This document shows, piece by piece, positions 1 to 64,000 of a DNA stretch of 64,000 nt. The notes beneath the pieces were generated by a model. The model saw only the letters and a list, made by a program, of their open reading frames with translations, was not told the origin of the DNA and made no database searches. The stretch comes from a virus, in the IMG/VR virus record IMGVR_UViG_3300033512_000452, positions 1-64,000 of that record; one strand, written 5' to 3'. How positions within the stretch are numbered: the first letter of the stretch is position 1; each line of letters starts with the position of its first letter. Made by a program: the position numbers and the translations under genes.

Positions 1-350
1 CGGATAAACGGAGAGCCTACGCCGTCCCCTTCCCACCAGTTATCACCTTTGACTACGTGGGAGCATTTGATAATATACTCATACCCACCTTTGGCTTTTA
101 TTGCCTCTTCCAAGTGCGGGTGCTGCAATAACTTTGCCTTCAGGATTTTACTCATCAGCATAATTCTATGAGTACCTAAAGGTATTCTGACTTTCAACGA
201 TTGGTATGCAGCCTCGGCATCAACGTATTTCACGCCGTTGATTACAACCGGATACGGTCGTTCAATGTTCCCTTTATGGCGTGCTAATTCAGTTGGATTA
301 GTCAAGGCGCCGTTCAAGCCCTTCTCATTGCTGCTAATATTCAATTTCAT
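1..350 (-). CDS. partial CDS (C-terminus beyond window); NADAR/YbiA-like (DUF1768-like) candidate
   Basis: ATG at 350-348 with GGAGGAGG RBS 6 nt upstream (rc of 357-364). Own translation: MKLNISSNEKGLNGALTNPTELARHKGNIERPYPVVINGVKYVDAEAAYQSLK...ILKAKLLQHPHLEEAI...GDNWWEGDGVG. This resembles the NADAR pattern (DG-x-Y-x-x-x-E-x-x-[FY]-Q ... W-G-D-G-x-G). Confidence 0.5.
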   Translation of the reverse strand, partial: MKLNISSNEKGLNGALTNPTELARHKGNIERPYPVVINGVKYVDAEAAYQSLKVRIPLGTHRIMLMSKILKAKLLQHPHLEEAIKAKGGYEYIIKCSHVVKGDNWWEGDGVGSPFI

Positions 351-404
351 GTCAAACCTCCTCCTTATTTATTATTCAACTGAGGGAAAAGAAATAAAAA
401 CCAA

Positions 405-510
405 ACTCCCTCAAAAACAATCCCCCGACAGGGATCAATAAACAAAACTCCTTATCTGTGTCGACGACGGTAACACGGATTCGCTTACGGTATTTCCGGC
501 GCCGGAAACG
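405..510 (-). repeat. conserved leader repeat, copy A (homologous to 3950-4060)
   Basis: Shares the blocks CTCCCT, CCCCCGAYAGGGATCAAYAAACAA and CACGGATTYGCTTACGG with copy B. Lies 5' of the minus-strand gene that starts at 350. Confidence 0.7.
493..508. repeat. exact copy of 16-bp palindrome TTTCCGGCGCCGGAAA
   Basis: Read directly from the sequence. Intergenic, in the leader of the gene starting at 350. Confidence 0.95.
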
Positions 511-558
511 CAAAACACGGCACTTTTATCTGTACCTGAGTCGATACACCTAAAGCGC

Positions 559-599
559 AAAAAAGCCCGCCAGAATCAATCGTGGAGTCACTGGCGGGC
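559..599 (-). terminator. rho-independent terminator-like hairpin in the leader (minus strand)
   Basis: Stem GCCCGCCAG (565-573) pairs with CTGGCGGGC (591-599). A6 on plus (559-564) gives a U-run after the hairpin on the minus strand. Confidence 0.6.
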
Positions 600-961
600 A
601 ATGGTGCGCCGTTATCAAAATCGCCGCTAAGCATATTCTTCTGTATGTACGAATGCATATAAAACTATGGTTTTCCTCCCTTTCAAGTTAGTTTTGTTTG
701 TGGCAATATCTTTTCTTTTGTGCTAAATAAAACTCCATGCAATATCTATTTTACGACTGTAACGGAAATTTTACAAGAAAATGCAATACTACTTATAGGA
801 TTATTGATCGGGTTGGATAGAGAAAAGAAATCTTTGATTTTCATACAATGTAACTGGGTTATTGCCTGGAGATTTAGAATATCAGTGTCTGTAAGAGGTC
901 TTGTGATGTGGAAGCAACAGTAAAAGAGGTTTTGTGGGTGAAAACATGGAGATATTAGTAC

Positions 962-1176
962 GGATGAGTGATTATGCGAGGAGAATTAAGTTTAGATCGG
1001 ATATCCTGTGGTACAAGAATCTTGATTGGGAAGACTTTATAACGAATGATAGATGATATGATGGATGAGAGATAATGCCTGGAGAGATTGTAGGGGATGA
1101 GAGATAGTGATAGAATGAGTGCTGGTGAGTGGATGAGAGATTGTGATTGGATGAGTACCAGATAGTGGATGAGAGA
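962..1176. repeat. iteron-like array of direct repeats, GGATGAGAGATWRTG
   Basis: Copies start at 962 (GGATGAGTGATTATG), 1063, 1095 and 1131. Partial copies at 1149 and 1167. All in the same orientation in a region with no credible ORF. Confidence 0.75.
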
Positions 1177-1308
1177 GTACCGGTGGATATTAGACGCATT
1201 CGCAATCAAACGTGCACGAAAGCGAATAAATGAGAACGAATGTGAATAAACACGAAAGAAAATGATGTAATAAACATAGTACTTTAGTACCGAAAGTGCG
1301 AAAAAGAC

Positions 1309-1337
1309 TTGACTTTCGTATTTTTATTTGTTACACT
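1309..1337 (+). promoter_or_regulatory. sigma70/sigmaA-like promoter (TTGACT-17 bp-TACACT with TGn)
   Basis: -35 at 1309-1314, -10 at 1332-1337, TG at 1329-1330. No ORF of 60 aa or more downstream until 1955. Confidence 0.45.
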
Positions 1338-1901
1338 TGGTGGAGGGTGGGTGAATACGGAAAGAATATTGTAAACGTTTTGCTCCGAGTGGCTTTGGTA
1401 TGAGAATGAAAGATTCTAAGTTTGATAGAGAAACACTGAGCAACCCGGTTTGAATGTAAGTAAATGTATGTACAAAGCGTGAGTTATTCAATCCATCCTA
1501 TAGAGATAACTTAGTTAGATACAAAGCAACCGTTTCATTTTTATTTGTTGATGGGGGGATTTCTATCTTTTTTTTCCCTCCTAGCTATAACCCCCGCGCC
1601 GAACAGATCTCTCTTTTTTTTATAGACACTCCCTATTTCTTTTGTATATCTTCCGCAAACAAGACTATTCAGACCTGAATTGACTTATACGCCGGACTTT
1701 CCTGAATCCGCGGAGCGTTTATCTGGTTGGCTTTAGTCGTCTGGACTGGACTGGACGCCGTTCGGGTAGTCTTGGGTAAGCGCGTTTGGAGTAGCCGATG
1801 CGCGCGGAGCGTAGCGGAGTGCGCGGTAAATCAAGCAACAACGAACGAGGGAGCGTAGCGACCATCGTGAGTTGTTGCGTTCCATCCTGTAAGCGTGAAA
1901 C

Positions 1902-1942
1902 AAAAAAAAGACCCTATCCTGTATTTCTACAAGATAGAGTCT
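1902..1942 (-). terminator. rho-independent terminator ending the small-ORF operon
   Basis: Stem GACCCTATC (1910-1918) pairs with GATAGAGTC (1933-1941) with one mismatch. A8 on plus gives U8 after the hairpin on minus. Lies just after the stop at 1955. Confidence 0.75.
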
Positions 1943-1954
1943 TTCGGTATTAGG

Positions 1955-2230
1955 TTAGAAACGACAACAATCCTCAACAACAGCGTCTAAGTCCAGGGAC
2001 TTGACACCCAAATTACCACATACCGCCTTGGCTTTGGCCGATAAGTAAGAGGGATCCATGTAAATAGCAATCGCTTTCCGCATGGCGTTGTAGTGAGCGC
2101 GATCCAATGCGTCGGCGAACGTGAGATCACATTCACCGTGGACCGCGGTCCATTGGTTCAGTTCGTCCACCGCGGTTGCGATGTCGAAATACTCCTCGTA
2201 GAGGGATTCAAGTGATTTGTCTGTTACCAT
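1955..2230 (-). CDS. small hypothetical protein (paralog of 2676-2858)
   Basis: ORF track entry; RBS AAUAAGGAG upstream. SLESLYEEYFDIATAVDELNQWTAVHG aligns with SETLYKEHFNISAAMDQLEQWTTVYG in 2676-2858. Confidence 0.7.
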   Translation of the reverse strand: MVTDKSLESLYEEYFDIATAVDELNQWTAVHGECDLTFADALDRAHYNAMRKAIAIYMDPSYLSAKAKAVCGNLGVKSLDLDAVVEDCCRF

Positions 2231-2281
2231 TGTATTGCTCCTTATTGGCGGTCTAACCTCCTACCGCCAGGGCTTTGGGAT
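2231..2281 (-). promoter_or_regulatory. inter-ORF hairpin element B1 (SD-like loop AGGAGGUUAG)
   Basis: Stem GGCGGT (2247-2252) pairs with ACCGCC (2263-2268). Flanks are conserved with B2: CTTATTG...CTAACCNCCT...AGGGCTT. Confidence 0.6.
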
Positions 2282-2479
2282 TTAGAAGCCGTTTGCTTCC
2301 TGTTCTATGTCGAGATACTCTATGTCGTAGGCGTATGATTCCGCCTTGTATTCTGCGTAGCCTGGGTTTGCTAACGCAAAGGCTTTTTCCTGTTCCGCAT
2401 CCACGTCGACTTCCATGTCTACTGTTGCGTCGTACACAAAGCGAATGCGGTCTTCCTCGCCGTAGTTCTCGTAGTACAT
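2282..2479 (-). CDS. small, very acidic hypothetical protein
   Basis: ORF track entry, 65 aa, rich in D/E (MYYENYGEEDRIRFVYDATVDMEVDVDAEQE...). Confidence 0.6.
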   Translation of the reverse strand: MYYENYGEEDRIRFVYDATVDMEVDVDAEQEKAFALANPGYAEYKAESYAYDIEYLDIEQEANGF

Positions 2480-2500
2480 TTGGGTTTCAATGAAGCTGTA

Positions 2501-2578
2501 CTACGCTTCGTCGATGCCGTCAAAGGACTTGATTACGGACACTTCGCCGGTCGGATGCACATAGATTATTGTGAACAT
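2501..2578 (-). CDS. possible 25-aa micro-ORF
   Basis: ATG at 2578 preceded by AAUAAGGAGAAUC. Translation MFTIIYVHPTGEVSVIKSFDGIDEA. The longer track ORF 2501-2761 would read through repeat R1. Confidence 0.35.
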   Translation of the reverse strand: MFTIIYVHPTGEVSVIKSFDGIDEA

Positions 2579-2596
2579 GATTCTCCTTATTCGAAT

Positions 2597-2679
2597 GATT
2601 AGTTGATTGCCGATAGTTCCCTGCCGTGGATTCGGACCACGCCAGCACCCGTCTGTGTGCAGGGAAGTTAGTTGATTAG
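2597..2679 (-). ncRNA. tRNA-like structured repeat R1 (acceptor-like stem + small hairpin + T-arm-like hairpin)
   Basis: Minus-strand RNA: UCCCUGC / ACAC-AGACGG-GUGC / CGUGG-UCCGAAU-CCACG / GCAGGGA. Homologous to R2 and R3. Confidence 0.65.
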
Positions 2680-2858
2680 AAAGAGGGATTCCAGGTAGTG
2701 ATCGACTCCCGTTCAGCGATGCGGTGAGCCAGTTCCACGACATCGGAGTACGTGTAGTCACCGCCGTAGACTGTGGTCCACTGCTCCAGCTGGTCCATTG
2801 CAGCGGAGATATTGAAGTGTTCTTTGTAGAGGGTTTCTGATGAGTATTTGATTTCCAT
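2676..2858 (-). CDS. small hypothetical protein (paralog of 1955-2230)
   Basis: ORF track entry; RBS AAUAAGGAAAC upstream; paralogy as noted for 1955-2230. Confidence 0.7.
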   Translation of the reverse strand: MEIKYSSETLYKEHFNISAAMDQLEQWTTVYGGDYTYSDVVELAHRIAERESITTWNPSF

Positions 2859-2908
2859 GATAGTTTCCTTATTGACAGTCTAACCGCCTACTGACAGGGC
2901 TTATTTGA
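2859..2908 (-). promoter_or_regulatory. inter-ORF hairpin element B2
   Basis: Stem GACAGT (2874-2879) pairs with ACTGAC (2890-2895), 5 of 6 pairs. Loop is AGGCGGUUAG on the RNA. Flanks conserved with B1. Confidence 0.5.
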
Positions 2909-3073
2909 TTAGAAATCGAGTTTTAGTCCGGTGTCGGCGTGCTGAACGACAATTCGAGTTTCTGTGTAAAGAACCACGTTCCAATCGTAGTTGTCGATCA
3001 GGTCGTCGAGGTAGGCGTATTCGCCAAGCAATTCAAGAGACGCATCGTTGCGGACGTAATACATGTTGTACAT
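2909..3073 (-). CDS. small hypothetical protein (54 aa)
   Basis: Start moved to the ATG at 3073 (MYNMYYVRND...), after RBS AAUAAGGAAGGUG. The track start at 3145 lies inside repeat R2. Confidence 0.6.
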   Translation of the reverse strand: MYNMYYVRNDASLELLGEYAYLDDLIDNYDWNVVLYTETRIVVQHADTGLKLDF

Positions 3074-3095
3074 TTCACCTTCCTTATTCAAATGA

Positions 3096-3174
3096 GTGTT
3101 TGATTGTCGGTAGTTCCCTGTCATGGAGTCGAACCATGCTAGCACCCGCCCGTGCCAGGGAAGTTAGTTGTTAG
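3096..3174 (-). ncRNA. tRNA-like structured repeat R2
   Basis: Minus-strand RNA: UCCCUG / GCAC-GGGCGG-GUGC / CAUGG-UUCGACU-CCAUG / CAGGGA. The T-stem covaries with R1 and R3. Confidence 0.65.
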
Positions 3175-3401
3175 TACGCCCGGATCCGCTTGAGATCCTC
3201 GGCTAGTAGCGCCTCTACTCGCTCGAGGTCCGGCGTTTCGTCCAGGAAGCTCTCGGAGCAAACCTTCACGAATCCACCTGGATACTCTACGGTCACTACT
3301 GCGTCCTTGCCGTAGTATTGGAGGTCCCAAGACATGAGACCGTTGAACGGCACTGTGATTGGATCACCGCCGACGGAATACACTAAGTTGTAGTTGAACA
3401 T
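3171..3401 (-). CDS. small hypothetical protein (76 aa)
   Basis: ORF track entry; RBS AAUAAGGAGAGUC upstream of the ATG at 3401. Confidence 0.7.
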   Translation of the reverse strand: MFNYNLVYSVGGDPITVPFNGLMSWDLQYYGKDAVVTVEYPGGFVKVCSESFLDETPDLERVEALLAEDLKRIRAY

Positions 3402-3420
3402 GACTCTCCTTATTGACCTG

Positions 3421-3502
3421 AATGTTTGATTGCCGATAGTCCCCTGCTGCGGAGTCGAACCGCAAGAGCACCCGTCTGTGCACAGGGGAGTTAGTTGATT
3501 AG
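3421..3502 (-). ncRNA. tRNA-like structured repeat R3
   Basis: Minus-strand RNA: CCCCUGU / GCAC-AGACGG-GUGC / UGCGG-UUCGACU-CCGCA / GCAGGGG. This gives a 7-bp acceptor-like stem and a canonical T-loop. Confidence 0.7.
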
Positions 3503-3909
3503 GACCCGTCTACTGCGCTGTCCTGGAGCCATTCCACCATGCACGCATCCAATGGCTCTTGCCACGACTCAGTGCATACAGCATCCCAGATGTCGTCCCA
3601 GGGATTGTCCTCAGTGTTCACTTCCACTGCTGGAGTAACTTCCTTCACCGGAGCGCCCTTCCCGTCCGCTTTGAGCACCACACGCAAGCGAGCCTTTGCT
3701 TCCACACGGCGTGCTGTTTCCTGAGCCTGCGCCAGCGTGACGCCGTGGATCACGATAGACTTGCGGCCTACGGTCCCCGTGGCGGTCTGGGGAATGACAC
3801 CAAGAGACTTCAATTCCGCCACATACGCTACCATCTGGCAGGTGAAGAACGAACGAGTGCCTTTCACAGGAATGAGCACATAGGATCCGACGTTATTATT
3901 TGTTGTCAC
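3499..3909 (-). CDS. hypothetical protein (136 aa), first gene of the small-ORF operon
   Basis: GTG start at 3909 with AAGGAGGAAUAUACC upstream; ORF track entry. Confidence 0.7.
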   Translation of the reverse strand: MTTNNNVGSYVLIPVKGTRSFFTCQMVAYVAELKSLGVIPQTATGTVGRKSIVIHGVTLAQAQETARRVEAKARLRVVLKADGKGAPVKEVTPAVEVNTEDNPWDDIWDAVCTESWQEPLDACMVEWLQDSAVDGS

Positions 3910-3949
3910 GGTATATTCCTCCTTGGAATGAGTATGAGTTAGGAAGAGA

Positions 3950-4060
3950 AAATACCCCTCCCTTCACAAGTCACCCCCCGATAGGGATCAACAAACAACG
4001 CTCAAGTTCCCGCCCACCAGCTAGCCACGGATTTGCTTACGGCGCCACTCGTCCAGACAC
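3950..4060 (-). repeat. conserved leader repeat, copy B (homologous to 405-510)
   Basis: Same conserved blocks as copy A. Lies 5' of the operon that starts at 3909. Confidence 0.7.
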
Positions 4061-4072
4061 CCCTGCCTACCA

Positions 4073-4082
4073 GCCCCCCCCC
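4073..4082. repeat. C10 homopolymer tract
   Basis: Ten consecutive C read in the divergent intergenic region. Confidence 0.9.
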
Positions 4083-4272
4083 GGTATCACCGGAGTTTGT
4101 GCTGTACATCTTTGCTCACCCACCCTGGGGTGCTCACCGCCTGACGTTACACAATAGTGTTAATAGTCCATTACAGAACTAAAGCCCAAATCACGTGGAA
4201 CACCCCTTTATTGTTCCACGAACTACCAAAGATTTTTTGACAGTTCCAACCTATCGATATATTCGATAGGTT

Positions 4273-4288
4273 AAAAAAAGGGGGGGGG
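4273..4288. repeat. A7G9 homopolymer tract
   Basis: AAAAAAAGGGGGGGGG read directly. It follows the 10-bp inverted repeat AACCTATCGA/TCGATAGGTT (about 4243-4272). Confidence 0.9.
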
Positions 4289-4319
4289 AGTCAAATCTCC
4301 TTGATCGGTTATGCGCAGT

Positions 4320-4348
4320 ATGCAAGAAAGTATCACTTGTGGTACAAT
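4320..4348 (+). promoter_or_regulatory. extended -10 promoter candidate (TGG-TACAAT)
   Basis: TACAAT at 4343-4348 with TGG immediately upstream; weak -35 ATGCAA at 4320-4325. The GTGGTACAATA motif recurs at 6873-6883. Confidence 0.5.
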
Positions 4349-4389
4349 ACACACAGGAAAGTTACAAGTAAGTTCCCAAAGGAGGTAAT

Positions 4390-5190
4390 TTGACTGTTAC
4401 TTTACTGGCTTACGGGGATGCGCACAGCGGATCATCGGTAGGGTTGTGTCCCCCGAATATCAAAGAAGATGATGGGCAAAAAATTAAATACTCGATTTCA
4501 CAGAGATGGATCTGGGATAACTGGCTCCGAATGATCGAGAAAGCAAAGTCATTTAACAATGACCTCATATCGTTATCGAATGGTGACTCCCTGGAAGGAA
4601 ACACCAACAACAAATCGTATCAGGTCGTTACGTCAAATCCGGTGACTTTGATCAAGATTGGCGTGGAAAGCCATGGTCTTGTTCGAAGGATATCCAAGCG
4701 GATGTATATGACTCGCGGGACCGGCTTTCATTCCGGGAAGAGCGGGAATCTAGAAGAGCTCCTCGCAACATCCCTGGCGTGTGAAAAGACGGACGAGGGG
4801 ATGTTCTCTGCTTATCAGTGGAATTTGATGGTGGAGGGGGTTACGATTGAAGCCACCCACCACACAACGATGAGTGGAATCCCATGGATGAAAGAAGAAG
4901 CGGCGGATAAGTTGGCGGCAAAGATTATGTTTGCGAATGCAAAAGCAGGAGAAACCCCGCCTGATATCGTAATTCGCAGCCACGTCCACCGTTGGAGTGA
5001 TTCGTATGATAAGTACAAGACCAGGGTGATCATCCTTCCCTGTTGGTGTTTACCTACTGAGCATATCCATAAAGTGGCGCCAAGTTCAATCGCTGAAATT
5101 GGCGCTGTTTTTATTCACATTGACGGAAAGAAATTCGAGGTAGAGAAATTTAAAGTAATCCCAAAGAGGAAGATATGGCGAAAGATATAA
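4390..5190 (+). CDS. calcineurin-like metallophosphoesterase
   Basis: TTG start after AAGGAGGT. Motifs seen: GDAHSG (DxH), NGDSLEG (GD), RGTGFH, and RSHVHRW (GHxH-like). Confidence 0.75.
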   Translation: MTVTLLAYGDAHSGSSVGLCPPNIKEDDGQKIKYSISQRWIWDNWLRMIEKAKSFNNDLISLSNGDSLEGNTNNKSYQVVTSNPVTLIKIGVESHGLVRRISKRMYMTRGTGFHSGKSGNLEELLATSLACEKTDEGMFSAYQWNLMVEGVTIEATHHTTMSGIPWMKEEAADKLAAKIMFANAKAGETPPDIVIRSHVHRWSDSYDKYKTRVIILPCWCLPTEHIHKVAPSSIAEIGAVFIHIDGKKFEVEKFKVIPKRKIWRKI

Positions 5191-5426
5191 CAACAGAACA
5201 GATCCTTTTGGATCTTGAACGGTACATTAAACCTGTGGACAACATCCTTCCCGGCGATATTACTGTAGAAGATATCATGGTTCATTTTAACGTTAGGAAT
5301 AGGGACACCGCCTATAATTACATGAAACAAATTGCTGACAGTGGGTCGTACGATCTCGTTAAGGTTTACCAAAACAGCAGGGTGAAAAACGCCCTCCGAA
5401 AAAACATGAAGGACACCCATGTTTAA
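5175..5426 (+). CDS. small hypothetical protein (83 aa), possibly DNA-binding
   Basis: ORF track entry; overlaps both neighbours, which suggests translational coupling. Confidence 0.6.
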   Translation: MAKDITTEQILLDLERYIKPVDNILPGDITVEDIMVHFNVRNRDTAYNYMKQIADSGSYDLVKVYQNSRVKNALRKNMKDTHV

Positions 5427-6135
5427 ATTGGGCAGACTGGAACCAGAAAACAGAGAATACGAGCAGAAATATGCCCTGCGGAGCATTCTTACCGCAACAG
5501 CCACGACCGTAGAGAAACAGCTTATTTATCCCTACTCTTTGAGATGGTATTACGATCAAGGTGGTCTTGGGGCATGTACGGGGTTTTCAGCAAGTATTAT
5601 GATGAGCATTTACAATCACACACCGCTTCAGAAATACGATGCGGTATGGTTGTACCGCAGAGCCCAAGAACTCGATAACAATCCGTACACAGACCCAAGT
5701 AAAGACACTGGCTCTTACGTCTGGGCTGCTTTTAAAGCCTTACAAACACTTGGGCATAAAAAGGAATCAGAGACAGCGCCAGACATCAAAGATGGCATTG
5801 AGAGTTATTATTGGGGAACTTGCGCCGATGACGCACGCATGGCTATCCGTATTAATCGACCGGTTGTTTTAGGGATTAACTGGTACGAAAGTTTCTTTTA
5901 CCCAAAAACAATCAAAGGGGAGTATTGGATTGGAAACGAGAATAATTGGGGCGCACACGTTGGCGGCCATGCAATTGTGTGTTATCAGGCCAGCGACAAG
6001 CGCCAAGCTGTACGCTTAAACAGTTCATGGGGAGTTACTTACCCGGCTGTGTGGCTGCCGTATAAATCCCTGGACCGGCTGATGAAGGAGAATGGCGAGA
6101 TGTGTGTTGCTGTAGATTTAAGAACAAATACGTAA
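5419..6135 (+). CDS. papain-like (C1 family-like) cysteine peptidase
   Basis: QGGLGACTGFSAS (Gln-x-x-x-x-Cys), GGHAIVCY (His) and NSSWG (Asn-Ser-Trp-Gly-like) occur in the canonical order. Confidence 0.7.
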   Translation: MFKLGRLEPENREYEQKYALRSILTATATTVEKQLIYPYSLRWYYDQGGLGACTGFSASIMMSIYNHTPLQKYDAVWLYRRAQELDNNPYTDPSKDTGSYVWAAFKALQTLGHKKESETAPDIKDGIESYYWGTCADDARMAIRINRPVVLGINWYESFFYPKTIKGEYWIGNENNWGAHVGGHAIVCYQASDKRQAVRLNSSWGVTYPAVWLPYKSLDRLMKENGEMCVAVDLRTNT

Positions 6136-6149
6136 TTTTGTAAAAACAC

Positions 6150-6178
6150 TTGACAAAGTAAAATGCTTGTTGTATTAT
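6150..6178 (+). promoter_or_regulatory. near-consensus promoter TTGACA-17 bp-TATTAT
   Basis: -35 at 6150-6155 and -10 at 6173-6178. Confidence 0.65.
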
Positions 6179-6184
6179 TAATAG

Positions 6185-6278
6185 CAACAAGGATAACAAC
6201 ATGCTCCCAGGAGTATGATCCGTTAGCGGATTACCGAAGCCCATCCTTGCAGTAAAAAGCCCCTAGTGGGGCTTTTTT
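6185..6278 (+). ncRNA. candidate small RNA bounded by its own promoter and terminator
   Basis: No ORF longer than 5 codons. Long-range stem CAAGGAT (6190-6196) pairs with ATCCTTG (6242-6248). Inner hairpin ATCCG-TTAG-CGGAT. Terminator at 6255-6277. Confidence 0.5.
6255..6277. terminator. bidirectional rho-independent terminator
   Basis: AAAAAGCCCC-TAGT-GGGGCTTTTTT. Confidence 0.85.
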
Positions 6279-6302
6279 GTTTTACTTTTGCTAAACCGAG
6301 AC

Positions 6303-6640
6303 TCAGCTAACATCGCGCCTTTTATCAAGAATGAATTGGAGTTCATTGGCTACAATAAGTTGTAATTTGGTTGTAAGAGGCGCATGACGCAGGACTTTAA
6401 TAATCTCCTCGATAATAAGTCTTTCGCTTTCCTGCTCGATGAGATGTTGCTTTAAATAGACCGTTCTATCCAGGTCCTCTTGATACATATCCTTTAAAGC
6501 ATTCCGGCCATTAAAAGGTTGTAAGGGTGTCCCGTACTCTTTGACTCCCCGATCGTTCCGTTCTTGCATGTCCATCATCACTTGGGCCCACACTGGTTTT
6601 TCTTCGTTAACTATTGGGTTGGGTTCTTTGTCGATATCCA
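6303..6640 (-). CDS. hypothetical protein; possibly an all-alpha NTP pyrophosphohydrolase-like fold
   Basis: Start moved to the ATG at 6640 (MDIDKEP...), after AGAGGAGAAAUA. The segment KEYGTPLQPFNGRNALKDMYQEDLDRTVYL is vaguely MazG/dimeric-dUTPase-like; the functional call is weak. Confidence 0.6.
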
Positions 6641-6659
6641 TTATTTCTCCTCTATTGCG

Positions 6660-6675
6660 TTTCCGGCGCCGGAAA
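6660..6675. repeat. exact copy of the 16-bp palindrome
   Basis: 20 nt upstream of the ATG at 6640, abutting its RBS. Confidence 0.95.
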
Positions 6676-6676
6676 T

Positions 6677-6707
6677 AAAAAACACTCACAATAAGTGAGT
6701 GTTTTTT
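6677..6707. terminator. bidirectional terminator-like hairpin
   Basis: AAAAAACACTCAC-AATAA-GTGAGTGTTTTTT. Confidence 0.7.
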
Positions 6708-6766
6708 ACTGGAAGGAACTTAACTTGTTACAATTGTACCACAATTATAGTTTTTGTCAACAAAAG

Positions 6767-6792
6767 AAAAAGTCACCAGAAGGTGACTTTTT
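6767..6792. terminator. bidirectional terminator-like hairpin
   Basis: AAAAAGTCACC-AGAA-GGTGACTTTTT. Confidence 0.75.
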
Positions 6793-6853
6793 CCCAAAGA
6801 GGAAATCCAACAAATAGATCCGATTACTGAAGCAAATTAATTGTATCATATTC

Positions 6854-6882
6854 GGGACAAATATGCAATAGTGTGGTACAAT
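6854..6882 (+). promoter_or_regulatory. extended -10 promoter candidate (GGGACA-17 bp-TGG-TACAAT)
   Basis: TACAAT at 6877-6882 and -35-like GGGACA at 6854-6859. Confidence 0.55.
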
Positions 6883-6917
6883 ATTATCTATCAACTAATT
6901 CATACTGGAGGTATAAC

Positions 6918-7298
6918 ATGATTACTACAACCGGATCTTTGGAAGAGATTATGAGCCAGTTACTCTTGCTGGTTCTGGCTGCTTTGGCCGCTGGGCTTTT
7001 GCGCCTGTTTAAAATCGGCCTAGACAAAGGGATCGCCTATATGGAAGCCAACATGGGCAAATCTCAATTGGATATGGTTTACACTTACGCCGGTGCTGTC
7101 GTGAATGCTCTTGAGCAGACTGATACACTGACTAAGTTGGATGCCAAAGGAAAGAAAGAGCAGGCGATTGCGCAGATCGCTTCGTATGCGCTCAAGCTCG
7201 GGATCGTATTAGATAAAAAAGAAATGGACAACATTATCGAATCTGCTGTATTGAAAATGAAAACAGCGATCTCCGAGAAACTCCCGGCAAAGAAATGA
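6918..7298 (+). CDS. holin, LL-H (Holin_LLH)-like
   Basis: ATG at 6918 after GGAGGT. One N-terminal transmembrane segment (LLLLVLAALAAGLL) followed by a long charged helical tail, as in LL-H type holins. Confidence 0.6.
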   Translation: MITTTGSLEEIMSQLLLLVLAALAAGLLRLFKIGLDKGIAYMEANMGKSQLDMVYTYAGAVVNALEQTDTLTKLDAKGKKEQAIAQIASYALKLGIVLDKKEMDNIIESAVLKMKTAISEKLPAKK

Positions 7299-7534
7299 GC
7301 GACGAAATCGACCCGAATGTTCAACGAAACTTCGAGCAGGCTTTTCAGCACATGAAAAATGGCGGGCTTGCGCGGCTTCCTTATTGGTCGCCTGAGGTTA
7401 ATATCAAGATCCAAGTCCCGGATCGTAACTCAAAAATGACTCATCCATATTTGTATGTCAACTCCAAATACGGGCTTGTACCGTGGACGCCAACGCAAGT
7501 TGAGTTATTCAGTGAACAGTGGGTCTTGATTTAA
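7295..7534 (+). CDS. DUF2829 family protein (Tad2-like fold candidate)
   Basis: FEQAFQHMKNGGLARLPYW...PYLYVNSKYGLVPWTPTQVELFSEQWVLI fits the DUF2829 pattern (A..G....R..W ... P.l......G...PW.....dL.a.DW.i). Confidence 0.65.
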   Translation: MSDEIDPNVQRNFEQAFQHMKNGGLARLPYWSPEVNIKIQVPDRNSKMTHPYLYVNSKYGLVPWTPTQVELFSEQWVLI

Positions 7535-7538
7535 GTAA

Positions 7539-7610
7539 GCCAGGCTAGTTTAGTTGGGAAAACAACAGTCCTGTAAATTGTGGTCGCCGGTTCGAGTCCG
7601 GCGCTTGGCT
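7539..7610 (+). tRNA. tRNA, anticodon TGT (Thr) with unusual C at position 33
   Basis: Manual fold. Acceptor GCCAGGC/GCTTGGC (one G-U pair); D-arm GTTT-AGTTGGGA-AAAC; anticodon arm ACAGT-CCTGTAA-ATTGT; T-arm GCCGG-TTCGAGT-CCGGC; discriminator T. No encoded CCA. Confidence 0.65.
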
Positions 7611-7627
7611 TTTAAAAAGAGGGAAAT

Positions 7628-7939
7628 ATGAAACTTGGAATAAAAGATAAAAACATTATTGATTATGTCCGAGAGGACAGGGATGGATTTATCTGTCTCT
7701 ATGGCCTGGTTCACAAAGACGGATGTAATGGCGGATCAGAAGTGCATCATATTATCAAACGGAGCGCTTTACGCCTCGATGTAGAAATGAACCTGATAAA
7801 CCTGTGTACAAAACATCATCAAATGGCAGAGAATCAAAAAATTAGCCAGGAAGAACTTTTTGAGATTTTAGAGGATTTCTATAAATATGACTACGCTGAA
7901 TTCAGAACCCAATATTCCGCCTTTATTCTCAATCGATAA
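7628..7939 (+). CDS. HNH endonuclease (terminase-associated type)
   Basis: CNGGSEVHHIIKRS ... NLINLCTKHH fits the HNH motif. Located upstream of the terminase. Confidence 0.75.
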   Translation: MKLGIKDKNIIDYVREDRDGFICLYGLVHKDGCNGGSEVHHIIKRSALRLDVEMNLINLCTKHHQMAENQKISQEELFEILEDFYKYDYAEFRTQYSAFILNR

Positions 7940-8306
7940 AGTGCATATCGGGCCTTATGAATACGAACTTCAGTTCGTGCTAGATCTCGTCAAGGACGGA
8001 CATACGCTTTATGGGCACTACGATACTGGTGAAACGCCAGGAATTCAGGTCGACCCAAAGTATCCTCCACGACGAATTGTCGCCGCTCTTGTACATGAAA
8101 TACTTCACTGCGTATCAAACGAGTTTGCAATTAACTTGAACGAGCGCCAGGTTACGGTTATGGCAACTGCTTTAGTAGATACCTATGTGCGAAACCAAAA
8201 CCTATTCGATGAAATGAGAAGTTTCTTGCTCAACCCCCCTGTTAATCTTAAGGAAATTGTATATAATAATTTCACTCAAAATTTACGGGAGGCTGAAAAT
8301 GACTGA
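7887..8306 (+). CDS. putative zinc metallopeptidase (HExxH)
   Basis: ALVHEILHC motif. Start uncertain because the ORF overlaps the HNH gene by 53 nt. Confidence 0.5.
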   Translation: MTTLNSEPNIPPLFSIDKVHIGPYEYELQFVLDLVKDGHTLYGHYDTGETPGIQVDPKYPPRRIVAALVHEILHCVSNEFAINLNERQVTVMATALVDTYVRNQNLFDEMRSFLLNPPVNLKEIVYNNFTQNLREAEND

Positions 8307-9333
8307 TGTTGATTTATCAAAAACGACCCACGGAGAAGAGGAAGCGTTTCTCTTATTTAAACACAAATTCGAACTACTCTCGCCTCCTCCTAAAATACCG
8401 GTTGTCTCTGGCGGCTTGGGTACTCAGTTCTGGATTTACTTTATTGTATCTATGGCGCAGGTTGTTTTGGCAGCGCTGCGCACGGCGGATCAGTTTTATA
8501 AAGCTGCGTTTCTTTCTGGTAATGGAGATATGTTCGCAAAATTTGAAGCAATTATTTCTTTGGTCGCTATCGAAGGCGGCTTGGTCGTTCTTGCTACGCT
8601 TCGCGCTGCAAACAAAAAGCATTACTCAGAGAGATCCAGTGTTATCGGTATGGTTATGATGGCTGCCATCTCAACCCTTGCTGGGTTAGGGCAAAGCATT
8701 AACCTTGTTGAGAATGTTAATCCAGACATCCTGCTTTACCTCCAGTATGTCTTAGCGATCGTGTTAGGTGTCGGCGTGACGATCATAGCGCTGATTGGCG
8801 GAGATGTTTTGGGTGGATTGATTGTAAAGACATCTGAGCGAATCGAAGGCGCAGAAGATAAATACACAGATGACCTTCGTAAATATAACGACGGATTACT
8901 TTCAGCTTGGAATAAATCGGCGGAGCGAAAAATATCCCGCGGAGAGATTACTGGCGCCAGTAGTTCGTTCTCCCGAACGAACGAGCGAACGTCGAATTTG
9001 ATTAACGCCGGGCAATCCGAAAAAAAGGACCGCGTATTAAAGTACGTCGATGAAGTATCAGCCAAAGAAGGTAGAGTTCCTGGCCCAAGCGAAATTTCAA
9101 GGGAAGTCGGTGTAGCGAAATCTTACGCTCACTCGATAATTAGCCATGTTAACAATAACGGCCGCAACAAGGTGACTGTGCCTGATGTTAGAGATATGAC
9201 CCACGAGGAGCGCATGGATATTGCTAAATTGTCTGTGGAGGAAACGATGTCTACGTTTCATGTAACTCAAATCACTGCTGAGAATTGGCGCAAATGGCTT
9301 TACGATAATGGGTATTCAATAAAGTTTTTATAG
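8299..9333 (+). CDS. polytopic membrane protein with C-terminal helix-turn-helix-like region
   Basis: ATG at 8299 after GGGAGG. About four hydrophobic segments, then a charged linker and the HTH-like stretch GPSEISREVGVAKSYAHSIISHV. Confidence 0.6.
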   Translation: MTDVDLSKTTHGEEEAFLLFKHKFELLSPPPKIPVVSGGLGTQFWIYFIVSMAQVVLAALRTADQFYKAAFLSGNGDMFAKFEAIISLVAIEGGLVVLATLRAANKKHYSERSSVIGMVMMAAISTLAGLGQSINLVENVNPDILLYLQYVLAIVLGVGVTIIALIGGDVLGGLIVKTSERIEGAEDKYTDDLRKYNDGLLSAWNKSAERKISRGEITGASSSFSRTNERTSNLINAGQSEKKDRVLKYVDEVSAKEGRVPGPSEISREVGVAKSYAHSIISHVNNNGRNKVTVPDVRDMTHEERMDIAKLSVEETMSTFHVTQITAENWRKWLYDNGYSIKFL

Positions 9334-9344
9334 GAGATTTCTTT

Positions 9345-9620
9345 ATGAAAAAGGTTTACTATGACGTTTCGAATTTATCTGTAGATACAAGCAAGTTTAA
9401 ATTGTTTGCTCCAACTGATACAGTGACAAGCGATTACATCGAATACAATCTAGATGATCTGTGGATCGACCCTGCGACTGATCTTGTAAATGCAAAAGTA
9501 AGCAATGTCGGCGGGGAAGTTTCTGAAAAGATTCCCACAGCGCCAACAGCTGGAGATAAAGTTGCCTTGTTTAACCTCACCAGATATGATGATGCTTGGT
9601 GGGGAGCGTTTGGTGGGTGA
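9345..9620 (+). CDS. hypothetical protein
   Basis: ORF track entry; AGGAG upstream. Confidence 0.6.
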   Translation: MKKVYYDVSNLSVDTSKFKLFAPTDTVTSDYIEYNLDDLWIDPATDLVNAKVSNVGGEVSEKIPTAPTAGDKVALFNLTRYDDAWWGAFGG

Positions 9621-9683
9621 GTTTATTGTTGATCTTACGGTATCTATAGGTAATCTTGATTTAAGCCGAGACTTGGAGTAATT

Positions 9684-9887
9684 ATGGTCTATACATATAC
9701 GACCCGCAAAGAAGTAACTGATGTTTACGACCACGTAATATCTGATCTGGCTAATCGCGCAGAAGGGAATATTTGCTCCAGGATGGTTGGGGTTAATAAA
9801 CTATGGGACGCGTATGAAGCAGCTCTGGATATCGCCGTGTGGTTGCGTAAAACAATCCTAGAGGGGGATCATGGGAATTCTGAATGA
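9684..9887 (+). CDS. hypothetical protein (small terminase role not demonstrable)
   Basis: ORF track entry, immediately upstream of and overlapping terL. Confidence 0.55.
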   Translation: MVYTYTTRKEVTDVYDHVISDLANRAEGNICSRMVGVNKLWDAYEAALDIAVWLRKTILEGDHGNSE

Positions 9888-11406
9888 AGCAGACATGTCT
9901 ATTCTACCTATGATTAATAAGGGAAGATTAGATATTGCGACCTCTTGGTATCTTCAGGGATTTGAACCGCTTTGGTATCAGTTCGCCTGGCATTACGCTC
10001 CTCAAAAAGCGACCTCATTCATCGCCGGAATCGCGGCAGGGAAAACAGCAACCTCAGCGGCGTCAGTGCTGATGCAGTGTTTAGCTATCCCTTATTACCG
10101 CGCCCTCCACACGAGCGTTACAGCAAAACAAGCAGAGTTGGCGTTTGATATGGCAAATGGCTGGATTGAAGATAATCCAAGACTTGTTCATTTGATTAAA
10201 AATATCTCTCTTCGCCCTTACCCTGTTATAGAGTTTCAGAATTATGCGCAGTGGGATTTTCGTACAGCTGGAATTGACGCCAGGTACATCAGGGGGTCCG
10301 AATACGATCGGATCGTTATGGATGAAGCGGGGCTTGACCCTCACGGAGAAGTGATTAAAGTCCTCCGTGGTCGTTTGCGTGGAACTCGTCCATACTCCCC
10401 CACCGGATCCGCCAGAGTCCCGAGGGAAGCGCGGTTGGATGTTATTACGTCCCCAACAGATGCTCCATGGCTGAGTGAGCGGTTTTACAAGGGATGGAAA
10501 GATAATTCCCAAGCCGAATTAGATAAATACTTCTCTATTAGAGCAACGACTTACGACAACACCTACCTTCTACCAGAACAAATCGCCATGATGGAATCTG
10601 AATTAACAGAGGAAGACGTGGCTGTTGAAATGATGGGGGAATTCCCTGATTACGGCATGTCTTTCTTTCCGAAACGTCACTTGGATGCTATCACAGATAC
10701 TGGCAGATACCTTTACGACGAGGTTTATAATGCTGTCAATCCCGAGTCTGGCGCGTCAAAACCAAACTACGATATCACAGAACACCCGCGACATGGGATC
10801 ACTCGTTACGAAAAACCATTCGACCCGAACGCCTATTACATTATGGCTGGCGATCCTGGGCAAGATGATCCACCAAAACGTAATGCTGGTGTGATTTTTG
10901 TGGCCGACATAGCCAAAAAACCATTTGAGATCGTATTCTTCCATTGGGTTTCCGGGCACGGCAAGTACGACCCTTTCCTCACGTCTTATAAATATGCCAT
11001 TGAGAAATATAACCCGAAGTACCGCGGGATTGACTCCACTGCCGGACAAAAAGGTATCCAAGAGCTTGCTTTTGAAAGAAATGACATCGAGACGGACGGA
11101 ATTAGTTTTGGTGGAAAGAAAGACGCCATGCTTAACAGTCTGTCTTTGCTTGTCTCGAATCAAGAAATTGTTTGGCCGCCAATTAAAGGCTTAATAAAAC
11201 AGATGTCTGTGTACACCAAACAAGACGACAGTAAACTAGCTCAAGATATCGTTATGACACTGGCTATGCTTGCATCATTTTGCAGGTATTCTCCAGTAGC
11301 TAACTTCAACAAAGAGCGAGAAGAAATATCTTTTGCTATAGCCCAGAGAATCAGCAGGCGCAATAGGACGTCAAGATTGTCATCGAATAGGAGATTTAAA
11401 CGTTGA
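9871..11406 (+). CDS. terL: terminase large subunit
   Basis: Walker A AGIAAGKT, Walker B RIVMDEAG, C-terminal acidic nuclease-like motifs (GDPGQDD, IDSTAGQKG). Size and position fit. Confidence 0.85.
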   Translation: MGILNEADMSILPMINKGRLDIATSWYLQGFEPLWYQFAWHYAPQKATSFIAGIAAGKTATSAASVLMQCLAIPYYRALHTSVTAKQAELAFDMANGWIEDNPRLVHLIKNISLRPYPVIEFQNYAQWDFRTAGIDARYIRGSEYDRIVMDEAGLDPHGEVIKVLRGRLRGTRPYSPTGSARVPREARLDVITSPTDAPWLSERFYKGWKDNSQAELDKYFSIRATTYDNTYLLPEQIAMMESELTEEDVAVEMMGEFPDYGMSFFPKRHLDAITDTGRYLYDEVYNAVNPESGASKPNYDITEHPRHGITRYEKPFDPNAYYIMAGDPGQDDPPKRNAGVIFVADIAKKPFEIVFFHWVSGHGKYDPFLTSYKYAIEKYNPKYRGIDSTAGQKGIQELAFERNDIETDGISFGGKKDAMLNSLSLLVSNQEIVWPPIKGLIKQMSVYTKQDDSKLAQDIVMTLAMLASFCRYSPVANFNKEREEISFAIAQRISRRNRTSRLSSNRRFKR

Positions 11407-12110
11407 AACTTTTTCACCCAATACAAAAACCCAACATTACCCAATTATTTGGCGAGAACAGAGAATATTACAGTGATCTTTCTCAACACCCCGGGTGGAG
11501 TTTTCCGGGGCATAATGGGTTGGATTACGCCGCTTTTGTCGGCCAGCCTGTTTTTGCCGCAGCAGATGGTATCGCTCACGCCGCGTTTGAGAATGATGGA
11601 TTTGGTAATTATGTTTGGATTCAACACACTGGAACACTCCAAACGTTTTACGGACATCTAATTTACGCAGACATATACAACAATGGGCGTGTTGCTGCTG
11701 GTGATTTAATTGGTTACGCCGGATCAACTGGATGCTCAACTGGACCGCACCTTCATTTCGGATTAAAAGATACATCAAAAAGGAATAATGCGATGAAGGG
11801 CTGGGTTGACCCTATACAATTCTTGCCGAATACCGAAGTGAACAATGATGTTACCGCTCCTATTGTATTGGATCCAATCAGCTACACTTCGAAGGCGGTT
11901 CTTACGGCGTCAATCTTAACACTCAGGTTAGGCAGCAACGTTGAAGCGAAAGAAGTCGGCAAGATTTACGCTGGGATTAAATTGAACATAACAAGCCACA
12001 TCGATATCAGCGACAGAGAATCCTGGGTAAAAACAGACATTGAACACGTCAACGGGAGCGTCTGGTGCGCAGCAAGACATGACGGGTTCGATTACCTCTC
12101 TTTTATTTAA
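11403..12110 (+). CDS. M23 (LytM-type) peptidase with C-terminal SH3-like domain; lysin candidate
   Basis: HNGLDY (HxxxD), GSTGCSTGPHLHF (HxH), and a C-terminal beta-rich segment. TTG start. Confidence 0.8.
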   Translation: MKLFHPIQKPNITQLFGENREYYSDLSQHPGWSFPGHNGLDYAAFVGQPVFAAADGIAHAAFENDGFGNYVWIQHTGTLQTFYGHLIYADIYNNGRVAAGDLIGYAGSTGCSTGPHLHFGLKDTSKRNNAMKGWVDPIQFLPNTEVNNDVTAPIVLDPISYTSKAVLTASILTLRLGSNVEAKEVGKIYAGIKLNITSHIDISDRESWVKTDIEHVNGSVWCAARHDGFDYLSFI

Positions 12111-12175
12111 ACACAGTGTAACAACGTTAAAACAAAAGTAACATTTCATTGACATTTTCAGGAAATTATGTTAGT

Positions 12176-12442
12176 ATGATTAAAATAAGCAAATCCGAAC
12201 ACGAAATACTGGAAACGATTAAGCAGTCGAGGTTTGGCGTATTAAAGGATATCGAACTTCTTGAAGAGGAGGCGGTCATTTCAATCGCATCCTCACTGGT
12301 AGTTGAAAAATTTATAACTCTTCTGCGGGAATACTCTTTCGTTGATGCAATTCGTTACCATGACGGAAATCCGAAAACGATAGAGGTGAGGGAGTCTAAA
12401 GCTCACTTCACAAATATTATTTATGTTCGTGTGGATGTTTAA
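12176..12442 (+). CDS. hypothetical protein
   Basis: In-frame ATG at 12176. The track start, TTG at 12149, coincides with a TTGACA box. Confidence 0.5.
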   Translation: MIKISKSEHEILETIKQSRFGVLKDIELLEEEAVISIASSLVVEKFITLLREYSFVDAIRYHDGNPKTIEVRESKAHFTNIIYVRVDV

Positions 12443-12461
12443 CAATCTTTTTCTACCGTAC

Positions 12462-12495
12462 AAGACGATGAAAGGCATTCATCGTCTTTTTTTTT
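12462..12495 (+). terminator. rho-independent terminator
   Basis: AAGACGATGA-AAGGCAT-TCATCGTCTT followed by a T-run. Confidence 0.85.
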
Positions 12496-12504
12496 AAAGA
12501 GTTT

Positions 12505-14052
12505 ATGGACACTTTTAACTGGACAACACCTTCGATTAACGAACTCCCTGATTGGGCGTCTGATATCAGCCAGGTTAGCGCAGAGATGCGCAATGCTTGG
12601 TTAGCTGAAACGGCAGCCCGCACTCGGTATAACAAGTATTTTACCGGCAAGGTCTTCGAAGAGAAGGTGAATTCAAATGACCCAGAAAACGACACGCTAC
12701 TTTATCCGGTCGGGATGAATTTAGCTAAGATGATCTGTATCACCCTGGCCGATTCGATGTTTGGCGAATGGACGGAAGATATCGTAACTTTTGAGCCCAA
12801 CCAGGACCTTGAAGACATTAACACTGATGATAAAAAAGCATCAAAGTTACTGCAAAACATTATTCGATACAGCAATATCAATTCAAAGTTATGGGAAATT
12901 GAATTAGAAAGAAATATCTACGGTGGCGGGGTGCTCCAGGTATCTCCGTCATTTACAACGCCGGGACATGTCATCTGGTCGCGTGTTGATACTGGATCTT
13001 TCTTCCCCATCTGGTCCCCTGATGATCAAGACGATCTCCTTGAGGTTTACGTTGTCATCCCGATGACACGAGACCAAGCAAGATTGAAGTGGCACATCGA
13101 AACAGACAAAGATGTCATTTATCGCATTGAACACTGGACAAAGGATATCTACGAGAATCACATTAACGGAATTCGCGTTGAGGCCTACTCTGGCGTAAAT
13201 CCGTGGAGAGTTGTTCCTTTTGTTTATATTCCTCGCTTTCGCGTGCATAAATGGTGGGGTGAGAGTGCAATTGATGACGTAATCGCCACTCAAGACGAAC
13301 TCAACATGAGATTAGCTGATGTTGGTGAAGCAGTAAACTACAATACCCACCCGGTTCGCTGGGGTGTGAATCTCCCAAAATCATTCAAGCCAGAAAACTT
13401 CCCGGTCGGTCCGAACGTTTTCTGGGATCTTGGACGCGTTATTGGCGACAGTCCAAAACCTGAATTAGGAATTTTGGAAGCGAAGAACCCCACCCCACAA
13501 GGGACTTTCGATTACATCGAATTCCTCTACAACTGGTCTAGGGTGAGTGCTTTCACTCCTGCTGTTTCTTTAGGGGATGATGATGGCGGCGGACAGAGAT
13601 CTGGAATTACTCTTGAGATTCGAATGGCTCCACTAATTCGGTCTATCCGTCGAAGCCGGTCTTATCTCTCTACTGGGCTGATGAAAGCCGCTCGAATTAC
13701 GGCGGCGATTTTAGAGCAGAAAGAGTTTTCGGATACTCCGAAGCGCGCTTTGCAATCAATTATTGATGGCCGTTTAGTTCCAAAATTCGCAAACATTCTG
13801 CCACGCGATCAGGCTGCGTTAGTTGATGAAGTTACAAAGCGATTCTCCACAACACCCCCGTCGATCAGTCTGGAGACGGCAGTTAATAAGTTGGGTGATG
13901 GGACAAATGAAGTGAATAGGATTGTTGCCATGGTCGGCAATGACAAACTGTACAGAAAGGTCGAACCCGTTTCCGACGCCGGAAATCCCCCTGGTTTAGA
14001 TGGTAAGAATGGTCCGACTATTAATCAAAAAACTGATGAAGGAGAAAAGTAG
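12505..14052 (+). CDS. portal protein (by position and size)
   Basis: 515 aa, the first large ORF after terL. No diagnostic motif recognised by eye. Confidence 0.65.
   Translation: MDTFNWTTPSINELPDWASDISQVSAEMRNAWLAETAARTRYNKYFTGKVFEEKVNSNDPENDTLLYPVGMNLAKMICITLADSMFGEWTEDIVTFEPNQDLEDINTDDKKASKLLQNIIRYSNINSKLWEIELERNIYGGGVLQVSPSFTTPGHVIWSRVDTGSFFPIWSPDDQDDLLEVYVVIPMTRDQARLKWHIETDKDVIYRIEHWTKDIYENHINGIRVEAYSGVNPWRVVPFVYIPRFRVHKWWGESAIDDVIATQDELNMRLADVGEAVNYNTHPVRWGVNLPKSFKPENFPVGPNVFWDLGRVIGDSPKPELGILEAKNPTPQGTFDYIEFLYNWSRVSAFTPAVSLGDDDGGGQRSGITLEIRMAPLIRSIRRSRSYLSTGLMKAARITAAILEQKEFSDTPKRALQSIIDGRLVPKFANILPRDQAALVDEVTKRFSTTPPSISLETAVNKLGDGTNEVNRIVAMVGNDKLYRKVEPVSDAGNPPGLDGKNGPTINQKTDEGEK
13970..13985. 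repeat. one-mismatch palindrome variant TTTCCGACGCCGGAAA
   Basis: Inside the portal ORF, read as SDAGN. Identical to the variant at 45431. Confidence 0.85.
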
Positions 14053-14054
14053 AA

Positions 14055-14633
14055 ATGGCTATCGCTGAATATAGCAAGTCTCGTACTCGACAGCGTATGC
14101 GAGGCAAATATCGTTTCGATGATTTCGATATGATGATGGTAAATCGCTACAAAGTGACCGCTCCGATTGCGATCACAAACACAGGCGTTATGGCTAGTCA
14201 CCTTGCAGACGGATCTCTCATGACAACCGGCTTAAGCAAACCTGACTTTCCGCGCGCTTTGCTTGTGAAAGGTTCCGCTGCTGGCACACTCGGAGATGTG
14301 GTTATCACCGGGACGGACATCAACCGTCATCGGATTACTGAGACAATCGCAGCGAACGGAACGTCCGCTGTAAGTGGTGATAAAGCCTTTGCTACCGTTA
14401 CAAGCGTCCAGCTTCCGACTGGCACTGGCTCCATCTCGATTGGACTTTCCGATAAATTCGGTCTTCCCGAATGTATGGAAGGAAGCGCTGTACTCCGGTC
14501 TCTGGTTGACGGCGCCGTTGATTCAAGTCCTACGGTCGCGTTCGACCCGGACAATGTCAGTAAAAACACAATCATCCCCGGCACCGCCTCGGATGCAACT
14601 CGCGACTTTATTTATTACTTCATCGCGAAGTAA
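14055..14633 (+). CDS. hypothetical head-module protein
   Basis: ORF track entry; lies between portal and scaffold. Confidence 0.6.
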   Translation: MAIAEYSKSRTRQRMRGKYRFDDFDMMMVNRYKVTAPIAITNTGVMASHLADGSLMTTGLSKPDFPRALLVKGSAAGTLGDVVITGTDINRHRITETIAANGTSAVSGDKAFATVTSVQLPTGTGSISIGLSDKFGLPECMEGSAVLRSLVDGAVDSSPTVAFDPDNVSKNTIIPGTASDATRDFIYYFIAK

Positions 14634-14647
14634 TAAGGAGCAATTTT

Positions 14648-15277
14648 ATGTCTGAAGAAAACACTACTCCTGTTGAGCCATCAACTTCTCAGCAGCAAAG
14701 TAGCCAACCCAATACGGATTGGGAAGCTCGATACAAAGGAACTGTACGAAAAATCGAAGAACTCACCCTTGGAAACCGATCGCTCCAAGAGCAGAACACC
14801 ATTCTTTCCTCTGAAAAAGAGCAACTGAATGTGAGACTGTCTCAATTGGAAACAGAAAAAACAGTCGGCAATCAATCGTGGGAACAAAAATATACGGAAA
14901 TTATTGAGAAGAGCACAAAAGCTGCTGAAGAATTGCGCGGACTGCAAACTTGGAAGGTCAAATACGACGTTGCAAGAGAAGTTGATCCTCGCTTACTCCC
15001 CGTTCTCGACACGCTCCCAAATATTGAGGATCGTGACACCCTTAAGAACATTATGTCTGGTCTTACTGGCTGGGCGGATGGTTTAGTTAAGGATCGTGAA
15101 AAGCAAATTCTTTCTGGGGTTACACCGCCTTTGGGTGGTTCTCCTGCAATTGACACAGGTCCAAAAACGAGAGATGACTGGAAAAAACACATCGACAGTC
15201 TCCCGCCCGGGTCTAAAGAACGAACTATAGCGATGAACAAAATGTGGGACTTCTTCAATGCTGGCGGCGCTCTCTAA
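14648..15277 (+). CDS. scaffolding protein candidate
   Basis: Q/E/K-rich coiled-coil-like sequence immediately upstream of the capsid gene. Confidence 0.6.
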   Translation: MSEENTTPVEPSTSQQQSSQPNTDWEARYKGTVRKIEELTLGNRSLQEQNTILSSEKEQLNVRLSQLETEKTVGNQSWEQKYTEIIEKSTKAAEELRGLQTWKVKYDVAREVDPRLLPVLDTLPNIEDRDTLKNIMSGLTGWADGLVKDREKQILSGVTPPLGGSPAIDTGPKTRDDWKKHIDSLPPGSKERTIAMNKMWDFFNAGGAL

Positions 15278-15287
15278 GGAGTAAAAC

Positions 15288-16592
15288 ATGGGTACTATTG
15301 AAGATTATGCTGGAAGAACAGTATACGGAACCGTAGACGGGACTCCCCCTACGTCCGCAACCGCACAGACGCTCCCTGATTGGAAGCGTGACTGGTATGA
15401 ATCCGCAATCCTTGAAACGATTCGGATGAAATCCATCCTCGTTCCGTTTTGCACGGTCAAAGAGGATTTCGCGTCTAAAGCCGCAGGGCGAATGACCTAC
15501 ACTGAGATCTTTGATCTGGAGTCCAACTGGAATCCCACGACTGAAGATGAAATTTGGTTTAAAGGTGGTTCTCTCGACTCTCGTTCCGTAACGATTGACC
15601 TTGAGATGTACCACAACGTTGTGAAATTCTCTCAGTACATGCCTCTCACGATGTACATCAACGGTGGTGACATGCGCGGTCTTGTGACTGAAAAGATCGG
15701 TGTTGACGTCGCAAACACCATGGACATCCTGGCGCGCAACGCTTTCCTCACGCATCCGAACCCAAAATATGCTGGAACAGCGACTTCCCGGGCAACACTT
15801 GACGCTGCTGACGTATTCGATCCCATGATTGGCGAATTGGTTCGGACTGAACTGGAAGAAGATGAAATCCCTGGTATCACTTCCGTTGAAGACGGCGGTG
15901 GCGCAACAGTGTTGTGTGTAACAACTCCTCGTGTCATCCATGATATTCGCACCACAGCTGGCAACGAATGGATTGACGCTCAGAACTACGCTGGCGCCGC
16001 GAAGCGGTTCACTAGTGAAGTTGGGACGTTCGGCGGGGTTCGCTATATTAAGACAAATCGCCTTCGCCTGCGTAACGCTGGCGCTACGATCGCCCAGACC
16101 ACATTGGACGGCGCGGTTGTTCCTGGGCAGGGCGCTGCCGCAACCGTGGACAGCGTTTATAAACCCGGCCAGACAGGTTCCACTCGCTACGTGACAGTTG
16201 CGGCTGTGACTGATTTCGCCGTTGGTCAGTACGTTACCGTTCATCACGCAAGTCTCGGTACCGCCGTTTTGGACACTGATGGTTCTCAGGAAGTTCGCCG
16301 CATCGTAAGCATCGACTCTGGAAATAAACGGTTGTCGTTTGACAAGCCGTTCTTGAAAGACCACGCCTCCGGCGCTTATGTGACCCACGGGCAGAACGTT
16401 CATGCGAGTCTGTTTGTTGGCGGACCTTCCATTGTGTGTGGTATCGCGGAACGTCCTACCATCCTGATCCCCCCTGTGATCGACGATGCCCAAATGATTA
16501 ACCGTATCTCCTGGCGCGCTTACATGAACTTCCAATTGTTCCGCCCTGAGTTCTACCAGTTGGTTTATTCGTCTGGCTCTGACAACGAATAA
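15288..16592 (+). CDS. major capsid protein (by position and size)
   Basis: 434 aa; follows the scaffold candidate; strong RBS. Confidence 0.7.
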   Translation: MGTIEDYAGRTVYGTVDGTPPTSATAQTLPDWKRDWYESAILETIRMKSILVPFCTVKEDFASKAAGRMTYTEIFDLESNWNPTTEDEIWFKGGSLDSRSVTIDLEMYHNVVKFSQYMPLTMYINGGDMRGLVTEKIGVDVANTMDILARNAFLTHPNPKYAGTATSRATLDAADVFDPMIGELVRTELEEDEIPGITSVEDGGGATVLCVTTPRVIHDIRTTAGNEWIDAQNYAGAAKRFTSEVGTFGGVRYIKTNRLRLRNAGATIAQTTLDGAVVPGQGAAATVDSVYKPGQTGSTRYVTVAAVTDFAVGQYVTVHHASLGTAVLDTDGSQEVRRIVSIDSGNKRLSFDKPFLKDHASGAYVTHGQNVHASLFVGGPSIVCGIAERPTILIPPVIDDAQMINRISWRAYMNFQLFRPEFYQLVYSSGSDNE

Positions 16593-16602
16593 GGAGTAAA
16601 AG

Positions 16603-16716
16603 ATGGCTTTCAAGAAAGCGGATCCTAAGGATGAAGAAAAAGGAAAGCCTTTCCCCAAAAAAGGGAAAGGCAAAGTGCCTCCAAAAAAAGGCAAGGTACC
16701 CCCGAAAGGGAAATAA
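16603..16716 (+). CDS. 37-aa lysine/proline-rich peptide
   Basis: ATG at 16603 after AAGGAG. Own translation MAFKKADPKDEEKGKPFPKKGKGKVPPKKGKVPPKGK. Below the ORF-track length cutoff. Confidence 0.45.
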   Translation: MAFKKADPKDEEKGKPFPKKGKGKVPPKKGKVPPKGK

Positions 16717-16719
16717 CTT

Positions 16720-17361
16720 ATGAACTGGAATGAATTCCTGGCGCACGTTCGGATTGATTTACAAGATGACAGCACAACGCCCCGATGGAGCGACAAGCTG
16801 CTCTGGATGTATACCTGTGACGCTATTCGTGATTACTCTGGGTGGTTTTCTAAACGTATCGACAGCGTTCCTCTTGTGGAAGTAGATGGGAGTTACAGAC
16901 TGCCCTCCGATTTTGTCGATGAAATTGCTGTTGAGAATCCGTTGGGTGTCTATTTAAAACGTCGCCAGGAGTTTCCAGGATTTAGATTGCTCCAGAGGAG
17001 CAAAACGTACCATATTGAAGGGGAAAGAATATCTCTCGATTACCCTTCTGATGGTCAGGTTTACTTGACCTACTATGCCGTACACGACCTTCCTGTGTCT
17101 GAGGAAGATGTAAATTTTGTTTTTACCGTCCCGATGAGGGACATGGAATTATTGCGGATTTATGTGAAAGCCCGCGTTCACGAACAAATGAGAGGGAAAA
17201 CGGCGCGACTAGACCGGTTTAAATCCGGTTCTGGTAATCGCGATGACAATCCTTTGACTCCCGAGTTTAAGGATTTAATGTTGGAATACCAAGAGAAACT
17301 AGCAGAGAGATGTGCCGGTAGAACGGTTAGTCTTTATAGGGTGGGACGTTATGGCAATTAA
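16720..17361 (+). CDS. head-tail connector/adaptor candidate
   Basis: Position after the capsid gene; 213 aa. Confidence 0.45.
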   Translation: MNWNEFLAHVRIDLQDDSTTPRWSDKLLWMYTCDAIRDYSGWFSKRIDSVPLVEVDGSYRLPSDFVDEIAVENPLGVYLKRRQEFPGFRLLQRSKTYHIEGERISLDYPSDGQVYLTYYAVHDLPVSEEDVNFVFTVPMRDMELLRIYVKARVHEQMRGKTARLDRFKSGSGNRDDNPLTPEFKDLMLEYQEKLAERCAGRTVSLYRVGRYGN

Positions 17362-19171
17362 GAAAATTTCACAGCTCGACGAAGCATTAACTGTAAACGA
17401 CGATGATTATTTGTTGATTAGTCGCGGTGGTACCTCGAATTACAAAGTTAAAACAGAAACAATTGCCGCGAAATTAGCAGAAAGTACAGATCTTGATGAA
17501 GTTAACGACGTTGTTATAACGACAGCGGAAGATAAAGATATTCTTTCTTGTTTCGTGTCTGGCGGTGTGACGACATGGATAAATAAGAAATTATCCGACA
17601 TTTCACTTGGCGATTTTGGCGGTAAAACAAATTTAAAACTAGACGATCTTGGTATCCCTGACGACAACACTGATCTCAATGCGACAACATCGCAGCATGG
17701 GTTGTTGTCGAAATTGCCAGGCGGGACAAATATCTCATTAAGGGGTGATGGTACATTTGGTGCGTCTAGTCAAAAGTTGGACGATTTTGGCGCCCCTGAC
17801 GATAACACAGACCTTAACGCAACGACGTTGCGGCATGGGTTATTGCCAAAGTTGTCCGGCGATGGTTCGAATGTATTCAGGGGGGATGGGTCTTTTTCTG
17901 ACTTGCAATTATCTGAATTATCTGGAGTTTCGTTGACCACGCCGGAAACAGATCAGGTGCTTGCTTATAATGGCGCCAATTGGATTAACAAGTATGCTGA
18001 GAGCGGCGTTGGTGGTGGGCATACTATTCAAAATTCCGGTACAAACCTTGAAACTAAAACAGTATTGAATTTCAAGAATGGTCTTGTAGCGGCGGTGAAT
18101 GGCCAATCTATTGATATCGAATGCAGTTTGCGTGAAAACGCCATCATCGGTGGTGGGTTTGACTTCTTCCAACGGACCGCTCCTGCAACGTGGACGTCTG
18201 TTTTCGAGCGCGTGTCGGGAGCGTACCCAGTAACACGAAAGTTCGGGCCCGATCGATGGGCAGTGCAGTGCAACGAGACGGCAACCGACGGGACGAAAGT
18301 TGAGGTACGACGATACAACGCTGCCCTGACCGGAGATACTGCAGGTACAAAGGTGGCTGCATTTCGACGATCAGCTGTCGGGAAGATTGCTGCGTACCAG
18401 ATTATCGAAGCGTCAACTTCGATGGCGTTGATTCCCAAAACGGTGTCGTTTCAAGTGTCCCTACGTGCCGGTGGAAATGCTCAGTCAGTCAGAGTTGGGA
18501 TCGCGAAGTGGACTGGAACAGCAAACGCTCCTTCAGTCCGCCCGATTGCGGCGTCGACTACATGGACAGCCGATCCTGCACTCGCGGCAAGCTTCACATG
18601 GTTGGCTAATTCTGCAAGTATCACCGTTCCTACAGCCTCTTTTGTGACCTCTAAAGTAAATGTCGATTTATCAACGCACACGACGCTTACAAATCTGATC
18701 GTGTTCATCTACAATGACGAAAACACGACAGCCGCTAATGATGTGCTGTATGTAAAGAACGCCGGTTTATACCCAGACAAAACACAGACTCAAGTGTGGC
18801 TACCTCGCCCATTGGAGTTAGAACTGGTTTTATGTCAGTCATATTTCTGGAAGAATTACCTAATCGATAGTGCACCTGGGTCAAGTGGCACGCCAGCTTA
18901 TGTATTTTTCGAAACATCAGTTGGGGCGGAGTGGTACTTAACTGTCGTGTTCGGTGTGACAATGAGAGTTAATCCTACAATAACATTCTTATCGAAAAAT
19001 GGATTAACTGCACGTGCGAGTAATTTTGGAGGCACAGATTATGGTCTAGACTCTGCAAAATTTGCGGTGGGCAACACTAAACAAGTAAGTGTCTATAATA
19101 ATTCAGGTTCATTAATGACTATTGGTGGTAACTTTGTTTACTTGGGTATAACGGCTGACTCTGAAATATAA
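17351..19171 (+). CDS. fiber / receptor-binding-type protein
   Basis: N-terminus MAIKKISQLDEA... is typical of fibers. Internal duplication KLDD(L/F)G(I/A)PDDNTDLNATT..HGLL.KL.G......RGDG(T/S)F. Confidence 0.6.
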   Translation: MAIKKISQLDEALTVNDDDYLLISRGGTSNYKVKTETIAAKLAESTDLDEVNDVVITTAEDKDILSCFVSGGVTTWINKKLSDISLGDFGGKTNLKLDDLGIPDDNTDLNATTSQHGLLSKLPGGTNISLRGDGTFGASSQKLDDFGAPDDNTDLNATTLRHGLLPKLSGDGSNVFRGDGSFSDLQLSELSGVSLTTPETDQVLAYNGANWINKYAESGVGGGHTIQNSGTNLETKTVLNFKNGLVAAVNGQSIDIECSLRENAIIGGGFDFFQRTAPATWTSVFERVSGAYPVTRKFGPDRWAVQCNETATDGTKVEVRRYNAALTGDTAGTKVAAFRRSAVGKIAAYQIIEASTSMALIPKTVSFQVSLRAGGNAQSVRVGIAKWTGTANAPSVRPIAASTTWTADPALAASFTWLANSASITVPTASFVTSKVNVDLSTHTTLTNLIVFIYNDENTTAANDVLYVKNAGLYPDKTQTQVWLPRPLELELVLCQSYFWKNYLIDSAPGSSGTPAYVFFETSVGAEWYLTVVFGVTMRVNPTITFLSKNGLTARASNFGGTDYGLDSAKFAVGNTKQVSVYNNSGSLMTIGGNFVYLGITADSEI

Positions 19172-19180
19172 AAGGAAACA

Positions 19181-19432
19181 ATGATGTATAAAATTGCTTA
19201 CGACTTATTTTCCGGCAATGTTATCGGAGTTGTTGATGAACAAGGTACAACGATTCCGATTGATATCCAAAACAGAGATTTTAGAGTATTTCTGGAGTGG
19301 AACCTTTCACAAGCCACTCCGCTCGATTACACAACGCCTGCCTCTGTAACACCACCCGTAGATGCAATTGGCATAGATCAACGATTAGTGGCTCTTGAAG
19401 ATGCTGTTTTGGCAATTTTAATTGGGAGTTAG
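19181..19432 (+). CDS. hypothetical protein
   Basis: ORF track entry. Confidence 0.55.
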   Translation: MMYKIAYDLFSGNVIGVVDEQGTTIPIDIQNRDFRVFLEWNLSQATPLDYTTPASVTPPVDAIGIDQRLVALEDAVLAILIGS

Positions 19433-19434
19433 TT

Positions 19435-19587
19435 ATGATTGAAATTTGGAGACGACTTATGTTTTACGCTTTTTTACTTAACATGTGGAAGTTGAATCGC
19501 TTAACCGAAGCTCAAGTTGATATAGCTGTGGTATCTAATAAAATCACAGCAAACGAAGGTGTCGCTATCAAGGCTACTGAACGATAA
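19435..19587 (+). CDS. XkdX-like small protein
   Basis: Own translation MIEIWRRLMFYAFLLNMWKLNRLTEAQVDIAVVSNKITANEGVAIKATER. The L-T-x-x-Q-V...ITxxE pattern resembles the XkdX family. Confidence 0.5.
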   Translation: MIEIWRRLMFYAFLLNMWKLNRLTEAQVDIAVVSNKITANEGVAIKATER

Positions 19588-19700
19588 TGAAAAAGTACAA
19601 CCAAGATTGGGAATTATTATCCATCGTCATCGCTTTTGCGCTCATCTTTGCGATGCAACTCGGATTATGGTGGCAGATGCTGATTGGAGAATCGAAATGA
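19587..19700 (+). CDS. 37-aa single-transmembrane peptide
   Basis: Own translation MKKYNQDWELLSIVIAFALIFAMQLGLWWQMLIGESK. ATGA overlaps with both neighbours. Confidence 0.45.
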   Translation: MKKYNQDWELLSIVIAFALIFAMQLGLWWQMLIGESK

Positions 19701-19999
19701 ATTTCATTGGACCAGTTGAACAGATTATGCTCGTTTCTCTCTGTCTGTCTGTAGTCACAATTTTGGCTACGTTGATCTACACCTTTTGCTGCGGGATGAT
19801 GCGGAATAAACTCGAGGTAAATGCTCATCGCTTTATTTGGCTGAGTCATGTTGTCTTGTTTTATTCGTACATTTTATGGCTGGATGATTTATTTCCGGCG
19901 CCGGAAATGGTAGTTATGACGTGGGGCGCTTCCTTGGTTTTGCATGGCGTATTAACAATGGCTGCGACACAAGTTATAAGGATTTTTAGATTTGAGTAG
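19697..19999 (+). CDS. multi-pass membrane protein (holin-like)
   Basis: Start at the internal ATG at 19697 (MNFIGPVEQIMLVSLCL...). About three hydrophobic segments. Confidence 0.5.
   Translation: MNFIGPVEQIMLVSLCLSVVTILATLIYTFCCGMMRNKLEVNAHRFIWLSHVVLFYSYILWLDDLFPAPEMVVMTWGASLVLHGVLTMAATQVIRIFRFE
19892..19907. repeat. exact copy of the 16-bp palindrome
   Basis: Inside the membrane-protein ORF, read as FPAPE. Confidence 0.95.
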
Positions 20000-20390
20000 T
20001 GAAGCCGTTCTCGCGATTATTATAGCCTGTATTGGCGCTGGTGCTGGTATATTACCTTTACTCAAGCCTCGGCCTGACACAAGTGGAGAGATCGTAAAAG
20101 CTGCCGAGTCTCTGATAAAACCACTACGAGAAGAGCTTGAATGCGTTCGAAAAGAGAATGCTGATTTATCAAAACAGGTGGAAATATTGATGCAAAAAAA
20201 TATTTACACAGCCGATCTCGAAGGTGTGCGCGATGAATTACAAGAGAAAGTAACCTCTATGCAAGGTCGAATTGAAACATTGGAGCGCATGAATAAACAC
20301 TTAATTGAGGCTTTTAGGGAATATATATCTAACCCTGTAGATAAAACCAAGTTTTCATCTATGTTAGATGATATGGAACGTCAGATATAA
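19992..20390 (+). CDS. N-terminal transmembrane + coiled-coil protein
   Basis: AVLAIIIACIGAGAGILPLL followed by a heptad-like charged region. TTG start. Confidence 0.5.
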   Translation: MSSEAVLAIIIACIGAGAGILPLLKPRPDTSGEIVKAAESLIKPLREELECVRKENADLSKQVEILMQKNIYTADLEGVRDELQEKVTSMQGRIETLERMNKHLIEAFREYISNPVDKTKFSSMLDDMERQI

Positions 20391-20400
20391 CGGTGTAGTA

Positions 20401-20949
20401 ATGACAGGAATACACGAAGAAATCATTAACAGACTTCGAGATCGGATGCAAGTAGTGATGATAGACAACTTGGACGAGAAAGATGACACGCGTGCAGGTG
20501 TTGTTGTGATTGGCCCTCTGCAAGGAGATCCAGATCCAGACGAAGCTCGGATAAGCATATCAATTCACGAAAACGACCCCGATGCGTTTATTTCTGGTGC
20601 GCCAACAACTCAAGATCGCCGTTGGTGGGACGACGATGTAATAGATTTAGAAATAGGCGGCGTTATAACTAAAACGCGTCGCTTTGTAATTAAGGCGAGA
20701 TGCTTACTGGAGAGGACGAGAGAAAACCTCGTAGACGCCAGGAGGATTGCATCGACGGTAAGAACTAGAATAGAACACTCACTAGCCAGTGTTGATTTTT
20801 CAGGAATTGACGCTGATGGTGAATATGTATCCAGAGGCATTGCGTCAAAGGATATATATAGTGAAATGCTTCAAGGCGGCGGACCCCCGGACAGCTTTGA
20901 ATTTATAATTAAAGTACAGATATCTGTGCTTACGACGACAAAACCATAA
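20401..20949 (+). CDS. tail-module hypothetical protein
   Basis: ATG at 20401 (MTGIHEEI...); lies upstream of the major tail gene. Confidence 0.55.
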   Translation: MTGIHEEIINRLRDRMQVVMIDNLDEKDDTRAGVVVIGPLQGDPDPDEARISISIHENDPDAFISGAPTTQDRRWWDDDVIDLEIGGVITKTRRFVIKARCLLERTRENLVDARRIASTVRTRIEHSLASVDFSGIDADGEYVSRGIASKDIYSEMLQGGGPPDSFEFIIKVQISVLTTTKP

Positions 20950-20961
20950 AGGAGATAAATT

Positions 20962-22374
20962 ATGACTGCTGCTGAAGGATCATTCCTCGGTATTGCGAAA
21001 CAGAGCGCATTCAAAACACCTGTCACTACAGATGCGGATTTTACGTATCTTTTGTTCCGGCAGGGTTCTATTGCTGCGAATAATATTATTTTACCGCTCG
21101 ACCCCGAAGTCGGCGGAGGCGCGCTTAATCCGCGTGCTGTTGTTAAGGCTGGCGTCAACTCTGGCGGTATGTTGGATATCGTTTTCCGCCCTGAAACACT
21201 CGGTTGGTTCCTGCTTGGAATGACCGGGTCTGTAACATCGAAAGCGAACCATGCCCCAGAAGGTGTTGTTGCATACGACGATACGACTCCAATTTTGTCG
21301 TCAAGCGGCACCGACGACGTAACATTGTCTGGCGAAGTTCAGCTTTTCGTATACGCCAACGCTGCTGCAACGTTTTCTGATGCGACGCCAAATGTCGTTA
21401 CCGTTACTGGAAAGGACGCTGCGGTCGCCACTGTCACTGAGACTTTCACGCTTGATACAACGTCCACTGGAACAGACCAGGATGGCATTCGGTATTGGGT
21501 TGGCGATGCTGGTGTCTCCAAGAAATTCAAGGTTATCGAGGAGATCACCTTCACTGAAGGTCCGATCTCCGGATCTGGCGGAAAAATCGCCGTTGGGTTT
21601 AAAGACGGATCTTATTCCCACGTGTTCAAACTCGGGTCTGATCATTTCGACGCGCCCTACTACACTCTGCGCTATGCGCCGGGAAACATGTGGGGCGAGC
21701 AGTTTCAGGACTGCCGTGTGTCTGCTTTGGCGATTAACTTCGCTGGCGCTCGGTTCGTCGATGGCGCACTTCAATTTGTTGGTCGAACGCCGAGTCGCAT
21801 TTCCACAACAGGTTGGGATGCAATCAACCACCTTGATGTTGGTCCTCAGTTCTTGGCTTCTACGCCTGACTGCGCAATGGAGCTTCCGCTCGGGGACAGC
21901 GCCGCTGTTCTTTCTGGGTCTTTTGTGGCATCTTCGCAGATCCCCCTGGACGAGCAGTTTGTGGTTGGTTCTTACGAACCCGAAGGTGTTGATATCGTAT
22001 CGCGGTCGTTCGCTGTACAGATGAATATCAAAGTGACCGACGCCGACCTGTACGCAAAAATGCAGTACGACGCCGAAGGCGGTAACGCTTGGGTTGCCAA
22101 TATTTACAAAGAAGGCAACTTTAAACTCAAACTCGCATCCGGCGAGGAAGCGGCTCTGGTGAAAAAGGCAAATACGTATGGACGTAAGTATCACATTCAG
22201 ATCGCCGGTAACGGTCAGTCTAATGAGAATGCAAACGTATCCTGGACAGCGCAACCTATCGCTCTGCGCGCAGGTCGCCAGATCGTTATGCAGGTAAGCG
22301 GGACGTTCCACCCGGCGCCTGGGTTCGATCCGATCTCGATCACATTGGTCAATCGGGTAGAATCTTACGCCTAG
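20962..22374 (+). CDS. major tail protein candidate
   Basis: 470 aa, directly upstream of the chaperone/frameshift/tape-measure arrangement. Confidence 0.6.
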   Translation: MTAAEGSFLGIAKQSAFKTPVTTDADFTYLLFRQGSIAANNIILPLDPEVGGGALNPRAVVKAGVNSGGMLDIVFRPETLGWFLLGMTGSVTSKANHAPEGVVAYDDTTPILSSSGTDDVTLSGEVQLFVYANAAATFSDATPNVVTVTGKDAAVATVTETFTLDTTSTGTDQDGIRYWVGDAGVSKKFKVIEEITFTEGPISGSGGKIAVGFKDGSYSHVFKLGSDHFDAPYYTLRYAPGNMWGEQFQDCRVSALAINFAGARFVDGALQFVGRTPSRISTTGWDAINHLDVGPQFLASTPDCAMELPLGDSAAVLSGSFVASSQIPLDEQFVVGSYEPEGVDIVSRSFAVQMNIKVTDADLYAKMQYDAEGGNAWVANIYKEGNFKLKLASGEEAALVKKANTYGRKYHIQIAGNGQSNENANVSWTAQPIALRAGRQIVMQVSGTFHPAPGFDPISITLVNRVESYA

Positions 22375-22436
22375 TAAGTAACATTAGTGTGGCAGTCGTA
22401 ATGCGACTGCCACTTAAATAATTTCATGGAGGCAAA

Positions 22437-22877
22437 ATGGTAAAAAGTGAAATCGAAAAAACAGAGGATAAAAGTAAACTAAACGGAAAGATGGCGTTTG
22501 GTAAATACGCAATTCTTTCGTCGGTTACTTATCAACTCAAAAAAGAGCCTGATTGGTATTGGGTAATCAAACCTTTGACAGTTGATACAGACATTAGAAT
22601 CCAGCAGTTGCTGATTGCGAATCAGCGATTTGTTACGGGCGCGGATGGCGATCCTATTCGGGTGCCTGCTGCGGAGTTGGAAGTTGGCGTGTATCAGGTC
22701 GCGGCAACTTTCGAAGAAACGAACATTCCAGATCCGGAAAATCCAGAAAAACCAATCATTGAAAAAGGAGCGAGTATGACTTCTGCTATCGCGAAGTTAA
22801 AAACTTTCCCCTACGAACTCTTAATGGAGCTCTGGAATGCTGTTATTGAGGCAAACCCTCCTTCGGATCTGGAATAA
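22437..22877 (+). CDS. tail assembly chaperone (G-like)
   Basis: 146 aa, immediately before the tape-measure-position ORF. An open -1 frame follows its end. Confidence 0.7.
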   Translation: MVKSEIEKTEDKSKLNGKMAFGKYAILSSVTYQLKKEPDWYWVIKPLTVDTDIRIQQLLIANQRFVTGADGDPIRVPAAELEVGVYQVAATFEETNIPDPENPEKPIIEKGASMTSAIAKLKTFPYELLMELWNAVIEANPPSDLE

Positions 22878-23107
22878 TTAGTGACCTGAACGAGCTCGAG
22901 GATTATGTACGAGATTACTGCCTTGAGGAAAAAGCAGATGACATGATCTTAAATATGTACATCGGGTTAGCGAGTAAAGAAAGAAACGGCCATCATTTGT
23001 TTTCGCCCCTTGAAGAACCGTGGTTCTGGGCAAACTTTGTCAAAACATGGATACAAATGGGGATCGATGAGCGAGATCGCATGAAGGTCGGTGCGTTAAA
23101 GATATAA
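22437..23107 (+). CDS. chaperone -1 frameshift extension product (GT-like)
   Basis: The -1 frame is open from 22850 to the TAA at 23105-23107. It encodes ...SDLNELEDYVRDYCLEEKADDMILNMYIGLASKERNGHHLFSPLEEPWFWANFVKTWIQMGIDERDRMKVGALKI. Confidence 0.6.
22853..22859 (+). promoter_or_regulatory. candidate slippery heptamer A_AAC_CCT
   Basis: The only X_XXY_YYZ-type site inside the 22850-22877 overlap window. Codons are GCA AAC CCT in the zero frame. Confidence 0.45.
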
Positions 23108-23130
23108 AAAGGTCGCGCGACTGGCCTCCA

Positions 23131-23163
23131 AGCCCCCAGGTTTTCCTCTACCTGGGGGCTTTT
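23131..23163 (+). terminator. strong hairpin with short T-tract upstream of the giant ORF
   Basis: AGCCCCCAGG-10 nt-CCTGGGGGCT followed by TTT. Confidence 0.5.
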
Positions 23164-23176
23164 CGAAGGAGAATGT

Positions 23177-26100
23177 ATGAGTAAAGCAACAAGGGCTATT
23201 TTAAGAAGATACGAAGAACGCAAAAACCTTGCCGGATTACGTCCGAACGCTAAAGGGTACGAAATGCCAAACATCGAAAGCGACGATGACTTTGAGCAAT
23301 ACAACCTAGAGCAACGAGCGAAAGAGTTTTGGTCTAGTCTTCACCCTGAGTTATCTTCTCCTATCCCTTTAACAAATCCAGCGGCTGGATATGAAGATAT
23401 TCGAACCTTATACGCAAACCTTCCGCCAGCGCAGCCTACAACAAGAATGTCAACCAAAGAGGATTGGAATGCAAGTCTTTTATCCAGCGCCAGCAGAGAT
23501 CTTGATGAATACGAGGTTATGTCTGGTTTTAGCCAACCTAAGAGAAAACCTCAAACTCCTACGCCGTTAGGTTTGCCTACATCTAGATCCTTTAGGTCTA
23601 TGATGGCATCGACGATAGCCAAAGAGATAACAATTCAACCTACTGAGTCTGAAAATGCCTTAATTTACGCAAGAGAAAATCCGACAGTTAACACGTTAAT
23701 GCGGGCTTACGATCCATCTCTAGCAAGAAATACAGTTAATCTTGGTCAATATGATTCAAGAAGCAATGAAACTATCTTCGAAATGAGCAACAGGCAACGA
23801 GCGCGAGAAACGAAAGGCGGATCATCTTTCGTAATTAACACGCTTGGTGTTGCATTTAACCGGCAGGTACATTCATCTCTTAAGAATCAACTTGGATTCG
23901 TTCCATTAATGGAAAATCTTACTCTTGCGCAAGAAAAAGATATCATGCTGATTCCAGGATACTCGCCGGAAGTTGACGAAATCAGGAATTCCGACTCCTT
24001 TAAGCAAGCTATGTTAGAAAGAGGGGGATCAGAGAGAGAAGCTCTCCTTGAAGCTATCGGCGGGTTGAATGTTCCTTTTGTGAAATTATCCCCAGACGCT
24101 AAACCTACCAGATATCAACGCGGAGGGAAAGATAACAACAAATTCCTTCCTACTGAAACTGGCGGGTATGTGTTTGATTCCAGCACAGATAGATTTGTTC
24201 CATATAATCCTAAGAACGCGTACTCATTAAGCGACGATATGCTTGAGAAGATCAAGGGCGTGCTTGGTGGAACACACGTTGATTTTATGCGCAAAGAACA
24301 GCGCGACGCTATGACAGGAATTGTTCGCGACACAAGAAACGCCGCGCCTGAAGTTGATTTCTCAACAATTGCTATTGAATACTTCCAGGGAATGCTTCAA
24401 TATGCCGTTGGTAATGTTGATAAAAGAATTGAGATTGAAACAAAAAAGGCTGGTGGAGCCTTGCATAACCCGGATGGCTTAAGGGACAATATTAAAACTC
24501 AGATTGCAAGGATGTTTTCTGCTTCTACTGAAATTTATAATTTCTTTAACGCCCAATATGCCCACGGTGTAGACCCCGACGCGAATAAAGAACCGGATCA
24601 CGAATCTGCTAAAAGATCCCTTAGTGACTTCAATAACGCATATGCTCTTGCTGCATATCCAAAAATGAAAGACACTAGCTTCTTGTCTTTTTCTGATATC
24701 TCTACGTTTTTTAATTTAGGAAAGACAGTCCCTTCCGTCAATGAAAATGGTAATGTATTTCTAAAAAATAAAAGAAAAAAAATAGAGATAAAAAACGAGT
24801 TAGTAGAGGTCAACAACTTCCCGAGAAATCTTCAAGTAACTCAAACAGTATCGAGGTCAATGTTGTCTTTCGGGACACTTACTGGCGCACACTTGGAGCT
24901 TGACGGGCGAGATTCAATAGAGACGATGCAGGCCGCTGATGCTGATGTCTTTGAAAGTTTGATCGCATTTAAGGGTGGGTACAAACAAGATAATTTGTTC
25001 GCGTATCTATTCGGTAAAGTTATATTCAATACATTTAAAAAGACAGATCAAAAGCAAAGTCAAGCGCTCGCACAGTATACCCTCGCTAATAGTAATCCTC
25101 AATTCGGGGAGAGAGTTGCTCTTCAAAACTCTGCCGTAACCGATTACGACAAAAGAAGATATCAAATCGGAAGTTTTATGAAAAGACTGGGCGTGCAGAG
25201 CATTCCAGTTCCAGGCTTCTTTTCGAAAAACGGAGAGCTAAATGATGGTCAAGGCTTAATTAACCTTGATGATATTCGCGTTACAGACCCCAAAAAGGTT
25301 AAAGAGTATTGGCGTCAAAAACTTATTAACCAAGAGAACGCCAGACACGAATCAAGTATGGCGGCTTATAAATCTGCGTATACAACTGAAACCAACTTTA
25401 ACGCAGAAGAAAGAATATCCAAACTTAGAGAGCAACAAGAAATTGTAGATCAATATGCTTTTCGCAGAATCGATATAGACGATGTTTTTGAAACTTACGC
25501 GGATTTTGACCGTCGGATAAAGGAAACAAAAAACTTACCAATGCCGATAGGTAATCGGGTAAATAATCTCTCTGTGCTTTCAGAGATCCACGCAAAAAAC
25601 ATATCAGAAATCGATAAATTTAAAGCCGCTAATGCCGCTAAAAAATTTGGTTATTTTTATGATTACAAAAGAGTCCCAGAAGGTTACGCCCCTTTAGTTC
25701 TCAATAGTGACGATTCTGGGATTGTCCGAGATATGGTATTGCCAAATCCAGGACTAAAACAAGGGGACTACCCTGCATCAATCAAGAAAATGATGAATGC
25801 CATCGTAATGATGTACTCTGCTGAAGGCATTGGGGTAATGGGAGAGACAAAACAAGAAGCAGATATGTCTGAATTGGGTGATGCTCTTGATCGCAGTGAG
25901 ATGGTTGTGTTTGGCGGTCGCTTGATTAATAGAGTTTCCATGGACAAAGAGTTCCCTGGTGGTGCATCGGAGTTGTGGGGCGTTAATTCAAATGAAACAG
26001 AAGAGGATTCTGATTTCGCTAATACAGCGCCTGGGTACAGCAAGGATGGGACATCGGAATTTAATACAGCATTGTCTCGTGAGAGAAGTGCGTTAATTCT

Positions 26101-29100
26101 TATGGCTAAAGATGCCGCAAAACGTCTTGGTAAATCAGTGAAAATAACAAAAGATACAACCATTGAGAAATTACGAGAGATTGTTTACAGCGAATCTAAT
26201 TGGATGAAGACGATGGTCGACGACGCGATAACAAATGGCGGAAAAGGTGGTTTTAATCCATACAATTTTGATCCTAGTTATAAAACAGCCAGCATAGCGA
26301 TAAGTAAAGCGACAAGATTAAACACTAGCACTATGGAACGCGTTGGCGATGGATGGAAGGTTCCGGCGCAACCAATTAATGCTTTATTGGCCGCTGTTGA
26401 CAATGCGTTCTCGAGATTTACTAGAAATAGTCCGGTTTCCGGCGCCGGAAATAATCCCTTGACTGTTCCAGAAAAACAAGGTCCAGTAAAAGCTAATGTA
26501 CCTTACACGTTGAAAGGTCAGACTGGCGAGAGATTACCTACACCTGATGAACTCAATGAATTAGGCGTTGATTTAGAGGAGTACAAAAAAATAATGAATA
26601 AAAAAGGCGGATCCGGTGCTTATATACATCTTGAGGCGAGGATAGGTGAATCTCTTAATAATCAGAGCGATCGAATGGAATCTATTCGATATGGTTTAAG
26701 TAAAATTGGCGTACCAATAGGTCGCAAAAAAGCAGAGGCTCCAGAAAATCGCCCAGCACTTCCTGCTGGAAACTTTGCCAGTAACGTGTGGGGAAGATTT
26801 AGAGCAGAGGCTCCAGAGAAATATGGACCAGAGAGCGAGGTTTTGGCTCCCTACTTCAGCGAGATGAATGGTATTTCAAGAAAAGAGTTAGATAATCGTG
26901 CAATGACGGCATCTAAGATTATTCAAGATCGCCGGTCTGGACTTGAAAATCCGATAACTTCTTACGGTAATATCTTGGATGATTATCTTGACAATTATTA
27001 CGGTCGAGGGATAGAAAACAAAGAGGCTTTTGAGACTTGGGTTAGTGATCGTGGAAGTTCAGATCCTGTTGAGTTTGGTAAATTTATGTCTCAAGTCTTT
27101 GTGCCCCTTATTGGACAGCATACGTATATCAAACAAAGCAACCGCGGGGAATACGATCATGCCGGAACTGTTTACAATGAATTAAGTCGTATCATCCCCA
27201 AAGCGTCAGAGATGCTCCCGAAGATGTCAGAGGTACTCGCTGCAGGGGAGCCCAACGATGTTGTTGGCGATCAAACGAATGTCTCAAGTACCTTGAATGA
27301 CGTTCTTTACCCTCGATATTCAGATAAAATTAATGGAATTTTATCAAGGGTAAACGATTCTATATCATCTGGGCGCAACTTCCTTTTGGGCAGCCCTCCA
27401 GGATCGCAGAAGACTTCTGCCATTTATCAGGCTGTAAGTGCACGCCCGGGGTTGGGGATTATTACTACGCCGTTGAGCAGCTTGAGTCGTGGGCACGAAT
27501 CAAGATTTAGAAAAGGCTTGGCCGAAAACGGTATTTACGACGTCCCTAGCACTTTCTTTTTAGGTGGGCATCCCGGGGAATTTGATCCTGACAGAATGGA
27601 CCAGGCAGAGTACGACAAAGACGTTGCTGAGTACAATAATTCGCATTACGAATTCCTAAGAGCCGTAATGGAGAAATCAGGCGTGGATGCGGTCTTTCGC
27701 GGTGTTGACGAGTCTGGCGAGTATACGACACGAAAATACTCTATTGATGAAGCAAGAGGGCCTAATTTTAGGAATTTCATTGGACGAGGAACTCATCCAT
27801 GGAGCGCTTTTGTCGATTTATATGGAACGCCGAAATTCAAAAGAAGTGTCATTAATGAGAATACGTCGGAAGACAATCGTGTTGTTGCGATTATGTCGCC
27901 GGAAAAGCTCTCTCATCTACAGGGAGAGAATGGCGAAAATCCAAGTAAACTTGGCAGGATAATAAACTATTTAAAGAATGAAGACCAGATTGGAGCAATT
28001 GCGATTGATGAGGTCCAGAAGGGATTTACAGACGCAAACGTTTCCAGGCCTGATTTACTTGATCAAATCAGAGTTGCGAGAGATGAATATCCTCGCGTTC
28101 CAGTGATGATGGCAGGTGGTTCGTTGGATCCTGATGATGTTGACATGATCAAAGATTTCTTCTCCGAGCAAGGGATTGATTCCCATTACGAAAGAACGAA
28201 CATGAGTAAATATATTGACCCTGATGTTATTCTTGCAAAAAGAGATCAGTGGGGGAAGATTGCAGCCGAAAGAATGAATCAAGATCCAAATTTGCTTACA
28301 TACGTTGATTCAACATCAAGGGCAAACGAGATTTACGGTATTGTTTCAGCAGGTGGTCAAGACGCTCATATCCAGCACAAAGGAACTGGTGACAAAAGAT
28401 TTCCTGGCGCGGTTTCAAGGGAAATGAACGAGGATGTCTCTAGGCATATCTCAGACAGAACCAACATGCCGAGAACAGTCGCAACCGGCGCAATGGGGGA
28501 AGGTATTGATATGCCTTGGGTTAAAAACACCCAACTTATTGGTATCCCGAATAATACTGACGAAATAATGCAAAGAGCTATGCGAGCACGCGAATCGAAT
28601 ATGGGCCCAGGAGAACGTTCTACTGTAACAATGATCACAGACCTCGATGAAATCCAAAAACGAGCAAATGGAATCAAGGAAACGGCAGCGAGTGTTACTC
28701 CAAATTCGATTCTTGCCGCTTTCAGAAGAGTTCAGGGTTTCTTGACCAATGGTGACGCTTCTCCGAATTGGAAGATAAGCGGAAAGCAAATAGAAGACGT
28801 AATCGGTGATACGCTTTATGCTTCGACAAATAATCACACGTCTCGTCTTCACGCTGGAATGGTTAAAGGAATCATGGCAACATCTGGTCTTCTCGCTATG
28901 GATGGCGATGATGGGTTTAATTACACAATTCACAATGATGTCTCTGAATTGAGTGACGACGATATCAAAAAGAAATTAAACGATGGCGTATACAAAGACC
29001 CAGAGACACTCGTTGATAACCCATTAACTATGCAGGAGTATGTCAATAAGTCAGCGAACTACAGAAAAACATTAATGATGAGTGCTTATCATAGTATCCG

Positions 29101-32100
29101 CCACCAACATATTCGCCAAAGTTTAGCAAAAATTACAGCAGAGGCGCCAGACAATAAGCCAAACTTTATGGTTCCTGGCCAAGAAAACCTATTCTTGAAA
29201 ATTAAAACAGAAAACGGAATGGAATATCAGAAAGCAACTGGCGGTAGTGGCCCTGATTTTTCAGAGATCAGCGAGTTAGATATTGTCACAGCTCAACAAC
29301 GCGGAGAGATTGTTGGTACGATCCATGATCATATTTCTGCTCATGGTCGATCTGGTTTTTCGAGTTCTGATAAAGAATTATCCGCTCTTGGGAGCGTTGA
29401 AGTTGTCGAGTCAACAGGTTTGAAGAGATTTGAAGCTAACGCTAAAGGAGACAATTTCGTCAGCGATAGTTCTCCTAGTTTTGACCTCAAAGCAATAGAA
29501 AGTGCATTTGCCAAAGTTGTTAAATCCTTGAATAACTTTGGTGGGCGCATGGAAGAAATAAACGAAGCCATGGCTGATGGTACATCTAGCCTTAGCAAAA
29601 ACATGGTTGCGTTTAATTCTGTGATAAAAGATTTAACACCAGACGAAAGATCTGGCGTGTCAAATATCGCAAAACAACAGCAAGGGCTTTATTCGGCGGC
29701 GGGAAATGATCTCCTGGCTGGTTTCGTTGCCCAAAAATTAGATCCTTTATATCAACCACGCTCTAATTCCCAATCATTTGACTTCTATCAACCTTCTACC
29801 GGAAAAACATTTGATCCCATTCAAGCAGCGAGAGCTGCGCAAGCGGAGCAAAGAAGTGCTTTAGTTGAATCTAGTAGGAAGGACTTCTTCGCCAGAAGTG
29901 GTGTTTCCTCAAACGAAATCGCCAAAAGATATGGTGTTAGTAAAGAAACGCTCGTAGGCAGAATGAGGCAGGACGCTTTTCGTGGTTTTTCTGATACAGA
30001 TGGTTCCCCGAGAGGCGTTGGAGAAAGAGCCAAAATTGACGGAGTTTCAGTATCTGAGCAGATTGGAAATATCCTTATTGAGAGAGAAGAAGGCAGAAAG
30101 AAAACACTGTCAATCTATGGGAGTGATATATCTCGCGGCACAGTCAATAAAGCTCTCGCAAAAAGAGGTATGCTTTTTGATGAAGCAAGTATCGGCGATG
30201 TAAATGACATTATTTCCGAAAGCGAAGCTCAAAATGCGACATCCGTTGAACGCAAAAGATCTATTCGCAGATTTGAGATATCTACTGGCGGACAATCTTC
30301 TAAGGCGCTTACTCATTTCTCTGGTGGAATGACAGATACTGAAATATCAGAAATGCCTGAGCAGGAGTATCAACAGTTAACCGAAAGAGTTACGGAAACA
30401 ATAGAGTCAGTCAGGGGTCGCGTTGAAGGAATTAAGCAACTTGGCAACATGGCCGGAAAAGTCCTCAAACAGGCAGCCGATATCCAAGGAAGAGATTTAT
30501 TATCTAGAGATGAAGACACATTAGTTACGCGCGGAAAACAAGGATTATCTCCTGTAAGTGATGACGAGTTATCCGGGATGATAGGGAGAGCCAATTCTTG
30601 GGAGGATATGTTCTCGGGTCTTGCTGGCGGTAGGTACGGAAGAAAGCTAGGCATATTTAGAGGGAAGCAAATTAATGAACGTAAAGCCAACCGCTCATTA
30701 AGTGAACTGATTGGGTCAGATGAGATCGATGAAGATATCTTTTCAATGGATCCTGATGAGTTAGTTGATCGTCCTGGTATGTTTGGTGGATTAAAAGACA
30801 GACTTCGCGGAAGGCAAACGAGAAAGGATCACGTTGCTGAACAGATTCACGAACAACAGGATATCCAGGATAATCAATCTGTTTTCAAACGACCAATGAT
30901 CCAAGCAGCATTCGCTGGATACATTGTCGGTAACGCCTTTTCTCAAATAGCTGGCAGCTCTCTTCAAAATGCTTATCAATATACAGCGCAGAATCCATAT
31001 ATGCAATCTTCTGGGTTCTCACCGTTCTCAGGGACTGGTTCTGGGTTTGCTTTACGCCAAAAAGTAAACGAAGAGGAGTTGGGCAAGAGTTTCCAGGAAT
31101 CTCACGGTATATCTATGAGCTTGGGGTATATGAATCTTGGATTCGGGAAAGCTTTACAGAGCGCTCAATACGGAGTTGGGATCATGGCCGCAGGCGTATC
31201 TGCGGCGGAGTCTGTTTCAAGTATTGCATTTCAGCAGTCCATGATGGGCACAACCCCTAAAGCAATGAAGGCGTTAGGTAAAGCTGCTGGGATTGGTGGG
31301 GCAATTGCCGCTACAGTCGGTACACTTACTTCAGTTTTTGATGTCGCAAACGAGCCATTAGCTGATTATATTTTTGACAAAGAGAAACTTGGCGAAAGAA
31401 GCTACACAATTGGAACAGGACCAGATTCCTTCATTGCTAATAACGCGTTATTGGATACGTTGTCAAAAGAAACAAAACTTGATTTTTGGGATGATCCTAT
31501 AACGCGAATCGGTACGAATATCAATTCTTTTATCCCTGGTATGGGTACCGCTGTATTTGAAGCCAACAAACAATACGCAAATTCATTAGGATTATCTAAC
31601 GAAGAAATCCTCAAAGCGATGCCTAAGAGAGTCGCTGACGTATTAGCTCCGCTTGTTGAGTCGGAAGAACACAAAAAAGCGTCTGATTTAAACGATCGGG
31701 CTATTGAAAATCTCCAGAGAGCAGGTCTTGGCGTTACTAGAGAGCAGGCTTCGCCAATAACCGACGGCGCTATGGACGTTTTTGGTAACAACGCCTCTGT
31801 CACCTACTCTGAAATAATGGGTGACTACTATGAGCAATATGGAATCAAAGCAAGCGTAACCGATTCTATGTTAAAAAACACAGCGACCGCAAGTGGTTAC
31901 AGAAGAGACAGCAGGGAGATGTATGACTTGTTGGCGGATTTCTCTTCTGCTGGTTCAGAGAGTGGAGCTTATAACACCTTCGAGAGAAAGAGTCAGACGT
32001 TTTCTGCGACAGCTAATACGACTGGATTAATTTCTGCTTTAAATCCAGGAATCGACACGAGTGTTGATAGGGCACGTGTGCATGATTGGTATGAATCGTC

Positions 32101-33970
32101 TACATCAAACGCTATTACAAAAAGCACAGTCATGGACCTATACAACCAAGTGGCGCCGACAGTTAAAGGCTACGGTCAAAATACTGGAATTGATTTGCTA
32201 AGCCTGATGGATAAAGCTTTCGCTGGATACAACGAAGACACTGTGAATTTAATGAGTCAGTCCATCCAGGGGGATGTTAATGCTCAGTCATGGCTTGCGA
32301 ATACAAACCCAGAAGCGCTGAAGGCTGCTGGCGGCGATCCGGATTCAATGCGTTGGTTTGATACAAAAGGAGATAATTTATTCCAATCAAACCCGATTGA
32401 AGCTTCACGTCAATTCTTAAATCTGTCCAGAACTAACACCGCTGGCGGAATCGAAGCTCGGAGACAAATTAGTAAATACGGGATTAGTCGCTCAGAATCT
32501 AACGCAATGTCTGGCTCTCAATTATTAACAAAGATGGGTGTGGACTCCGGCATTGTTAATACGTTAGAAAAAACTGGTTGGGGTTTTGAAGATCTTGGCA
32601 ATCCGAGTTTAACAAAAACAGTTGACGGTGTTACGTACAGCACGCCAGCTTACAATATAAATAAACTTCAAGATCAATCTTTTGGGCTTCAATATGCTGG
32701 CGTTGCAGCTCAGCAAGAATACAACGCGGCATCTCGTCCGATTCAAGATGAAATAAATAGGATACAACATAAATCACAACTGAGGTCATTCAAGCAACAA
32801 AGGTCTAATATCGAAACCAATAGATCTTTTGAGTTACAACAAAACGCAATATCATATGACCGCATGACAACGGGTCACGAGTACCAGCGTTGGCAGACCG
32901 AGTTTAACCGAGAGGCTCAATTACAAGAAAGGGGTTGGACCAGGGAAGATTGGGGTTATCAGGATTGGCAGAGTGGTTTCCAGCGCGAGACAAGTTTGCT
33001 TCAGCGCGATTGGAGTAGATCTGATAATAAATACTCAGCGACACAACGCGCATCCTCTCGCTCTCTTGATTTAAGCCAAAGACAGTGGGCCGTTGAAGAT
33101 CAACAATTTAACCGCCAAGTATCCGGTTTGCAGTTTAGTTGGTCAATGGAAGATTTCGATGAAAATATTAGATTCTCATCTGGCAGGGAAAGGAAAAATT
33201 TAATCAAGCAGCGTGACCGCGCTGTAACCACCCAGAACCTCGAAGAAGGTCAGACTGAAAAACAAAACTCTCGTCAAGCTAAAGTGTGGGCGAAACAAGA
33301 TGAAATGTGGACGAAAGAGTCTGATCATATTTCGGAGATCAATAAAAGACAAGAAGATCTTTGGGCACGCGAAGATGAAATGTGGACGAAAGAGAAATCC
33401 CACATTGAAACTATTCGCAATCGGCAGGAAGAGGTCTGGAAAAAAGAAGATAAGCAATATACCAAACAAAAAGAGTATTCCGAAAAACTTATGGCTCTCG
33501 ATTTGTTGCAGTACAACTTAACAGTTGCTCAGCAAACAGCATCTTACAATATGCAAAAAGAAAATCTTATAAATCAAGAAAAAGATTATAAGAAGTTATA
33601 CAAACTCCAAAAGGACCAAATTGATCTGCAAAGGAGTTACGAAGACAAGCAGATTGCCCTCCAACTCGCAAGTATCGCCAACTCTCAAGCACAGTTAGCT
33701 GAGCAAAGAAAAATGACTGTTGGAATTAAGGATTTCGGCCAAGCCGCAAGTGCCGCTTTGGACGCTTCAACCTTGAGGGCTAAAATGGCACCGTTGGCAA
33801 CTGCCATTGAATACATAAGCAATATGGTGGATAACATAAACAATCTTGATACGAATAAAACAAATGCACTTGAGTGGACTATTGATACGTTGGATGGTCT
33901 TGACACTTACAGACTTCAACAACTTCGTAATTTTATTTACGATATCAACAACTCAAACCCACCGGACTAA
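23177..33970 (+). CDS. giant 3597-aa tail protein: tape-measure-like C-terminal third fused to a long N-terminal region with an SF2 helicase-like core (polyvalent-protein type)
   Basis: Uninterrupted ORF in the tape-measure position. The C-terminal part has hydrophobic Gly/Ala-rich segments (GVGIMAAGVSAAE, AAGIGGAIAATVGTL) and periodic Trp repeats (RWQTEF, EDWGYQDWQ, RDWSRSD, KVWAKQDEMWTKE, DLWAREDEMWTKE, EVWKKED). Confidence 0.8.
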   Translation: MSKATRAILRRYEERKNLAGLRPNAKGYEMPNIESDDDFEQYNLEQRAKEFWSSLHPELSSPIPLTNPAAGYEDIRTLYANLPPAQPTTRMSTKEDWNASLLSSASRDLDEYEVMSGFSQPKRKPQTPTPLGLPTSRSFRSMMASTIAKEITIQPTESENALIYARENPTVNTLMRAYDPSLARNTVNLGQYDSRSNETIFEMSNRQRARETKGGSSFVINTLGVAFNRQVHSSLKNQLGFVPLMENLTLAQEKDIMLIPGYSPEVDEIRNSDSFKQAMLERGGSEREALLEAIGGLNVPFVKLSPDAKPTRYQRGGKDNNKFLPTETGGYVFDSSTDRFVPYNPKNAYSLSDDMLEKIKGVLGGTHVDFMRKEQRDAMTGIVRDTRNAAPEVDFSTIAIEYFQGMLQYAVGNVDKRIEIETKKAGGALHNPDGLRDNIKTQIARMFSASTEIYNFFNAQYAHGVDPDANKEPDHESAKRSLSDFNNAYALAAYPKMKDTSFLSFSDISTFFNLGKTVPSVNENGNVFLKNKRKKIEIKNELVEVNNFPRNLQVTQTVSRSMLSFGTLTGAHLELDGRDSIETMQAADADVFESLIAFKGGYKQDNLFAYLFGKVIFNTFKKTDQKQSQALAQYTLANSNPQFGERVALQNSAVTDYDKRRYQIGSFMKRLGVQSIPVPGFFSKNGELNDGQGLINLDDIRVTDPKKVKEYWRQKLINQENARHESSMAAYKSAYTTETNFNAEERISKLREQQEIVDQYAFRRIDIDDVFETYADFDRRIKETKNLPMPIGNRVNNLSVLSEIHAKNISEIDKFKAANAAKKFGYFYDYKRVPEGYAPLVLNSDDSGIVRDMVLPNPGLKQGDYPASIKKMMNAIVMMYSAEGIGVMGETKQEADMSELGDALDRSEMVVFGGRLINRVSMDKEFPGGASELWGVNSNETEEDSDFANTAPGYSKDGTSEFNTALSRERSALILMAKDAAKRLGKSVKITKDTTIEKLREIVYSESNWMKTMVDDAITNGGKGGFNPYNFDPSYKTASIAISKATRLNTSTMERVGDGWKVPAQPINALLAAVDNAFSRFTRNSPVSGAGNNPLTVPEKQGPVKANVPYTLKGQTGERLPTPDELNELGVDLEEYKKIMNKKGGSGAYIHLEARIGESLNNQSDRMESIRYGLSKIGVPIGRKKAEAPENRPALPAGNFASNVWGRFRAEAPEKYGPESEVLAPYFSEMNGISRKELDNRAMTASKIIQDRRSGLENPITSYGNILDDYLDNYYGRGIENKEAFETWVSDRGSSDPVEFGKFMSQVFVPLIGQHTYIKQSNRGEYDHAGTVYNELSRIIPKASEMLPKMSEVLAAGEPNDVVGDQTNVSSTLNDVLYPRYSDKINGILSRVNDSISSGRNFLLGSPPGSQKTSAIYQAVSARPGLGIITTPLSSLSRGHESRFRKGLAENGIYDVPSTFFLGGHPGEFDPDRMDQAEYDKDVAEYNNSHYEFLRAVMEKSGVDAVFRGVDESGEYTTRKYSIDEARGPNFRNFIGRGTHPWSAFVDLYGTPKFKRSVINENTSEDNRVVAIMSPEKLSHLQGENGENPSKLGRIINYLKNEDQIGAIAIDEVQKGFTDANVSRPDLLDQIRVARDEYPRVPVMMAGGSLDPDDVDMIKDFFSEQGIDSHYERTNMSKYIDPDVILAKRDQWGKIAAERMNQDPNLLTYVDSTSRANEIYGIVSAGGQDAHIQHKGTGDKRFPGAVSREMNEDVSRHISDRTNMPRTVATGAMGEGIDMPWVKNTQLIGIPNNTDEIMQRAMRARESNMGPGERSTVTMITDLDEIQKRANGIKETAASVTPNSILAAFRRVQGFLTNGDASPNWKISGKQIEDVIGDTLYASTNNHTSRLHAGMVKGIMATSGLLAMDGDDGFNYTIHNDVSELSDDDIKKKLNDGVYKDPETLVDNPLTMQEYVNKSANYRKTLMMSAYHSIRHQHIRQSLAKITAEAPDNKPNFMVPGQENLFLKIKTENGMEYQKATGGSGPDFSEISELDIVTAQQRGEIVGTIHDHISAHGRSGFSSSDKELSALGSVEVVESTGLKRFEANAKGDNFVSDSSPSFDLKAIESAFAKVVKSLNNFGGRMEEINEAMADGTSSLSKNMVAFNSVIKDLTPDERSGVSNIAKQQQGLYSAAGNDLLAGFVAQKLDPLYQPRSNSQSFDFYQPSTGKTFDPIQAARAAQAEQRSALVESSRKDFFARSGVSSNEIAKRYGVSKETLVGRMRQDAFRGFSDTDGSPRGVGERAKIDGVSVSEQIGNILIEREEGRKKTLSIYGSDISRGTVNKALAKRGMLFDEASIGDVNDIISESEAQNATSVERKRSIRRFEISTGGQSSKALTHFSGGMTDTEISEMPEQEYQQLTERVTETIESVRGRVEGIKQLGNMAGKVLKQAADIQGRDLLSRDEDTLVTRGKQGLSPVSDDELSGMIGRANSWEDMFSGLAGGRYGRKLGIFRGKQINERKANRSLSELIGSDEIDEDIFSMDPDELVDRPGMFGGLKDRLRGRQTRKDHVAEQIHEQQDIQDNQSVFKRPMIQAAFAGYIVGNAFSQIAGSSLQNAYQYTAQNPYMQSSGFSPFSGTGSGFALRQKVNEEELGKSFQESHGISMSLGYMNLGFGKALQSAQYGVGIMAAGVSAAESVSSIAFQQSMMGTTPKAMKALGKAAGIGGAIAATVGTLTSVFDVANEPLADYIFDKEKLGERSYTIGTGPDSFIANNALLDTLSKETKLDFWDDPITRIGTNINSFIPGMGTAVFEANKQYANSLGLSNEEILKAMPKRVADVLAPLVESEEHKKASDLNDRAIENLQRAGLGVTREQASPITDGAMDVFGNNASVTYSEIMGDYYEQYGIKASVTDSMLKNTATASGYRRDSREMYDLLADFSSAGSESGAYNTFERKSQTFSATANTTGLISALNPGIDTSVDRARVHDWYESSTSNAITKSTVMDLYNQVAPTVKGYGQNTGIDLLSLMDKAFAGYNEDTVNLMSQSIQGDVNAQSWLANTNPEALKAAGGDPDSMRWFDTKGDNLFQSNPIEASRQFLNLSRTNTAGGIEARRQISKYGISRSESNAMSGSQLLTKMGVDSGIVNTLEKTGWGFEDLGNPSLTKTVDGVTYSTPAYNINKLQDQSFGLQYAGVAAQQEYNAASRPIQDEINRIQHKSQLRSFKQQRSNIETNRSFELQQNAISYDRMTTGHEYQRWQTEFNREAQLQERGWTREDWGYQDWQSGFQRETSLLQRDWSRSDNKYSATQRASSRSLDLSQRQWAVEDQQFNRQVSGLQFSWSMEDFDENIRFSSGRERKNLIKQRDRAVTTQNLEEGQTEKQNSRQAKVWAKQDEMWTKESDHISEINKRQEDLWAREDEMWTKEKSHIETIRNRQEEVWKKEDKQYTKQKEYSEKLMALDLLQYNLTVAQQTASYNMQKENLINQEKDYKKLYKLQKDQIDLQRSYEDKQIALQLASIANSQAQLAEQRKMTVGIKDFGQAASAALDASTLRAKMAPLATAIEYISNMVDNINNLDTNKTNALEWTIDTLDGLDTYRLQQLRNFIYDINNSNPPD
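26436..26451. repeat. exact copy of the 16-bp palindrome
   Basis: Inside the giant ORF, read as SGAGN. Confidence 0.95.
27360..28610 (+). other. SF2 helicase/ATPase-like core inside the giant ORF
   Basis: Motif I-like LGSPPGSQKTS (about 27388), motif II AIDEVQ (about 28006), motif V-like TVATGAMGEGIDMP (about 28474), motif VI-like MQRAMRAR (about 28566). Gln replaces the usual Gly in motif I and the usual His in motif II. Confidence 0.6.
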
Positions 33971-34049
33971 ATCTAACGTTTTATTTTTTTGCAGAATTCG
34001 TTTTGCGTACTTACTTACGTGGAACAATTGCGTTACAATTGAGGTTAAC

Positions 34050-34505
34050 ATGAACAGTTATATTTCGCTTGATCACGGAGCTGGTTATATAGGAATGGAA
34101 GATGATAGTATTGTTTCTTTAGAAGATGAAACAATGCTTGTTTCGCAGGATTATTCTCTTGGCTTTTTTTCAACGCCAATGAAAAATTGGGATCCAATAA
34201 TTGTGCGCCCTGCGTCAGTTAAATACACACTCAATGGAGAAGCCTATTCTGTGTATGGGTATGGAAGCAATAAGGAATGGGATGGCTTTATTATTGCTGG
34301 TGTAGCTGAAACAGACGAGCTTTCAAGTGTGGACACTTTACGCGAATTACTTTCCGTTAATGATAATATTCGTTTTACTGACCATTACGGAAACGAGTAT
34401 ACCGTTGTTTCTATTGGGCCATTTCAAGAAAAGCATCTACTGTCTGATTGGGAAAATAAAAATAATCGCGTCTTTATCAAAACAAGACTTGTTGAGGTTA
34501 AATAA
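34050..34505 (+). CDS. distal tail protein candidate
   Basis: ATG at 34050 after GAGGT. 151 aa directly after the tape-measure-position ORF. Confidence 0.5.
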   Translation: MNSYISLDHGAGYIGMEDDSIVSLEDETMLVSQDYSLGFFSTPMKNWDPIIVRPASVKYTLNGEAYSVYGYGSNKEWDGFIIAGVAETDELSSVDTLRELLSVNDNIRFTDHYGNEYTVVSIGPFQEKHLLSDWENKNNRVFIKTRLVEVK

Positions 34506-37500
34506 TGAGGAACTCTTCGTATAAATTCAGTAAAAGTCAGAAGACGAAAAGCAAGATAACAATCGACGATCCACTTCTTCGGTTTTCTGGGTTTTCAATA
34601 AATGACTATGTCGTTTCAAATGACGGGTATTATGGATATGACTCGTCGAGTTTTGATGATACCTTATTGAGGATAGCTACGGTCAATTCTTGTACAACAA
34701 GGCAATTGTTTTATTCGTATTGCGACAATTTGCCAGGCTTGAGTCCGTGGGTAAATTCGGATATTACCGTTTCTTTTAATTCAATCCCTGGATTATTTGG
34801 GAATAGAATTTTCTGGCAAACAGCAGACGGGAAAGTTCACTCCGCAATTATCACAGAAAGTGGGATTACGGATCAGGTAGAGATTTTTACGCAATCTCAA
34901 GAATTAGCCATTGCCCCAATATCTGAAACGGAATTTTATGCGCAATACGTAACCGGCGTATCTAAGCGTGTTTTTTATTACAATACAGCGACAGACGTTA
35001 AACATGAATGGTGCGGTTCTCTTTTTGCGGAAAAACACAGTATTAAATCTTTCGACGCTGAGCGCGTAAATGATATTGATTATGTCTTCACGACAGACGC
35101 TAATGGAAACAGGGCTGTTTGTTTGGAAGTGGACGTTGCTGGTTTTTCTACACCTGAATGGGCTGAGCAGTATTACGTTATTCCAATCGACGTTGTTGAT
35201 GTCGACTCTTTTTTCAATCCGCATTTTGCGAGCGTTCTAAACGGTAACTTATTTCTAACTGGACATCTTGCTCGTCCAGCATCAAAAGGCATGTTGATTT
35301 ACACCAAGGGACCAACATGGTCCCTTGGAAAAGAAATGTTTATTGGCTTCCCTGCAAATACTTATCAAACAGGAAAGTTACATATAATTGGGGATGAGGT
35401 TTGGTATCTTGGTGTTGATTTGCTTTACAAAGCGACTGCTACGTCTTATGTTGGTGTAGATAAATCGTTTGAGATTGATGATTTTTATGATGTTAGAATA
35501 TCAAAATCAGCAAACACAGCGGATACGATTTCTCTTATTGTGAAAAACGCTGATAATATTCGCCCTGGAATGACGTTGAAGTTTGATGGAGTTATAAACG
35601 ACAAAGAGTACAATTACGGCATTTTTGACATAGACAGTATAAATAAGCAAACAAACAGAGATGGACAAGAAATTGTTTTATACGGAAGATCCTTTCCACA
35701 CAAACGGCTCTCGCAGTGGGTGAGTGACAGTAGCCTTGATTACTGGTCACAAACAAAACACAACGCTATGGCTACCGACATCTCTAAAAGCATTAGAAAA
35801 GCAGGTGAATGGGTAACATATGACTCTGGTACAGACAACGAAAATTTGCGCTTAAGATCTATTGGCGATTCAATTATGTATGTCTCAGCAAAATCAAGCA
35901 AAAATTCAACGATGGCTGCTAAATTCAAAAAGCTATCTACTACCGCGACTGATTACGATGGAGTCAGTTATGGTGTTGGTGTAAATTATTACGAAGAAAC
36001 TGTTCTTGACGCAGCGGAACGTCTCGATCGTGAAATTGAAGACGTAGACGAAGATGATCAAAAGTATTACGGGATACTTGCGCTTTGGGGCGTGAAAGAG
36101 CACAATGGATCTGAAGGGATTTCTGTCTATCTTGTAAAAAAAGATGCCCAAACATATATAACATCAGTAGCTTTAAGTGTACCAAATCAAACAGATCACT
36201 GGATTAGTATAAAATGGATCGACGGGCACATTTTCGTTTACTATCGGTTAGATAGCTCAGAAGAGTGGTTGTCTATAATTGATTATCTTTACGATTTAGA
36301 GGAATCGCCATATATAACAGACACAGATCAGTCAGGGCGAGGTTTTGTGTTCGGACGTGTGTCTGAACAATCTGTCTCGACTACATTGTTTCAAGACATT
36401 ACATTTGACGCATCTACAATCCCGGTTACATCACATCAAAACTTCCCAGATACAGGTACGATTAAGATTGATGACGAATCGATTCCTTACACATCCAAAG
36501 GAACACTAACGGAAACAACAACAAAGTACCTGAGCCCGGCGATTATTTACAGGCCAGACTTGGCTCCAACGACAACTCAATGGATTTGGAATAAAAGCGA
36601 TACTGCCAATGTCACTTATACAACACACCGTGTAACACCGGACTTAACAGCTAACAACAGTGTTCTTTATGGTGGAATAAATTACTATAAAACAAAAATC
36701 ACATACCCATTTGATTACTCTGGAAAAAATCTCAACGTATCTATCTATCTCTCTAAACTAAGCAACGTTGGTAGCAACTTACTATTTAGCGCTCAAGATG
36801 ATTCTGGAAACATATTAGCTAATGGGTCCGCGAAGTATGTAATAACAACAAGTATAATCTCTGCTATTCATCCGTCATACAGTTGGGTTAATTTTAAAAT
36901 CCCAGGGTTTACATCCGATAGTGCATGGTTTTCTGTCTCCAACACTGAAATAAGTATACCTTACGTTGCTGGTTCTCCAACTATATATTACTTTATTTCT
37001 ACCGTTAATTTATCAGGAAATGCGCCATACACTTATGGCGGACCTACGTACTATCGGTATTATGCCGACACCCCAGGCACGAATAGAGTATTATCAAATA
37101 CTGCTATCAATTTTAAGATAGAGCTTCCCACACCAGGCACTCAGTATTATCGTCTGTACCTAGGAAATGGCTATACTAGCGTTAATTATATGAATGATAA
37201 CTTAGTCGTAACGTCTGGGACTGGAATTGGTAGAGTTTTCACAAACGTTGGTTCTGGGTATAATTACGTCCTTGTTTTAGAGGATACATCAACAATTGAC
37301 AACACTTCCAGTTTGAAATTCTTTTCGCAAACAACTCGAAGTTTAAATGTTTTTTATGTTAATCGTCAAAGTAATTCGTCAATTCATTTAGCTGGGGCGA
37401 GCGTTTCTTTGGTAGAGAATTTAACTGTTGAATCTTGCCCATTCTCTGTAACGGACACCAGGTATTACTCAAGTGAAAAAGATATAACTGTATCAGATAT

Positions 37501-39040
37501 GATAATAGAGCTTTGTGCCAAAGCTGGCGTTTCGTGCAGTTCGAAGAAATTAATAAACAAATCCGTATTGATAGGGACGCCGTGGGATATTTACATTCCA
37601 GAAAGCTCTGTTTTTTGCAATTACGAATCATTCAACGCTGACGATAATATTATTGTCGTTGATGATTACTCTGATCTCCCTTCGTCTGGGGTTGCGGAGA
37701 TAGATGACGAGAATATTTATTACGGACAAAAATCAACACAAGAAAGGACTTTGTTCGAATCTTTTTTTGTTGAAAGTATTGGTGATATAGCATCTGGCAA
37801 TTTATCCTTAACAGGCCGACGTGTTTACTTAAAAGATTTTGACGCTGCGTCCGTAACTGTTTCACTGAAAGTTATTGTTGTGTCTGGAAAGGGATCTGGG
37901 CGCTCGTTTAATGTGTCTAATATTCCAGACACGTCAACTGATTCGTTTATTGAATTTAACGAAAACACGTCAAGTATACTCGATACAACCTCTAAAATAT
38001 CATTCGTGGTCACTGATAACACATTGGTAAATATCATTAGAGGCTACCAGGGCACTCGCCCAGCCACACACGAGAGTGGTACTATGTATATTCAGGTGAG
38101 CGAAAGTGGTCTTGTTAATGATGTTACAATTCGCAACAAGCGTAATTTTATAGTTGATTTAGAATACTTATTTGTTGGAGAGGAGGAGGTTGGTGTCTAT
38201 GGTTTGTCTTATGGAGATCAAGCTGTCATACTCACAGTGAACAGCAGTGGGGTTAGGTATTATAGCTACATTAACGGCGAAAAAACACTTATCGAACAAT
38301 TTCCATATCCATCTTCTGGCGGAAAAATAAAGATATCTTTATTTGAGGATACAATATCTATTTGGGTGAATAAGAAATTCGTTCATTCGTTTTATGTATC
38401 AGATAATCACTACACAGAGGTAAAGGAAAACGAATACTGCATGGGTCTAATTTCATCAGAGTCTGTTTCTGTTTTTTACTCTATTGACGAAATCAGCAAC
38501 AGGGTCGATAACTGCATTCTTGATATTGGACAGACCGGGGATCAAATTCTTACGTCTATTATTGGAGAGAAAAAAGTTTACACAAAAACAGCAGAAAATG
38601 GAGCTCTTGAAGTGTTTTTATCCAGAGACGAGATTGCTGAGGAGATAGAGGGATCTTTTGAGTTTGCTGAATCGTGGTCTGACGCTAACAGTTTCTCTCG
38701 TTTACGCGTTGAAGGGATTTCCTTTTGCGAGCGTTATGATGAATTTTTAATGCGTAATTACGGGAACACTTTTAGATTATTAAACTCCAACGAATCAAAC
38801 GAAGAGTACGAGATAATTAGTTTTGCTGATTTAGAGTTAAATGATATTGGTTCGAATGTTAAACTTGTGCGAATGCTTGGGTTTGCCGATCCAAGAGTTG
38901 AAGTGCACGATAAAATAAACACAACTAAAGGCCAAATACTTGTTGATTCAATTTCTTACTCATTTAACACAACGGAGCAAGATGTAACATTTGAATTTGA
39001 TATATCCGGCAGGGTTCCGAGAGAAAACATAGGTGAATAA
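34505..39040 (+). CDS. large tail tip / host-recognition protein (1511 aa)
   Basis: Position after the Dit-like gene; size fits. No motif recognised. Confidence 0.6.
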   Translation: MRNSSYKFSKSQKTKSKITIDDPLLRFSGFSINDYVVSNDGYYGYDSSSFDDTLLRIATVNSCTTRQLFYSYCDNLPGLSPWVNSDITVSFNSIPGLFGNRIFWQTADGKVHSAIITESGITDQVEIFTQSQELAIAPISETEFYAQYVTGVSKRVFYYNTATDVKHEWCGSLFAEKHSIKSFDAERVNDIDYVFTTDANGNRAVCLEVDVAGFSTPEWAEQYYVIPIDVVDVDSFFNPHFASVLNGNLFLTGHLARPASKGMLIYTKGPTWSLGKEMFIGFPANTYQTGKLHIIGDEVWYLGVDLLYKATATSYVGVDKSFEIDDFYDVRISKSANTADTISLIVKNADNIRPGMTLKFDGVINDKEYNYGIFDIDSINKQTNRDGQEIVLYGRSFPHKRLSQWVSDSSLDYWSQTKHNAMATDISKSIRKAGEWVTYDSGTDNENLRLRSIGDSIMYVSAKSSKNSTMAAKFKKLSTTATDYDGVSYGVGVNYYEETVLDAAERLDREIEDVDEDDQKYYGILALWGVKEHNGSEGISVYLVKKDAQTYITSVALSVPNQTDHWISIKWIDGHIFVYYRLDSSEEWLSIIDYLYDLEESPYITDTDQSGRGFVFGRVSEQSVSTTLFQDITFDASTIPVTSHQNFPDTGTIKIDDESIPYTSKGTLTETTTKYLSPAIIYRPDLAPTTTQWIWNKSDTANVTYTTHRVTPDLTANNSVLYGGINYYKTKITYPFDYSGKNLNVSIYLSKLSNVGSNLLFSAQDDSGNILANGSAKYVITTSIISAIHPSYSWVNFKIPGFTSDSAWFSVSNTEISIPYVAGSPTIYYFISTVNLSGNAPYTYGGPTYYRYYADTPGTNRVLSNTAINFKIELPTPGTQYYRLYLGNGYTSVNYMNDNLVVTSGTGIGRVFTNVGSGYNYVLVLEDTSTIDNTSSLKFFSQTTRSLNVFYVNRQSNSSIHLAGASVSLVENLTVESCPFSVTDTRYYSSEKDITVSDMIIELCAKAGVSCSSKKLINKSVLIGTPWDIYIPESSVFCNYESFNADDNIIVVDDYSDLPSSGVAEIDDENIYYGQKSTQERTLFESFFVESIGDIASGNLSLTGRRVYLKDFDAASVTVSLKVIVVSGKGSGRSFNVSNIPDTSTDSFIEFNENTSSILDTTSKISFVVTDNTLVNIIRGYQGTRPATHESGTMYIQVSESGLVNDVTIRNKRNFIVDLEYLFVGEEEVGVYGLSYGDQAVILTVNSSGVRYYSYINGEKTLIEQFPYPSSGGKIKISLFEDTISIWVNKKFVHSFYVSDNHYTEVKENEYCMGLISSESVSVFYSIDEISNRVDNCILDIGQTGDQILTSIIGEKKVYTKTAENGALEVFLSRDEIAEEIEGSFEFAESWSDANSFSRLRVEGISFCERYDEFLMRNYGNTFRLLNSNESNEEYEIISFADLELNDIGSNVKLVRMLGFADPRVEVHDKINTTKGQILVDSISYSFNTTEQDVTFEFDISGRVPRENIGE

Positions 39041-39261
39041 TGAAAGTTAGGCGCGGAAAAACATTAAAAAATTCCAGGACGAGATCAAACATTGTTGCTA
39101 GTGTTTACAAAATAAATGGTAACACACTTGATATTCGTGTTTCTGGATCCCCCTCAACACTTAAGCATGTCTTCTTAAGCGGCGACATGTCTAGTGTGTC
39201 CGTTGGTGATTCTGTTTTAATTACTTGGGTAAACAGCAGACCTGTCGCTCTGCTCATGTAA
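39040..39261 (+). CDS. hypothetical protein
   Basis: TAATG overlap with the upstream gene. Last gene of the plus-strand module. Confidence 0.55.
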   Translation: MKVRRGKTLKNSRTRSNIVASVYKINGNTLDIRVSGSPSTLKHVFLSGDMSSVSVGDSVLITWVNSRPVALLM

Positions 39262-39264
39262 TAA

Positions 39265-39298
39265 TACAAAAGGGATGCCTTCAAGCACCCCTTTTGTA
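39265..39298. terminator. bidirectional terminator between the convergent modules
   Basis: TACAAAAGGG-14 nt-CCCTTTTGTA. Confidence 0.75.
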
Positions 39299-39323
39299 TT
39301 ACTCTAATCATAGTACCTGATGA

Positions 39324-39530
39324 TCAAAGGGAGTATTGGCACATCCCGCTATCGTTGTGACCAATCAATTTAATCGTTCCGTTTCGATAAAGATTATCGA
39401 GTTGATTTGAGTATTTATGCCAATCTTCCGGCGTGTCTCCAATCTCACGTTTGAACCAACTTGCTTTAATTGCGTCTGTTGGACCGGCGTCTAACGCTGC
39501 TTTTGTTCGTTCCTCAACTGTCATTGTCAT
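39324..39530 (-). CDS. hypothetical protein
   Basis: ORF track entry. Confidence 0.6.
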   Translation of the reverse strand: MTMTVEERTKAALDAGPTDAIKASWFKREIGDTPEDWHKYSNQLDNLYRNGTIKLIGHNDSGMCQYSL

Positions 39531-39532
39531 CC

Positions 39533-39775
39533 TTACACCCCATATTGCTCGGCGATATCTTCTTCGTTTAATTTTTTAACCCATCGCTGAACCAGTGTAT
39601 AAAACCTCTGTGTTCCGACAAATATCTGTTTACCATTCTCTACAAACCAATCCACACCATCACCCAGGCAGACTTCTGCCTGGGTTTCTGTGTTGGCGAG
39701 ATAGAAGGCGGAAGATCCTTCGTAGACAATAAATCTTCCGTTTTTAGCAAGTACCTTTGAGGCTGTTGCTTCCAT
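39533..39775 (-). CDS. hypothetical protein
   Basis: ORF track entry. Confidence 0.6.
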   Translation of the reverse strand: MEATASKVLAKNGRFIVYEGSSAFYLANTETQAEVCLGDGVDWFVENGKQIFVGTQRFYTLVQRWVKKLNEEDIAEQYGV

Positions 39776-39781
39776 GTTTCT

Positions 39782-41608
39782 TTACATTTCTCCTTCCAAT
39801 TTATGGAATTCGCAAATAATGTTTGCGATTTCATTCCCGGGATAACCTTCATCATCAACGCTCACCGTCATGGAGTTCTTCCCTCCAGTCGGCTTACTGA
39901 AGATGTGGTGGCGATCTTTCGCTTCATATCTGTATCCTCCGACAATCATTGGCTGGAAAAGCGCCGTTCGCTTCCCTTCCGTGCCGGATACAAGGTGAAT
40001 GATCTCGTCAAATCCTTTCGGGAAGGTGTCTTTAAACCCACCTTGCAACGAGAACGTTTTGTATCCAGGTTTTGTATCATCGCCTTCTGTCTGTTTGATG
40101 TGGGAGATGACAACGACATGCACTGGCAGCGCCATCCATTGCAGAACGATTGGATAGACGACATTAAAGAGATCTCCCCATTCCTGGACCGTCATGCGGG
40201 TTTTCCCTTTTAGGACCCCATAGAACTTCTCATTCTCTTGGAATTGGTCAATACTGTCGATGATGACAGTTTTTACGGGGATAACCTTCTTTTCACCCTT
40301 GTAGTCGATGTGGTACATCAAAGACCCGTTCTCGAGTTTGGAGTTGTTCAACTCGGCTAACTTTTGGCTGAGAACACTCTTGGTGTTTGCTGAAGGTTCG
40401 ATTGTGATCCGGTTTGCCCTAGCCGATCCCGATCCTTTTTCGAGATCTAAAAAGAGCGGATCTGGCATCGTAGCAGAGAGCCGAGTGTTGTGCGTTACGA
40501 TATAGTTGTCTGTAACATATAACTGGTTTTCAGAATCCAGCATGATGCACTGCGCCTCTTTTTGGCCTATCTTTTCTATTGATTTGATGTAACGATATGG
40601 AGGATATTTTGATCCAGGGTTGTATTTGTCAGCTTTTCTCTGGAGCCTGAACGGGCTCACATCTCTAGGCAAGGATACAGTGATTCTATAAGACTCCCTG
40701 CAAGGAATTCTTATGCTATTTTTTATATAACTAGAAGATCTTTTTACAACCTTTGCCACTCCTCCAATTGACTGAATCAACTCAATAACATCTTCGGAAA
40801 GCAACCTAGACGAAGTTGAAAATTCAACGTTTGCTTTTGATGGATACCCATCTGTGTCAAATAAGCCCTGTAGAATCGCCACTCGGTTGTTAAATGTTGA
40901 GTATTTATATTTATGAGGAATGAATTTTTCGTGACTGTATAATCCCCACAAACTCAAATCCTCCAGCATCACCTTGACTGGATTTGGATGCGATGTTCTG
41001 TTCTCTTTTCTAATCGAAAAGTTGCAACCTTGAATATTTTTAACAATTATTCCATCTGGGACGTTACGTCGCAAATGATCGATTAATTCAGTATCCGATT
41101 TACTAAACATTGGCGTATTACGTGTAAATCCACCATCCCCAAGCAAAAGACCGAGTGTGTACGGATCAATATCCAATGTTTCTTGTTGGTCGAAGTCGAA
41201 TTTTTTTATCATCGGGACGAATTGAAATCTATTCCTAGATAAAGTATCCATTTTTGAAAGAATCTCCGACGTGCTCCTTACAGACCATCCTCTCTTATTT
41301 TGTCGTTGGTCGTGATGTTGAACAGTCCATAAGTGTTCTGCGCAAGCCTCTGTGCTAAACCGATCATTGAAGTTGATCTTATAAATTTCCTTCTTCCCCT
41401 GCGGGAATACTCCAACAATAGTTGCTTTACCTCCGTCTGGATTAATTACTTTATCTCCTACTTTCGCATCTCCCATTCTCATCCAACCATCAGGGGTAAG
41501 AATTTTTGATTCAAGGCTTTGAGCCTTACCGGCGCCAGGTGCGCCAAGTATGCAAATTCTAGCCGGTCCATAATTCGGCTTTTCTGCGTCTGGAAAATAA
41601 AAAGTCAT
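39782..41608 (-). CDS. Sak4-like (AAA_24/RecA-fold) recombination ATPase interrupted by an intein
   Basis: Joining the exteins gives ICILGAPGAGK|TRLSATMPDPLFLDLEKG, which restores the Walker A GxxGxGKT. VIIDSIDQF is Walker B-like. Confidence 0.8.
   Translation of the reverse strand: MTFYFPDAEKPNYGPARICILGAPGAGKAQSLESKILTPDGWMRMGDAKVGDKVINPDGGKATIVGVFPQGKKEIYKINFNDRFSTEACAEHLWTVQHHDQRQNKRGWSVRSTSEILSKMDTLSRNRFQFVPMIKKFDFDQQETLDIDPYTLGLLLGDGGFTRNTPMFSKSDTELIDHLRRNVPDGIIVKNIQGCNFSIRKENRTSHPNPVKVMLEDLSLWGLYSHEKFIPHKYKYSTFNNRVAILQGLFDTDGYPSKANVEFSTSSRLLSEDVIELIQSIGGVAKVVKRSSSYIKNSIRIPCRESYRITVSLPRDVSPFRLQRKADKYNPGSKYPPYRYIKSIEKIGQKEAQCIMLDSENQLYVTDNYIVTHNTRLSATMPDPLFLDLEKGSGSARANRITIEPSANTKSVLSQKLAELNNSKLENGSLMYHIDYKGEKKVIPVKTVIIDSIDQFQENEKFYGVLKGKTRMTVQEWGDLFNVVYPIVLQWMALPVHVVVISHIKQTEGDDTKPGYKTFSLQGGFKDTFPKGFDEIIHLVSGTEGKRTALFQPMIVGGYRYEAKDRHHIFSKPTGGKNSMTVSVDDEGYPGNEIANIICEFHKLEGEM
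40487..41524 (-). mobile_element. intein (346 aa) with LAGLIDADG homing-endonuclease domain; class-3-like (WCT) features
   Basis: Starts AQSLESKILTPDGW and ends YIVTHN, followed by Thr as the +1 residue. Two LAGLIDADG motifs (LGLLLGDGGF, LQGLFDTDGY). Block B EHLW, block F Cys (AQCIMLD), and Thr before HN. Confidence 0.8.
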
Positions 41609-41949
41609 ATAGGTTCTCCTTCAAACACGAATTCAATTGGTGTTGGATCTTCGATCCAGTTTGCTGGGAGATTGTCTTCAACGAAGTAAGCGAACTTACT
41701 GGCTCCCAAAGCGCTTTCGTTGTAAGAAATAACAACTTCCATGTACGATCCGAATTCATGGCGAAATGTCCTGGTGCAGAAATAAACAAGACCCTTGATG
41801 GTTTCCGGCACCGGAAATGTTTTTTCGAGTTGATCCCTGTACCGATTGCACTCTGCTTGCATTTCGGAAAAGTAGTCCCTTTTGGAGATCACTTGCACAC
41901 AACTTTCGTCACATGGCGTACTTCCTAATTCCAAATAATCGTACATCAC
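41605..41949 (-). CDS. hypothetical protein
   Basis: ORF track entry. Confidence 0.6.
   Translation of the reverse strand: MMYDYLELGSTPCDESCVQVISKRDYFSEMQAECNRYRDQLEKTFPVPETIKGLVYFCTRTFRHEFGSYMEVVISYNESALGASKFAYFVEDNLPANWIEDPTPIEFVFEGEPI
41802..41817. repeat. one-mismatch palindrome variant TTTCCGGCACCGGAAA
   Basis: Inside the ORF at 41605-41949, read as FPVPE on the minus strand. Confidence 0.85.
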
Positions 41950-42722
41950 ACAGCCTCCTTGACTGTTGCAAACTCACAGTCTTGAACAGAACAATAACGG
42001 CAGAGCCAGCTATCTTCCGGCGCCGGTGGGCAATTCGTCTCAATCGCAGTTTTTAACGTGTGGCTTCTTTCGCTCAAATCGGCATCGATGTCAATATGAG
42101 GTACCTTCATCTGAACTGCTCCAAGATGTCCGTTTGGATATTGCCTAAAACAAGTAGGGCAAGTCGTAACACCGTCAATAATCCGAAGTGTGTTCTTGCA
42201 TTTTGAGCACTTGGTCGGGCCGCTCATGTCGATATATTGGATAAACATATCCTTTACGTTTCCGCCATCACCCTCGAGGAGCTTACGGTAATAATTAACC
42301 TGCCCTTCATGGGACCCATACGGCAAGTTATCCTTCGATAACCAGCGGGTTGTCTTCCAATCAATCAGAGTTTCGCCGTCAAAGTAATCCACCTTGCCGA
42401 CAATGTCTCCGTTTGATACGGGGATTTCAGAGGATTCGTTCGTGTCCTCGATGTATTTATGGACAGCGTTTCCGATAAATAACACCAGAAGATCGTGGAT
42501 ATAAGGCGGTTCTGGGTTGACCTTAGAAAAGTAAGATTTTCTTAAACAGGACGTGATATCCGTAACATGGATCTCACCGGTGCGATCCTCGCTGCCAGCA
42601 AGCATCGCTTTTAATAGGGGGTACGAATACCCACATGGGGGCGTTTTGCTCGTTACAGCGCATTCTAGGCACGTTTTAGAGTCAATTACACCGTACTTGT
42701 CGCCGCTACATTTGATATTCAT
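41946..42722 (-). CDS. PD-(D/E)xK nuclease, Cas4/RecB-like, with Cys cluster and inserted zinc ribbon
   Basis: GNAVHKYIE; VDYF...LIDWKTT (D...DxK); QVNYY (QxxxY). N-terminal Cys residues plus C-terminal CRYCSVQDC. Insert CSKCKN...CPTC. Confidence 0.7.
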   Translation of the reverse strand: MNIKCSGDKYGVIDSKTCLECAVTSKTPPCGYSYPLLKAMLAGSEDRTGEIHVTDITSCLRKSYFSKVNPEPPYIHDLLVLFIGNAVHKYIEDTNESSEIPVSNGDIVGKVDYFDGETLIDWKTTRWLSKDNLPYGSHEGQVNYYRKLLEGDGGNVKDMFIQYIDMSGPTKCSKCKNTLRIIDGVTTCPTCFRQYPNGHLGAVQMKVPHIDIDADLSERSHTLKTAIETNCPPAPEDSWLCRYCSVQDCEFATVKEAV

Positions 42723-42723
42723 T

Positions 42724-42993
42724 TTACTTATTCACTAATGCTGTTCCGCTTGGCGCTTCGATATGAACGAATGGATATCTCTCCATCAAGAGAAGCGCAA
42801 ACCAGGGCGTTTCGATTGCGAGGATCCCAGGGTGGGCGTTGAAGTTTACCAGCGATTGGTAGACCGGTTCAATGTTCAACTGCGCGCCGGGAACAATATT
42901 GATGCCTTTCAGTAAACTGAAATAGCGATTTTCCATCTTGAAGATGAAACCTTTAATTTCTCCAACCTGATCGTCTTTTAAATATATTTTCAA
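42724..42993 (-). CDS. hypothetical protein
   Basis: ORF track entry. Confidence 0.6.
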   Translation of the reverse strand: MKIYLKDDQVGEIKGFIFKMENRYFSLLKGINIVPGAQLNIEPVYQSLVNFNAHPGILAIETPWFALLLMERYPFVHIEAPSGTALVNK

Positions 42994-43002
42994 TGTGTTC
43001 TC

Positions 43003-44391
43003 CTAGAATTCGATTTCACGGTATGAGTTGATACGCCGCCATTCACGAGGTAGCGTTTTAAAATCATTAGTATGCTTGTGGTAAGCAACCTCTTCTGTAT
43101 CCCCTGTCTTTCCAATTGAGTTTTTAAGTACAGCAAACTTGATCACGTCTACGACGATCTTATCCATGCCCACAAAAGCGCCGCCTTTATCGACGTTTTC
43201 AGGGAACTTCATCAAGTCAGATTCCGTCGCTTCTTGGGAGTATGGCGCTACGATCTTCTTCGCTGCCTGCTCCCCGGCGTAGAGGATATCTGCCATCGTT
43301 GGACGCTTTCCTCTCGGGGCGCTTTGGTTGTACCCTTCCCGTTTTAATTGACTGGTCACAATGACCGGGATCCCCGTTTCCTGTGCGATTGAGCGTAACT
43401 GCTGAGCGGCCTGCAAGACCACTTCGTATTTGCCGCTGTCTGCGCCGCGGATAAGCTGGAGGTAATCCAGTTGGATTATTTTGATATCTTCGTGCCTTGC
43501 TAACTCCGAGCGAATGAACATGGTAACTTCGTCAATCGTTTCGATCCCCATGTCTTTGATGTAAAGAGGTAGGTTGATAATCTTCCCTCTCGCTTCCGCC
43601 ACGGCTTCCAGTTCCTGCTCGGAGAGATTTCTTGGGTCGCGGATCTTTGCGTTGTTAATCCCTGTAAGCATGGCGAGCGAGTTGATCATAAAATAGTCAT
43701 GCGGGTTTTCGAAATTAAGCACCAGTACGCCATTTCCGTCCATAGCTGTGTGCAGAGCTTCGTAGCGCAGGATGGTAGATTTGCCGCCGCCGGGACGAGA
43801 CGGGATAATCACAAAATCCCCCTGGTCCACAAAGTCAACAATTTTCTGGATGGCTTGGATTCGAAAATACCACGGCACCTTTGTCATGTTTCCCTGGCGC
43901 AGCCCTTCAAATCGCTCGTCGAACTCCGGCAGCATTTCTCCGATAGCCATTGCGTTCTCATGCTTGCGGCGCCGCAAAGAGATCAACTTCTGAGTGTACA
44001 GAGCTATGATCTCTTCTGGTTTCTTCCCGTTCTTCGTGTCAGCACTCATCAAAGCGGCGTAATGTCCGATCTGGCGTTTTAAAGAGAGCTCCTCTACTTT
44101 GTCAGCAGAAGTGATAATTGACAGCGGATCTGCACGTCCCTTTAGATATTCCAGGTACGCTTCTCCGCGGTTCTTGATACTTCCAATCGTATCTAGCGTT
44201 CCATTTTCTCGCATAGTTTCTGTAACAGTGCGCATGGTTACAATCCCTGATTTTTGCACCTCAAGGATTGTCTTCCATATTTCTTTGTTCGATTCGACAA
44301 CAAAGTCACCCGGCGATAGGTGACTTGTTTCTGGGATACAACCATGGTCGACCAATACTGATCCAATAACCGTCTCTTCCCATTCACTCAT
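43003..44391 (-). CDS. dnaB: replicative DNA helicase, DnaB family
   Basis: Walker A PSRPGGGKST, QLDYLQLI, and VTSQLKREG (SQLxR-like). 462 aa. Confidence 0.85.
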   Translation of the reverse strand: MSEWEETVIGSVLVDHGCIPETSHLSPGDFVVESNKEIWKTILEVQKSGIVTMRTVTETMRENGTLDTIGSIKNRGEAYLEYLKGRADPLSIITSADKVEELSLKRQIGHYAALMSADTKNGKKPEEIIALYTQKLISLRRRKHENAMAIGEMLPEFDERFEGLRQGNMTKVPWYFRIQAIQKIVDFVDQGDFVIIPSRPGGGKSTILRYEALHTAMDGNGVLVLNFENPHDYFMINSLAMLTGINNAKIRDPRNLSEQELEAVAEARGKIINLPLYIKDMGIETIDEVTMFIRSELARHEDIKIIQLDYLQLIRGADSGKYEVVLQAAQQLRSIAQETGIPVIVTSQLKREGYNQSAPRGKRPTMADILYAGEQAAKKIVAPYSQEATESDLMKFPENVDKGGAFVGMDKIVVDVIKFAVLKNSIGKTGDTEEVAYHKHTNDFKTLPREWRRINSYREIEF

Positions 44392-44407
44392 TGACTTCTC
44401 CTTATTT

Positions 44408-45214
44408 TTAAATAAATTCAGTTACTTCCTCGATAAATCCTGCCGGAATGTCGGATGGAGATATGTCGAAGTGTTTTCCAATAATTCGCTGAAACATAAT
44501 CCACTGGTCCTCGTCAAGTTTGGCGATAACGTAGTGATAATCATCGCTCACAAATGTAATTGCATCGATATTTGGCGTTCTCTCTGGATTGAGATGCTGT
44601 CGTACCATGCGATTTGTTCCTGTCGATGCGATCTCCATAATCCTTTCAACTGCGGACTTTACACGATCGTCGCCCCCAATCTCATCAACCTCTTCGAGGA
44701 TCTTGCTTACAGAATCCCGAACGGAGCTTGATTTGCTGTCCTCTCCGGAAATCAACATACGAAGGTGAGGAAGTACCTCACTCATGTTTGCTCTGCTGAT
44801 TTGCCAGATTTCATCAGCGCTCATGCTCAAAGACGATTGTAGATAAGGGAAGACGTATCCATATAATGCCGTAATGTTGGATAGCTGAGTTATAGATATC
44901 CCGACGTCCTGAGCCATCTCTTCCAACGTGCGATACTTATTTGGGTGCACAGAGTAGAGCCCGAGCCGGTCAATTCCCTCAATGATTTTTCCTCTCAGAA
45001 GTGTGTTTGAGAACTCTATCCTCGATGTTGCTTTGAGTTTTTCCACTTGAATAATGGCCTTCTGTTCAAGTTCTGAAAAACCATCCAAATCATCAAGGCG
45101 CCCCAACACCCAATTCTCAATTGCAATTTCTGATTTTGCGATATCCGCTAAAACTGACGAGTCACTAATTACCATGTCCAAGATGAGCCTCCATAATTCT
45201 TGAATATCCGTCAC
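44408..45214 (-). CDS. hypothetical protein (replication-module; start uncertain)
   Basis: ORF track entry. GTG at 45214 lacks an RBS; the alternative ATG at 45175 has GGAGG 12 nt upstream. Confidence 0.55.
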   Translation of the reverse strand: MTDIQELWRLILDMVISDSSVLADIAKSEIAIENWVLGRLDDLDGFSELEQKAIIQVEKLKATSRIEFSNTLLRGKIIEGIDRLGLYSVHPNKYRTLEEMAQDVGISITQLSNITALYGYVFPYLQSSLSMSADEIWQISRANMSEVLPHLRMLISGEDSKSSSVRDSVSKILEEVDEIGGDDRVKSAVERIMEIASTGTNRMVRQHLNPERTPNIDAITFVSDDYHYVIAKLDEDQWIMFQRIIGKHFDISPSDIPAGFIEEVTEFI

Positions 45215-45638
45215 GATCGACTACAAGTACCGAAGTGTCAACTTTAGTGCCTGGGCGATGAAGAACAATAGCTGTGATGCCGTCAGGCACATATATCTTC
45301 GTCCACTCTTCCATATGGTAGAAATAGTCGTCGACAATTACCGATGATTTCGTTGGCTTTATTCCATGCGGGAAATTGTTCTCTTTGAGAACCTGTAATT
45401 TGATCCCGAAGAGATGTTCGTTGGTGACGATTTCCGACGCCGGAAACAAATACCAACATTTTGGGATTTCCTTTCGAGACTTCACGTCAACGACGAGTTT
45501 AAATTCGTTTACGTCAATGTCAGGTCCAGCCCTACCGAGTATCGGAATACGTTTTACTTCCGGGTACCCTCTTTGTCCAAACCACAAAGACAGGTGCTCC
45601 GCTACCTTGCGTTCTATCGAGCGAGGTCTTGATAACAT
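45165..45638 (-). CDS. PD-(D/E)xK endonuclease, Hjc/resolvase-like candidate
   Basis: ERKVAEHL...GPDIDV...LVVDVKSRK fits the E...D...(D/E)xK arrangement. Confidence 0.5.
   Translation of the reverse strand: MLSRPRSIERKVAEHLSLWFGQRGYPEVKRIPILGRAGPDIDVNEFKLVVDVKSRKEIPKCWYLFPASEIVTNEHLFGIKLQVLKENNFPHGIKPTKSSVIVDDYFYHMEEWTKIYVPDGITAIVLHRPGTKVDTSVLVVDRDGYSRIMEAHLGHGN
45431..45446. repeat. one-mismatch palindrome variant TTTCCGACGCCGGAAA
   Basis: Inside the ORF at 45165-45638. Confidence 0.85.
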
Positions 45639-45717
45639 AACTTTTTCCTTATTTTATTGCAATAAAAATGAAATTTTGTTGCACATCGTTGCAATACTAG
45701 CGGAATTTCAAAACCCA

Positions 45718-45746
45718 TTGACATATTGTTATTAACACGATACAAT
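45718..45746 (+). promoter_or_regulatory. consensus promoter TTGACA-17 bp-TACAAT
   Basis: -35 at 45718-45723 and -10 at 45741-45746. Flanked by GTTGCAC (about 45686) and its inverse GTGCAAC (about 45774). Confidence 0.7.
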
Positions 45747-45902
45747 TGGCTCGTTAAGTTTAATTAGTAAGCTAGTGCAACATTGTTACTATTGTATCAC
45801 TATAATTACATTTCTGCATTAGCACGATATTAATAAAACGTTAACGTTACTTTCGCGTCGCGGGTGTTACTATACTACTATACAAAAGGAGGAAACAACA
45901 AC

Positions 45903-46268
45903 ATGGGAGATCTGTTACTTAACTTAACGAAAAGAAAAATGGACGAAGAACACCTATCACTTCGAAGAGCTTCTGATCAGATTGGAATCTCGCACATGGC
46001 ATTAAAGCGATTCGTCAGTAAAGATGGTGGTGTTGGGATCGACAAAATTATCTTGATTTCGAATTGGGTTGGCATAGAACCCGCTGTTGCACTTGAGTTG
46101 CGTCGAGATGAAATCGACTCTATATCTACGGTTTTGCGTAGGTACCCAGAACTGACAGAAGTGTTTAGTGATCTACTTAAGCAAGTAGAGTGCGGAGCGT
46201 TGGATCCCAGAATTATTGAGGACTTAGCATCTTACACTAAATTTAAAATTAATAATATGAAAAAATAG
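45903..46268 (+). CDS. HTH transcriptional regulator (Cro/CI-type)
   Basis: ATG at 45903 after GGAGG. LSLRRASDQIGISHMALKRFV is an HTH. Opposite strand to its neighbours. Confidence 0.65.
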   Translation: MGDLLLNLTKRKMDEEHLSLRRASDQIGISHMALKRFVSKDGGVGIDKIILISNWVGIEPAVALELRRDEIDSISTVLRRYPELTEVFSDLLKQVECGALDPRIIEDLASYTKFKINNMKK

Positions 46269-46275
46269 GAGTTTT

Positions 46276-46446
46276 ATGCAGGCACCAAACTTTATTACCG
46301 ACAATATCGAGTGGTACAGGAGGATCGATGATGTTTTTGATAAAGAATTGAAAAATAAATCTGAATCATTTGTTTTTAAAAATAACGAGCCGGACGGCGA
46401 AGGCGGAAATATCAGTGAAGGTGTGGAAAAAGATATCTCTATGTAA
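46276..46446 (+). CDS. possible 56-aa protein
   Basis: ATG at 46276 after TAGGAG. Own translation MQAPNFITDNIEWYRRIDDVFDKELKNK... Confidence 0.4.
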   Translation: MQAPNFITDNIEWYRRIDDVFDKELKNKSESFVFKNNEPDGEGGNISEGVEKDISM

Positions 46447-46463
46447 AATAAAAAATAATACCC

Positions 46464-46502
46464 AAAAAAAAGCAAATCCCTGGGGGCGGTTTGCTTTTTT
46501 TT
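46464..46502. terminator. bidirectional terminator
   Basis: AAAAAAAAGCAAA...TTTGCTTTTTTTT. Confidence 0.7.
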
Positions 46503-46509
46503 GTTTTGA

Positions 46510-46800
46510 TTACTTCAAAAGGCGTTTGTTGAATGGTGGTATGTTTGGCCGTTCTTGTGTGTAACTTTTTCCATCTAAGGCGTAAGTGATCCACTGTTCG
46601 CCTTCGAAATCACCACCAAGTTCGAATAACACTCCGGGATGTTTCGCGCTGAATGACGCCATGGATACTTCTTCGTCACTGAAATGCTCTTCGCAGCAGC
46701 CGATAAGCGCTCCAACTGAGATGTATTTTTCGACTTCTTCGTTTTCGTCAACCGTTCCGTTGTTTTCAAATTTTAAATAATAATAAGGTCTTGAGCTCAA
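46510..46800 (-). CDS. hypothetical protein
   Basis: ORF track entry. Confidence 0.6.
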   Translation of the reverse strand: MSSRPYYYLKFENNGTVDENEEVEKYISVGALIGCCEEHFSDEEVSMASFSAKHPGVLFELGGDFEGEQWITYALDGKSYTQERPNIPPFNKRLLK

Positions 46801-47381
46801 TTTATCCCTTCCTTTTCTTTGATTTTGTTGATTTTATCCTGGTAGCGCCAAAACCACTTCTCTCGAAATGCGCTTGGGATCATGTAGGCTGGGAAGTCGT
46901 CTTTGGTGTATTGTCCATTGTAGCGATCTTGAGCGTCCAGCATATCGGTTGCGTGAAACCCAAACTGAGCAAAAGTATTTCCGATCGTAAGGCTTGCCGC
47001 ATAACTCGTAAATGCGCTAAGTTCTCCAGTCCAGTGATTAACATACCCGACGTCCCCTAAACCGGCGCATTTACACACACCGATTCCCATTCGCCCAATC
47101 GTACTGCGGGCTTTCATTTCCGCAACGACGCCGTTCACGCAGCCGATAATTTCCTTCGTCACGCAAAGCATGGTTGAATTTGGCGAGATAGAAACATCCT
47201 CTCCGTCCTTGTAATACTCCGGCTCCGAGTAGGTTAACTTTCCATCATGCCAACAAACGCCGACAAACCAATTCCCCAGGCGAACATCGTAACTGTTCGG
47301 GTTGAGTTGTTCTTCATTGAATGGCTCAATAACGATCAATCCTTTTTTTATGTACTCTCTGATACTTGTTTTCCCTAACAT
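46797..47381 (-). CDS. dcd: dCTP deaminase family protein
   Basis: Start at the ATG at 47381 after AGGAGA. MLGKTSIREYIKKGLIVIEPFNEEQLNPNSYDVRLG is a classic Dcd N-terminus. AEMKARSTIGRMGI also present. Confidence 0.8.
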   Translation of the reverse strand: MLGKTSIREYIKKGLIVIEPFNEEQLNPNSYDVRLGNWFVGVCWHDGKLTYSEPEYYKDGEDVSISPNSTMLCVTKEIIGCVNGVVAEMKARSTIGRMGIGVCKCAGLGDVGYVNHWTGELSAFTSYAASLTIGNTFAQFGFHATDMLDAQDRYNGQYTKDDFPAYMIPSAFREKWFWRYQDKINKIKEKEGIN

Positions 47382-47481
47382 AGATCTCCTTGAAAATGTA
47401 ATAAAAATTGCCAGTAACAATCACCTTATTTATTGTATCACGTTAGTTACTTTTTAACGAACAGGCGAATCTTAAAACTTT

Positions 47482-47755
47482 TGAGTGTGATTTGAGTGTG
47501 AATTGGTATAAAACGTATGCGAAACGTGTGTTTTGTAGACGATTAAGCACAAGATATTGTGCTGTAACACGTTTGGGACACCATATATGGGGTACTAACG
47601 AATTTCCGTTAGACTGTGGATCAAGTGGTTGCGGGTTCGATCCCCGTCATCCACCCCAAATATGGGGGTATAATTGAAGAAAGTGACCTGTATATAGGAT
47701 TTTGGGGTAAAATAGAAAGGATGTTCTACGGTTTGAGTGTGAATTGAGTGTGAAT
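47482..47755 (+). other. candidate attP: arm-type 11-mer repeats flanking a tRNA-His 3' half
   Basis: TGAGTGTGATT and TGAGTGTGAAT at 47482-47503; TGAGTGTGAAT twice at 47734-47755, in the same orientation. The tRNA-like core lies between them. ATATGGGG(G)TA direct repeats at 47585 and 47660. Confidence 0.6.
47609..47658 (+). other. 3' half of a tRNA-His-like sequence (anticodon arm to CCA); not a complete tRNA
   Basis: TTAGA-CTGTGGA-TCAAG (anticodon GTG, G37); variable TGGTT; T-arm GCGGG-TTCGATC-CCCGT; acceptor 3' strand CATCCAC; discriminator C; encoded CCA. No matching 5' acceptor strand or D-arm upstream. Confidence 0.65.
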
Positions 47756-47799
47756 TGAAAAAACACCTTTCAAACTTCCCCCGCTTTCTTAAATGCCAT

Positions 47800-48063
47800 T
47801 TAAGGATCATTTCTAAAATACCCCAAAAATGCAAAGGTTATTGCGCCGATAAGTTGCCCATAGATGTTGACAGTCCTTTTAAAGTCCGGCGGTGTGCCAT
47901 CGGCGTGAACGTACTGGATTCTGTAACCCTGTTTAACCGCCTCCTTTTCAAGGCTCGCTAAATCCTCTTTGGTATCCCCTTCGCCGAGGAATTTTCCGTA
48001 GGGATCATCGTCCGTGTATCCATACAGCGCCCAGGACGGTTTAAATTGGTTATTCATATTCAC
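47800..48063 (-). CDS. hypothetical protein with C-terminal hydrophobic segment
   Basis: ORF track entry. Confidence 0.6.
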   Translation of the reverse strand: MNMNNQFKPSWALYGYTDDDPYGKFLGEGDTKEDLASLEKEAVKQGYRIQYVHADGTPPDFKRTVNIYGQLIGAITFAFLGYFRNDP

Positions 48064-48073
48064 TCCTCCTTTT

Positions 48074-48385
48074 TTATCTCATCGAAAGTTCTTCGACGAT
48101 ATACCCGTCTACGACTGCTCCGAAATCGTAGACGGGATTTTCGGTTAACTGGTCAACCCAGATCGTATCGTTGTCCAGACGCACTATGGCGCCGCCGTGG
48201 TCTTTGCAGATCCACATCTGTTTCCCGATCCATATTTTTGTTTCGAATGGAATGTCCTGCGGGCAGGCGATTGCTCTGTCAACCCATTCCTGCCAGCGCT
48301 CCCCGTTGCTCATCCTGGAGATACATTCTCCGTTCACAAAGTTGGAGCAATTCGTTCCACCGAGCCACGGTTCGTAGTGCGACAC
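48074..48385 (-). CDS. hypothetical protein; possible 3D/DPBB-like (cell-wall-active) fold
   Basis: The segment AIACPQDIPFETKIWIGKQMWICKDHGGAIV...IWVD is weakly reminiscent of 3D-domain proteins. Confidence 0.5.
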   Translation of the reverse strand: MSHYEPWLGGTNCSNFVNGECISRMSNGERWQEWVDRAIACPQDIPFETKIWIGKQMWICKDHGGAIVRLDNDTIWVDQLTENPVYDFGAVVDGYIVEELSMR

Positions 48386-48426
48386 TTTTACTTTGACGGT
48401 CTGGACAAGACGCAGTTTAGCCCTAT

Positions 48427-48660
48427 CTAGTTCTGGGTCAATTCCTGAGAGGGCGGCTGAGGGAAATTATTGGACCCATCATTCATTACAACAGTGGCGT
48501 TCAGAATGAGATCCACTGCCCCATCCCCGTTAATGTCGGCGAATACGTTCTGCACGCTTTCACGCTCCGGTGTGGCCACGTAGAAGATCGATGCGGTGAC
48601 GGTGACGATGAGGATGACAACTGCGATCATAACAATTAAACTCTTTTTTTCTTTAGACAT
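48427..48660 (-). CDS. signal-anchored small protein with DxNxDGxxD calcium-binding-like motif
   Basis: Start at the ATG at 48660 after AAGGAG. MSKEKKSLIVMIAVVILIVTVTASIF...ADINGDGAVDLI. Confidence 0.55.
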   Translation of the reverse strand: MSKEKKSLIVMIAVVILIVTVTASIFYVATPERESVQNVFADINGDGAVDLILNATVVMNDGSNNFPQPPSQELTQN

Positions 48661-48676
48661 TTTTTGCTCCTTTAAA

Positions 48677-48903
48677 TTATATGATTCCATCGAAGGGGAC
48701 GAGTCCGCACCCTTCGCCGTACATGTAGATCTGTGGGTCTGTTCCACCTCTACCGTTACTGAATTGGTAGAAGTCGGTTGTTCCATCGTTGTGGTGCCAG
48801 ACAGCGTCAGTGTCTATGCTGTGGTTGACGATGCCCCAAGAAACCGCCCCTGGGCTGTCCTCTTTGAAAGTGGCTGCGCTTGCCGCAGTTATTGGTATGA
48901 CCA
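48677..48903 (-). CDS. hypothetical protein (75 aa)
   Basis: Start at the ATG at 48903 after AAGGAGGAAUAAAAC. Confidence 0.55.
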
Positions 48904-48935
48904 TTGTTTTATTCCTCCTTGTTAATGTTTTATTT

Positions 48936-48980
48936 AAAAAGGCGCGGCGGGACTCGAACCCGCCTGCTGCCATCTCGCCT
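48936..48980 (-). terminator. tRNA-like minihelix (acceptor-like stem + T-arm) followed by a U-run
   Basis: Minus-strand RNA: AGGCGAG-AUGGCAGCAG-GCGGG-UUCGAGU-CCCGC-CGCGCCU-UUUUU. Confidence 0.55.
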
Positions 48981-48984
48981 ATTT

Positions 48985-49872
48985 TTATCCTGTACCTGAT
49001 CCAATCATTCCCTTGTTAACCAGACGTTCTTCCTGGCGTGAAACGTAGTCAGCAACGTAATCGTTAAACTCGTTGGATACTACCGCTGGATTCGTTGCGG
49101 GTTTGTAGTAGAACTTTTTAGGGAATTTATCCTTCTTGCCTTTCTTCCCGTAAGTGAGGTAGTTAAACGATAAATCCTCAATGACCCCAAGATCGTCCTG
49201 GAAATCGTAGCGTTCAGCGTTTTTCAAAGATAGGATCTTATCTACTTTCTCTATCGTCTTACTGAGTTCTTCTGTTTTGATGTATTCTTGGCAGGTGTGC
49301 TCATTGTAATAACCCACTGAGAGGTTCACGGAAGCAAGATCGAATGCTGGTGACAATATGGATATGTCTGAAAACGTTCCGTGATTTAATTTAAATCCGT
49401 TGCCGAGAATGAAGTCTTGAAACTCTTTATTTCCGCAATCGTAGAACACAGCGTCGTCTTTTCCGTGCCGGTCCAACTGGATCATATAGTTCACCGTTGG
49501 GCCTCCTGGGAAATCAGCGACAAACGCAGACGCTCCATAACCTCCGCTTTCTTCGTAGTCCGTGAAAAGAATGTGCGGTCGGTGTTTCTTGAGCAACTTC
49601 AGGATTGCGTAAACACCGCACCTGTCATCGCCGCCAATTCCCTCCGGGGACCAAAGCACGCCCTCTTCCTGGTCGTGATAGATCTTTTCCGGTTTGGTGT
49701 CGTGGACAGTATCCACGTGAGCCACCAGCATGACTGGCAGCGTTCCTGGGGCGTACACATAATCCTCGAAGTTGTATACGGTCTTGTATCCGTAGGTCAC
49801 TTCGAGTGTTTTCGCCAAAGTGTTTTTAAGATGAAACTCGTTCATCATCAGCATTTCTTTGAATACCTTCAT
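48985..49872 (-). CDS. zinc metallopeptidase, M20/M28/M42-like
   Basis: Start at the ATG at 49872. VAHVDTVH, GGDDRCGV, DYEESGG, TFSDIS and YNEHT occur in the order of co-catalytic zinc peptidases. Confidence 0.65.
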   Translation of the reverse strand: MKVFKEMLMMNEFHLKNTLAKTLEVTYGYKTVYNFEDYVYAPGTLPVMLVAHVDTVHDTKPEKIYHDQEEGVLWSPEGIGGDDRCGVYAILKLLKKHRPHILFTDYEESGGYGASAFVADFPGGPTVNYMIQLDRHGKDDAVFYDCGNKEFQDFILGNGFKLNHGTFSDISILSPAFDLASVNLSVGYYNEHTCQEYIKTEELSKTIEKVDKILSLKNAERYDFQDDLGVIEDLSFNYLTYGKKGKKDKFPKKFYYKPATNPAVVSNEFNDYVADYVSRQEERLVNKGMIGSGTG

Positions 49873-49873
49873 G

Positions 49874-51274
49874 TTAATAGTCACAATCATCACCCTCTTC
49901 CTCTTTCTCTCTGCAATACTTACACAGAAACGAATCATCATTCTCGTTGATATCATCACCGCATTTTAAGCAAGTGATGTCATCGCCGACCATGAATTTA
50001 TTGTCATCTGTTTTGAAATTCTTGTTCACAATTAAATGATGGTCGTAACCTTCATTGCAATCATGGTATAAACAAGTGGAATACGCCTCGTATCCATCGA
50101 CAGGGTCTGTACCACTCGACACTACCCATTTGTTTTGTACACCGGCGTACTCGGAAACCCTCTCTTCGAGCATCTCCCTGGCGACTCTTGATACGTTATC
50201 AATTTTAGTTGGATACTGCCGACTGAAAATCGCAGCCGATGTGTTTTTATCGAAGTAAACGCACTGCCGCCAGCTCTTGCTGTTCCCGCTGAACTTCACG
50301 TTTTTATCGTGATAATCAACGTCATTCGCACCGCTCTTGAAGGCGATTAAGGTAGCGTCGTCAACCATCGCAGATAACGCCCCCGTGGCGTAGCAGCCTT
50401 CTCCGATTTTGTGGCAGGATGACCAGTCGTAAGCGTTGTACGACATCGTCAGGTAATCGTAAGGGTCAATCGAGATGGAAACATTAGCGTTGACACTCCT
50501 GTTTGATAAAGTCAACGAAACAGCGTCATCAAAGGCTTTGTCGTTTAACAGGTTAGACAAGAACTTGCTCAACTTCATTTCTCTGTTGAACATCGCGCCG
50601 CAAAATTTCTCAAAATGAGAGTTCGAAAAGCACTGATTTAATTGCCAGCTTTCAGTAGTGAACGCTGTAATAATGGTGGAGTATTGCGGGAACAGATAGC
50701 ATAACTCGATAATTTTTGTTCGCATTGAGGTTCCGTCTATTGCAATATCAACGCCTTTTCTGATTGATAACTCTTTCCCGAACATGAGATAAAACTCGTA
50801 CTTCGAGCGCGCCCATCTCGTTAGGTATCTGTCAACTACGTTATTACTGAGATCCTTCATTCCGAAACCATCGTAATTAGCGCCGATAACCATGAGCTTT
50901 TTAAGTCGAGTTTTATCGACTCTGGAGATCATTTCATCTAAGAGGCCCTCGTTTGCTGACGCATTTATCGAAAGGTATTCCATGACACCGTCATCTTCTG
51001 GTGTAATTTCCGTTTGAGCGTTGGCAAATTCCAGCATATCCAACGAGATGTTGTAGTATTCTTTGTTGAATATACATTCATAGCCTACGTTAATTCTGTC
51101 CATCATGCTTTCGTCAACGACTACGGTATCGCCACAGAATTGCTCCATTGAATCAGACCATCCGCAGCGGACTGAACTGTGGCGCAGTACGTAAGGGTTG
51201 CGAAACCTGAGGACGTCTCCGATCTTAATGCCCTCAAGGCGATGTGGGATGCCAGTAGATGAATTATTTTCCAT
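49874..51274 (-). CDS. hypothetical 466-aa protein with C-terminal zinc ribbon
   Basis: Start at the ATG at 51274 after AGGAGGAAAC. CLKCGDD...CKYC. Its stop abuts the peptidase start (TAACATG). Confidence 0.65.
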   Translation of the reverse strand: MENNSSTGIPHRLEGIKIGDVLRFRNPYVLRHSSVRCGWSDSMEQFCGDTVVVDESMMDRINVGYECIFNKEYYNISLDMLEFANAQTEITPEDDGVMEYLSINASANEGLLDEMISRVDKTRLKKLMVIGANYDGFGMKDLSNNVVDRYLTRWARSKYEFYLMFGKELSIRKGVDIAIDGTSMRTKIIELCYLFPQYSTIITAFTTESWQLNQCFSNSHFEKFCGAMFNREMKLSKFLSNLLNDKAFDDAVSLTLSNRSVNANVSISIDPYDYLTMSYNAYDWSSCHKIGEGCYATGALSAMVDDATLIAFKSGANDVDYHDKNVKFSGNSKSWRQCVYFDKNTSAAIFSRQYPTKIDNVSRVAREMLEERVSEYAGVQNKWVVSSGTDPVDGYEAYSTCLYHDCNEGYDHHLIVNKNFKTDDNKFMVGDDITCLKCGDDINENDDSFLCKYCREKEEEGDDCDY

Positions 51275-51314
51275 ATTCGTTTCCTCCTGATTATTTTTAA
51301 TAATTACATTCTTG

Positions 51315-51330
51315 TTTCCGGCGCCGGAAA
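51315..51330. repeat. exact copy of the 16-bp palindrome
   Basis: Lies between the int terminator and the gene starting at 51274. Confidence 0.95.
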
Positions 51331-51354
51331 TCATTCCTCACGGCTCCTCAAATA

Positions 51355-51380
51355 AAAAGACCGCTTGGAAGCGGTCTTTT
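51355..51380 (-). terminator. rho-independent terminator after int
   Basis: AAAAGACCGC-TTGGAA-GCGGTCTTTT. Confidence 0.8.
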
Positions 51381-51385
51381 CCAGG

Positions 51386-52516
51386 TTACTCAACAGGTAT
51401 TCTTTTTAGGAATTCGAATTCAACAGGCGTGACCAATTCAGTCATCTTGCGAGTTAAATCGTCCTGTCCTGTGGCGATCAGATGACCATAGATGTCCATT
51501 GTGATACTTGGCTTTGAGTGTCCAAGCGTTCTGGAGATCGTGGTAATTGATGCGCCGGTATTGATCATGTGAGACGCTGCGGTATGGCGAAGATCATGGA
51601 AGCGGATCTTCTTAACCATCGCTGTTTTTAATTCTTCCTTGAATTCAGCAAGCAGAGCGGAGTGGTCCATTGGCGTTCCGATCGTTGTGCAGAACACCAA
51701 ACCAAAATCTTTCCACCTGTTTGCAAAGAAAGCCTTTTCGTAATTCTGGCGTTCTTTATGCTCCCTTAGGATTTGAATCGTCTGCTCCAGTATCCTTATG
51801 GTTCTGATTCCAGATTTTGTTTTCGGCGCCACGAAGGATTGCAATCCATGTTCTAATTGGCGCTGAATTAAAATCGTCCCTCTCTTGAAGTTGATATCAG
51901 TCCACATCAGACCTAACAACTCACCCTGCCTCATACCGGTTAATATCGCCAGGTGATAAAGCGCCTTGTTGCGAGATTCTTTGGTTGAGATAAGGAATTG
52001 CATAATCTCATCTTCTTCGAGGATGTTCATTTCGCCGTGCTCGTAAGAGGGCTTATCCACGTAATTTGTTGGATTAATAGGAATAAGCCCTCTTTTCGTG
52101 GCGTCCTCCAGGCAGATATGCAGAACTTGATGGATATACTTTCTCGTGCGAGCTCCGACTTCCAGTGAGTCGTAATAATCTGATATTGTGTCTATTTTCA
52201 ATTCAGACAGTTTGTAACCACCGATATCCGGCACGATATAATCATCGACGTAATGCTGGTATGATTTTGCTGTGCTTTCTCTGATCGCCTGCCTGTGGGC
52301 TTTCATCCATGACGCGGCGAATTCAGCTAAGGTAATCTTTGACGTATTAAAGGTTAATCCTCTGACCTGCTGCCCTTTAATTTCTTTGAGCCAATTGCGA
52401 GCGTCCGTTCTCGTCTCGAAAACCTTCGTTATCCTTGCGCCGTCAATGTATATCTGTGCCCTGAACATATCGCGCTGTTTGAAAATTGATCCTTCCCCTT
52501 CGTTCTTCTGTCTCAT
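51386..52516 (-). CDS. int: tyrosine recombinase / phage integrase
   Basis: C-terminal RFHDLRHTAASHMI...LGHSKPSITMDIYGHL gives R, HxxR, H and Y. N-terminal SAM-like domain. Confidence 0.9.
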   Translation of the reverse strand: MRQKNEGEGSIFKQRDMFRAQIYIDGARITKVFETRTDARNWLKEIKGQQVRGLTFNTSKITLAEFAASWMKAHRQAIRESTAKSYQHYVDDYIVPDIGGYKLSELKIDTISDYYDSLEVGARTRKYIHQVLHICLEDATKRGLIPINPTNYVDKPSYEHGEMNILEEDEIMQFLISTKESRNKALYHLAILTGMRQGELLGLMWTDINFKRGTILIQRQLEHGLQSFVAPKTKSGIRTIRILEQTIQILREHKERQNYEKAFFANRWKDFGLVFCTTIGTPMDHSALLAEFKEELKTAMVKKIRFHDLRHTAASHMINTGASITTISRTLGHSKPSITMDIYGHLIATGQDDLTRKMTELVTPVEFEFLKRIPVE

Positions 52517-52704
52517 TGGGCAAGCTGGTCTTCAAGATACTTCTTGAAAGTGTAATCCGGGACCCGGATTGCAACGCCCAACTTCACACAGGGAAGTTCT
52601 CCGCTTCTGATGATCTTGTAGATCATTGCTTCCGATGCGTTCAGTATCTTAGCGATCTCCTGGACGGTCAGGAATTTTGGATATTCGGTGGTTGCTTCAG
52701 TCAT
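52513..52704 (-). CDS. xis: excisionase-type HTH protein
   Basis: LTVQEIAKILNASEAMIYKIIRSGELPCVKLG fits the MerR/excisionase HTH_17 pattern. Overlaps int. Confidence 0.75.
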   Translation of the reverse strand: MTEATTEYPKFLTVQEIAKILNASEAMIYKIIRSGELPCVKLGVAIRVPDYTFKKYLEDQLAQ

Positions 52705-52985
52705 TTTTGCTCCTTCGGTTTGTACTTGAGTTTAATATTGAATTCTTCGCCGTTAAATTCAATTAATGTTTTATCCCATTTGTCGATATCATACAACATA
52801 TCTTTTGATTTTTCAAGCACAATTTGATACGCCGCCAAGATGACCATATTTCCTATTGCCTTCTTGGGGATCGTATAAACTCGTCCGTCTCTTCCAATCC
52901 TGATATTTATCTGTGCGGCAAGGATTTCTTGGGCGCTCAGTGTAACTACAATTTCCCCTGGCGCATCCTTTTTAATTCTTCCCAC
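52701..52985 (-). CDS. hypothetical protein
   Basis: GTG at 52985 after AAGGAG. The track start at 53063 would overlap ardA. Confidence 0.5.
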   Translation of the reverse strand: MGRIKKDAPGEIVVTLSAQEILAAQINIRIGRDGRVYTIPKKAIGNMVILAAYQIVLEKSKDMLYDIDKWDKTLIEFNGEEFNIKLKYKPKEQK

Positions 52986-52993
52986 GGCGCTCC

Positions 52994-53503
52994 TTAATTG
53001 TCGAACACAAAGACGGTATGCTCGGAGCTGTGAACAAAAGTGACATCGCCGTTGTATTCCCAATCACTCGCCATCTTATCGTAGTCGATGTAGTCTTCGA
53101 GGTGTTTTGGGATTTCATCGCCAGTCTCTTTGGTGAATTCTTCCGCGTAGTCCTCTTTTGAAGGATACTCTCCACGATAAGAATCGTCGAAACCATCCAG
53201 CGTGGCGTAATGATCACCAACAACTCCTACGTAAGTGGCGAAGGCTTCTTCGTGTTTATTTATTCCAGCCGTAAGCATAGCGAGATGCTCAATGTCGATG
53301 TACTGATCAATCTTGAGATCGTAGTATCCTTCCGTGTCGCCGACGTAATACTCTTCGTTTTCGGGGAGCAATACAGATTTGATTGCCTCTTGTATTTCAT
53401 CGATCAGATCATCTTCGGATTCGCCGTCGAACTCGAACCATTCTCCAGTGAGGTTGCCGGAATTGTATTCAGCAAGATCTCCGATCCAAACTTTTGTTGT
53501 CAT
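52994..53503 (-). CDS. ardA: antirestriction protein ArdA
   Basis: MTTKVWIGDLAEYNSGNLTGEWFEF and LEDYIDYDKMASDW...VFVF match the conserved N- and C-terminal ArdA signatures. Very acidic. Confidence 0.85.
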   Translation of the reverse strand: MTTKVWIGDLAEYNSGNLTGEWFEFDGESEDDLIDEIQEAIKSVLLPENEEYYVGDTEGYYDLKIDQYIDIEHLAMLTAGINKHEEAFATYVGVVGDHYATLDGFDDSYRGEYPSKEDYAEEFTKETGDEIPKHLEDYIDYDKMASDWEYNGDVTFVHSSEHTVFVFDN

Positions 53504-53805
53504 TGATCCTCTTCCTCCCAATAGAATTTGATATCGTCAAGAAGTTTTGGTTTCTCATTCTTGACTTTGTGGATATGGATTTTCACTAGAATCTCTCTGC
53601 AAGCCGCTTCCCCGATAGAGAGTCTCTTCGGGAGATAACCGTGTTTCTTTATAAGCCGGTTATTCATGTTCGTGATCAGCGCTTTTGTTTGACTGTCAAT
53701 TTGCTTCTTCTCATCATCTGGAAGGTTTTTGTACGTTTCCTCGATGGATTTATTGAGAAGTTTTGCTTGCTCAGGGTTGGACGGCTGGTAGATTTTTCTT
53801 CTCAT
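53500..53805 (-). CDS. hypothetical protein
   Basis: ORF track entry. Confidence 0.6.
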   Translation of the reverse strand: MRRKIYQPSNPEQAKLLNKSIEETYKNLPDDEKKQIDSQTKALITNMNNRLIKKHGYLPKRLSIGEAACREILVKIHIHKVKNEKPKLLDDIKFYWEEEDQ

Positions 53806-54122
53806 TCTATTCTTGAGTCCCCTTTCAGTGTGCCCTTTATTGCTCTGGCGTTGAGTTTATCGAGGTTCTGTGTGGCAACTTCGTTTAGGGTAATATTGAG
53901 GACAGTGGCGATTGCTGCTGCGTACCAGAGAACATCGCCGAGTTCGTCGACCATCTTGTTCCAGCGTTCTGTACGGACTTCATTATCATCGTCCCGTATG
54001 ACTTTCTTGGCTTGATTGCAAAGCTCCCCCGCTTCCCCGGCTAAACCGAGAAAGCAGTAGGAGAAATTATTGCCATAGATGGCGGTTGTGTGAGCGAGTT
54101 TTTGGTAGGCATTCATATCCAT
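53802..54122 (-). CDS. mazG: MazG-like nucleotide pyrophosphohydrolase
   Basis: GLAGEAGELCNQAKK...ELGDVLWYAAAIA...NLDKLNAR. Confidence 0.8.
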   Translation of the reverse strand: MDMNAYQKLAHTTAIYGNNFSYCFLGLAGEAGELCNQAKKVIRDDDNEVRTERWNKMVDELGDVLWYAAAIATVLNITLNEVATQNLDKLNARAIKGTLKGDSRIE

Positions 54123-54124
54123 AG

Positions 54125-54331
54125 TTAATCCCCCAAAAACACATTCATAAAATCGACAGCAGTTTGCTTCTCGAATTTAATCTCCGGGGTGTCAATTTTG
54201 GGTGTCAGCGCAACGTGAACGTCGCCTTCATGCGTGAGAACGCCATGGATCAGGTTCTCGTTGAGAACGATCTTGTCGTGGTTGTCTTCGTTTTCGATGA
54301 TGATAAAGTTTCTTTTCCGATATACAATCAT
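54125..54331 (-). CDS. hypothetical protein
   Basis: ORF track entry. Confidence 0.55.
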   Translation of the reverse strand: MIVYRKRNFIIIENEDNHDKIVLNENLIHGVLTHEGDVHVALTPKIDTPEIKFEKQTAVDFMNVFLGD

Positions 54332-54335
54332 AAAT

Positions 54336-54569
54336 TTACTCCTTACTTACAATGTTCCAATTAAATTTGATTTCACCCGGCGCTGTCCCGGTGAATACGG
54401 AAGTCATTTGCGGTGCTGCCATCTTCTCCAGAGATGAAGCAATTGAGATCAGCGCCTTTGCTGATGAGAGATCTACTAGGAATTTCGCATCCTCAAATAA
54501 CCCATCTTGATAACAGATCTTGGCGGTTTTTAAAATCGCATCCAGATCGCTGATTTTTTCTATTTCCAT
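54336..54569 (-). CDS. hypothetical protein
   Basis: ORF track entry. Confidence 0.55.
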   Translation of the reverse strand: MEIEKISDLDAILKTAKICYQDGLFEDAKFLVDLSSAKALISIASSLEKMAAPQMTSVFTGTAPGEIKFNWNIVSKE

Positions 54570-54645
54570 GTCCTCTTCTCTAATGATACGATTGTAACAG
54601 AGTTGTTACTCAATTAAGATTAAGATAAGATGAGAGTGCCGACAG

Positions 54646-54674
54646 GCAAAATAACTCACCGACTTGTGAGTTAT
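54646..54674 (-). terminator. rho-independent terminator within the early region
   Basis: ATAACTCAC-6 nt-GTGAGTTAT followed by UUUUG on the minus strand. Overlaps the stop of 54671-54940. Confidence 0.65.
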
Positions 54675-54940
54675 CTCACTTCTCCTGCGAAATCTTTACC
54701 TTCCTCCAGGTAGGCTTTGATCACCTCTTGATTTCCTTCGAGGTAAACGTCAATACTCCCTTTACCGGTTAAGATGACCGCGTCAGGCTCTCTCCAGTCT
54801 TCTTCAAGCGGGCAATCTGGATCGATCCCACTCCAACCGATACTTAGCGCTGTCAATGCGCATGATAAATCGTAGGTTGTTCCATTCTTGCGGCGCCAGG
54901 GACAGGCTTTACATTCATTAACGACAATCTTTTTGCTCAT
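54671..54940 (-). CDS. hypothetical Cys-rich protein
   Basis: ORF track entry. Confidence 0.55.
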   Translation of the reverse strand: MSKKIVVNECKACPWRRKNGTTYDLSCALTALSIGWSGIDPDCPLEEDWREPDAVILTGKGSIDVYLEGNQEVIKAYLEEGKDFAGEVR

Positions 54941-55578
54941 GGTTTGTCCTTGATAATAAATTCTGGGTGTTTAACGAATGTCTGGATAGCAGATACGAAC
55001 GCTTTCCACTCGTTCATCTTGTGGTGCTCTCGCTGTTTTACGATGTTTTGTAGGGCGAGATAAGAAAGTTTTAATACTCGAGTTTGCAGGAAGGATTCTG
55101 GAAGATCTTTTTTCAGCCGCTTTAGAATATCATCTCGATCTATTTGATCTTCTAATTGACTTGCTGCCGTAATCAGATCATTGAGGTATTCAAGGTATGA
55201 CTCCCGCACTGGAATTGCAAAGTCACTCTGGGTCAGTGTTGACTTGAGGATCGTGTGCATCGTGGATTCCGAGAGCATAGGGGCGTCATCTACGTCCACG
55301 ACGCCGACATGATAGGTATTGAACTGCTGCCATGCGTCTCGAGAGACGGTAATTTCCCACCAGGTGTCAATGAGTTTGAGGAACCCGTTGTGCCCCAGAC
55401 CGGCGTGAGCGAGTTTGCGCGCCCTGGCGACCATGGCTGCGTAATGCGGCTCCTCTCCAAACCTGCTCCAACTGAATCGATCTGTTATTGAAAAGGATTT
55501 GCTGATCCCGTAGAGCGCCTGATCATATCCTGCTTCTCCGATAAACTCGAAAACGTATTTTGGTTGATAACTAATCAT
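54937..55578 (-). CDS. ThyX-like (flavin-dependent thymidylate synthase fold) protein with non-canonical motifs
   Basis: GHNGFLKLIDTWWEITVSRDAWQQFNTYHVG...SESTMH parallels the ThyX segment GHE..FEH..F.F.......RQ..RHR....E.S.RY. The RHR and SxRY motifs are substituted. Confidence 0.5.
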   Translation of the reverse strand: MISYQPKYVFEFIGEAGYDQALYGISKSFSITDRFSWSRFGEEPHYAAMVARARKLAHAGLGHNGFLKLIDTWWEITVSRDAWQQFNTYHVGVVDVDDAPMLSESTMHTILKSTLTQSDFAIPVRESYLEYLNDLITAASQLEDQIDRDDILKRLKKDLPESFLQTRVLKLSYLALQNIVKQREHHKMNEWKAFVSAIQTFVKHPEFIIKDKP

Positions 55579-55762
55579 GTTTCTCCATCCTGTCTTCCCA
55601 CCAGCTAAAACTTGCGATAAATCCGCAATGAGGACAAATCAATCCTTCGCCCGTTTCATCATCCTGAAGGATCTTTCCGCCATCTGGGATATCCTTGCGG
55701 CAGACACATTTCTCATTATGGCAGGCGTAATAAACCTGATTATGGCATTTCGGGCAGTTCAT
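55571..55762 (-). CDS. zinc-ribbon protein
   Basis: Start at the ATG at 55762 after GAGGAG. CPKCH...C..C...CPHCG. Confidence 0.5.
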   Translation of the reverse strand: MNCPKCHNQVYYACHNEKCVCRKDIPDGGKILQDDETGEGLICPHCGFIASFSWWEDRMEKHD

Positions 55763-56006
55763 ATACTCCTCTGTTTTCTTCTTGTTTGACAAATTCATCC
55801 CAAGCTCTTTCCATGGACGGTTGGATGGATGCGTACTCTGTCCTTGCGTCCTCATCCTCTAATGGGCACTCTTCTGGAATGTCTTTGATCGTGAAGAGTT
55901 CTATGTCTTCATTGAGATCGCAACGCCCGGCGTATAAATGCGGACAGTCGTAACAACCATGAACGTTGTAGTGAAAGGCTGTCCCTGTTTGGTTAATTCG
56001 TTTCAT
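55740..56006 (-). CDS. hypothetical protein
   Basis: ORF track entry; GGAGGAGCAAGUAAAC upstream. Confidence 0.55.
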   Translation of the reverse strand: MKRINQTGTAFHYNVHGCYDCPHLYAGRCDLNEDIELFTIKDIPEECPLEDEDARTEYASIQPSMERAWDEFVKQEENRGVYELPEMP

Positions 56007-56009
56007 TGT

Positions 56010-56090
56010 TTACTTGCTCCTCCACATCAAGATTAAAGCTACGATGATTGCAATGTACTCGGCGATTTTTACGATTGATTGTTCACTCAT
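56010..56090 (-). CDS. 26-aa hydrophobic peptide
   Basis: Own translation MSEQSIVKIAEYIAIIVALILMWRSK. ATGA overlap with the upstream gene. Confidence 0.35.
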   Translation of the reverse strand: MSEQSIVKIAEYIAIIVALILMWRSK

Positions 56091-56401
56091 TCCGTGTCTG
56101 GGTCATCTAACCAATACTTCACTTGATAACGCGAGTCGTAATCGCTGCGATTAAAAAACATGCCATCATCATCCAGAAACCAGAATCCTTTCTCAAAGAG
56201 GTCTATGGCTTTTTTGTTATCTTCTGTGTAAATGTAATAAAAACCATCATTCACTGGCTTCCGTTCGCTTACTGGTATCCAATCGGGTTTGTGGTGCCCA
56301 ACGATATGCTTTTTTTCGTTGGGCAATTCACCACAACACAGCGAGCAGATATGCCTATTTCCTGGACCGGCAGAACCACAATCGGCGCAAGTGTCTGTCA
56401 T
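56087..56401 (-). CDS. zinc-ribbon + DUF551-like protein (paralog of 56398-56754)
   Basis: Start at the ATG at 56401 after AAGGAG. WIPVSERKPVNDGFYYI...VKYWLDDP. Confidence 0.55.
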   Translation of the reverse strand: MTDTCADCGSAGPGNRHICSLCCGELPNEKKHIVGHHKPDWIPVSERKPVNDGFYYIYTEDNKKAIDLFEKGFWFLDDDGMFFNRSDYDSRYQVKYWLDDPDTE

Positions 56402-56754
56402 ACTTGCTCCTTGTCTAACGTGAGATCTTCTAACCAATACTTAACTCTTTCAGAGTCGCAATCAACGCATTCGGCAAAGCGACCAAAGTCCCATATCCAC
56501 CACAATCTATTAGAGAATTGATTTACGCTTCTTGTATCGTCCGTTGAGAGGGTAAAATACAAGCCCTCTTTCTTTGGCTGTCGTTCGCTAACCGGAACCC
56601 AGCGCGGGCCGACGCGGCGGTTGATAAATTTGACGAGGATCATTGTTTCACAATTCCTGCATTCGTAATGATCTAATATGAATTCCTCAACCCCGTATTG
56701 TTCCTTCCAATCATTTGCCCCGCACACAGGGCAGCACGATTTCAGTTTGCTCAT
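56398..56754 (-). CDS. zinc-ribbon + DUF551-like protein
   Basis: CPVCG...CRNC; WVPVSERQPKKEGLYF...VKYWLEDL. Confidence 0.55.
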   Translation of the reverse strand: MSKLKSCCPVCGANDWKEQYGVEEFILDHYECRNCETMILVKFINRRVGPRWVPVSERQPKKEGLYFTLSTDDTRSVNQFSNRLWWIWDFGRFAECVDCDSERVKYWLEDLTLDKEQV

Positions 56755-56755
56755 C

Positions 56756-56950
56756 TCACACTTCCTCTCTTACAAACATTCCGAATAACTCGGCTAAATT
56801 GCGTTCGTTTTCTGTGACTGGCATGTTTCGGCTTTTTGAGGCGATATCCTTTGCCACTAAAAAAGCCAGATCGCGGGTGTCTTTCAGGAACTGAACGTCT
56901 CGCCCATCAACGGCGTCCTCTTTGAGAACGTGACTGTATGTACTCATCAT
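56756..56950 (-). CDS. hypothetical protein
   Basis: ORF track entry; RBS GGAGU upstream. Confidence 0.55.
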   Translation of the reverse strand: MMSTYSHVLKEDAVDGRDVQFLKDTRDLAFLVAKDIASKSRNMPVTENERNLAELFGMFVREEV

Positions 56951-56955
56951 TACTC

Positions 56956-56971
56956 CTTTCCGGCGCCGGAA
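56956..56971. repeat. exact copy of the 16-bp palindrome
   Basis: Abuts the RBS of the gene starting at 56950. Lies just after the stop of 56974-57231. Confidence 0.95.
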
Positions 56972-56973
56972 AT

Positions 56974-57231
56974 CTACCAGCTAATCCTTGTCGATCCACC
57001 AAGATATATCACTGTGAATTTCTTTCGGCGAAGATACTCTGCCGCCTCCAGGTCGATTTCTTTTTGAATGATTACGCACACCTTGGCTTCCTGGGATAAT
57101 TTTGTGATTTCTTTTTCAATGTCTTTGATAAAATCGGAGTTTTCTATTTTCGCATCTAACTCTTTTATTTTTTCGTAACTAGCGTCATTAACAATTGAAC
57201 GAGCCGTACCTGCATCAATCATATTTCCCAT
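56974..57231 (-). CDS. hypothetical protein
   Basis: ORF track entry. Confidence 0.55.
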   Translation of the reverse strand: MGNMIDAGTARSIVNDASYEKIKELDAKIENSDFIKDIEKEITKLSQEAKVCVIIQKEIDLEAAEYLRRKKFTVIYLGGSTRISW

Positions 57232-57234
57232 CCC

Positions 57235-57274
57235 TGCCGTACCCTCACTGTTAAACCTCAGTGAGGGTACGGCA
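57235..57274 (-). promoter_or_regulatory. 16-bp perfect hairpin immediately 5' of a start codon
   Basis: TGCCGTACCCTCACTG-8 nt-CAGTGAGGGTACGGCA. Ends 4 nt before the ATG at 57231. No U-tract. Confidence 0.7.
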
Positions 57275-57343
57275 ATACCCTAACGGATAATCACCCTGTG
57301 AGAACTGCCATTACAACAGGGCAATCATTTAATAACGTGTAAA

Positions 57344-57961
57344 TTAAACGGCGTAAAAGGCTTCTTTTACGGATTTAAATGCGTTACCAAGAATGATCTC
57401 CGGGTCGCCGGTTTTAAATTCATTCTTGAAAATCAAGGTAGTCGGGAGCCTTTCGACGTTAAAATCAACCGGCTCTTTCTCGACGTCAACATACTCAAAC
57501 GGAACGCCCTCTTTCTCCATGGCCGCCTTGAGCGTATTGCAGGGAGAACAGGCTTTTGTGCCATATACAATCACTTTCTTCATAAATTCTATTTCCTTTA
57601 AACTTTGATGTTTTGGATTTTTCGTAAACGGTGAAGGAGATTGCTCCCCAACAACGATGTAATTCCTTCCGTTGCCATTCAGGACAGTTCCCTCTGAAAA
57701 GGACGCATACTTGAGCATAAAAGTTATGTCTGATGAGTAGAACTCGCTGCAATCCCCCCAATCGTCCGAGGAAGAAACGATTCGATACGATTCCTCCGAC
57801 GAGTTTGGTGTGTCTTTCCATTCTGCGAACTCCTCTTTTCGAGTCTTGTTGTAAGCTCTGAGTTGGTTTTGTCTGTGAACAACAAAGCAATCTCCGTCGT
57901 GGGCAGATTGCCTTCTTCTTGGGTTTTCGATTTCTTTACCACAAATTACGCACAGCGTCAT
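57344..57961 (-). CDS. zinc-finger N-terminal region fused (or coupled) to an NrdH/glutaredoxin-like domain
   Basis: C-terminal MKKVIVYGTKACSPCNTLKAAMEKEGVPFEYVDV carries a CxxC. The internal ATG near 57583 has AAGGA upstream, so it could be a separate start. Confidence 0.6.
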   Translation of the reverse strand: MTLCVICGKEIENPRRRQSAHDGDCFVVHRQNQLRAYNKTRKEEFAEWKDTPNSSEESYRIVSSSDDWGDCSEFYSSDITFMLKYASFSEGTVLNGNGRNYIVVGEQSPSPFTKNPKHQSLKEIEFMKKVIVYGTKACSPCNTLKAAMEKEGVPFEYVDVEKEPVDFNVERLPTTLIFKNEFKTGDPEIILGNAFKSVKEAFYAV

Positions 57962-58862
57962 TTAACTCGTCCTTTGCTGATGGTCTGGCGAGCAGCCATT
58001 CATCAACGTCTTTGAATTCTTTTGGCGGAAAGATCACCTTTGCTCTTAAAATCTTCCCGCGCTGTATTGCTGATCTGGTTCCAACCTCATCGTTGTCGCC
58101 GATGACGACGTTCTTAGAGAACTCCAATGCGTTCGTGACAAGGTAATCCAAATTACCTGCTTCTCCGTTCGTTGGCGCACAGGTAAGCATCCCTGTAAAT
58201 CCCTCTACAACCATCGCGGCGATCTCACCTTTGCAGATGATGACCGTATCTGTGGTGTGATAAACCTCATCATGGTTGAATAAAGATGACCTGGAGCCCT
58301 GCACGGACCAGTATCGAAATCTCTTTCCGTTCGATTTCAGATTTCGCAACTTAATTGTCATAAGACTTCCGCAAGTGAAGGCTGGCAAACTCAATAAATA
58401 TTCATTCCCTTCTTTCTGTGGTTTGTTTTCCAGCATCCTCGAGCAGGATCCTAATTTGTATTTATCGATCAGACTGTCTGTGATTCCCCGTGAGTGGCAA
58501 TACTCTCGGATGTTGTCTGTCATTGGTGTAAAGTCTGACCATGCGTAATCAGATAATTTCGGAGTCTTCGGTATGTCGACAATCGGGTTGACTTCGATAC
58601 TGCTGTTCCAACTAAGATTCTCGGCGGCTTGCTTTCTGTGCCCTCTGCCGTTATACCCAGGTATGGTTTGATATCCAACTAAATCGATTACGTCCCCCTG
58701 AATATTGCAAACGTGGCAGCGCCACTTCTGAATACCATCTTTCATGTAAATTGACAGGGACGGATGACTGTCTTCGTGAAAAGGGCATCGTGCCATCTTC
58801 CCTTTTTCAAGGTGAAGCACATCCTCTATCCGGTATAGTCTGCGTATATCTTCGACGTCCAT
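57936..58862 (-). CDS. dnaG: DNA primase, DnaG-like
   Basis: Start at the ATG at 58862 after GGAG. CHC2 zinc finger CPFHEDSHPSLS...CHVC. TOPRIM-like VIICKGEIAA...VIGDNDEVG. Confidence 0.8.
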   Translation of the reverse strand: MDVEDIRRLYRIEDVLHLEKGKMARCPFHEDSHPSLSIYMKDGIQKWRCHVCNIQGDVIDLVGYQTIPGYNGRGHRKQAAENLSWNSSIEVNPIVDIPKTPKLSDYAWSDFTPMTDNIREYCHSRGITDSLIDKYKLGSCSRMLENKPQKEGNEYLLSLPAFTCGSLMTIKLRNLKSNGKRFRYWSVQGSRSSLFNHDEVYHTTDTVIICKGEIAAMVVEGFTGMLTCAPTNGEAGNLDYLVTNALEFSKNVVIGDNDEVGTRSAIQRGKILRAKVIFPPKEFKDVDEWLLARPSAKDELNDAVRNLW

Positions 58863-58931
58863 ATAACTCCGCGGGAGGGCAGTGAGAAGCTGCCCTCCCA
58901 AGCAAATAAGGAGAGAAATGAATAAGACCAA

Positions 58932-58960
58932 ATTGTAACATTGTTGATACCCTCTGTCAA
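58932..58960 (-). promoter_or_regulatory. consensus promoter TTGACA-17 bp-TACAAT (leftward)
   Basis: -35 is the reverse complement of 58955-58960; -10 is the reverse complement of 58932-58937, with TGn upstream. Confidence 0.7.
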
Positions 58961-58964
58961 TCGT

Positions 58965-58994
58965 TTGACACAAACGTATAAAGTGTGTTACAAT
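58965..58994 (+). promoter_or_regulatory. consensus promoter TTGACA-18 bp-TACAAT (rightward), probably giving a leaderless mRNA
   Basis: -35 at 58965-58970 and -10 at 58989-58994 with TGT upstream. The ATG at 59002 is 8 nt after the -10 and has no SD. Confidence 0.7.
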
Positions 58995-59001
58995 ACCCTC
59001 T

Positions 59002-59775
59002 ATGGGAAGAAAAGGAAACAGGATTAACCCCGACGCAAAAGTACAGCTCGATGGATTAGACAATCCATACGTTGAGCGTGTTGACTCCAGCGGTGGTCAC
59101 AGGCTTGAATTTAACAACCGAGAAAGGTATCTCGTAAAGGTTCAGAAAGCCCTCGGCTTATTCGTTGAACAGGCTCTATCACTCCCCGACGCCGTCAGGC
59201 AAACTGACCCCAACATGAAGTTGAGCGATGTGTTGAATTTCGTTGAACGTGAAGGGTTGACCGGTGAGATTTACGATCGAATCGTCTCGCTCATGCTGGA
59301 CGTTGATCATTCTCATCGTGTTGCGGATATCGCCAAAGAAGTCGGTATGAGTATCCCTGTACTTAAGCGGCTCATTGCCACGAAAGACTTTCAGGAGTCA
59401 TACAATCGTTTCTTCTTCTCGACCGTTTCCGACCCGCGCATCAAAGCCTTGCAGGAAGGGCTCTCCGATATGACCCCGGAGATCTGGAGAACGTACAAGG
59501 ATTGTCTGTCTCCTGATGCGCCTTACAGCGTGCGGGCTAAGATGGCGATGTATCTGGGTGAAATGATCGGCGTGCGCCCACAGAAAGCAACCGAGTCCAA
59601 CTCCGCTGAACTTGCTGAGTTCCTGGCGCGCAAAGGAATCTCCGCTGATAATCTTCAAATCATCCAGAACCAGAACATTGTTAATATCCCCGAAGGGTAT
59701 GCGAAAGCCCTTCAGGGATTTAAAGAAGAGATTGAGATTATCGAGGTGGTTGAGCCAAAGGCAGATCAAACCTAG
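59002..59775 (+). CDS. DNA-binding regulator candidate (possible lysogeny repressor)
   Basis: HTH-like VADIAKEVGMSIPVLKRLIA. Divergent from the primase operon. The leaderless arrangement resembles lambda cI/PRM. Confidence 0.5.
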   Translation: MGRKGNRINPDAKVQLDGLDNPYVERVDSSGGHRLEFNNRERYLVKVQKALGLFVEQALSLPDAVRQTDPNMKLSDVLNFVEREGLTGEIYDRIVSLMLDVDHSHRVADIAKEVGMSIPVLKRLIATKDFQESYNRFFFSTVSDPRIKALQEGLSDMTPEIWRTYKDCLSPDAPYSVRAKMAMYLGEMIGVRPQKATESNSAELAEFLARKGISADNLQIIQNQNIVNIPEGYAKALQGFKEEIEIIEVVEPKADQT

Positions 59776-60166
59776 CGCCGCACTTGTCGCATTCAAGATC
59801 CCCGCCACCATCTCTGACATGGTGGTTTTTGTTATTGCAGACCGGGCAGGTCCAATGCGCCATTAATTTGAATGACGGCGTGTTGATGATCTCCACCTTT
59901 ACCTTTAGGTTCTTTGGCTGAAGGTATTGCAGTTTTACACAGAAGGCGCCGTTGGAGAAATCCGTGATCTTGCCTTCCGGTTCCAGTTTTCCCTCTTTGA
60001 CGTAGCGATTGAAATCATCCGAAAACTCCGTGTAGGATTTGGCTTTATCGATGATAGATCGTTCGATCCCTGGGATTTCATTTGCGTCAATCATGGTTTC
60101 GAAGACGATCATGTTTTCACGCAGTGATGAATGCGCAGTTAAATTTACTGAGGGGTTTGAACTCAT
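59738..60166 (-). CDS. hypothetical protein with C-terminal zinc ribbon
   Basis: CPVCNN...CDKCG. RBS AAGGAGAG upstream. Confidence 0.6.
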   Translation of the reverse strand: MSSNPSVNLTAHSSLRENMIVFETMIDANEIPGIERSIIDKAKSYTEFSDDFNRYVKEGKLEPEGKITDFSNGAFCVKLQYLQPKNLKVKVEIINTPSFKLMAHWTCPVCNNKNHHVRDGGGDLECDKCGARFDLPLAQPPR

Positions 60167-60512
60167 GGTTGCACTCTCCTTTTACGATTAGTTCCAGGGC
60201 GATTTTAGCCGCCCGGACTGGCAGGTCGTTGATGTAAACCGGCGCTCCCAGCGACGAGTCGATGTAAGACCAGACATATTTTATATCGGGGTATTGCTTA
60301 CTGAACTCAACCGGTACAGCAAAGTCAATTTTTCCATTTGCATAACTGTCCCAAAGATCTCCTCCAACGAATTTCAGAAGATCAATCCATGTGAGACTGC
60401 CGGTGTAAAACCAAAGCCCGCCAACAACAACACACTGAGATTTGTAGTGATCCGGTGTTTCCGCTTCAGTCATTACGTCAATACAGACGTTGTTGTGTTT
60501 AACGGCTATCAT
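60117..60512 (-). CDS. hypothetical protein
   Basis: ORF track entry. Confidence 0.55.
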   Translation of the reverse strand: MIAVKHNNVCIDVMTEAETPDHYKSQCVVVGGLWFYTGSLTWIDLLKFVGGDLWDSYANGKIDFAVPVEFSKQYPDIKYVWSYIDSSLGAPVYINDLPVRAAKIALELIVKGECNHEFKPLSKFNCAFITA

Positions 60513-60932
60513 TTACCCTCCTGCGAGTGCCGGTTTCCGGTGTCGGAAATCGAATTTGTTGCGGGTTTTTCGTTTAACGATCTCGAGTTGCTCTGGCGTG
60601 AGCGTGATTTTCAACCCTGTTGCGTCAACATCAATCACGATTGATTGAATGAGTTCCTTGTGTAATGCCCGGCGTAATTCTGCGTTTCGTGTTCGATGAG
60701 CCATCAGGAAGAGATTTTCCATCTCCCCTTTATTTTCCCATCGCAAAGCGTGGCGCAACTCCGGCGTTATGTCGTAGAGGTTGCTGAGGTTAGACTCAAT
60801 GGCGTGTTCAGGATCAATACCCCACTCTTCCGCTTTATCAGCAGCGGCCAGCAGCCACTTTTTGTAAGAAAGGAACACGTCGTCCTTTCTAGTTACGTTT
60901 TCGATTTTTTCTCTGAATTTATCCCAAGTCAT
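60513..60932 (-). CDS. hypothetical protein
   Basis: Start at the ATG at 60932 after GGGAGGAAGC. Confidence 0.55.
   Translation of the reverse strand: MTWDKFREKIENVTRKDDVFLSYKKWLLAAADKAEEWGIDPEHAIESNLSNLYDITPELRHALRWENKGEMENLFLMAHRTRNAELRRALHKELIQSIVIDVDATGLKITLTPEQLEIVKRKTRNKFDFRHRKPALAGG
60534..60549. repeat. two-mismatch palindrome variant TTTCCGGTGTCGGAAA
   Basis: Near the 3' end of the ORF at 60513-60932. Confidence 0.6.
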
Positions 60933-61240
60933 GCTTCCTCCCATTTTTCATCCGGGGCAATTCCGCATTTCAAGCACTTGCCGCCGGAGATTTTTACGTA
61001 TCCGCTGTCGAAGTCGTCGCGCCAGTAACTTAACTCACTGTTTTTGATTTTCGGCGCGAATTTATTCAGCGTCTCAAACATATCGTCGGTACTACGGAAA
61101 TACCCATCGAAATAAACCTTATTCTCCTCGGTGTCGAGGTATCCAATCGCCATTTCGTCTTCAAGTTCAGCAGTGAAATCAATCGCATCCTGATTGTCAA
61201 TGAACATGAAATCCAGCTCAACAGAACAGTCATTTGTCAT
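60929..61240 (-). CDS. hypothetical acidic protein
   Basis: ORF track entry. Confidence 0.55.
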   Translation of the reverse strand: MTNDCSVELDFMFIDNQDAIDFTAELEDEMAIGYLDTEENKVYFDGYFRSTDDMFETLNKFAPKIKNSELSYWRDDFDSGYVKISGGKCLKCGIAPDEKWEEA

Positions 61241-61294
61241 GCGAATTCCTCCTTTTTAAAATGAAGAGAGAAGCCCTATTTCCAGGGCTCATCT

Positions 61295-61540
61295 TTACTT
61301 GAACAGCACGCTGAACCCTTCGGCGACCCCTAATGCGGTGTCCGCACTGTAGCGGTGGTCTTTCCCTTTTGCCCGTAGGAACATATAGAGGGAAACGATG
61401 ATTGCCTTCTCGGCGATCTTGCGGATCGAGTCCTCTGCGAACTTCACCTTTGCTGCGGACTCTGCCGCCGCTTTTTCGTAAGCGTCGCAGAGGTGGGGCG
61501 TCGGCATGGACAACAGATACAAAACTTCAATTACAGTCAT
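61295..61540 (-). CDS. hypothetical protein
   Basis: ORF track entry. Confidence 0.55.
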   Translation of the reverse strand: MTVIEVLYLLSMPTPHLCDAYEKAAAESAAKVKFAEDSIRKIAEKAIIVSLYMFLRAKGKDHRYSADTALGVAEGFSVLFK

Positions 61541-61575
61541 TTTTTAACTCCTATTTAAATAAGTTGATTTAATAA

Positions 61576-62007
61576 TTAAATGGACACATGCCCTCGCTCG
61601 TAATTGTTTAGCGTGGCCTTAACATCTTTTATAGAAAAGTTATAAGTGTAGACTTCAGAGTTCACATCGTCGAAGTAGGCGCCAACAGAGAAAGTTTTAT
61701 TTCTTGGATGAACCCTTAACCAGTCACATTCGGTTTTAAACTCATTATTATCGGGCCAGTCCTCGAGTTCGATTATGCCGAGAGTGCGAGTTTTATCCCA
61801 GGTGACATCATCCTCAACGAAATCACTTTCATCAACGACAGAAATACTCCATAGCCAGGATATGTATTCTGGTTTATCTTCCGGTATTGTAATCTCCATG
61901 CGCCGCCGAAGAGTCTCTATTGTATCCTCGTCCAGCAAGAACACAACCCACCGAGGGGCAAGGTATTCATCGTTTGTAACTGCGTCCGCAACAATAAATT
62001 TCACCAC
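61576..62007 (-). CDS. hypothetical protein
   Basis: ORF track entry; AGGAGGAG upstream; GTG start. Confidence 0.55.
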   Translation of the reverse strand: MVKFIVADAVTNDEYLAPRWVVFLLDEDTIETLRRRMEITIPEDKPEYISWLWSISVVDESDFVEDDVTWDKTRTLGIIELEDWPDNNEFKTECDWLRVHPRNKTFSVGAYFDDVNSEVYTYNFSIKDVKATLNNYERGHVSI

Positions 62008-62417
62008 TCCTCCTGTTTGTCGTACAATATTTTCATTACATCGACTTCCCCGAGATCGTCCGATGGATCTTGGGACACGAACAATTTATCCTGAATGATT
62101 CTCCAAAGGATATCTTTTAAGTAGGTATCCTGTTCTAGGTCGGCGCTGATATCCAGGCGGTTGAGCATGACGTTCTCGACGTAGTAACTCTCGTCCTGTT
62201 TGATAATTTTCGCCGTGAAGCTGATGTTCTTTGCGCACTTCCCATCTGACACACGGTAGTAATTTTCAGCGAACACAACGTCATCCCTGTAAGCGAAGGA
62301 CCAGTCGCCGTCAAAACCATTTTTGTGAGGCAACTTAGATACAAGATTGGCGATGATTGGGTCCATCTCTTGATAGGAACGCATTGTGTGATAAGTGCAC
62401 CACTGTTTACTGACCAT
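62001..62417 (-). CDS. hypothetical protein
   Basis: Start moved to the ATG at 62417 (MVSKQW...), after GGGAG. Confidence 0.5.
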   Translation of the reverse strand: MVSKQWCTYHTMRSYQEMDPIIANLVSKLPHKNGFDGDWSFAYRDDVVFAENYYRVSDGKCAKNISFTAKIIKQDESYYVENVMLNRLDISADLEQDTYLKDILWRIIQDKLFVSQDPSDDLGEVDVMKILYDKQEEW

Positions 62418-62459
62418 ATACACACTCCCTGCCGTTAGGCACATTAACTTCGGCGGCGA

Positions 62460-63059
62460 TCAACCGGCCATCGCCGCTTCGCACTCGCTGAACTTTTCCC
62501 ACTTCTCTTCGACTTCCTTTTTTTCGCGGTAATCAATAACTCTTTTTGCCTCATCGATTGTCTCATTTAAGCTGTAGTACCCGTAGCACGAATCGATATC
62601 TTCAGTGTCTTTTGATATCAAATAACCAAAAACCTCACCGCGAAGGTAAGCGTCGTAAATCTTCACCTCGGCTTTTAAGAGCCGTTCTGCTCTGACCATG
62701 ATATCCTCATCAGTCTTGGTGAAAGATTCTTGAATGTCTTTTTTCGTGGCGAAAGTGAAGCCAACCGGTCCAGAGTCCCACTTATCCATAAACGGTGTTG
62801 TGCTGATTGAAATACCGCTGTGGTCGATAAGATACAGCGGGAGAATAACTGCCGCTTTCTCGTTTTTCACAATTGCTTTTTTGAGTTCCGCCCACCCACT
62901 ATAATGATCGCTTTTGTAGTCATGCTTATCTCCGAGGCTGTAGTTCCCGTGAAAGCAGATCATCTTCCCGAAGTTGTCCCACTCACGCGGGTTTTCTGGA
63001 CATTCATCGTACTTAATGACGATTTTGTGATTCTTGTACTCAAGTTCTTCTACATTCAT
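62460..63059 (-). CDS. conserved-looking hypothetical protein (ENPREWDN...GD motif)
   Basis: Start at the ATG at 63059. I recognise the sequence style from phage/plasmid hypothetical proteins but cannot name a family. Confidence 0.55.
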   Translation of the reverse strand: MNVEELEYKNHKIVIKYDECPENPREWDNFGKMICFHGNYSLGDKHDYKSDHYSGWAELKKAIVKNEKAAVILPLYLIDHSGISISTTPFMDKWDSGPVGFTFATKKDIQESFTKTDEDIMVRAERLLKAEVKIYDAYLRGEVFGYLISKDTEDIDSCYGYYSLNETIDEAKRVIDYREKKEVEEKWEKFSECEAAMAG

Positions 63060-63241
63060 GGTCCAATCTCCCATCTTTCGTAAAGATAAACATTCACCCA
63101 TTGACAGTAAGCATAAGCAGTGTGCACCCACAACCAGTAGGAAAAATCGTTAGATTGGCCTTTAATAACCAACCTATCCAAAATCCAATGACTCATGTTG
63201 TTGTCGATCCAAACAAGGATGTTCCAGATCTTTCTCTTCAC
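63056..63241 (-). CDS. hypothetical Trp-rich small protein
   Basis: ORF track entry. Confidence 0.45.
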   Translation of the reverse strand: MKRKIWNILVWIDNNMSHWILDRLVIKGQSNDFSYWLWVHTAYAYCQWVNVYLYERWEIGP

Positions 63242-63253
63242 GATATATCTCCT

Positions 63254-64000
63254 TTAAATCACCATCCCGAGAATGTCTTTGTGGTAGGCGTTGATCTTGA
63301 CGTTGTTTTCGTTGCGCACTTCTTCGATTTTGTAACCTAACTTACGGGACAGGCTTGCACACGCTCGGCCAAGAATTTGCGCTTTTGCCGTGTCTATTTC
63401 TTTGTTGTTTACACTCGCATACATTGTGACGGTCATGTAATTTGATTTTTGTGCAGGTAAAGCTAAAGATACAGATCTGTTGATGAATTCAAAAAATCCA
63501 GATTCATCAAAAGATTCAACGGCTTTGATTTTGCCAATTGACGTGATAGCTTCGATTCGATTCAAACGGTGTTCGATTTGCTCGTATTTTGTTTCATTCT
63601 CGCCAACATAATCACGAATTGAGCTAACCAACGCTTCCGCTTGCGTAACTAAAGGGTTAGATGACGATTGGTTGATTGAATACTTGCCGGTTCTACTAAT
63701 GCTAGGTAGTACATCGTGCGTGATCCAGCGTTTGAACGTCTTTATCTTTTTAATTCGCTCGATGATAAGGGGCGCGTTTGGTGACACCCCATCGTACCGA
63801 GCCATTTCTGGTTCGAAAGCGAACAACAATGAATATAACCCGGACGTATTGATCGCTGTAGCTTGTTGCTTCCGGCCAAGAGAGTCGATAACCTCGACCA
63901 TTGTTTTTTCGTCATCATCTATCCGCGACAACGAACGTTTGTGGTTTGTGTCTCCAAAGTAAGAACACACATCTTTCCCCACCAACCAGGGTTCCTGCTT
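63254..64000 (-). CDS. Bro-N domain (antirepressor-type) protein; N-terminus beyond window
   Basis: ...PWLVGKDVCSYFG...INTSGLYSLLF...FKRWITHDVLPSISRTGKY matches the Bro-N pattern. The reading frame stays open to the window edge. Confidence 0.7.
   Translation of the reverse strand, partial: KQEPWLVGKDVCSYFGDTNHKRSLSRIDDDEKTMVEVIDSLGRKQQATAINTSGLYSLLFAFEPEMARYDGVSPNAPLIIERIKKIKTFKRWITHDVLPSISRTGKYSINQSSSNPLVTQAEALVSSIRDYVGENETKYEQIEHRLNRIEAITSIGKIKAVESFDESGFFEFINRSVSLALPAQKSNYMTVTMYASVNNKEIDTAKAQILGRACASLSRKLGYKIEEVRNENNVKINAYHKDILGMVI

Follow-up and report, generated by a model that had tools for sequence, protein, structure and literature searches.

The locus described here raises the question of what a single gene of 3597 codons is doing in the slot where a siphovirus keeps its tape measure, and what might be encoded in the large part of it that does not read as a tape measure. 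A preliminary description of the window (the whole analysed stretch of 64,000 nt, positions 1 to 64,000 of the IMG/VR virus record IMGVR_UViG_3300033512_000452) had seen an uninterrupted frame in the tape-measure position, with a tape-measure-like C-terminus fused to about 2300 aa of other function. The wider setting is the passage of siphovirus genomes through the host envelope and the later fate of the ejected tape measure, both of which are poorly understood. We conclude that the giant gene is the tail tape-measure gene of a previously unseen temperate phage. Our preferred reading, to which we assign a rough probability of 0.55, is that its product is the tape-measure protein (TMP) of a novel temperate siphovirus, composed of a C-terminal chassis of ~1000 aa and a variable N-terminal part of ~2550 aa with a predicted RecQ-like module, which would be delivered to the entering DNA.

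The position of the giant gene (23177..33970, plus strand, as are all features named below) is defined by its neighbours, the order being TerL, portal, MCP and, further on, the tail tube gene, a 146-aa ORF, the giant gene, a 219-aa ORF and a 1511-aa ORF. The tube protein (20962..22374, 470 aa) was recognised by Pfam Phage_tube_2 (28.6 bits, cutoff 27), and its gene holds the identical place in relatives of the giant-gene locus. The 146-aa ORF (22437..22877) has no family match; its location between tube and giant gene, together with a frameshift geometry, identifies it as the putative G-like tail assembly chaperone. A -1 slippery heptamer, A_AAC_CCT (22853..22859; zero-frame pattern X_XXY_YYZ), is found 3 nt into the -1 frame, which opens at 22850, and 6 codons ahead of the G stop. 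From 22850 the -1 frame remains open to a stop at 23105-23107, i.e., 230 nt past the G stop, yielding a T-like extension of about 83 aa (22850..23107) for a G/GT fusion, and the +1 frame reaches only 4 nt past that stop. Equivalent heptamers and the same G/GT geometry are present in the related loci L002, L001 and L005.

Downstream of the G/GT pair lies the strong hairpin first placed at 23131-23163, which we delimit to 23130..23165, with a GC-rich 12-bp stem (arms 23130-23141 and 23150-23161), an 8-nt loop and the ending TTTTCG (dG -30.3 kcal/mol; z = -3.5 vs. shuffles); stem-loops occur at the matching position in L002 (17 bp plus a U-tract), L004 and L001. A classical intrinsic terminator was considered and rejected (short T-run, absent from a strict terminator scan), and we term the element terminator- or attenuator-like only, because the strict T-run criterion failed. 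A ribosome-binding site read from the sequence, GAAGGAG (23165..23171), ends 5 nt upstream of the ATG of the giant gene. On its far side, the 219-aa ORF (by the first-start rule) and the 1511-aa ORF (together 33846..39040) have no family or PDB matches and are designated putative tail-tip genes by their synteny with the ~125-aa and ~1200-1550-aa genes that follow the giant in L001, L002, L004 and L005. The synteny around the giant gene is identical in five relatives, and the tail module contains no second candidate TMP gene. The tube, capsid and 1511-aa proteins gave no informative PDB matches, so no kinship with the structural proteins of phages P74-26 and P23-45 can be demonstrated. Overall, the giant gene follows the tube and the G/GT frameshift pair, precedes large syntenic downstream genes, and encodes hydrophobic segments and periodic Trp repeats within a helical region, all as expected of a TMP. 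No curated TMP model (Pfam, NCBIfam, PHROGs) matches the giant protein, and we attribute this to a family that is too divergent or not yet modelled.

The integrity of the giant ORF is equally well documented. It runs unbroken from its ATG through 3597 aa, and the chance of a stop-free run of that many random codons at the same composition is 1e-91. By the codon usage of the phage itself, each of the twelve 300-codon segments scores positive in frame 0, and both alternative frames score negative from end to end; this uniform signal argues that the ORF has no seam. The protein has no cysteine at all, vs. 34 expected from the window's other proteins, and self-BLAST detected no internal repeats. 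Neither the entire giant gene nor its helicase part or C-terminal third matched any of 50,697 deposited phage genomes (megablast and tblastn); the whole protein found nothing in the PDB (phmmer), and PHROGs, NCBIfam and segment-wise Pfam yielded nothing except a sub-threshold Helicase_C. The uninterrupted frame and its tape-measure position thus both stand as first described, the latter through the agreement of neighbour annotation with the G/GT frameshift geometry.

The tape-measure-like character of the C-terminus also held: its last ~1000 aa are the part conserved with other giants in the tape-measure position. This part opens with a Gly/Ala-rich hydrophobic segment (aa 2576-2725, 30902..31351; previously noted at 30890-31330) of putative membrane-inserting helices, with hydropathy peaks at aa 2667-2724, a block homologous to the relatives P0002, P0003 and P0004. 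It closes with a Trp/Gln-rich coiled-coil block (aa 3165-3597, 32669..33967), which matches the same three proteins with E = 2e-27 to 8e-31 (BLASTP). The periodic Trp repeats first seen at 32870-33470 were resolved as 12 Trp at aa 3239-3421 (nt 32891-33441) with recurring 7/18-residue spacing. Within them lies the family signature WSMEDFDENIRFSSGRERKNLIKQRDR (aa 3322-3348, 33140..33220), in which the columns W, E, D, E, I, R, G, R, R, L, R and R are invariant in the C-terminal block alignment (A3); W, E, D, R, G and R are also invariant across 16 further giants. A search with this alignment recovered 12 IMG/VR loci, 23 metagenome loci and 3 MAG loci, with tape-measure relatives found in Chloroflexota MAGs; word-indexed searches (with the whole protein, a 4-giant alignment and a C-terminal profile) added only P0002, P0006 and the fragment P0007.

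Complete family members are 1351-3643 aa long and almost cysteine-free (0-2 Cys each). Of 20 distinct proteins that were measured, 15 have ~710-930 aa between the hydrophobic segment and the C-terminus, whereas N-terminal lengths range over ~1380-2670 aa; the N-terminal regions of different lineages cannot be aligned. Judged from these sequences, the family is one of giant tape measures with a C-terminal chassis of fixed length and a variable N-terminal region. The latter carries an RxP...GDxDxD signature in 12 of 16 helicase-free giants (a region with no match in the PDB by profile) and an RNase_T (DEDD) exonuclease domain in L017 (5.8e-23). In our protein, the first 1264 aa (23177..26968) are lineage-specific, with no match in Pfam, PHROGs, NCBIfam or PDB, no BLAST similarity to relatives and an unconvincing MAFFT alignment with them; comparison with the DxDxD region of the relatives, by HMM and by hhalign, was negative, and a single-sequence AF2 model was unusable (mean pLDDT 34.6). 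A charged linker (aa 2152-2575, 29630..30901), with sub-threshold Pfam noise only, is likewise not conserved with relatives.

Between these two regions lies the portion that gives substance to the claim of another function, a conserved module at aa 1265-2151 (26969..29629) predicted by sequence and model comparisons to be a divergent RecQ-like SF2 helicase/translocase, i.e., a RecQ-like core plus flanks. It matches P0004 aa 1029-1864 with E = 7e-28 (BLASTP). The core (aa 1385-1830, 27329..28666) consists of two RecA-like lobes: a RecQ-free profile of three giants (A2) retrieved from the PDB the E. coli RecQ 1OYW (4.4e-13), the C. sakazakii RecQ 4TMU (9e-12, both lobes) and BLM (4e-6). Foldseek matched an AF2 model of the module to BLM, DrRecQ, RECQL5, RECQ1 and WRN (1e-13 to 1e-8), the top matches all being RecQ-family, with a moderately confident model (mean pLDDT 48, core 50-84) whose input alignment included a RecQ. 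Motifs I, Ia, Ib, II, III, V and VI align with those of a bona fide RecQ. Motif I (Walker A, aa 1405, 27389..27415) is the non-canonical GSPPGSQKT, in which Gln (CAG) replaces the Gly before Lys, whereas the three helicase-bearing relatives have the canonical PPGSGKT or PPGWGKT. Motif II (Walker B, aa 1611, 28007..28018) is DEVQ, and DEAQ or DESQ in relatives, with D, E and Q invariant. Motif VI (aa 1799, 28571..28591) is QRAMRAR, of the family pattern Q-x3-R-x-R, with Q and both R invariant in the four helicase-bearing members, and it overlaps a faint Pfam Helicase_C match at aa 1766-1804; Pfam DEAD exceeds the gathering cutoff in P0003 and P0004. The preliminary description had overlooked GSPPGSQKT, DEVQ and QRAMRAR. 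An insertion of ~95 aa in lobe 1 (aa ~1466-1560, between motifs Ia and Ib, 27572..27856), delimited by alignments, is unique to this protein and of low pLDDT in the model. On account of the Gln in place of the P-loop Gly, the DEVQ and this insertion, this copy of the helicase may be catalytically dead. It was also considered as the phage's replicative helicase, a role that we rejected because the phage encodes its own DnaB-type helicase and primase elsewhere.

The best profile and fold matches of the module are thus all members of the RecQ family (E. coli 1OYW, C. sakazakii 4TMU, BLM, RECQ1, RECQL5), with which it shares two RecA-like lobes and the co-linear motifs listed above. The RecQ equivalog model TIGR01389 (cutoff 640.2) gave 12.1 bits for our protein, 28.2 for P0003 and 47.5 for P0004, and the RecQ family model TIGR00614 (cutoff 219.8) gave 20.3 and 44.9 bits for the latter two with no reported match for ours, all scores falling far short of the cutoffs. 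Pfam detected no RQC or HRDC domain in the giant, and a RecQ Zn-binding subdomain, with its four Cys, is impossible in a protein without cysteine. RecQ helicases have DEAH and a canonical Walker A (GxGK[ST]), in contrast to the PPGSQKT and DEVQ of our protein (DE[AVS]Q and motif VI Q-x3-R-x-R in the giants), and, unlike them, our helicase forms part of a structural protein.

Giants with the helicase are rare, with four lineages known and no case retrieved from IMG/VR. Exhaustive phmmer against 1.84e9 representatives found the module only in two further giants of ~2900 aa and in free RecQ; a fourth helicase-bearing TMP, L034, was identified by HMM (E = 8e-75). No related IMG/VR locus was retrieved by the helicase profile, the tube protein or the complete giant, and the helicase profile also returned nothing from metagenomes. 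The order of helicase, hydrophobic segment and C-terminal block recurs in P0003 (on three contigs), P0004 and L034, which come from independent JGI and Logan (public sequencing-run) assemblies. Canonical Walker A is kept in three of the four helicase-bearing lineages, and D-E-x-Q and Q-x3-R-x-R are invariant. On this comparative sequence evidence, the helicase-TMP fusion is real and under selection; the same layout in three other independent assemblies argues that it is not an assembly artefact.

The closest real precedent for our giant, which the preliminary description did not name, is gp96 of Thermus phage P23-45, a TMP that bears a virion RNA polymerase in its N-terminal part (Chaban et al., Nat Commun 2024, PMC10770324). 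At 5002 aa, gp96 stays full-size in the virion with the RNA polymerase as part of it, and the enzyme has been proposed to sit at the TMP pore and to act on the entering DNA (PMC10770324). In the literature searched, gp96 is the only TMP described with a nucleic-acid enzyme. Both gp96 and our protein are giant TMPs in the canonical slot (5002 aa vs. 3597 aa), both have a nucleic-acid enzyme N-terminal to hydrophobic segments, and each has 0 Cys. Furthermore, R741-x-P743...D779FDGD783 of gp96 is co-linear with the RxP...GDxDxD of most helicase-free relatives of our protein, and hhalign gave a weak co-linear match between the relatives' DxDxD region and gp96. The enzymes differ, a RecQ-like SF2 helicase vs. 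a two-barrel RNAP, and so does their placement: the RNAP is N-terminal in gp96, whereas our helicase is mid-protein (aa 1265-2151), after 1264 aa with no recognised domain. Our protein has no DxDxD anywhere, the nearest motif being YADFDRR (aa 774-780), which has neither the third Asp nor an upstream RxP. BLASTP between our protein and gp96 gave nothing below E = 0.1, phmmer against the PDB likewise produced no such match, the C-terminus of gp96 has no homology to the family chassis, and no metallopeptidase domain was found in our protein. By this analogy, our giant is the probable second example, after P23-45, of a phage tape measure carrying a DNA-handling enzyme into the host.

The concept of polyvalent proteins, suggested earlier for this gene, survives as a reasonable functional analogy (an enzyme delivered with DNA) but not as a class assignment. 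Our giant resembles polyvalent proteins such as P1 DarB in being a giant protein among virion genes with an SF2 helicase-like module and plausible delivery with DNA, and both groups place interchangeable enzymatic modules on a delivery scaffold; it is of phage origin and encoded in a virion module, and would presumably be delivered with the DNA. However, the scaffold is here a tail tape measure, vs. MuF or portal head anchors in polyvalent proteins. The helicases of polyvalent proteins are SWI2/SNF2-clade members coupled to an adenine methylase, and tape measures are unmentioned in the corresponding paper, where the word 'tape' occurs 0 times (Iyer et al. 2017, PMC5512222). None of the hallmarks (MTase-SWI2/SNF2 dyad, metallopeptidase, ArdC-N, ParB, ART, PBECR, MuF or portal anchor) was found in the giant, whose only recognisable enzymatic domain is RecQ-like and not SWI2/SNF2. 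Another comparison is offered by TMPs with embedded cell-wall hydrolases, including the Rpf motif of mycobacteriophage TM4 (PMC1796659), T5 pb2, and enterococcal and staphylococcal TMP lysins (PMC10194240). These share with our protein an enzymatic domain inside the TMP, used in their case upon ejection, but they act on peptidoglycan outside the cytoplasm, whereas ours is predicted to be an NTP-dependent nucleic-acid enzyme and, because ATP and DNA would be needed, would be required to reach the cytoplasmic side.

In the mechanism that we propose under the preferred reading, the chassis comprises the Gly/Ala-rich hydrophobic helices, a middle region and the Trp/Gln-rich coiled coil with its W-MED-ENIRF-GRER motif. 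It would nucleate the tail tip, become coated by the G/GT chaperones and template tube polymerisation; after ejection, it would insert into the membrane and form a DNA conduit. The whole polypeptide, kept free of cysteine, would be incorporated into the tail and would stay metastable or unfolded inside the tube. A trimer of folded two-lobe helicases exceeds the width of a ~4-nm lumen, and therefore an unfolded or metastable helicase must be assumed. We interpret the scarcity of cysteine (0 in the giant, 0-2 in the family, 0 in gp96) as ejection-compatible chemistry. Full-length packaging, ejection and action on the incoming DNA are suggested by analogy with gp96: the giant protein would leave the tail ahead of the DNA, which would leave the helicase module at the cytoplasmic opening of the channel formed by the TMP, the point at which the front end of the genome comes out. 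There it would most likely bind the entering DNA and, if still active, translocate on it, and could assist in drawing the genome into the cell and/or shield or remodel its end against host nucleases and defence proteins.

A broader reading, which we offer as tentative and would not yet favour, extends this to a widespread undescribed family of modular injection vehicles in uncultured phages, in which the fixed chassis builds tail and channel, the swappable N-terminus delivers nucleic-acid enzymes and the helicase is an ATP-driven motor or guard for genome entry. Most members would carry an RNAP-like DxDxD module as this swappable cargo, one would carry a DEDD exonuclease and ours the RecQ-like helicase, and in the helicase lineage a tethered translocase would replace the transcription-coupled entry proposed for P23-45.

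Several alternatives have to be weighed against the preferred reading. Rather unlikely, yet substantial, is a pure ruler with a vestigial enzyme, the 3597-aa chain setting a tail of about 0.5 um (at 1.5 A per residue) and the helicase relic providing length or a DNA-binding surface. The GSQKT in place of GSGKT and the lineage-specific lobe-1 insertion are consistent with a relic, and helicase-free relatives equal or exceed our protein in length (2279-3643 aa), so that giant size is independent of the helicase; in the sister phages P23-45 and P74-26, a TMP of 5002 aa goes with a tail that, in P74-26, measures almost 1 um. The same lengths speak against the earlier argument that the full-length protein implies an implausibly long tail: with helicase-free giants as long and the 5002-aa TMP of P23-45 full-size in virions, length alone shows neither cargo nor processing. 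However, the retention of K-T of motif I, D-E-x-Q, motif V and both Arg of motif VI exceeds the expectation for a neutral relic at 21-26% identity, the P-loop is canonical in three of four lineages, and the module, with 12-15% Gly+Pro, resembles a globular protein, vs. 2-6% in the coiled-coil C-terminus beyond aa 3150. Less plausible still is a processed polyprotein, in which the N-terminus with the helicase would be cut off at assembly, to act in the producing cell or be discarded, leaving the ~1000-aa chassis as mature ruler. Lambda gpH does undergo proteolytic trimming, and the pairing of a fixed-length chassis with a variable N-terminus looks as if only the chassis were length-constrained. 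Yet searches of the giant revealed neither a protease domain nor a recognisable cleavage module, the sole studied precedent (gp96) has its enzyme in the virion within a full-size TMP, and cysteine avoidance spans all 3597 aa, beyond the chassis, which indicates that the N-terminal part shares the chassis constraints.

That the gene is no tape measure, and encodes some other giant virion or ejection protein (such as P1 DarB or the virion polymerase polyproteins of the N4 or crAss type) that happens to map to the tail module, seems very improbable. Such a view can draw on the missing TMP family match and on a chain mostly unlike coiled coil, but in every relative the gene is located between the G/GT frameshift pair and the syntenic putative tail-tip genes, the module offers no alternative TMP gene, and the hydrophobic segments and periodic Trp repeats are TMP-typical. 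An artefact, i.e., a mis-assembly or sequencing frameshift that fused helicase and other genes to a normal tape-measure gene, retains a next to negligible probability, even for one metagenomic contig without close relatives: the same order recurs in the independent JGI and Logan assemblies, the coding signal is uniform and seamless over a frame whose chance of being open is 1e-91, and cysteine is absent across the entire protein. The frameshift or joining error considered at the outset is thus effectively excluded, three independent assemblies sharing the layout.

If the preferred reading is true, a second, unrelated enzyme class (SF2 helicase/translocase, in four lineages) would turn the curiosity of gp96 into a general principle, whereby the tape measure brings enzymes to the exact place where the DNA enters, just as it does so, with sister lineages bearing polymerase-like or exonuclease modules on the same chassis. 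Helicase-driven DNA import and tape-measure cargo as an anti-defence route would become open to testing, and in such phages TMP length would not be directly convertible to tail length. The search for new members may be guided by two handles, the highly specific W-MED-ENIRF-GRER signature and the near-absence of cysteine.

The open reading frame at 23177-33970 (+) is real: it runs from an ATG, with GAAGGAG 5 nt before it, through 3597 stop-free codons, a length with a chance probability of ~1e-91 at this base composition. When its codon usage was scored in 300-codon segments against the other structural genes of the same phage, frame 0 was positive in 12 of 12 segments and frames 1 and 2 were negative all along, and the ORF is therefore without a seam of two joined genes; that it is an artefact is barely credible. 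Its surroundings are those of a tape-measure gene in a temperate siphovirus. Genes for a large terminase, SPP1-type portal, major head protein and tail tube protein (Pfam Phage_tube_2) lie upstream, and a 219-aa and a 1511-aa ORF lie downstream. In the half of the window read from the minus strand are genes for a DnaB-type helicase, a DnaG-type primase Zn-ribbon protein, an AAA_24 ATPase, a PD-(D/E)XK nuclease, a tyrosine integrase and a Bro-N protein; from this set we conclude that the phage is temperate, with a replicative helicase of its own. Directly before the giant gene, a 146-aa ORF (22437-22877) bears the hallmark of G/GT tail-assembly chaperones: its -1 frame is open from 22850, a slippery heptamer of the canonical form X_XXY_YYZ (A_AAC_CCT, 22853-22859) sits just inside this opening, six codons before the stop, and past the stop the -1 frame continues for 230 nt (to 23107) vs. 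only 4 nt for the +1 frame. The same frameshift geometry, with slippery heptamers of their own, precedes the giant genes at three loci carrying relatives (L001, L002 and L005). Position and chaperone context make it highly probable that the giant protein is a tape measure, in agreement with the place assigned to the gene in the preliminary description, and a virion protein of some other kind is a very improbable reading of this slot.

Just upstream of the giant gene, a 12-bp GC-rich hairpin (23130-23161, within an element at 23130-23165) has a predicted dG of -30.3 kcal/mol (z = -3.5). Stem-loops are also present just 5' of relatives' giant genes: 17 bp with a U-tract in L002 (9942-9990), 14 bp in L004 (9953-9990) and 10 bp in L001 (4041-4073). 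A strong stem-loop is thus kept in position, not in sequence, at 4 of 5 loci; the one in L002 is a textbook terminator, and the window hairpin, with too short a T-run, fails a strict terminator scan. It may act as a terminator-like attenuator holding tape-measure expression below that of the tube and chaperone, and the conserved position suggests that read-through into the tape-measure gene is regulated.

The giant protein is a near-orphan, yet it is a member of a family of giants. No nucleotide or protein match to its gene was found in 50,697 deposited phage genomes, nor any match to the protein in PHROGs or NCBIfam, and the sole Pfam match was Helicase_C, below threshold. Large-scale protein searches recovered two giant relatives, P0002 (3180 aa) and P0006 (2631 aa), and an exhaustive phmmer search of 1.84 billion representatives with aa 1001-2000 recovered P0003 (2919 aa) and P0004 (2954 aa). 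The genes of all four stand at the same point of a common gene order (portal, capsid, SU10-type adaptor, ~180 aa, ~350-460-aa tube, ~135-227-aa chaperone, giant, ~125 aa, ~1200-1550 aa). Common to the giants are a hydrophobic segment and, above all, a C-terminal block (E = 2e-27 to 8e-31 vs. the window protein) with the invariant signature W-x-MED-x2-E-x-IR-x3-GR-x-R-x2-L-x3-R-x-R. Searched with a profile of this block, IMG/VR gave 12 loci, metagenomes 23 and Chloroflexota MAGs (Anaerolinea, Chloroflexia) 3; nearly all genes carrying it are giants (complete ones 1351-3643 aa, with > 2200 aa in 11 of the 12 IMG/VR genes), and the complete giants have 0-2 cysteines. Of 20 distinct proteins measured, 15 have ~710-930 aa (930 in the window protein) between the hydrophobic segment and their C-terminus, with ~1380 to ~2670 aa before the segment; the N-terminal variable parts allowed no alignment across lineages. 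In the window protein, the Gly/Ala hydrophobic helices (aa 2667-2724) lie inside a conserved block (aa 2576-2725), and 12 Trp residues fall in aa 3239-3421 with a recurring 7/18 spacing. The preliminary description had reported these helices, the Trp repeats and the upstream hairpin, all of which we found in the sequence, and had taken the C-terminal third as the tape-measure-like part, which is where the conserved chassis of ~1000 aa lies. The longest complete member, at L042:1022-11953 (+), is a helicase-free protein of 3643 aa, longer than that of the window, with 0 cysteines and no Pfam domain. Among genomes, chassis matches came from Chloroflexota MAGs only (GTDB contigs L018, L019 and L020; uncultured Anaerolinea and Chloroflexia), so that, with the usual MAG-binning caveats, this phylum is a host lead for the clade.

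The remainder of the protein had been ascribed to another function, and it indeed contains a helicase module. A block at aa 1265-2151 (E = 7e-28 vs. P0004) is common to the window protein, P0003 and P0004, and in the window protein shows the SF2 motifs GSPPGSQKT (aa 1405), DEVQ (1611) and QRAMRAR (1799), which, like the lack of cysteine, had gone unmentioned in the preliminary description; Pfam DEAD exceeds its gathering threshold (26 bits) in both P0003 and P0004 (28.4 and 37.1 bits). The exhaustive search gave a single free-standing protein, P0005, which is a genuine RecQ (TIGR00614, 389 bits) and with which the helicase cores of the giants align motif by motif. A RecQ-free profile, built from the three giants only, matched catalytic cores of known structure: E. 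coli RecQ (1OYW, 4.4e-13), C. sakazakii RecQ (4TMU, both lobes, 9e-12), D. radiodurans RecQ (4e-10), BLM (4e-6) and RECQ1 (1e-3). An AF2 model of aa 1265-2151 was weak (mean pLDDT 48), with a core at 50-84 and a beta-alpha pattern; its top Foldseek matches were all of the RecQ family (BLM 2e-13, DrRecQ, RECQL5, RECQ1, WRN), and since the AF2 input alignment included a RecQ sequence, it is the RecQ-free profile result that is independent of that alignment. A canonical RecQ was ruled out for the module: the window protein scores far under the cutoffs of RecQ families, lacks the cysteines that a Zn-binding subdomain needs, and contains neither an HRDC nor an RQC domain. We consider the embedded module to be, with little doubt, a divergent RecQ-like SF2 helicase. 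A fourth helicase-bearing tape measure was found at L034 (5'-truncated ORF, HMM E = 8e-75), and the fusion of helicase to tape measure is conserved in four lineages; the module was absent from the remaining ~35 family genes, and no further IMG/VR example was found. Motifs PPG-x-GKT, [ST]PEK, DE-x-Q, GG[ST] and Q-x3-R-x-R are kept across the four helicase-bearing lineages, except that in the window copy Gln (CAG, two substitutions from any Gly codon) replaces the P-loop Gly before Lys. The window copy is also alone in having an insertion (~95 aa) that separates motif Ia from Ib; with its non-canonical Walker A, it may bind DNA yet be dead as an ATPase. An identical 2919-aa helicase-bearing giant gene is present on two contigs, L002 and L003, which were compared over L003:18778-23081 and L002:18760-28760: 3' of its stop, tail genes follow in L002 and bacterial-looking genes (MscS_porin, PLDc, PAP2, DUF1214) in L003. 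L003 could be a chimeric contig or what remains of a truncated prophage.

What such a module might do is suggested by gp96 of Thermus phage P23-45, the enzyme domain of which is present in virions within the full-size protein and was proposed to be located at the pore of the tape measure, acting on entering DNA (PMC10770324). By analogy, the full-length giant chain would be incorporated in the tail, metastable or unfolded, and would be ejected before the DNA, its hydrophobic helices would insert into the membrane, and the helicase module would be placed beside the leading genome end, where it could bind or translocate DNA, aiding internalisation and/or protecting the end against host nucleases and defence proteins. 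Both proteins are without cysteine (0 in 5002 aa of gp96; 0 vs. 34 expected from other window proteins in the giant, an avoidance spanning the whole chain), whereas the enzyme is an RNA polymerase in gp96 and a RecQ-like helicase here. To delivery of the module and its action on incoming DNA we give a probability of roughly 45%.

That the giant protein is a pure ruler with a vestigial helicase appears unlikely, and the loss of its N-terminal part by proteolysis is a distinctly improbable alternative. At 1.5 A per residue, the predicted tail is ~540 nm for the full chain and ~140-150 nm for the chassis alone. The earlier argument that an implausibly long tail would imply cargo or processing was not supported, as relatives without the helicase are equally long or longer and, for the group of P23-45 and its sister phage P74-26, a 5002-aa tape measure accompanies a tail of nearly 1 um; gp96 of P23-45 is not processed (PMC10770324). 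Nor was the proposed membership among polyvalent proteins, the hallmark domains of which are absent from the giant protein; their helicases are of the SWI2/SNF2 clade and paired with a methylase, and tape measures are never mentioned in their description (PMC5512222). The likeness is functional only, and as an analogy it holds.

Tape-measure-embedded enzymes already known include cell-wall hydrolases and the P23-45 polymerase (PMC10770324); full-text literature searches found no description of a helicase- or RecQ-bearing tape measure. Of wider interest is the family picture of interchangeable nucleic-acid enzymes on a single delivery chassis, the signatures of the variable part being a helicase in the window protein, an exonuclease in L017 and DxDxD in 12 of 16 helicase-free giants. 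The L017 giant (3443-10768, +) has an N-terminal RNase_T/DEDDh 3'-5' exonuclease at aa 81-214 (Pfam 5.8e-23; DVETTG, HNVGFD, HEAMAD), as well as GDFDKD at aa 992. The invariant [G]DxDxD falls within aa 727-1182 (L005, encoding P0006, 886; L042, 1182; L010, 821; L013, 864; L015, 899; L016, 1041; L017, 992; L028, 862; L030, 852; L032, 865; L033, 727; L038, 804), with an invariant R-x-P ~50 aa before. This signature is notable because experiments have proved the N-terminal ~1200 aa of gp96 to be a virion RNA polymerase, in which D779-F-D-G-D783 is catalytic (PMC10770324). The sole hhalign alignment of gp96(1-1300) with the relatives' profile, a weak one (E = 0.01, probability 4%), places R-x-P on R741-N-P743 and GDxDxD on DFDGD. 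The cellular beta-prime subunit has the same R-x-P to DxDxD spacing (RAPTLHR ... NADFDGD). Judged from these motifs, a polymerase fused to the tape measure in relatives is a strong lead, not yet a result, and the co-linearity with gp96 suggests that such fusions may be widespread in uncultured phages, well outside Thermus phages. The window protein has no DxDxD anywhere, its aa 1-1264 match neither the relatives' DxDxD profile nor gp96, and single-sequence AF2 of these 1264 aa gave no usable model (pLDDT 35). A stretch similar to the RNAP motif (N)ADFDGD, IDIDDVFETYADFDRR (aa 766-780, nt ~25472-25516), has nearly the residue number of gp96 DFDGD (779-783), with neither a third Asp nor an R-x-P before it; this statistically weak, post hoc likeness may have arisen by chance or may be what remains of a lost polymerase.

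Elsewhere in the window, a 619-aa ORF (17312-19171, +), which separates the major head protein gene from those of the head-tail connector, matches a tail-fibre PHROG over a short stretch (aa 166-240). The location is odd for a fibre, and the product may decorate the capsid or be Ig-like. The 608-aa AAA_24 ATPase (39782-41608, -) contains a mid-protein LAGLIDADG_3 domain (aa 243-292); the arrangement resembles a recombination/replication ATPase interrupted by an intein or a homing endonuclease. A tRNA-Thr (TGT) gene lies at 7538-7611 (+) and the tyrosine integrase gene at 51386-52516 (-), and the switch in gene orientation coincides with the turn of cumulative GC skew at ~39-40 kb.

What the first reader, a model, noticed from the sequence alone, without database searches (positions are those of the whole stretch)
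27360..28610. SF2 helicase-like ATPase core embedded in the giant tail ORF, with substitutions in motifs I and II
Ordered motifs are LGSPPGSQKTS (I), AIDEVQ (II), TVATGAMGEGIDMP (V) and MQRAMRAR (VI). The spacing between motifs I and II is long, about 200 aa. Gln replaces the usual Gly in the P-loop and the usual His of DExH. A helicase or translocase module inside a tail-channel protein could act on DNA or RNA during ejection, or as a counter-defense ATPase comparable in idea to P1 DarB. It could equally be catalytically dead.
Basis: partly seen in the sequence, partly recalled or inferred. Interest (0 to 1): 0.65.

Follow-up and report, generated by a model that had tools for sequence, protein, structure and literature searches.

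The report
RecQ-like helicase inside giant tape-measure protein
A real RecQ-type DNA helicase domain sits inside the 3,597-residue tail tape-measure protein of an uncultured temperate phage, which suggests the enzyme enters the host with the DNA, although this copy has an unusual change in its ATP-binding loop.

Summary
All four motifs lie at the stated coordinates in ORF 23177-33970.

They belong to a genuine two-lobed SF2 core, residues 1375-1920:
- A profile of it and seven relatives hits RecQ structures at E=1.6e-20.
- hhalign against RecQ gives 99.8% probability.
- The AlphaFold model matches BLM, RECQL5 and RecQ at E down to 9e-15.

Motif details:
- The P-loop Gly to Gln change (PPGSQKT) is unique to this copy; all seven relatives have Gly.
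- DExQ is typical of the family.
- The 199-residue gap between motifs I and II comes from an insertion of about 100 residues.

The host ORF sits where a tape-measure gene sits. It follows a tail-tube gene and a chaperone with a conserved -1 frameshift. It has no cysteines.

The conserved C-terminal module occurs in about 25 syntenic loci of one phage lineage. Only a subset of them carry the RecQ-like module. One carries an SF1 UvrD-like helicase instead. The helicase is therefore a swappable cargo.

Most likely it is delivered at the head of the entering DNA and acts on that DNA. Whether this copy still hydrolyses ATP is open. I found no description of such a fusion in the searched literature.

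The parts
23177..33970 (+). Giant ORF of 3,597 aa with no cysteines, in the tape-measure (pilot) gene position
   Evidence: Single ORF. An RBS (GAAGGAG) lies 5 nt upstream of the ATG. It follows the tube and frameshift-chaperone genes and precedes the conserved 1,511-aa tail protein, with synteny in 17+ loci. It has 0 Cys against 1.03% in the other ORFs.
23177..27298 (+). N-terminal 1,374 aa; variable, with no recognisable domain
   Evidence: No Pfam or PHROG hit. Not conserved with the relatives.
27299..28936 (+). RecQ-like SF2 helicase module, aa 1375-1920
   Evidence: Alignment A1. PDB profile search gives RecQ 1.6e-20. hhalign 99.8%. AF2 model plus Foldseek match BLM, RECQL5 and RecQ.
27386..27418 (+). 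Motif I (Walker A) LGSPPGSQKTS. Lys1412 and Thr1413 are kept; Gly to Gln at aa 1411 (CAG, nt 27410-27412)
   Evidence: All seven relatives have G-K-T. A public-run contig confirms the codon.
27467..27487 (+). Motif Ia, TPLSSLS (RecQ has SPLISLM)
27584..27880 (+). Insertion of about 100 aa between motifs Ib (LGGHPGEF) and Ic (MSPEKL). It accounts for the 199-aa spacing between motifs I and II
   Evidence: Alignment. Spacing table. Modelled as a small alpha/beta subdomain with pLDDT 83-90.
28001..28018 (+). Motif II (Walker B) AIDEVQ. Asp1611 and Glu1612 are invariant in the family
28475..28516 (+). Motif V, TVATGAMGEGIDMP (RecQ has VATVAFGMGIDKP)
28568..28591 (+). Motif VI, MQRAMRAR. Gln1799, Arg1803 and Arg1805 are invariant in the family
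28640..28936 (+). Family-specific helical extension after the RecA2 lobe, with an invariant Trp1865 (NWK motif). It has no Cys, so no RecQ-type zinc site
31175..31348 (+). Two Gly/Ala-rich hydrophobic segments (aa 2667-2685 and 2703-2724). These are candidate membrane-inserting segments of the tape-measure part
   Evidence: Kyte-Doolittle scan. Equivalent segments lie about 750-940 aa from the C-terminus in all relatives.
32144..33967 (+). Conserved C-terminal module, rich in Trp, Gln, Glu and Arg. It includes EDFDENIRFSSGRERKNLIKQRDR at nt 33149-33220
   Evidence: Shared colinearly with all relatives. Profile A3 recovers 26 further loci.
20962..22374 (+). Tail tube protein, 470 aa
   Evidence: Pfam Phage_tube_2 at 28.6 bits against a cut-off of 27. 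40-50% identical across the related loci.
22437..23107 (+). Tail assembly chaperone with a programmed -1 frameshift of the G/GT type. The slippery site A_AAC_CCT is at 22853-22859. The 0-frame stop is at 22875-22877 and the -1 frame stays open to 23107
   Evidence: Sequence and translation. The -1 frame extension is conserved as protein in at least 8 related loci.
34505..39040 (+). Conserved 1,511-aa protein downstream; candidate distal tail or tip protein
   Evidence: Homologues directly follow the giant ORF in all related loci. No family hit.

Best explanation
SHOWN:
- Nucleotides about 27299-28936 encode a genuine two-lobed SF2 helicase core whose nearest relatives are RecQ-family DNA helicases.
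- It is one module of a 3,597-residue, cysteine-free protein encoded where long-tailed phages encode their tape-measure protein. That position is directly after the tail-tube gene and a chaperone with a -1 frameshift.
- The protein's C-terminal third (hydrophobic segments plus a conserved Trp/Gln-rich module) is shared by a whole lineage of uncultured phages. The part upstream of it is variable.
- About eight known members carry the RecQ-like module. One carries an SF1 UvrD/RecD-like helicase at the equivalent place. Others carry neither.

INFERRED:
- The helicase is a cargo domain riding on the tape-measure (pilot) protein.
- At infection the tape-measure protein leaves the tail first, C-terminus leading. 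Its hydrophobic segments insert in the envelope.
- The upstream part lies next to the leading DNA end in the virion. It would be threaded unfolded into the cell, which would explain the absence of cysteines. There it refolds and engages the entering genome as an ATP-driven 3'-5' DNA translocase or helicase. It could help pull the DNA in, or process or guard its leading end.

For this copy, Lys/Thr of motif I, Asp/Glu of motif II and Gln/Arg/Arg of motif VI are all intact. The Gly before the P-loop lysine is Gln, which probably weakens nucleotide binding. This copy may therefore be a slow enzyme or mainly a DNA binder.
For: Helicase identity:
- Family profile against PDB gives RecQ 1.6e-20 and BLM 2.4e-15.
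- hhalign 99.8%, E=1e-27, across both RecA lobes.
- AF2 pLDDT 71; Foldseek BLM 9e-15, then RECQL5, RecQ and RECQ1.
- Relatives P0002 and P0003 pass the Pfam DEAD cut-off.
- The catalytic residues K, T, D, E, Q, R, R are invariant across sequences only 21-37% identical.

Tape-measure position:
- Pfam Phage_tube_2 on the upstream gene.
- Slippery A_AAC_CCT, with a -1 frame extension conserved as protein in related loci.
- Synteny of capsid, adaptor, tube, chaperone, giant ORF and the 1,200-1,550-aa protein in every locus.
- Hydrophobic segments at a constant distance from the C-terminus.

Cargo nature:
- The C-terminal profile finds 26 more loci of the same lineage, none with the RecQ-like module.
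- L012 has Pfam UvrD-helicase at 59 bits with intact SF1 motifs.
- L013 has a complete 1,402-aa version.

Unfolded transit:
- 0 Cys in 3,597 aa against 1.03% in the other ORFs of the window, P about 7e-17.
- 0-2 Cys in all relatives.

Geometry:
- In phage 80alpha the tape-measure N-termini sit next to the DNA end, via the tail completion protein. The tape-measure protein is thought to leave as a pilot with the DNA (bioRxiv 10.1101/2024.12.10.627806).

The phage has its own DnaB-like replicative helicase, so this module is not the replication helicase.
Against: - No direct evidence that the protein is in virions or enters the cell.
- No Pfam, PHROG or PDB tape-measure family matches any part of it. 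The tape-measure assignment rests on position, chaperone, composition and synteny.
- A folded RecA core cannot fit in a tail-tube lumen, so unfolding and refolding must be assumed.
- About 2,650 residues upstream of the hydrophobic segments have no assigned place in a virion.
- The Gly before the Walker A lysine is nearly universal in P-loop NTPases (established knowledge), so this copy may not hydrolyse ATP.
- Roughly half or more of the related phages do without any recognisable helicase, so the activity is not essential for DNA entry in this lineage.
- RecQ accessory domains (Zn-binding, RQC, HRDC) are not detected.
Confidence: 0.55

Rival explanations
1. Pseudo-enzyme. In this phage the helicase core no longer turns over ATP. 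It serves as a nucleotide-independent DNA clamp or end binder, or merely as a structural spacer in the giant protein.
For: The Gly to Gln change at the residue before the Walker A lysine is unique among the eight family members. The window copy is the most divergent member, 21-26% identical, and departs from 20 of 56 family-conserved positions, several of them in motifs Ia and Ib. Many related phages lack the module altogether.
Against: All other catalytic residues (K1412, T1413, D1611, E1612, Q1799, R1803, R1805) are retained. Retention of family-conserved columns (0.64) is no worse than in P0007 (0.66), which has a canonical GKT. The open frame and predicted fold are intact. Small non-Gly residues at this position occur in active ATPases such as MCM (my knowledge); a residue as large as Gln is untested.
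Confidence: 0.25
2. Counter-defence effector. The injected helicase acts against host nucleic-acid-targeting immunity or nucleases, the same idea as P1 DarB and the 'polyvalent proteins'. For example it could strip host proteins from the entering DNA or hide its ends. It would not be involved in moving the DNA.
For: The module is optional and is replaced by a different helicase superfamily in L012. It evolves much faster than the structural proteins of the same genomes: helicase 21-26% identity against capsid 57-61% and tube 41-49%. This pattern is typical of conflict genes. Large injected multidomain proteins with SF2 helicases are a known anti-restriction theme (PMC5512222). The best PADLOC hit is the defence-system helicase DpdF.
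Against: There is no methyltransferase, no zincin peptidase (no HExxH) and no polyvalent-protein-specific Pfam domain. The helicase is RecQ-like, not the SNF2-like type of DarB. tblastn found no match in the phage collection.
Confidence: 0.15
3. The helicase part is not delivered. The giant protein is cleaved, or the helicase works in the producing cell, for example in recombination, replication or tail assembly. Only the C-terminal part would become a virion component.
For: Tape-measure proteins are often processed (and my knowledge). The minimal family member has only 1,402 aa.
Against: The cysteine-free composition extends over the whole 3,597 aa, including the helicase, and over all relatives. 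This is hard to explain for a purely cytoplasmic enzyme, given that a RecQ fragment has 7 Cys in 458 aa. No protease domain or motif was found. The phage has a separate replication module.
Confidence: 0.04
4. The motifs are a chance resemblance and there is no RecA-like fold.
For: The window sequence alone gives only marginal scores: Pfam E=0.079 and PDB E=0.008. The single-sequence AF2 model was poor, pLDDT 40.
Against: The profile, profile-profile and structure comparisons are all decisive. Relatives pass the Pfam DEAD threshold.
Confidence: 0.01

Closest known systems
RecQ-family DNA helicase catalytic cores (E. coli RecQ 1OYW, C. sakazakii RecQ 4TMU, D. radiodurans RecQ 4Q47, human BLM 7AUD, RECQL5, RECQ1)
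   Same: Two RecA-like lobes. Motifs I, Ia, II, III, IV, V and VI are in order. Motifs Ia and V are close to the RecQ wording. These are the best sequence and structure matches.
   Different: No Zn-binding domain (0 Cys), and no RQC or HRDC detected. Motif 0 glutamine and the aromatic-rich loop are not conserved. Motif II is DExQ. Motif VI is QxxxRxR rather than QxxGRxGR. There is an insertion of about 100 aa in lobe 1. It is embedded in a 3,597-aa virion-type protein.
DpdF helicase of the Dpd (7-deazaguanine DNA modification/restriction) system
   Same: Best PADLOC match: window domain 2.9e-6, relative P0003 2.7e-16. It is another RecQ-like SF2 core.
   Different: DpdF is a host defence-island protein of about 600 aa with no tail context. 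The similarity is at the level of the shared SF2 core only.
Phage P1 DarB and the 'polyvalent proteins' of phages and conjugative elements (Iyer et al. 2017, PMC5512222)
   Same: Very large multidomain proteins thought to enter the host with the DNA. Several contain an SF2 helicase.
   Different: Those helicases are SNF2-related and paired with an adenine methyltransferase. Many also have a zincin peptidase. None of these is present here. DarB is head-packaged, not a tape-measure protein (my knowledge). tblastn found no match in the phage collection.
Phage N4 virion RNA polymerase gp50 (about 3,500 aa)
   Same: A giant virion protein with a central nucleic-acid enzyme, injected with the DNA and acting on the entering genome. 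It must pass the tail unfolded (my knowledge; analogy only).
   Different: Its enzyme is a T7-like RNA polymerase, not a helicase. N4 is a podovirus and gp50 is in the capsid. No homology was detected.
Tape-measure proteins with embedded enzyme domains (T5 pb2 peptidase, mycobacteriophage TM4 Rpf-like motif)
   Same: Precedent for a catalytic domain carried inside a tape-measure protein (my knowledge). Same gene position after the tube and frameshift chaperone.
   Different: The known embedded domains are small cell-wall hydrolases acting outside the cytoplasm. Here the cargo is a 546-aa ATP-dependent DNA enzyme that can only work in the cytoplasm. No Pfam tape-measure family matches.

Membership tests
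SF2 helicases | Two tandem RecA-like alpha/beta lobes | tested here: met
   AF2 model from alignment A1 (pLDDT 71, pTM 0.71). Foldseek against BLM, RECQL5 and RecQ at E 9e-15 to 1e-10 over 440-600 columns. hhalign covers both lobes.
SF2 helicases | Motif I (Walker A) GxGK[ST], with the lysine and the hydroxyl residue | tested here: inconclusive
   Lys1412 and Thr1413 are present and invariant in the family. The Gly before Lys is Gln in the window only.
SF2 helicases | Motif II DExx (Walker B) | tested here: met
   D1611-E1612-V-Q. Asp and Glu are invariant. Five of seven relatives have DEAQ and two have DExH.
SF2 helicases | Motif VI Gln plus arginine finger(s) | tested here: met
   Q1799, R1803 and R1805 are invariant in all eight sequences.
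SF2 helicases | Nucleic-acid-stimulated ATPase and unwinding activity | not testable with these tools
   Needs biochemistry.
RecQ family proper | RecQ C-terminal Zn-binding domain (four Cys) | tested here: not met
   The protein has no cysteine. hhalign stops at the end of lobe 2.
RecQ family proper | RQC winged-helix and HRDC domains | tested here: not met
   No Pfam RQC or HRDC hit. The profile-profile alignment does not extend beyond lobe 2. The model shows a family-specific helical region ending in a helix plus hairpin, so a cryptic winged helix is not excluded.
RecQ family proper | DEAH motif II, aromatic-rich loop and motif 0 glutamine | tested here: not met
   Motif II is DEVQ. The loop after motif II lacks the RecQ W/H/F residues; only the Arg is kept. 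The motif 0 Gln position is not conserved.
Tape-measure protein of long-tailed phages | Gene lies directly downstream of the tail-tube gene and of a chaperone pair made by a programmed -1 frameshift | tested here: met
   Phage_tube_2 hit. Slippery A_AAC_CCT at 22853-22859, with a -1 frame extension conserved in at least 8 related loci.
Tape-measure protein of long-tailed phages | Match to a curated tape-measure family or solved tape-measure structure | tested here: not met
   No Pfam, PHROG, NCBIfam or PDB hit outside the helicase.
Tape-measure protein of long-tailed phages | Present inside the tail, sets its length, and is expelled at infection | not testable with these tools
   Needs virions. 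Hydrophobic segments and the Trp-rich helical C-terminus are consistent with this role.
DarB-like / polyvalent proteins | Methyltransferase plus SNF2-like helicase dyad, often with a zincin peptidase | tested here: not met
   No methyltransferase or peptidase domain, and no HExxH. The helicase is RecQ-like. Family definition taken from PMC5512222.

The most novel reading that the evidence does not exclude
The lineage uses a membrane-anchored, virion-delivered helicase as a motor. The tape-measure part anchors in the inner membrane and the attached 3'-5' translocase reels the genome into the cytoplasm. This would be enzyme-driven genome internalisation in a long-tailed phage. RecQ-like and UvrD-like motors would have been recruited independently for the same job.
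Probability: 0.15. Interest if true: 0.85.

Novelty: new variant of a known kind. Interest (0 to 1): 0.62.

Why it matters
How long-tailed phages get the last part of their genome into the cell is poorly understood. So is what the tape-measure protein does once it is expelled.

A tape-measure protein that carries a cytoplasm-only, ATP-dependent DNA enzyme implies that part of it reaches the cytoplasm with the DNA. That would make the protein a delivery vehicle for enzymes.

Two unrelated helicase superfamilies occupy the same slot in sister phages. This points to selection for helicase activity at the moment of entry. It also gives natural controls: members with a canonical helicase, with the Gln P-loop variant, and with no helicase.

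The complete absence of cysteine over thousands of residues may be a usable sequence signature for proteins that phages thread through their tails.

Tried and rejected
- Single-sequence AlphaFold of the domain gave pLDDT 40 and was unusable.
- The word-indexed homologue search with the 600-aa region found nothing. With the helicase alignment it found only ordinary RecQ proteins.
- The exact giant protein is not on record in the contig index.
- Megablast and tblastn of the helicase, the C-terminal module, the tube protein and 23 kb of the window against 50,697 phage records gave no match. The capsid matched only at 22-25% identity, to Bacteroides, Bacillus and Burkholderia phages.
- The GTDB genome scan found no relative. 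The one viral-contig hit to the helicase (L003) was marginal and was not used.
- Pfam and PHROG scans of seven other segments of the giant protein gave nothing above threshold.
- The whole-protein family profile against PDB returned helicase hits only and no tape-measure structure.
- The SF1 domain of L012 had no PDB hit by phmmer.
- Pfam scans of 11 helicase-less giant ORFs gave one sub-threshold Sigma70_r2 hit and nothing else.
- Full-text searches found no paper that links tape-measure proteins with RecQ, UvrD or a helicase domain as part of the protein.
- Generalised decay of the window's helicase was considered and not supported. Its retention of conserved columns is similar to P0007.
Full report
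**1. The observation**

The region lies in a single open frame, 23177-33970 (+), of 3,597 codons.
- LGSPPGSQKTS, aa 1404-1414, nt 27386-27418.
- AIDEVQ, aa 1609-1614, nt 28001-28018.
- TVATGAMGEGIDMP, aa 1767-1780, nt 28475-28516.
- MQRAMRAR, aa 1798-1805, nt 28568-28591.

The P-loop lysine and the motif II aspartate are 199 residues apart. The Gln codon is CAG, two substitutions from any glycine codon. A contig assembled from a public microbial-mat metagenome run covers it without a difference. A simple sequencing error is therefore unlikely.

**2. Is it more than chance?**

With the window sequence alone the evidence is thin:
- Pfam Helicase_C E=0.079 on the whole protein and 0.009 on the domain.
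- PHROG 16 'DNA helicase' E=7e-4.
- RecQ chains E=0.008, although both lobes align in the right order.
- The word-indexed homologue search found nothing.
- A single-sequence structure prediction failed, pLDDT 40.

The exhaustive search of 1.84 billion representatives found eight relatives. Seven of them are giant proteins of 1,742-3,200 aa. Two of these pass the Pfam DEAD gathering score.

An alignment of the eight helicase regions (A1) gave the decisive results:
- A profile that hits RecQ structures at 1.6e-20 and BLM at 2.4e-15.
- A profile-profile match to a RecQ alignment at 99.8% probability, E=1e-27, over both RecA lobes.
- An AlphaFold model (pLDDT 71, pTM 0.71) whose best PDB neighbours are BLM (9e-15), RECQL5, RecQ and RECQ1.
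- Best viral neighbours that are RecQ-like helicases of giant viruses.

The fold is there.

**3. The motif peculiarities**

- All seven relatives have G-K-T in motif I (PPGSGKT, PPGWGKT, TGYGKT and so on). Only the window has Q-K-T.
- Motif II is DEAQ in five relatives and DExH in two. The glutamine is therefore a family trait, not a lesion. DEAQ also occurs in active SF2 ATPases such as INO80 (my knowledge).
- The long spacing between motifs I and II comes from an insertion of about 100 residues between the LPGHPG (Ib) and MSPEKF (Ic) motifs. The length of this site varies across the family (106-163 residues in relatives). The model folds the insertion as a small alpha/beta subdomain with pLDDT 83-90.
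- K1412, T1413, D1611, E1612, Q1799, R1803 and R1805 are invariant across sequences that are only 21-37% identical. This argues that ATP hydrolysis is selected for in the family.
- The window copy is the most divergent member. It keeps 36 of 56 family-conserved columns, about the same as P0007, which has a canonical P-loop. There is no sign of general decay.
- The glycine before the Walker A lysine is almost universal in P-loop NTPases, and its replacement usually weakens nucleotide binding (established knowledge; not tested here). Whether this copy is active remains open.

**4. Not a true RecQ**

- The alignment to RecQ ends with lobe 2.
- There is no cysteine at all, so no zinc site.
- No RQC or HRDC domain was found.
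- The motif 0 glutamine and the aromatic-rich loop are not conserved.
- After lobe 2 there is a family-specific helical region with an invariant tryptophan (NWK).
- Among defence-system models the best match is the RecQ-like helicase DpdF.

**5. What the giant ORF is**

Gene order upstream:
- Large terminase.
- SPP1-type portal.
- Major capsid protein.
- SU10-type adaptor.
- A tail-fibre-like protein.
- A 193-aa protein.
- A 470-aa protein that passes the Pfam Phage_tube_2 threshold.
- A 146-aa ORF (22437-22877).

That last ORF ends with the canonical slippery heptamer A_AAC_CCT (22853-22859). The -1 frame stays open to 23107. The -1 extension is conserved as protein (EDYVRD...LEEPWF..FV..WI) in at least eight related loci. 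This is the G/GT-type chaperone frameshift that precedes tape-measure genes in long-tailed phages (established knowledge: Xu, Hendrix and Duda 2004).

The giant ORF follows at once. It is itself followed by a small conserved protein and a 1,511-aa protein conserved in all relatives.

The giant protein also has:
- Gly/Ala-rich hydrophobic segments at aa 2667-2724.
- A Trp/Gln/Glu/Arg-rich C-terminal module. In all relatives the hydrophobic segments lie about 750-940 residues from the C-terminus.

No curated tape-measure family or structure matches it. The assignment therefore rests on position, chaperone and composition.

An integrase (51386-52516) and a DnaB-like helicase (43003-44391) show a temperate phage with its own replication helicase. 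The phage has no close relative among 50,697 deposited phage genomes. Its DNA is found in microbial-mat and lake-water metagenomes.

**6. The helicase is optional cargo**

Full-length comparison shows two colinear conserved parts among the eight giants: the helicase, and the last 600 or so residues. The N-terminal 1,374 residues of the window protein are unique.

A profile of the C-terminal module (A3) recovered 11 viral contigs and 15 metagenome contigs. They belong to the same phage lineage, with these identities to the window:
- Capsid 48-61%.
- Adaptor about 45%.
- Tube 40-50%.
- Chaperone about 32%.

All have a giant ORF in the same position. Complete ones run from 1,402 to 3,413 aa, and almost all are cysteine-free.

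None of these 26 loci has the RecQ-like module, including those long enough to show it.

One locus, L012, instead has an SF1 UvrD/RecD-like helicase at aa about 999-1450. It scores 59 bits on Pfam UvrD-helicase, E=7.5e-16, with intact GEAGTGKT, DEINQ, NYR and TAHAGQGSE motifs.

A 1,402-aa member (L013) appears to be the minimal form.

The rest of the variable regions match nothing known, apart from a sub-threshold Sigma70_r2 hit in L010.

The helicase also diverges much faster than the structural proteins of the same genomes: 21-26% identity against 57-61% for the capsid.

**7. Cysteine**

The giant protein has no cysteine in 3,597 residues. The other ORFs of the window average 1.03%, giving P about 7e-17 under a simple binomial.

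Its relatives total more than 17,000 residues with one cysteine. The helicase-less giants are the same. A RecQ fragment found in the same search has 7 Cys in 458 aa.

I read this as selection against disulfide formation in a protein that must stay threadable and cross an oxidising compartment. It is inference, but it covers the helicase part as much as the tape-measure part.

**8. Mechanism**

In phage 80alpha the N-termini of the tape-measure trimer sit at the neck, next to the DNA end via the tail completion protein. The C-termini sit at the tip. The protein is thought to leave with the DNA as a pilot (bioRxiv 10.1101/2024.12.10.627806).

Applied here, the C-terminal module would leave first and its hydrophobic segments would insert in the envelope. 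The upstream cargo, nearest the DNA end, would follow into the cytoplasm and refold. The helicase would then act on the entering genome. It could pull the DNA in as a tethered 3'-5' translocase, or unwind or guard its leading end.

The recruitment of two unrelated helicase superfamilies to the same slot supports selection for helicase activity at entry. Its absence from many sister phages shows it is an accessory rather than a core part of DNA delivery. That pattern also fits a counter-defence role.

Steps shown:
- Fold.
- Family.
- Gene position.
- Frameshift chaperone.
- Modularity.
- Composition.

Steps inferred:
- Presence in the virion.
- Unfolded transit.
- Cytoplasmic action.
- Substrate.
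- Activity of this copy.

**9. Comparison with known systems and novelty**

- RecQ cores are the closest relatives of the domain, but the RecQ family's accessory features fail the membership test.
- P1 DarB and the polyvalent proteins share the idea of a large injected protein with an SF2 helicase. Those are SNF2-like and paired with a methyltransferase, often with a zincin peptidase (PMC5512222). None of these is present here.
- N4 virion RNA polymerase is a functional analogy only.
- Tape-measure proteins with embedded muralytic domains are a precedent for catalytic cargo, but for enzymes that work outside the cytoplasm.
- Full-text searches found no description of a helicase domain within a tape-measure protein.

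I rate this as a new variant of a known kind, of moderate to high interest. The main weaknesses are that the phages are uncultured and that this particular copy has a doubtful P-loop.

Noticed in passing
window 22437-23107 (slippery site 22853-22859): The 146-aa ORF upstream of the giant gene ends with the canonical -1 slippery heptamer A_AAC_CCT. The -1 frame continues for 82 codons to 23107, and that extension is conserved as protein in related loci. This is a G/GT-type tail assembly chaperone frameshift.
   Followed up: yes
window 23177-33970, and giant ORFs of L001-L027: The 3,597-aa protein has no cysteine. Its relatives and the helicase-less giants of the same lineage have 0-2. The other ORFs of the window average 1.03% Cys. 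This may be a signature of proteins threaded through the tail and periplasm.
   Followed up: partly
L012 3050-11056 (helicase at about 6044-7400): In a sister phage (66-kb IMG/VR contig) the giant tape-measure-position ORF carries an SF1 UvrD/RecD-like helicase with intact motifs (Pfam UvrD-helicase, 59 bits) instead of the RecQ-like SF2 module.
   Followed up: partly
window 29906-29971 (giant protein aa 2244-2265): The segment SSNEIAKRYGVSKETLVGRMRQ looks like a helix-turn-helix. It gives weak, sub-threshold Pfam hits to HTH_11, HTH_7 and HTH_psq (E 0.03-0.15). It could be a second DNA-binding element downstream of the helicase.
   Followed up: no
window 23132-23163: A GC-rich hairpin (GCCCCCAGG, a 10-nt loop, CCTGGGGGC) followed by TTTT lies between the chaperone extension and the RBS of the giant ORF. 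It looks like an intrinsic terminator and could attenuate expression of the giant gene.
   Followed up: no
L010 5042-8191 (giant ORF aa 112-145): A helicase-less giant ORF gives a sub-threshold Pfam Sigma70_r2 hit (22.9 bits against a cut-off of 24, E=7.7e-5). This hints that other cargo types, such as a transcription factor, may ride on the same scaffold.
   Followed up: no
window 39782-41608 (-), 43003-44391 (-), 51386-52516 (-), 7538-7611 (+): The opposite-strand half of the window holds a replication and lysogeny module: a 608-aa P-loop protein hitting primase, DnaC-like and Sak4-like PHROGs, a DnaB-like helicase, and a tyrosine integrase. A tRNA-Thr(TGT) lies near the left end.
   Followed up: no
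window 17312-19171 (+): A 619-aa tail-fibre-like gene (phrog_9729) sits between the adaptor and the tube module, overlapping the end of the adaptor gene. The syntenic loci L001, L004 and L006 have no gene there, so it looks like a lineage-specific insertion in the structural module.
   Followed up: no

Follow-up and report, generated by a model that had tools for sequence, protein, structure and literature searches.

The locus consists of a single open reading frame on the minus strand of the window, by which we mean the whole 64,000-nt stretch of viral DNA analysed here; all features described below lie on this strand. The ORF spans 39782..41608 (1827 nt) without interruption of the reading frame and encodes a predicted precursor of 608 aa composed of an N-extein, an intein and a C-extein. 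Its ATG overlaps the stop codon of the upstream ORF (ATGA) and a GGAG sequence is found about 8 nt 5' of the start. The N-extein (41525..41608) provides residues 1-28 and terminates with GAPGAGK, that is, Walker A through the invariant Lys, which is the -1 residue. It is followed by the predicted intein (40487..41524; 346 aa, precursor residues 29-374), a HINT domain with a LAGLIDADG homing endonuclease nested inside, and by the C-extein (39782..40486; residues 375-608 and the stop codon), in which the Walker B-like sequence VIIDSID is located. The first C-extein residue, Thr375 (+1; codon 40484..40486), is the Walker A Thr and is predicted to serve also as the splice-junction nucleophile. With a slash marking the predicted boundary, the N-junction reads CILGAPGAGK/AQSLESKILTPD and the C-junction VTDNYIVTHN/TRLSATMPDP; when these are joined, the canonical Walker A motif GAPGAGKT is obtained, and the fused extein site without the intein corresponds to the DNA sequence CTTGGCGCACCTGGCGCCGGTAAG/ACTCGGCTCTCTGCTACGATGCCA. 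A preliminary description of this DNA had assigned the insert to residues 29-374, which map exactly onto 40487..41524, and its proposal that excision recreates a perfect Walker A motif holds. The terminal HN, the Thr at +1 and the Ala at intein position 1 to which it drew attention are likewise present in the translation. An exact-sequence look-up of the 608-aa precursor retrieved no contig on record that carries it, and a megablast search with positions 39000..43000 gave zero matches among 50,697 phage records, indicating that the phage itself is new. No second intein was detected when the window was searched with the intein by tblastn.

Once the intein is removed in silico, the exteins form a protein of 262 aa. 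The spliced sequence matches the Pfam family AAA_24 (PF13479) with 66.1 bits over profile positions 3-194 of 195 (cut-off 27), compared to 43.9 bits over positions 16-194 with the intein left in, and the E-value for phrog_124 changes from 1.5e-18 for the unspliced sequence to 1.2e-26 after excision. PHROG 124 is annotated as 'Sak4-like ssDNA annealing protein', and with these two matches the Sak4-like host named in the preliminary description is borne out. A word-indexed search found two homologues of the spliced extein and an exhaustive HMMER search found 380. The spliced sequence aligns with the intein-less proteins P0096 (56%) and P0097 (36%) without a gap across the invariant I-L-G..G-A-G-K-T; the Walker A motif GAPGAGKT is formed upon excision, D105 and D108 of VIIDSID are invariant among the three homologues, and the exteins retain every residue that is invariant in the family. 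Among phage Sak4-like proteins in GenBank, identity to the spliced host does not exceed 30%, and a sequence search of the PDB with the spliced extein returned no match even at E<=10. Sak4 promotes ATP-dependent single-strand annealing and does so together with its cognate SSB (PMC5928155); our scan of neighbouring ORFs brought up no recognisable SSB. The profile matches thus support the assignment of the host as a phage AAA_24/Sak4-like RecA-core ATPase of 262 aa after predicted splicing.

The insert contains the splicing blocks A, B, F and G in the expected order (AQSLESKILTPDG, ...AEHLW, AQCIMLD...LYV and NYIVTHN). Block A, AQSLESKILTPDGW (41483..41524), begins with Ala1 (41522..41524) in place of the Cys or Ser nucleophile of class 1 inteins. 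Block B, STEACAEHLWTV (41321..41356), comprises Cys61 at position B:7, His64 at B:10 (41333..41335) and Trp66 at B:12 (41327..41329), and block F, AQCIMLDSENQLYV (40514..40555), contributes Cys326 at F:4 (40547..40549), the predicted initiating nucleophile. Block G, NYIVTHN (40487..40507), ends with Thr344 (G:5), His345 (G:6) and Asn346 (G:7), the last of which is the predicted cyclising Asn. All motifs that had been pointed out beforehand, namely EHLW (His64, Trp66), AQCIMLD (Cys326) and the THN end (Thr344, His345, Asn346), were found at these positions. An AlphaFold2 model of the intein has a pLDDT of 95.4 and a pTM of 0.92, and its best whole-chain Foldseek match is PI-SceI (1lwt; E=5e-17, TMq 0.76). 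The splicing domain resembles those of the class 3 inteins Msm DnaB (M. smegmatis; 6bs8, target-normalised TMt 0.82) and MchDnaB1 (M. chimaera; 6riy, TMt 0.80) as well as a WCT variant of gp41-1 (6riz, TMt 0.80), and the Foldseek probability is 1.00 for PI-SceI, VMA inteins, the Msm/Mch DnaB inteins and gp41-1. At the sequence level, the insert matches intein chains in the PDB with E-values down to 1.8e-8, the top matches being the gp41-1, Msm DnaB-1 and Mch DnaB-1 inteins, and 95 database proteins with E-values down to 1e-79, so that chance can be dismissed as the origin of these motifs. We aligned 69 full-length inteins, i.e. the window's intein and 68 relatives. The insert aligns with bona fide inteins including the terminal blocks and is predicted to adopt the same fold.

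The Pfam intein splicing-domain models remain below threshold on the insert, with Hom_end_hint (E=0.12) as the only hit, and hence the HINT assignment rests on the PDB matches, the family alignment and the fold. Based on these sub-threshold scores, and on the presence of a Ser at intein position 3, one might think of a non-splicing Hint/BIL-type or endonuclease domain fused within the ATPase, or of a different N-boundary such as Ser31, but we regard this as extremely improbable. With Ala1 and Asn346 as boundaries, Walker A aligns without a gap, whereas any other choice leaves residues inside GxxxxGKT; fold and sequence match those of bona fide inteins up to the terminal blocks; and a 346-aa domain would not be tolerated permanently in a catalytic loop as strictly conserved as this one. 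An N-boundary at Ser31 was rejected, as it leaves residues within Walker A and as position 3 is a Pro in 55 of the 69 aligned inteins; the gap-free excision, the intein fold and the location in the catalytic loop speak against the BIL or fused-domain reading, which was likewise rejected. The predicted HINT plus LAGLIDADG fold and the gap-free restoration of the host support the identification of the insert as an intein.

The homing endonuclease domain is predicted to span 40610..41224 (approximately intein residues 101-305) and to adopt an I-DmoI/PI-SceI-like fold. LAGLIDADG motif 1 (block C), DPYTLGLLLGDGGF, is located at 41126..41167 with the catalytic Asp130 at 41135..41137, block D, SHEKFIPHKY, at 40907..40936 with the conserved Lys200 at 40925..40927, and LAGLIDADG motif 2 (block E), RVAILQGLFDTDGY, at 40844..40885 with the catalytic Asp225 at 40850..40852. 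The two LAGLIDADG motifs reported in the preliminary description are therefore indeed present, as LGLLLGDGG and ILQGLFDTDGY. Pfam LAGLIDADG_3 (PF14528) exceeds its gathering score on the insert (E=1.5e-9), and Foldseek aligns the endonuclease part with the endonuclease domain of PI-SceI and with I-DmoI (E about 5e-5, TMt about 0.5). Residues D130, K200 and D225 are all kept, with at least 90% conservation at these positions in the relatives, and judged by these catalytic residues the endonuclease looks intact.

Class 3 inteins are defined by a Trp at B:12, a Cys at F:4 and a Thr at G:5 (WCT), the lack of an N-terminal nucleophile and a Ser or Thr at +1 (PMC5222942, PMC7664689). Each of the 69 aligned inteins has H64, W66, C326, T344, H345 and N346. 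Position 1 is Ala in 61 of them, Ser in four, Glu in two, and Pro and Gln in one each; a Cys does not occur there. The +1 residue, here Thr375, is Thr in 63 and Ser in five of the 68 relatives, most of which have the P-loop Lys at -1. In the HMMER alignment, W66, C326, T344, H345 and N346 of the window's intein coincide with the W, C, T, H and N residues of Msm DnaB-1 and Mch DnaB-1. The WCT signature recognised in the preliminary description is thus invariant in the family and aligns with that of the experimentally validated Msm DnaB-1 intein, and Ala1, Trp B:12, Cys F:4, Thr G:5 and Thr+1 support a class 3 type. Class 3 inteins have been described as a monophyletic clade (Tori and Perler 2011, as cited in PMC3196547); our NJ tree took in uncharacterised relatives only, and the closest solved sequence relatives include, next to two class 3 inteins, the naturally class 1 intein gp41-1. 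A class 1 intein into which WCT has been grafted does not splice by the class 3 route on that basis alone (PMC7664689); the triplet is thus necessary, but not sufficient.

An Ala at position 1 is compatible with class 2 and class 3 alike, and the intein might instead be spliced by a class 2-like attack of Thr+1 on the N-junction, or splicing might be initiated by the block B residue Cys61 rather than by Cys326. In favour of such a route, Cys61 occupies B:7, a position in the catalytic centre where 50 of the 69 aligned inteins have a Cys. It has also been pointed out that the class 3 signature in principle leaves both pathways open, pending mutation of Cys F:4 (PMC5222942). On the other hand, Cys F:4 has been required in every class 3-signature intein tested to date (PMC5222942), and while none of the 69 aligned inteins departs from W, C and T, 19 have a residue other than Cys at B:7. 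Class 2 inteins are known in KlbA only (PMC3196547), and the test for class 2 came out negative here. The class 2 mechanism was rejected on the grounds of this confinement to KlbA genes (PMC3196547) and of the invariant WCT. In addition, a Thr hydroxyl at +1 is, as a matter of general chemistry, a weaker nucleophile than a thiol. Taking these points together, we consider a different splicing route very unlikely and initiation by Cys326 the preferred reading. Window positions 40487..41524 are, with high probability, occupied by a class 3-type intein with a double-motif LAGLIDADG endonuclease, inserted at the P-loop Lys/Thr site that has been termed 'classic' (PMC5050341).

Two block residues set this intein apart from characterised relatives. 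Block B has the form CxxH, whereas the characterised mycobacterial class 3 inteins have DxxH (PMC6195587), and in block F, Gln334 occupies a position that is a His in 47 of the 69 aligned inteins and in Msm DnaB-1. The block F His is missing from 22 of the 69, the window's intein included, which suggests that it is not required in this clade; Gln334 could nevertheless slow the C-terminal splicing steps. The replacement of this His also raises the question of whether we are dealing with a genuine intein that has decayed and lost splicing activity, leaving the Sak4-like gene dead and the phage dependent on host or other recombination functions. There is a precedent for a class 3-like pseudogene, Arsp-FB24 Arth_1007 (PMC3196547), and since a Walker A mutant of one Sak4 retained partial recombineering activity (PMC5928155), the host gene is perhaps not absolutely required. 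However, the Arthrobacter pseudogene is without His B:10 and Cys F:4, whereas the window's intein has kept all residues of known necessity, namely His B:10, Trp B:12, Cys F:4, the His-Asn terminus and Thr+1. The ORF is intact across all 1827 nt, the model confidence is very high, and the exteins have kept all family-invariant residues; the block F His, as stated above, is absent from almost a third of the aligned inteins. Decay of the intein is thus unlikely, and an intact element remains our preferred reading.

The closest characterised systems are the Msm DnaB-1 (DnaBi1; 6BS8/6OWN) and Mch DnaB-1 (6RIX/6RIY) inteins, which share Ala1, WCT, the His-Asn terminus and a hydroxyl residue at +1 with the window's intein and, like it, interrupt a P-loop ATPase directly behind its Walker A Lys (PMC6195587, PMC7664689); for Msm DnaBi1, the site lies in the P-loop of DnaB (PMC6195587). 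Both are endonuclease-free mini-inteins in a bacterial DnaB host with a Ser at +1 and a DxxH block B, whereas the window's intein has a full LAGLIDADG endonuclease, a phage Sak4-like host, Thr+1, CxxH and the block F Gln; the identity amounts to about 30% over the N-terminal 70 residues. The inteins of mycobacteriophage Bethlehem DnaB and of phage TerL, Cas4/RecB and helicase proteins are phage-borne, share the class 3 signature and a canonical LAGLIDADG endonuclease and are often found within nucleotide-binding motifs; the TerL1-a site, for instance, separates the invariant Lys and Thr of the P-loop (PMC5050341; bioRxiv 10.1101/2025.01.02.630785). They differ in their host proteins and are less than 40% identical to the window's intein, which matched 641 records in a tblastn search, 299 of them from Mycobacterium phages. 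A 2025 survey of actinobacteriophages reports class 3 inteins in only four extein types and makes no mention of Sak4. The sister group is formed by uncharacterised 'AQPL...QCI.VD...IVTHN/T' inteins (P0001-P0095) of phage and metagenome origin, including those of Clostridium phage phi8074-B1, PhiPA3 and Vibrio, Klebsiella and Aeromonas jumbo phages. These inteins share the blocks, the endonuclease and mostly the GK/T site; even the nearest relatives reach no more than 41-43% identity across all 346 aa. Their hosts are PhoH-family, DnaC-like, terminase, SNF2 or other helicase and further P-loop proteins rather than Sak4-like proteins, a subgroup is found at a second PhoH site (MRGR/T), and unlike the window's intein they mostly possess Pro3, a CC pair in block B and the block F His. 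A more distant intein is encoded by Dulem virus 38 (PP511596.1) in an 'AAA domain protein' (XCD05698.1), an AAA-type phage protein adjoining a PD-(D/E)XK nuclease. It carries WCT (HLW, LCIAVD, IVTHN/S) at the same P-loop Lys site, but is only about 28% identical, starts with Arg and has a Ser at +1; the record has no intein annotation. PI-SceI (the VMA1 intein) and the archaeal VMA inteins contain the same HINT domain with a nested double LAGLIDADG endonuclease, but belong to class 1 (Cys1, Cys+1), are larger, have an extra DNA-recognition region and are 12-17% identical.

Signs of mobility are a sporadic distribution and a composition break between intein and exteins. The insert was present in only one of the 150 best host-family representatives (1.8 billion proteins searched), and this is the window's own protein; P0098, considered as an independent second copy, was discarded since it is 100% identical and thus the same protein. 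The proposed comparison with intein-less alleles was also carried out, and a syntenic contig (L002) has the gene without the intein. The GC3 content is 37% in the intein versus 53% in the exteins, with a GC dip that is restricted to 40450..41350. With 39.0%, the overall GC content of the intein ranks no lower than the 9th percentile of the window, since tail-fibre-like genes are AT-rich too, so that the GC3 contrast with its own exteins is the meaningful one. Comparison of the insertion-site flanks in the window, two PhoH hosts, Dulem virus 38 and the intein-less L002 revealed a shared P-loop-coding core with 10-16 of 24 nt per side; this core alone is common to the five sites, and a specific homing site could not be derived from them.

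Following the pathway known from the class 3 inteins MP-Be DnaB, Dra Snf2 and Msm/Mle DnaB, we propose the mechanism below, in which the chemistry as well as present splicing and homing activity are inferred. The 608-aa precursor would fold with a split ATP-binding loop and is, for this reason, presumably inactive. The thiol of Cys326 (F:4), aided by His64 (B:10) and placed by Trp66 and Thr344, would attack the Lys28-Ala29 bond, upon which the N-extein shifts to Cys326 as a thioester, forming the block F branched intermediate. Transfer of the N-extein to the hydroxyl of Thr375 (+1) would lead to the standard branched intermediate, and cyclisation of Asn346 with the help of His345 could then release the intein. 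A final O-to-N acyl shift would create the Lys-Thr peptide bond, so that two end products would result, the 262-aa ATPase, in which GAPGAGKT is complete, and the 346-aa endonuclease in free form. During co-infection, the endonuclease would be expected to cut an intein-less allele at its P-loop-coding sequence, and repair would copy the intein in (homing). The Cys at B:7 could add a layer of control. This position is Thr in class 1 inteins and Asp in the studied mycobacterial class 3 inteins; in the 19 aligned inteins without the Cys it is Ser, Ala, Asp, Thr or Gly. As B:7 adjoins the initiating Cys F:4 in the catalytic centre, the two thiols could form a reversible disulfide or a metal site and make splicing, and with it recombinase activation, dependent on redox state or metal. 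We put this forward as a speculation that is rather unlikely to be correct. If true, it would be a switch akin to the Cys48-Cys118 trap of Msm DnaBi1, but one that consists of residues of the splicing blocks and occurs widely among phage P-loop inteins.

The window's intein is a clear but ordinary new example, as phage P-loop ATPases are well-known carriers of class 3 LAGLIDADG inteins; only the Sak4-like host family and the CxxH variant of block B are slightly unusual, and the current understanding of inteins is unchanged by it. With it, a RecA-core Sak4-like recombinase would join the phage P-loop ATPases invaded by class 3 inteins, and our literature search found no paper connecting Sak4 with inteins. 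The comparison also points to a large uncharacterised 'AQPL / QCI / THN' clade of class 3-type LAGLIDADG inteins that appears to move among unrelated ATPases (PhoH, terminase, helicase, DnaC-like and Sak4-like) via their common P-loop-coding DNA. The window's intein also adds to the candidate scaffolds available for protein engineering, being a compact class 3-type intein with Thr+1 and Lys at -1. For annotation, the gene is best described as a normal 262-aa recombination ATPase plus a predicted mobile element and not as a 608-aa fusion protein. Among related records, we also came across mismatched product names over the intein match, such as 'DarB-like antirestriction' and 'terminase'.

The insert at 40487..41524 (-) corresponds, by translation of the ORF, exactly to residues 29-374 of a 608-aa precursor. 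The precursor ORF (39782..41608 (-)) encloses the whole insert; its start codon, ATG, shares bases with the stop of the ORF before it, and a GGAG is located just upstream of the ATG. The N-terminal junction reads CILGAPGAGK/AQSLESKILTPD and the C-terminal junction VTDNYIVTHN/TRLSATMPDP. As proposed in the preliminary description, deletion of these 346 residues joins GAPGAGK to Thr and leaves a 262-aa protein with a perfect Walker A motif, GAPGAGKT; the initial Ala, the terminal HN and the Thr at +1 are likewise found where it had placed them. The spliced sequence aligns without a gap at the junction to two homologues that lack the intein, the 262-aa P0096 at 56% identity and the 265-aa P0097 at 36%, and I-L-G..G-A-G-K-T..L..T.P.P-L-F is invariant across the three proteins. 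This gap-free alignment fixes the insert boundaries at Ala29 and Asn374; with any other boundaries, residues would remain inside the Walker A motif. Judged by profile matches, removal of the insert restores the host protein: the Pfam AAA_24 match scores 43.9 bits over profile positions 16-194 with the precursor but 66.1 bits over positions 3-194 once the insert is taken out, and the E-value for PHROG 124, 'Sak4-like ssDNA annealing protein', improves from 1.5e-18 to 1.2e-26, which bears out the earlier view of a Sak4-like recombinase with a split P-loop. No paper linking Sak4 with inteins was found in the literature searched, and a Sak4-like host family is modestly new for a class 3-type intein.

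Sequence and predicted fold both identify the insert as an intein carrying a LAGLIDADG homing endonuclease, as had been claimed. In Pfam, it has a match to LAGLIDADG_3 that passes the threshold (E=1.5e-9) and a weak one to Hom_end; its matches in PHROGs and NCBIfam are to models of terminase, helicase, primase and DnaB, in the portions that contain inteins. Only inteins were among the significant matches of a PDB sequence search, including the gp41-1 intein (6RIZ, E=1.8e-8; 6QAZ) and the DnaB-1 inteins of M. smegmatis (6BS8, E=7.5e-8) and M. chimaera (6RIX, 6RIY). In these alignments His64 and Trp66 of the insert, the EHLW of the preliminary description, fall on the H-x-W of the known inteins, Cys326 (in AQCIMLD) on the block F Cys, and Thr344, His345 and Asn346 on the terminal T-H-N. 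An AlphaFold2 model of the insert, built with 60 relatives, had a mean pLDDT of 95.4 and a pTM of 0.92. Its best whole-chain Foldseek match in the PDB was PI-SceI (1LWT, E=5e-17, TM 0.76 on the query), followed by the other endonuclease-bearing inteins TliVMA, PhoVMA and PI-PfuI; the splicing domain was covered by class 3 DnaB inteins (target-normalised TM 0.82 for 6BS8 and 0.80 for 6RIY) and the endonuclease domain by I-DmoI. The idea that the insert is a non-intein domain or has a different boundary is contradicted by this fold, by the terminal blocks and by a Walker A motif that aligns without a gap, and we give it practically no weight.

Both predicted LAGLIDADG motifs, LGLLLGDGG and ILQGLFDTDGY, are present and end in a catalytic Asp (D130 in GDG, D225 in TDG), and the block D Lys is found as K200 in SHEKFIP. 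Among 61 sequences, conservation is at least 90% at these three positions and at some twenty more within the endonuclease, which argues for selection on endonuclease function across the clade, and we infer that the window's own copy is active. It is improbable that the intein is inactive and decaying, since the ORF is unbroken and no essential residue is missing.

We aligned 69 full-length inteins, the window's own and 68 relatives taken from the 95 database matches. All 69 share His B:10, Trp B:12, Cys F:4, Thr G:5, His G:6 and Asn G:7, and the WCT signature that had been read as class 3 is therefore a conserved property of the whole clade and not a coincidence of one sequence. Residue 1 is Ala in 61 inteins, Ser in four, Glu in two, Pro and Gln in one each and never Cys, while the +1 residue of the 68 relatives is Thr (63) or Ser (5). 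On this sequence evidence, the window intein has every feature of the published class 3 signature. Class 1 inteins have TxxH in block B. Whereas the M. smegmatis DnaBi1 intein has DxxH at this place (PMC6195587), the window intein has CxxH, with Cys61 at B:7 (41342..41344 (-)); a Cys is found at B:7 in 50/69 aligned inteins, and B:6, Ala in the window intein, is Cys in 48/69. Cys61 brings another thiol into the catalytic centre, close to Cys F:4. A class 2-like route, or one that Cys61 initiates, is in our view very unlikely, and we favour initiation by the block F Cys. In block F, the window intein carries Gln334 at a position where 47/69 aligned inteins have His, as does, in contrast to the window intein, Msm DnaB-1.

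For the window intein, the anatomy, the fold, the conserved catalytic residues and the exact restoration of the host are established, and we propose that splicing would proceed as follows. Cys326 would attack the Lys28-Ala29 bond, so that the N-extein is held on Cys326 as a thioester before its transfer to Thr375. Asn346 would then cyclise, and an O-to-N shift would form the Lys-Thr bond and complete GAPGAGKT. Sak4 needs ATP to bind and anneal DNA (PMC5928155), and in RadA an intein in the P-loop blocks ATPase function, according to work cited in PMC6195587; the precursor is therefore expected to be inactive until spliced. Once released, the endonuclease would cleave alleles lacking the intein in co-infection and thereby spread the element. 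Inteins of class 3 are well described, as are the phage origin proposed for them, their LAGLIDADG endonucleases and the P-loop preference (PMC3196547, PMC5050341, PMC6195587, bioRxiv 10.1101/2025.01.02.630785); in a 2025 survey of actinobacteriophages, they were found in only four types of extein (bioRxiv 10.1101/2025.01.02.630785). The window intein is a clean example that the preliminary description read correctly; it can serve annotation and is a candidate scaffold, but will not surprise a specialist; the CxxH variant of block B and the size of the uncharacterised AQPL / QCI / THN clade are modestly new.

The window derives from a new tailed phage or prophage, and megablast of 39000..43000 against 50,697 phage records gave no DNA match. 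A tRNA-Thr (anticodon TGT, 7538..7611 (+)), the sole Rfam or ARAGORN match in the window, lies upstream of the packaging genes. The terminase large subunit is encoded at 9871..11406 and the portal at 12505..14052. The structural genes are followed by ORFs of 3597 aa (23177..33970 (+)) and 1511 aa (34505..39040 (+)), the latter without a Pfam match and with a GC of 38% and GC3 of 34%, among the lowest in the window. Genes for a Cas4-like PD-(D/E)XK nuclease (41946..42722 (-)), a DnaB-like helicase (43003..44391 (-)), a dCTP deaminase (46797..47420 (-)) and a tyrosine integrase (51386..52516 (-); phrog_1, E=1e-73) are also present, the integrase suggesting a temperate phage or integrated prophage. 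No second intein was found in the window. The adjoining Cas4-like nuclease and Sak4-like ATPase form a recombination module; between their genes lies a 114-aa ORF (41605..41949 (-)), translationally coupled to the Sak4-like gene and without a Pfam or PHROG match. Dulem virus 38 likewise has a PD-(D/E)XK nuclease gene beside one for an 'AAA domain protein' (L001:3959-5776, PP511596.1), in which we noticed a WCT-type intein that the record leaves unannotated, inserted at the same Lys of the P-loop (GGGK/RLPLGTG...IVTHN/SSL), starting with Arg rather than Ala.

Several observations point to mobility of the element. The comparison with intein-less alleles that had been suggested could be made with P0096, whose contig, L002, is syntenic with the window: its gene is preceded by a Cas4-like gene and followed by two genes with matches to window 38837..39252. 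L002 lacks both the intein and the 114-aa ORF, and its Cas4-like gene directly abuts the AAA_24 gene. The GC3 of the intein is 37% versus 53% for its own exteins, with 51-55% in the neighbouring replication genes, and the GC dip is limited to about 40450..41350. When the spliced extein was searched exhaustively with HMMER against 1.84 billion representatives, 380 relatives were returned; among the best 150, the insert occurs only in P0098, the window's own protein (100% identical), GxxxxGK[ST] is intact in 131, and the others are fragments or have variant loops. The nearest inteins, at 41-43% identity, reside in other ATPases, mostly PhoH, and a simple NJ tree, which carries no support values, groups the window intein with P-loop-site PhoH inteins. 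By tblastn, related inteins occur in 641 phage records, 299 of them from Mycobacterium phages, where the genes concerned bear annotations such as terminase, helicase or SNF2. Compared between hosts, the DNA on either side of the insertion sites has nothing in common beyond the core that codes for the P-loop, in agreement with a published proposal in which nucleotide-binding sites are the route for extein switching (bioRxiv 10.1101/2025.01.02.630785).

Within P0001-P0095, the database proteins matching the intein, the same clade occupies two sites in PhoH-family hosts, one directly behind the GK of the P-loop and the other behind a conserved ...MRGR motif, with Thr/Ser next in both cases. In the unsupported NJ tree, the MRGR-site inteins are one clade nested among P-loop-site inteins, suggesting a site switch within or between hosts. 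Among the phage records H2, H6, H8, H14, H17 and H39, several RefSeq entries name the gene under the intein match 'DarB-like antirestriction'; in their GenBank counterparts, these genes are called terminase, helicase or hypothetical protein, and it may be the intein portion of the proteins that gave rise to the RefSeq name.
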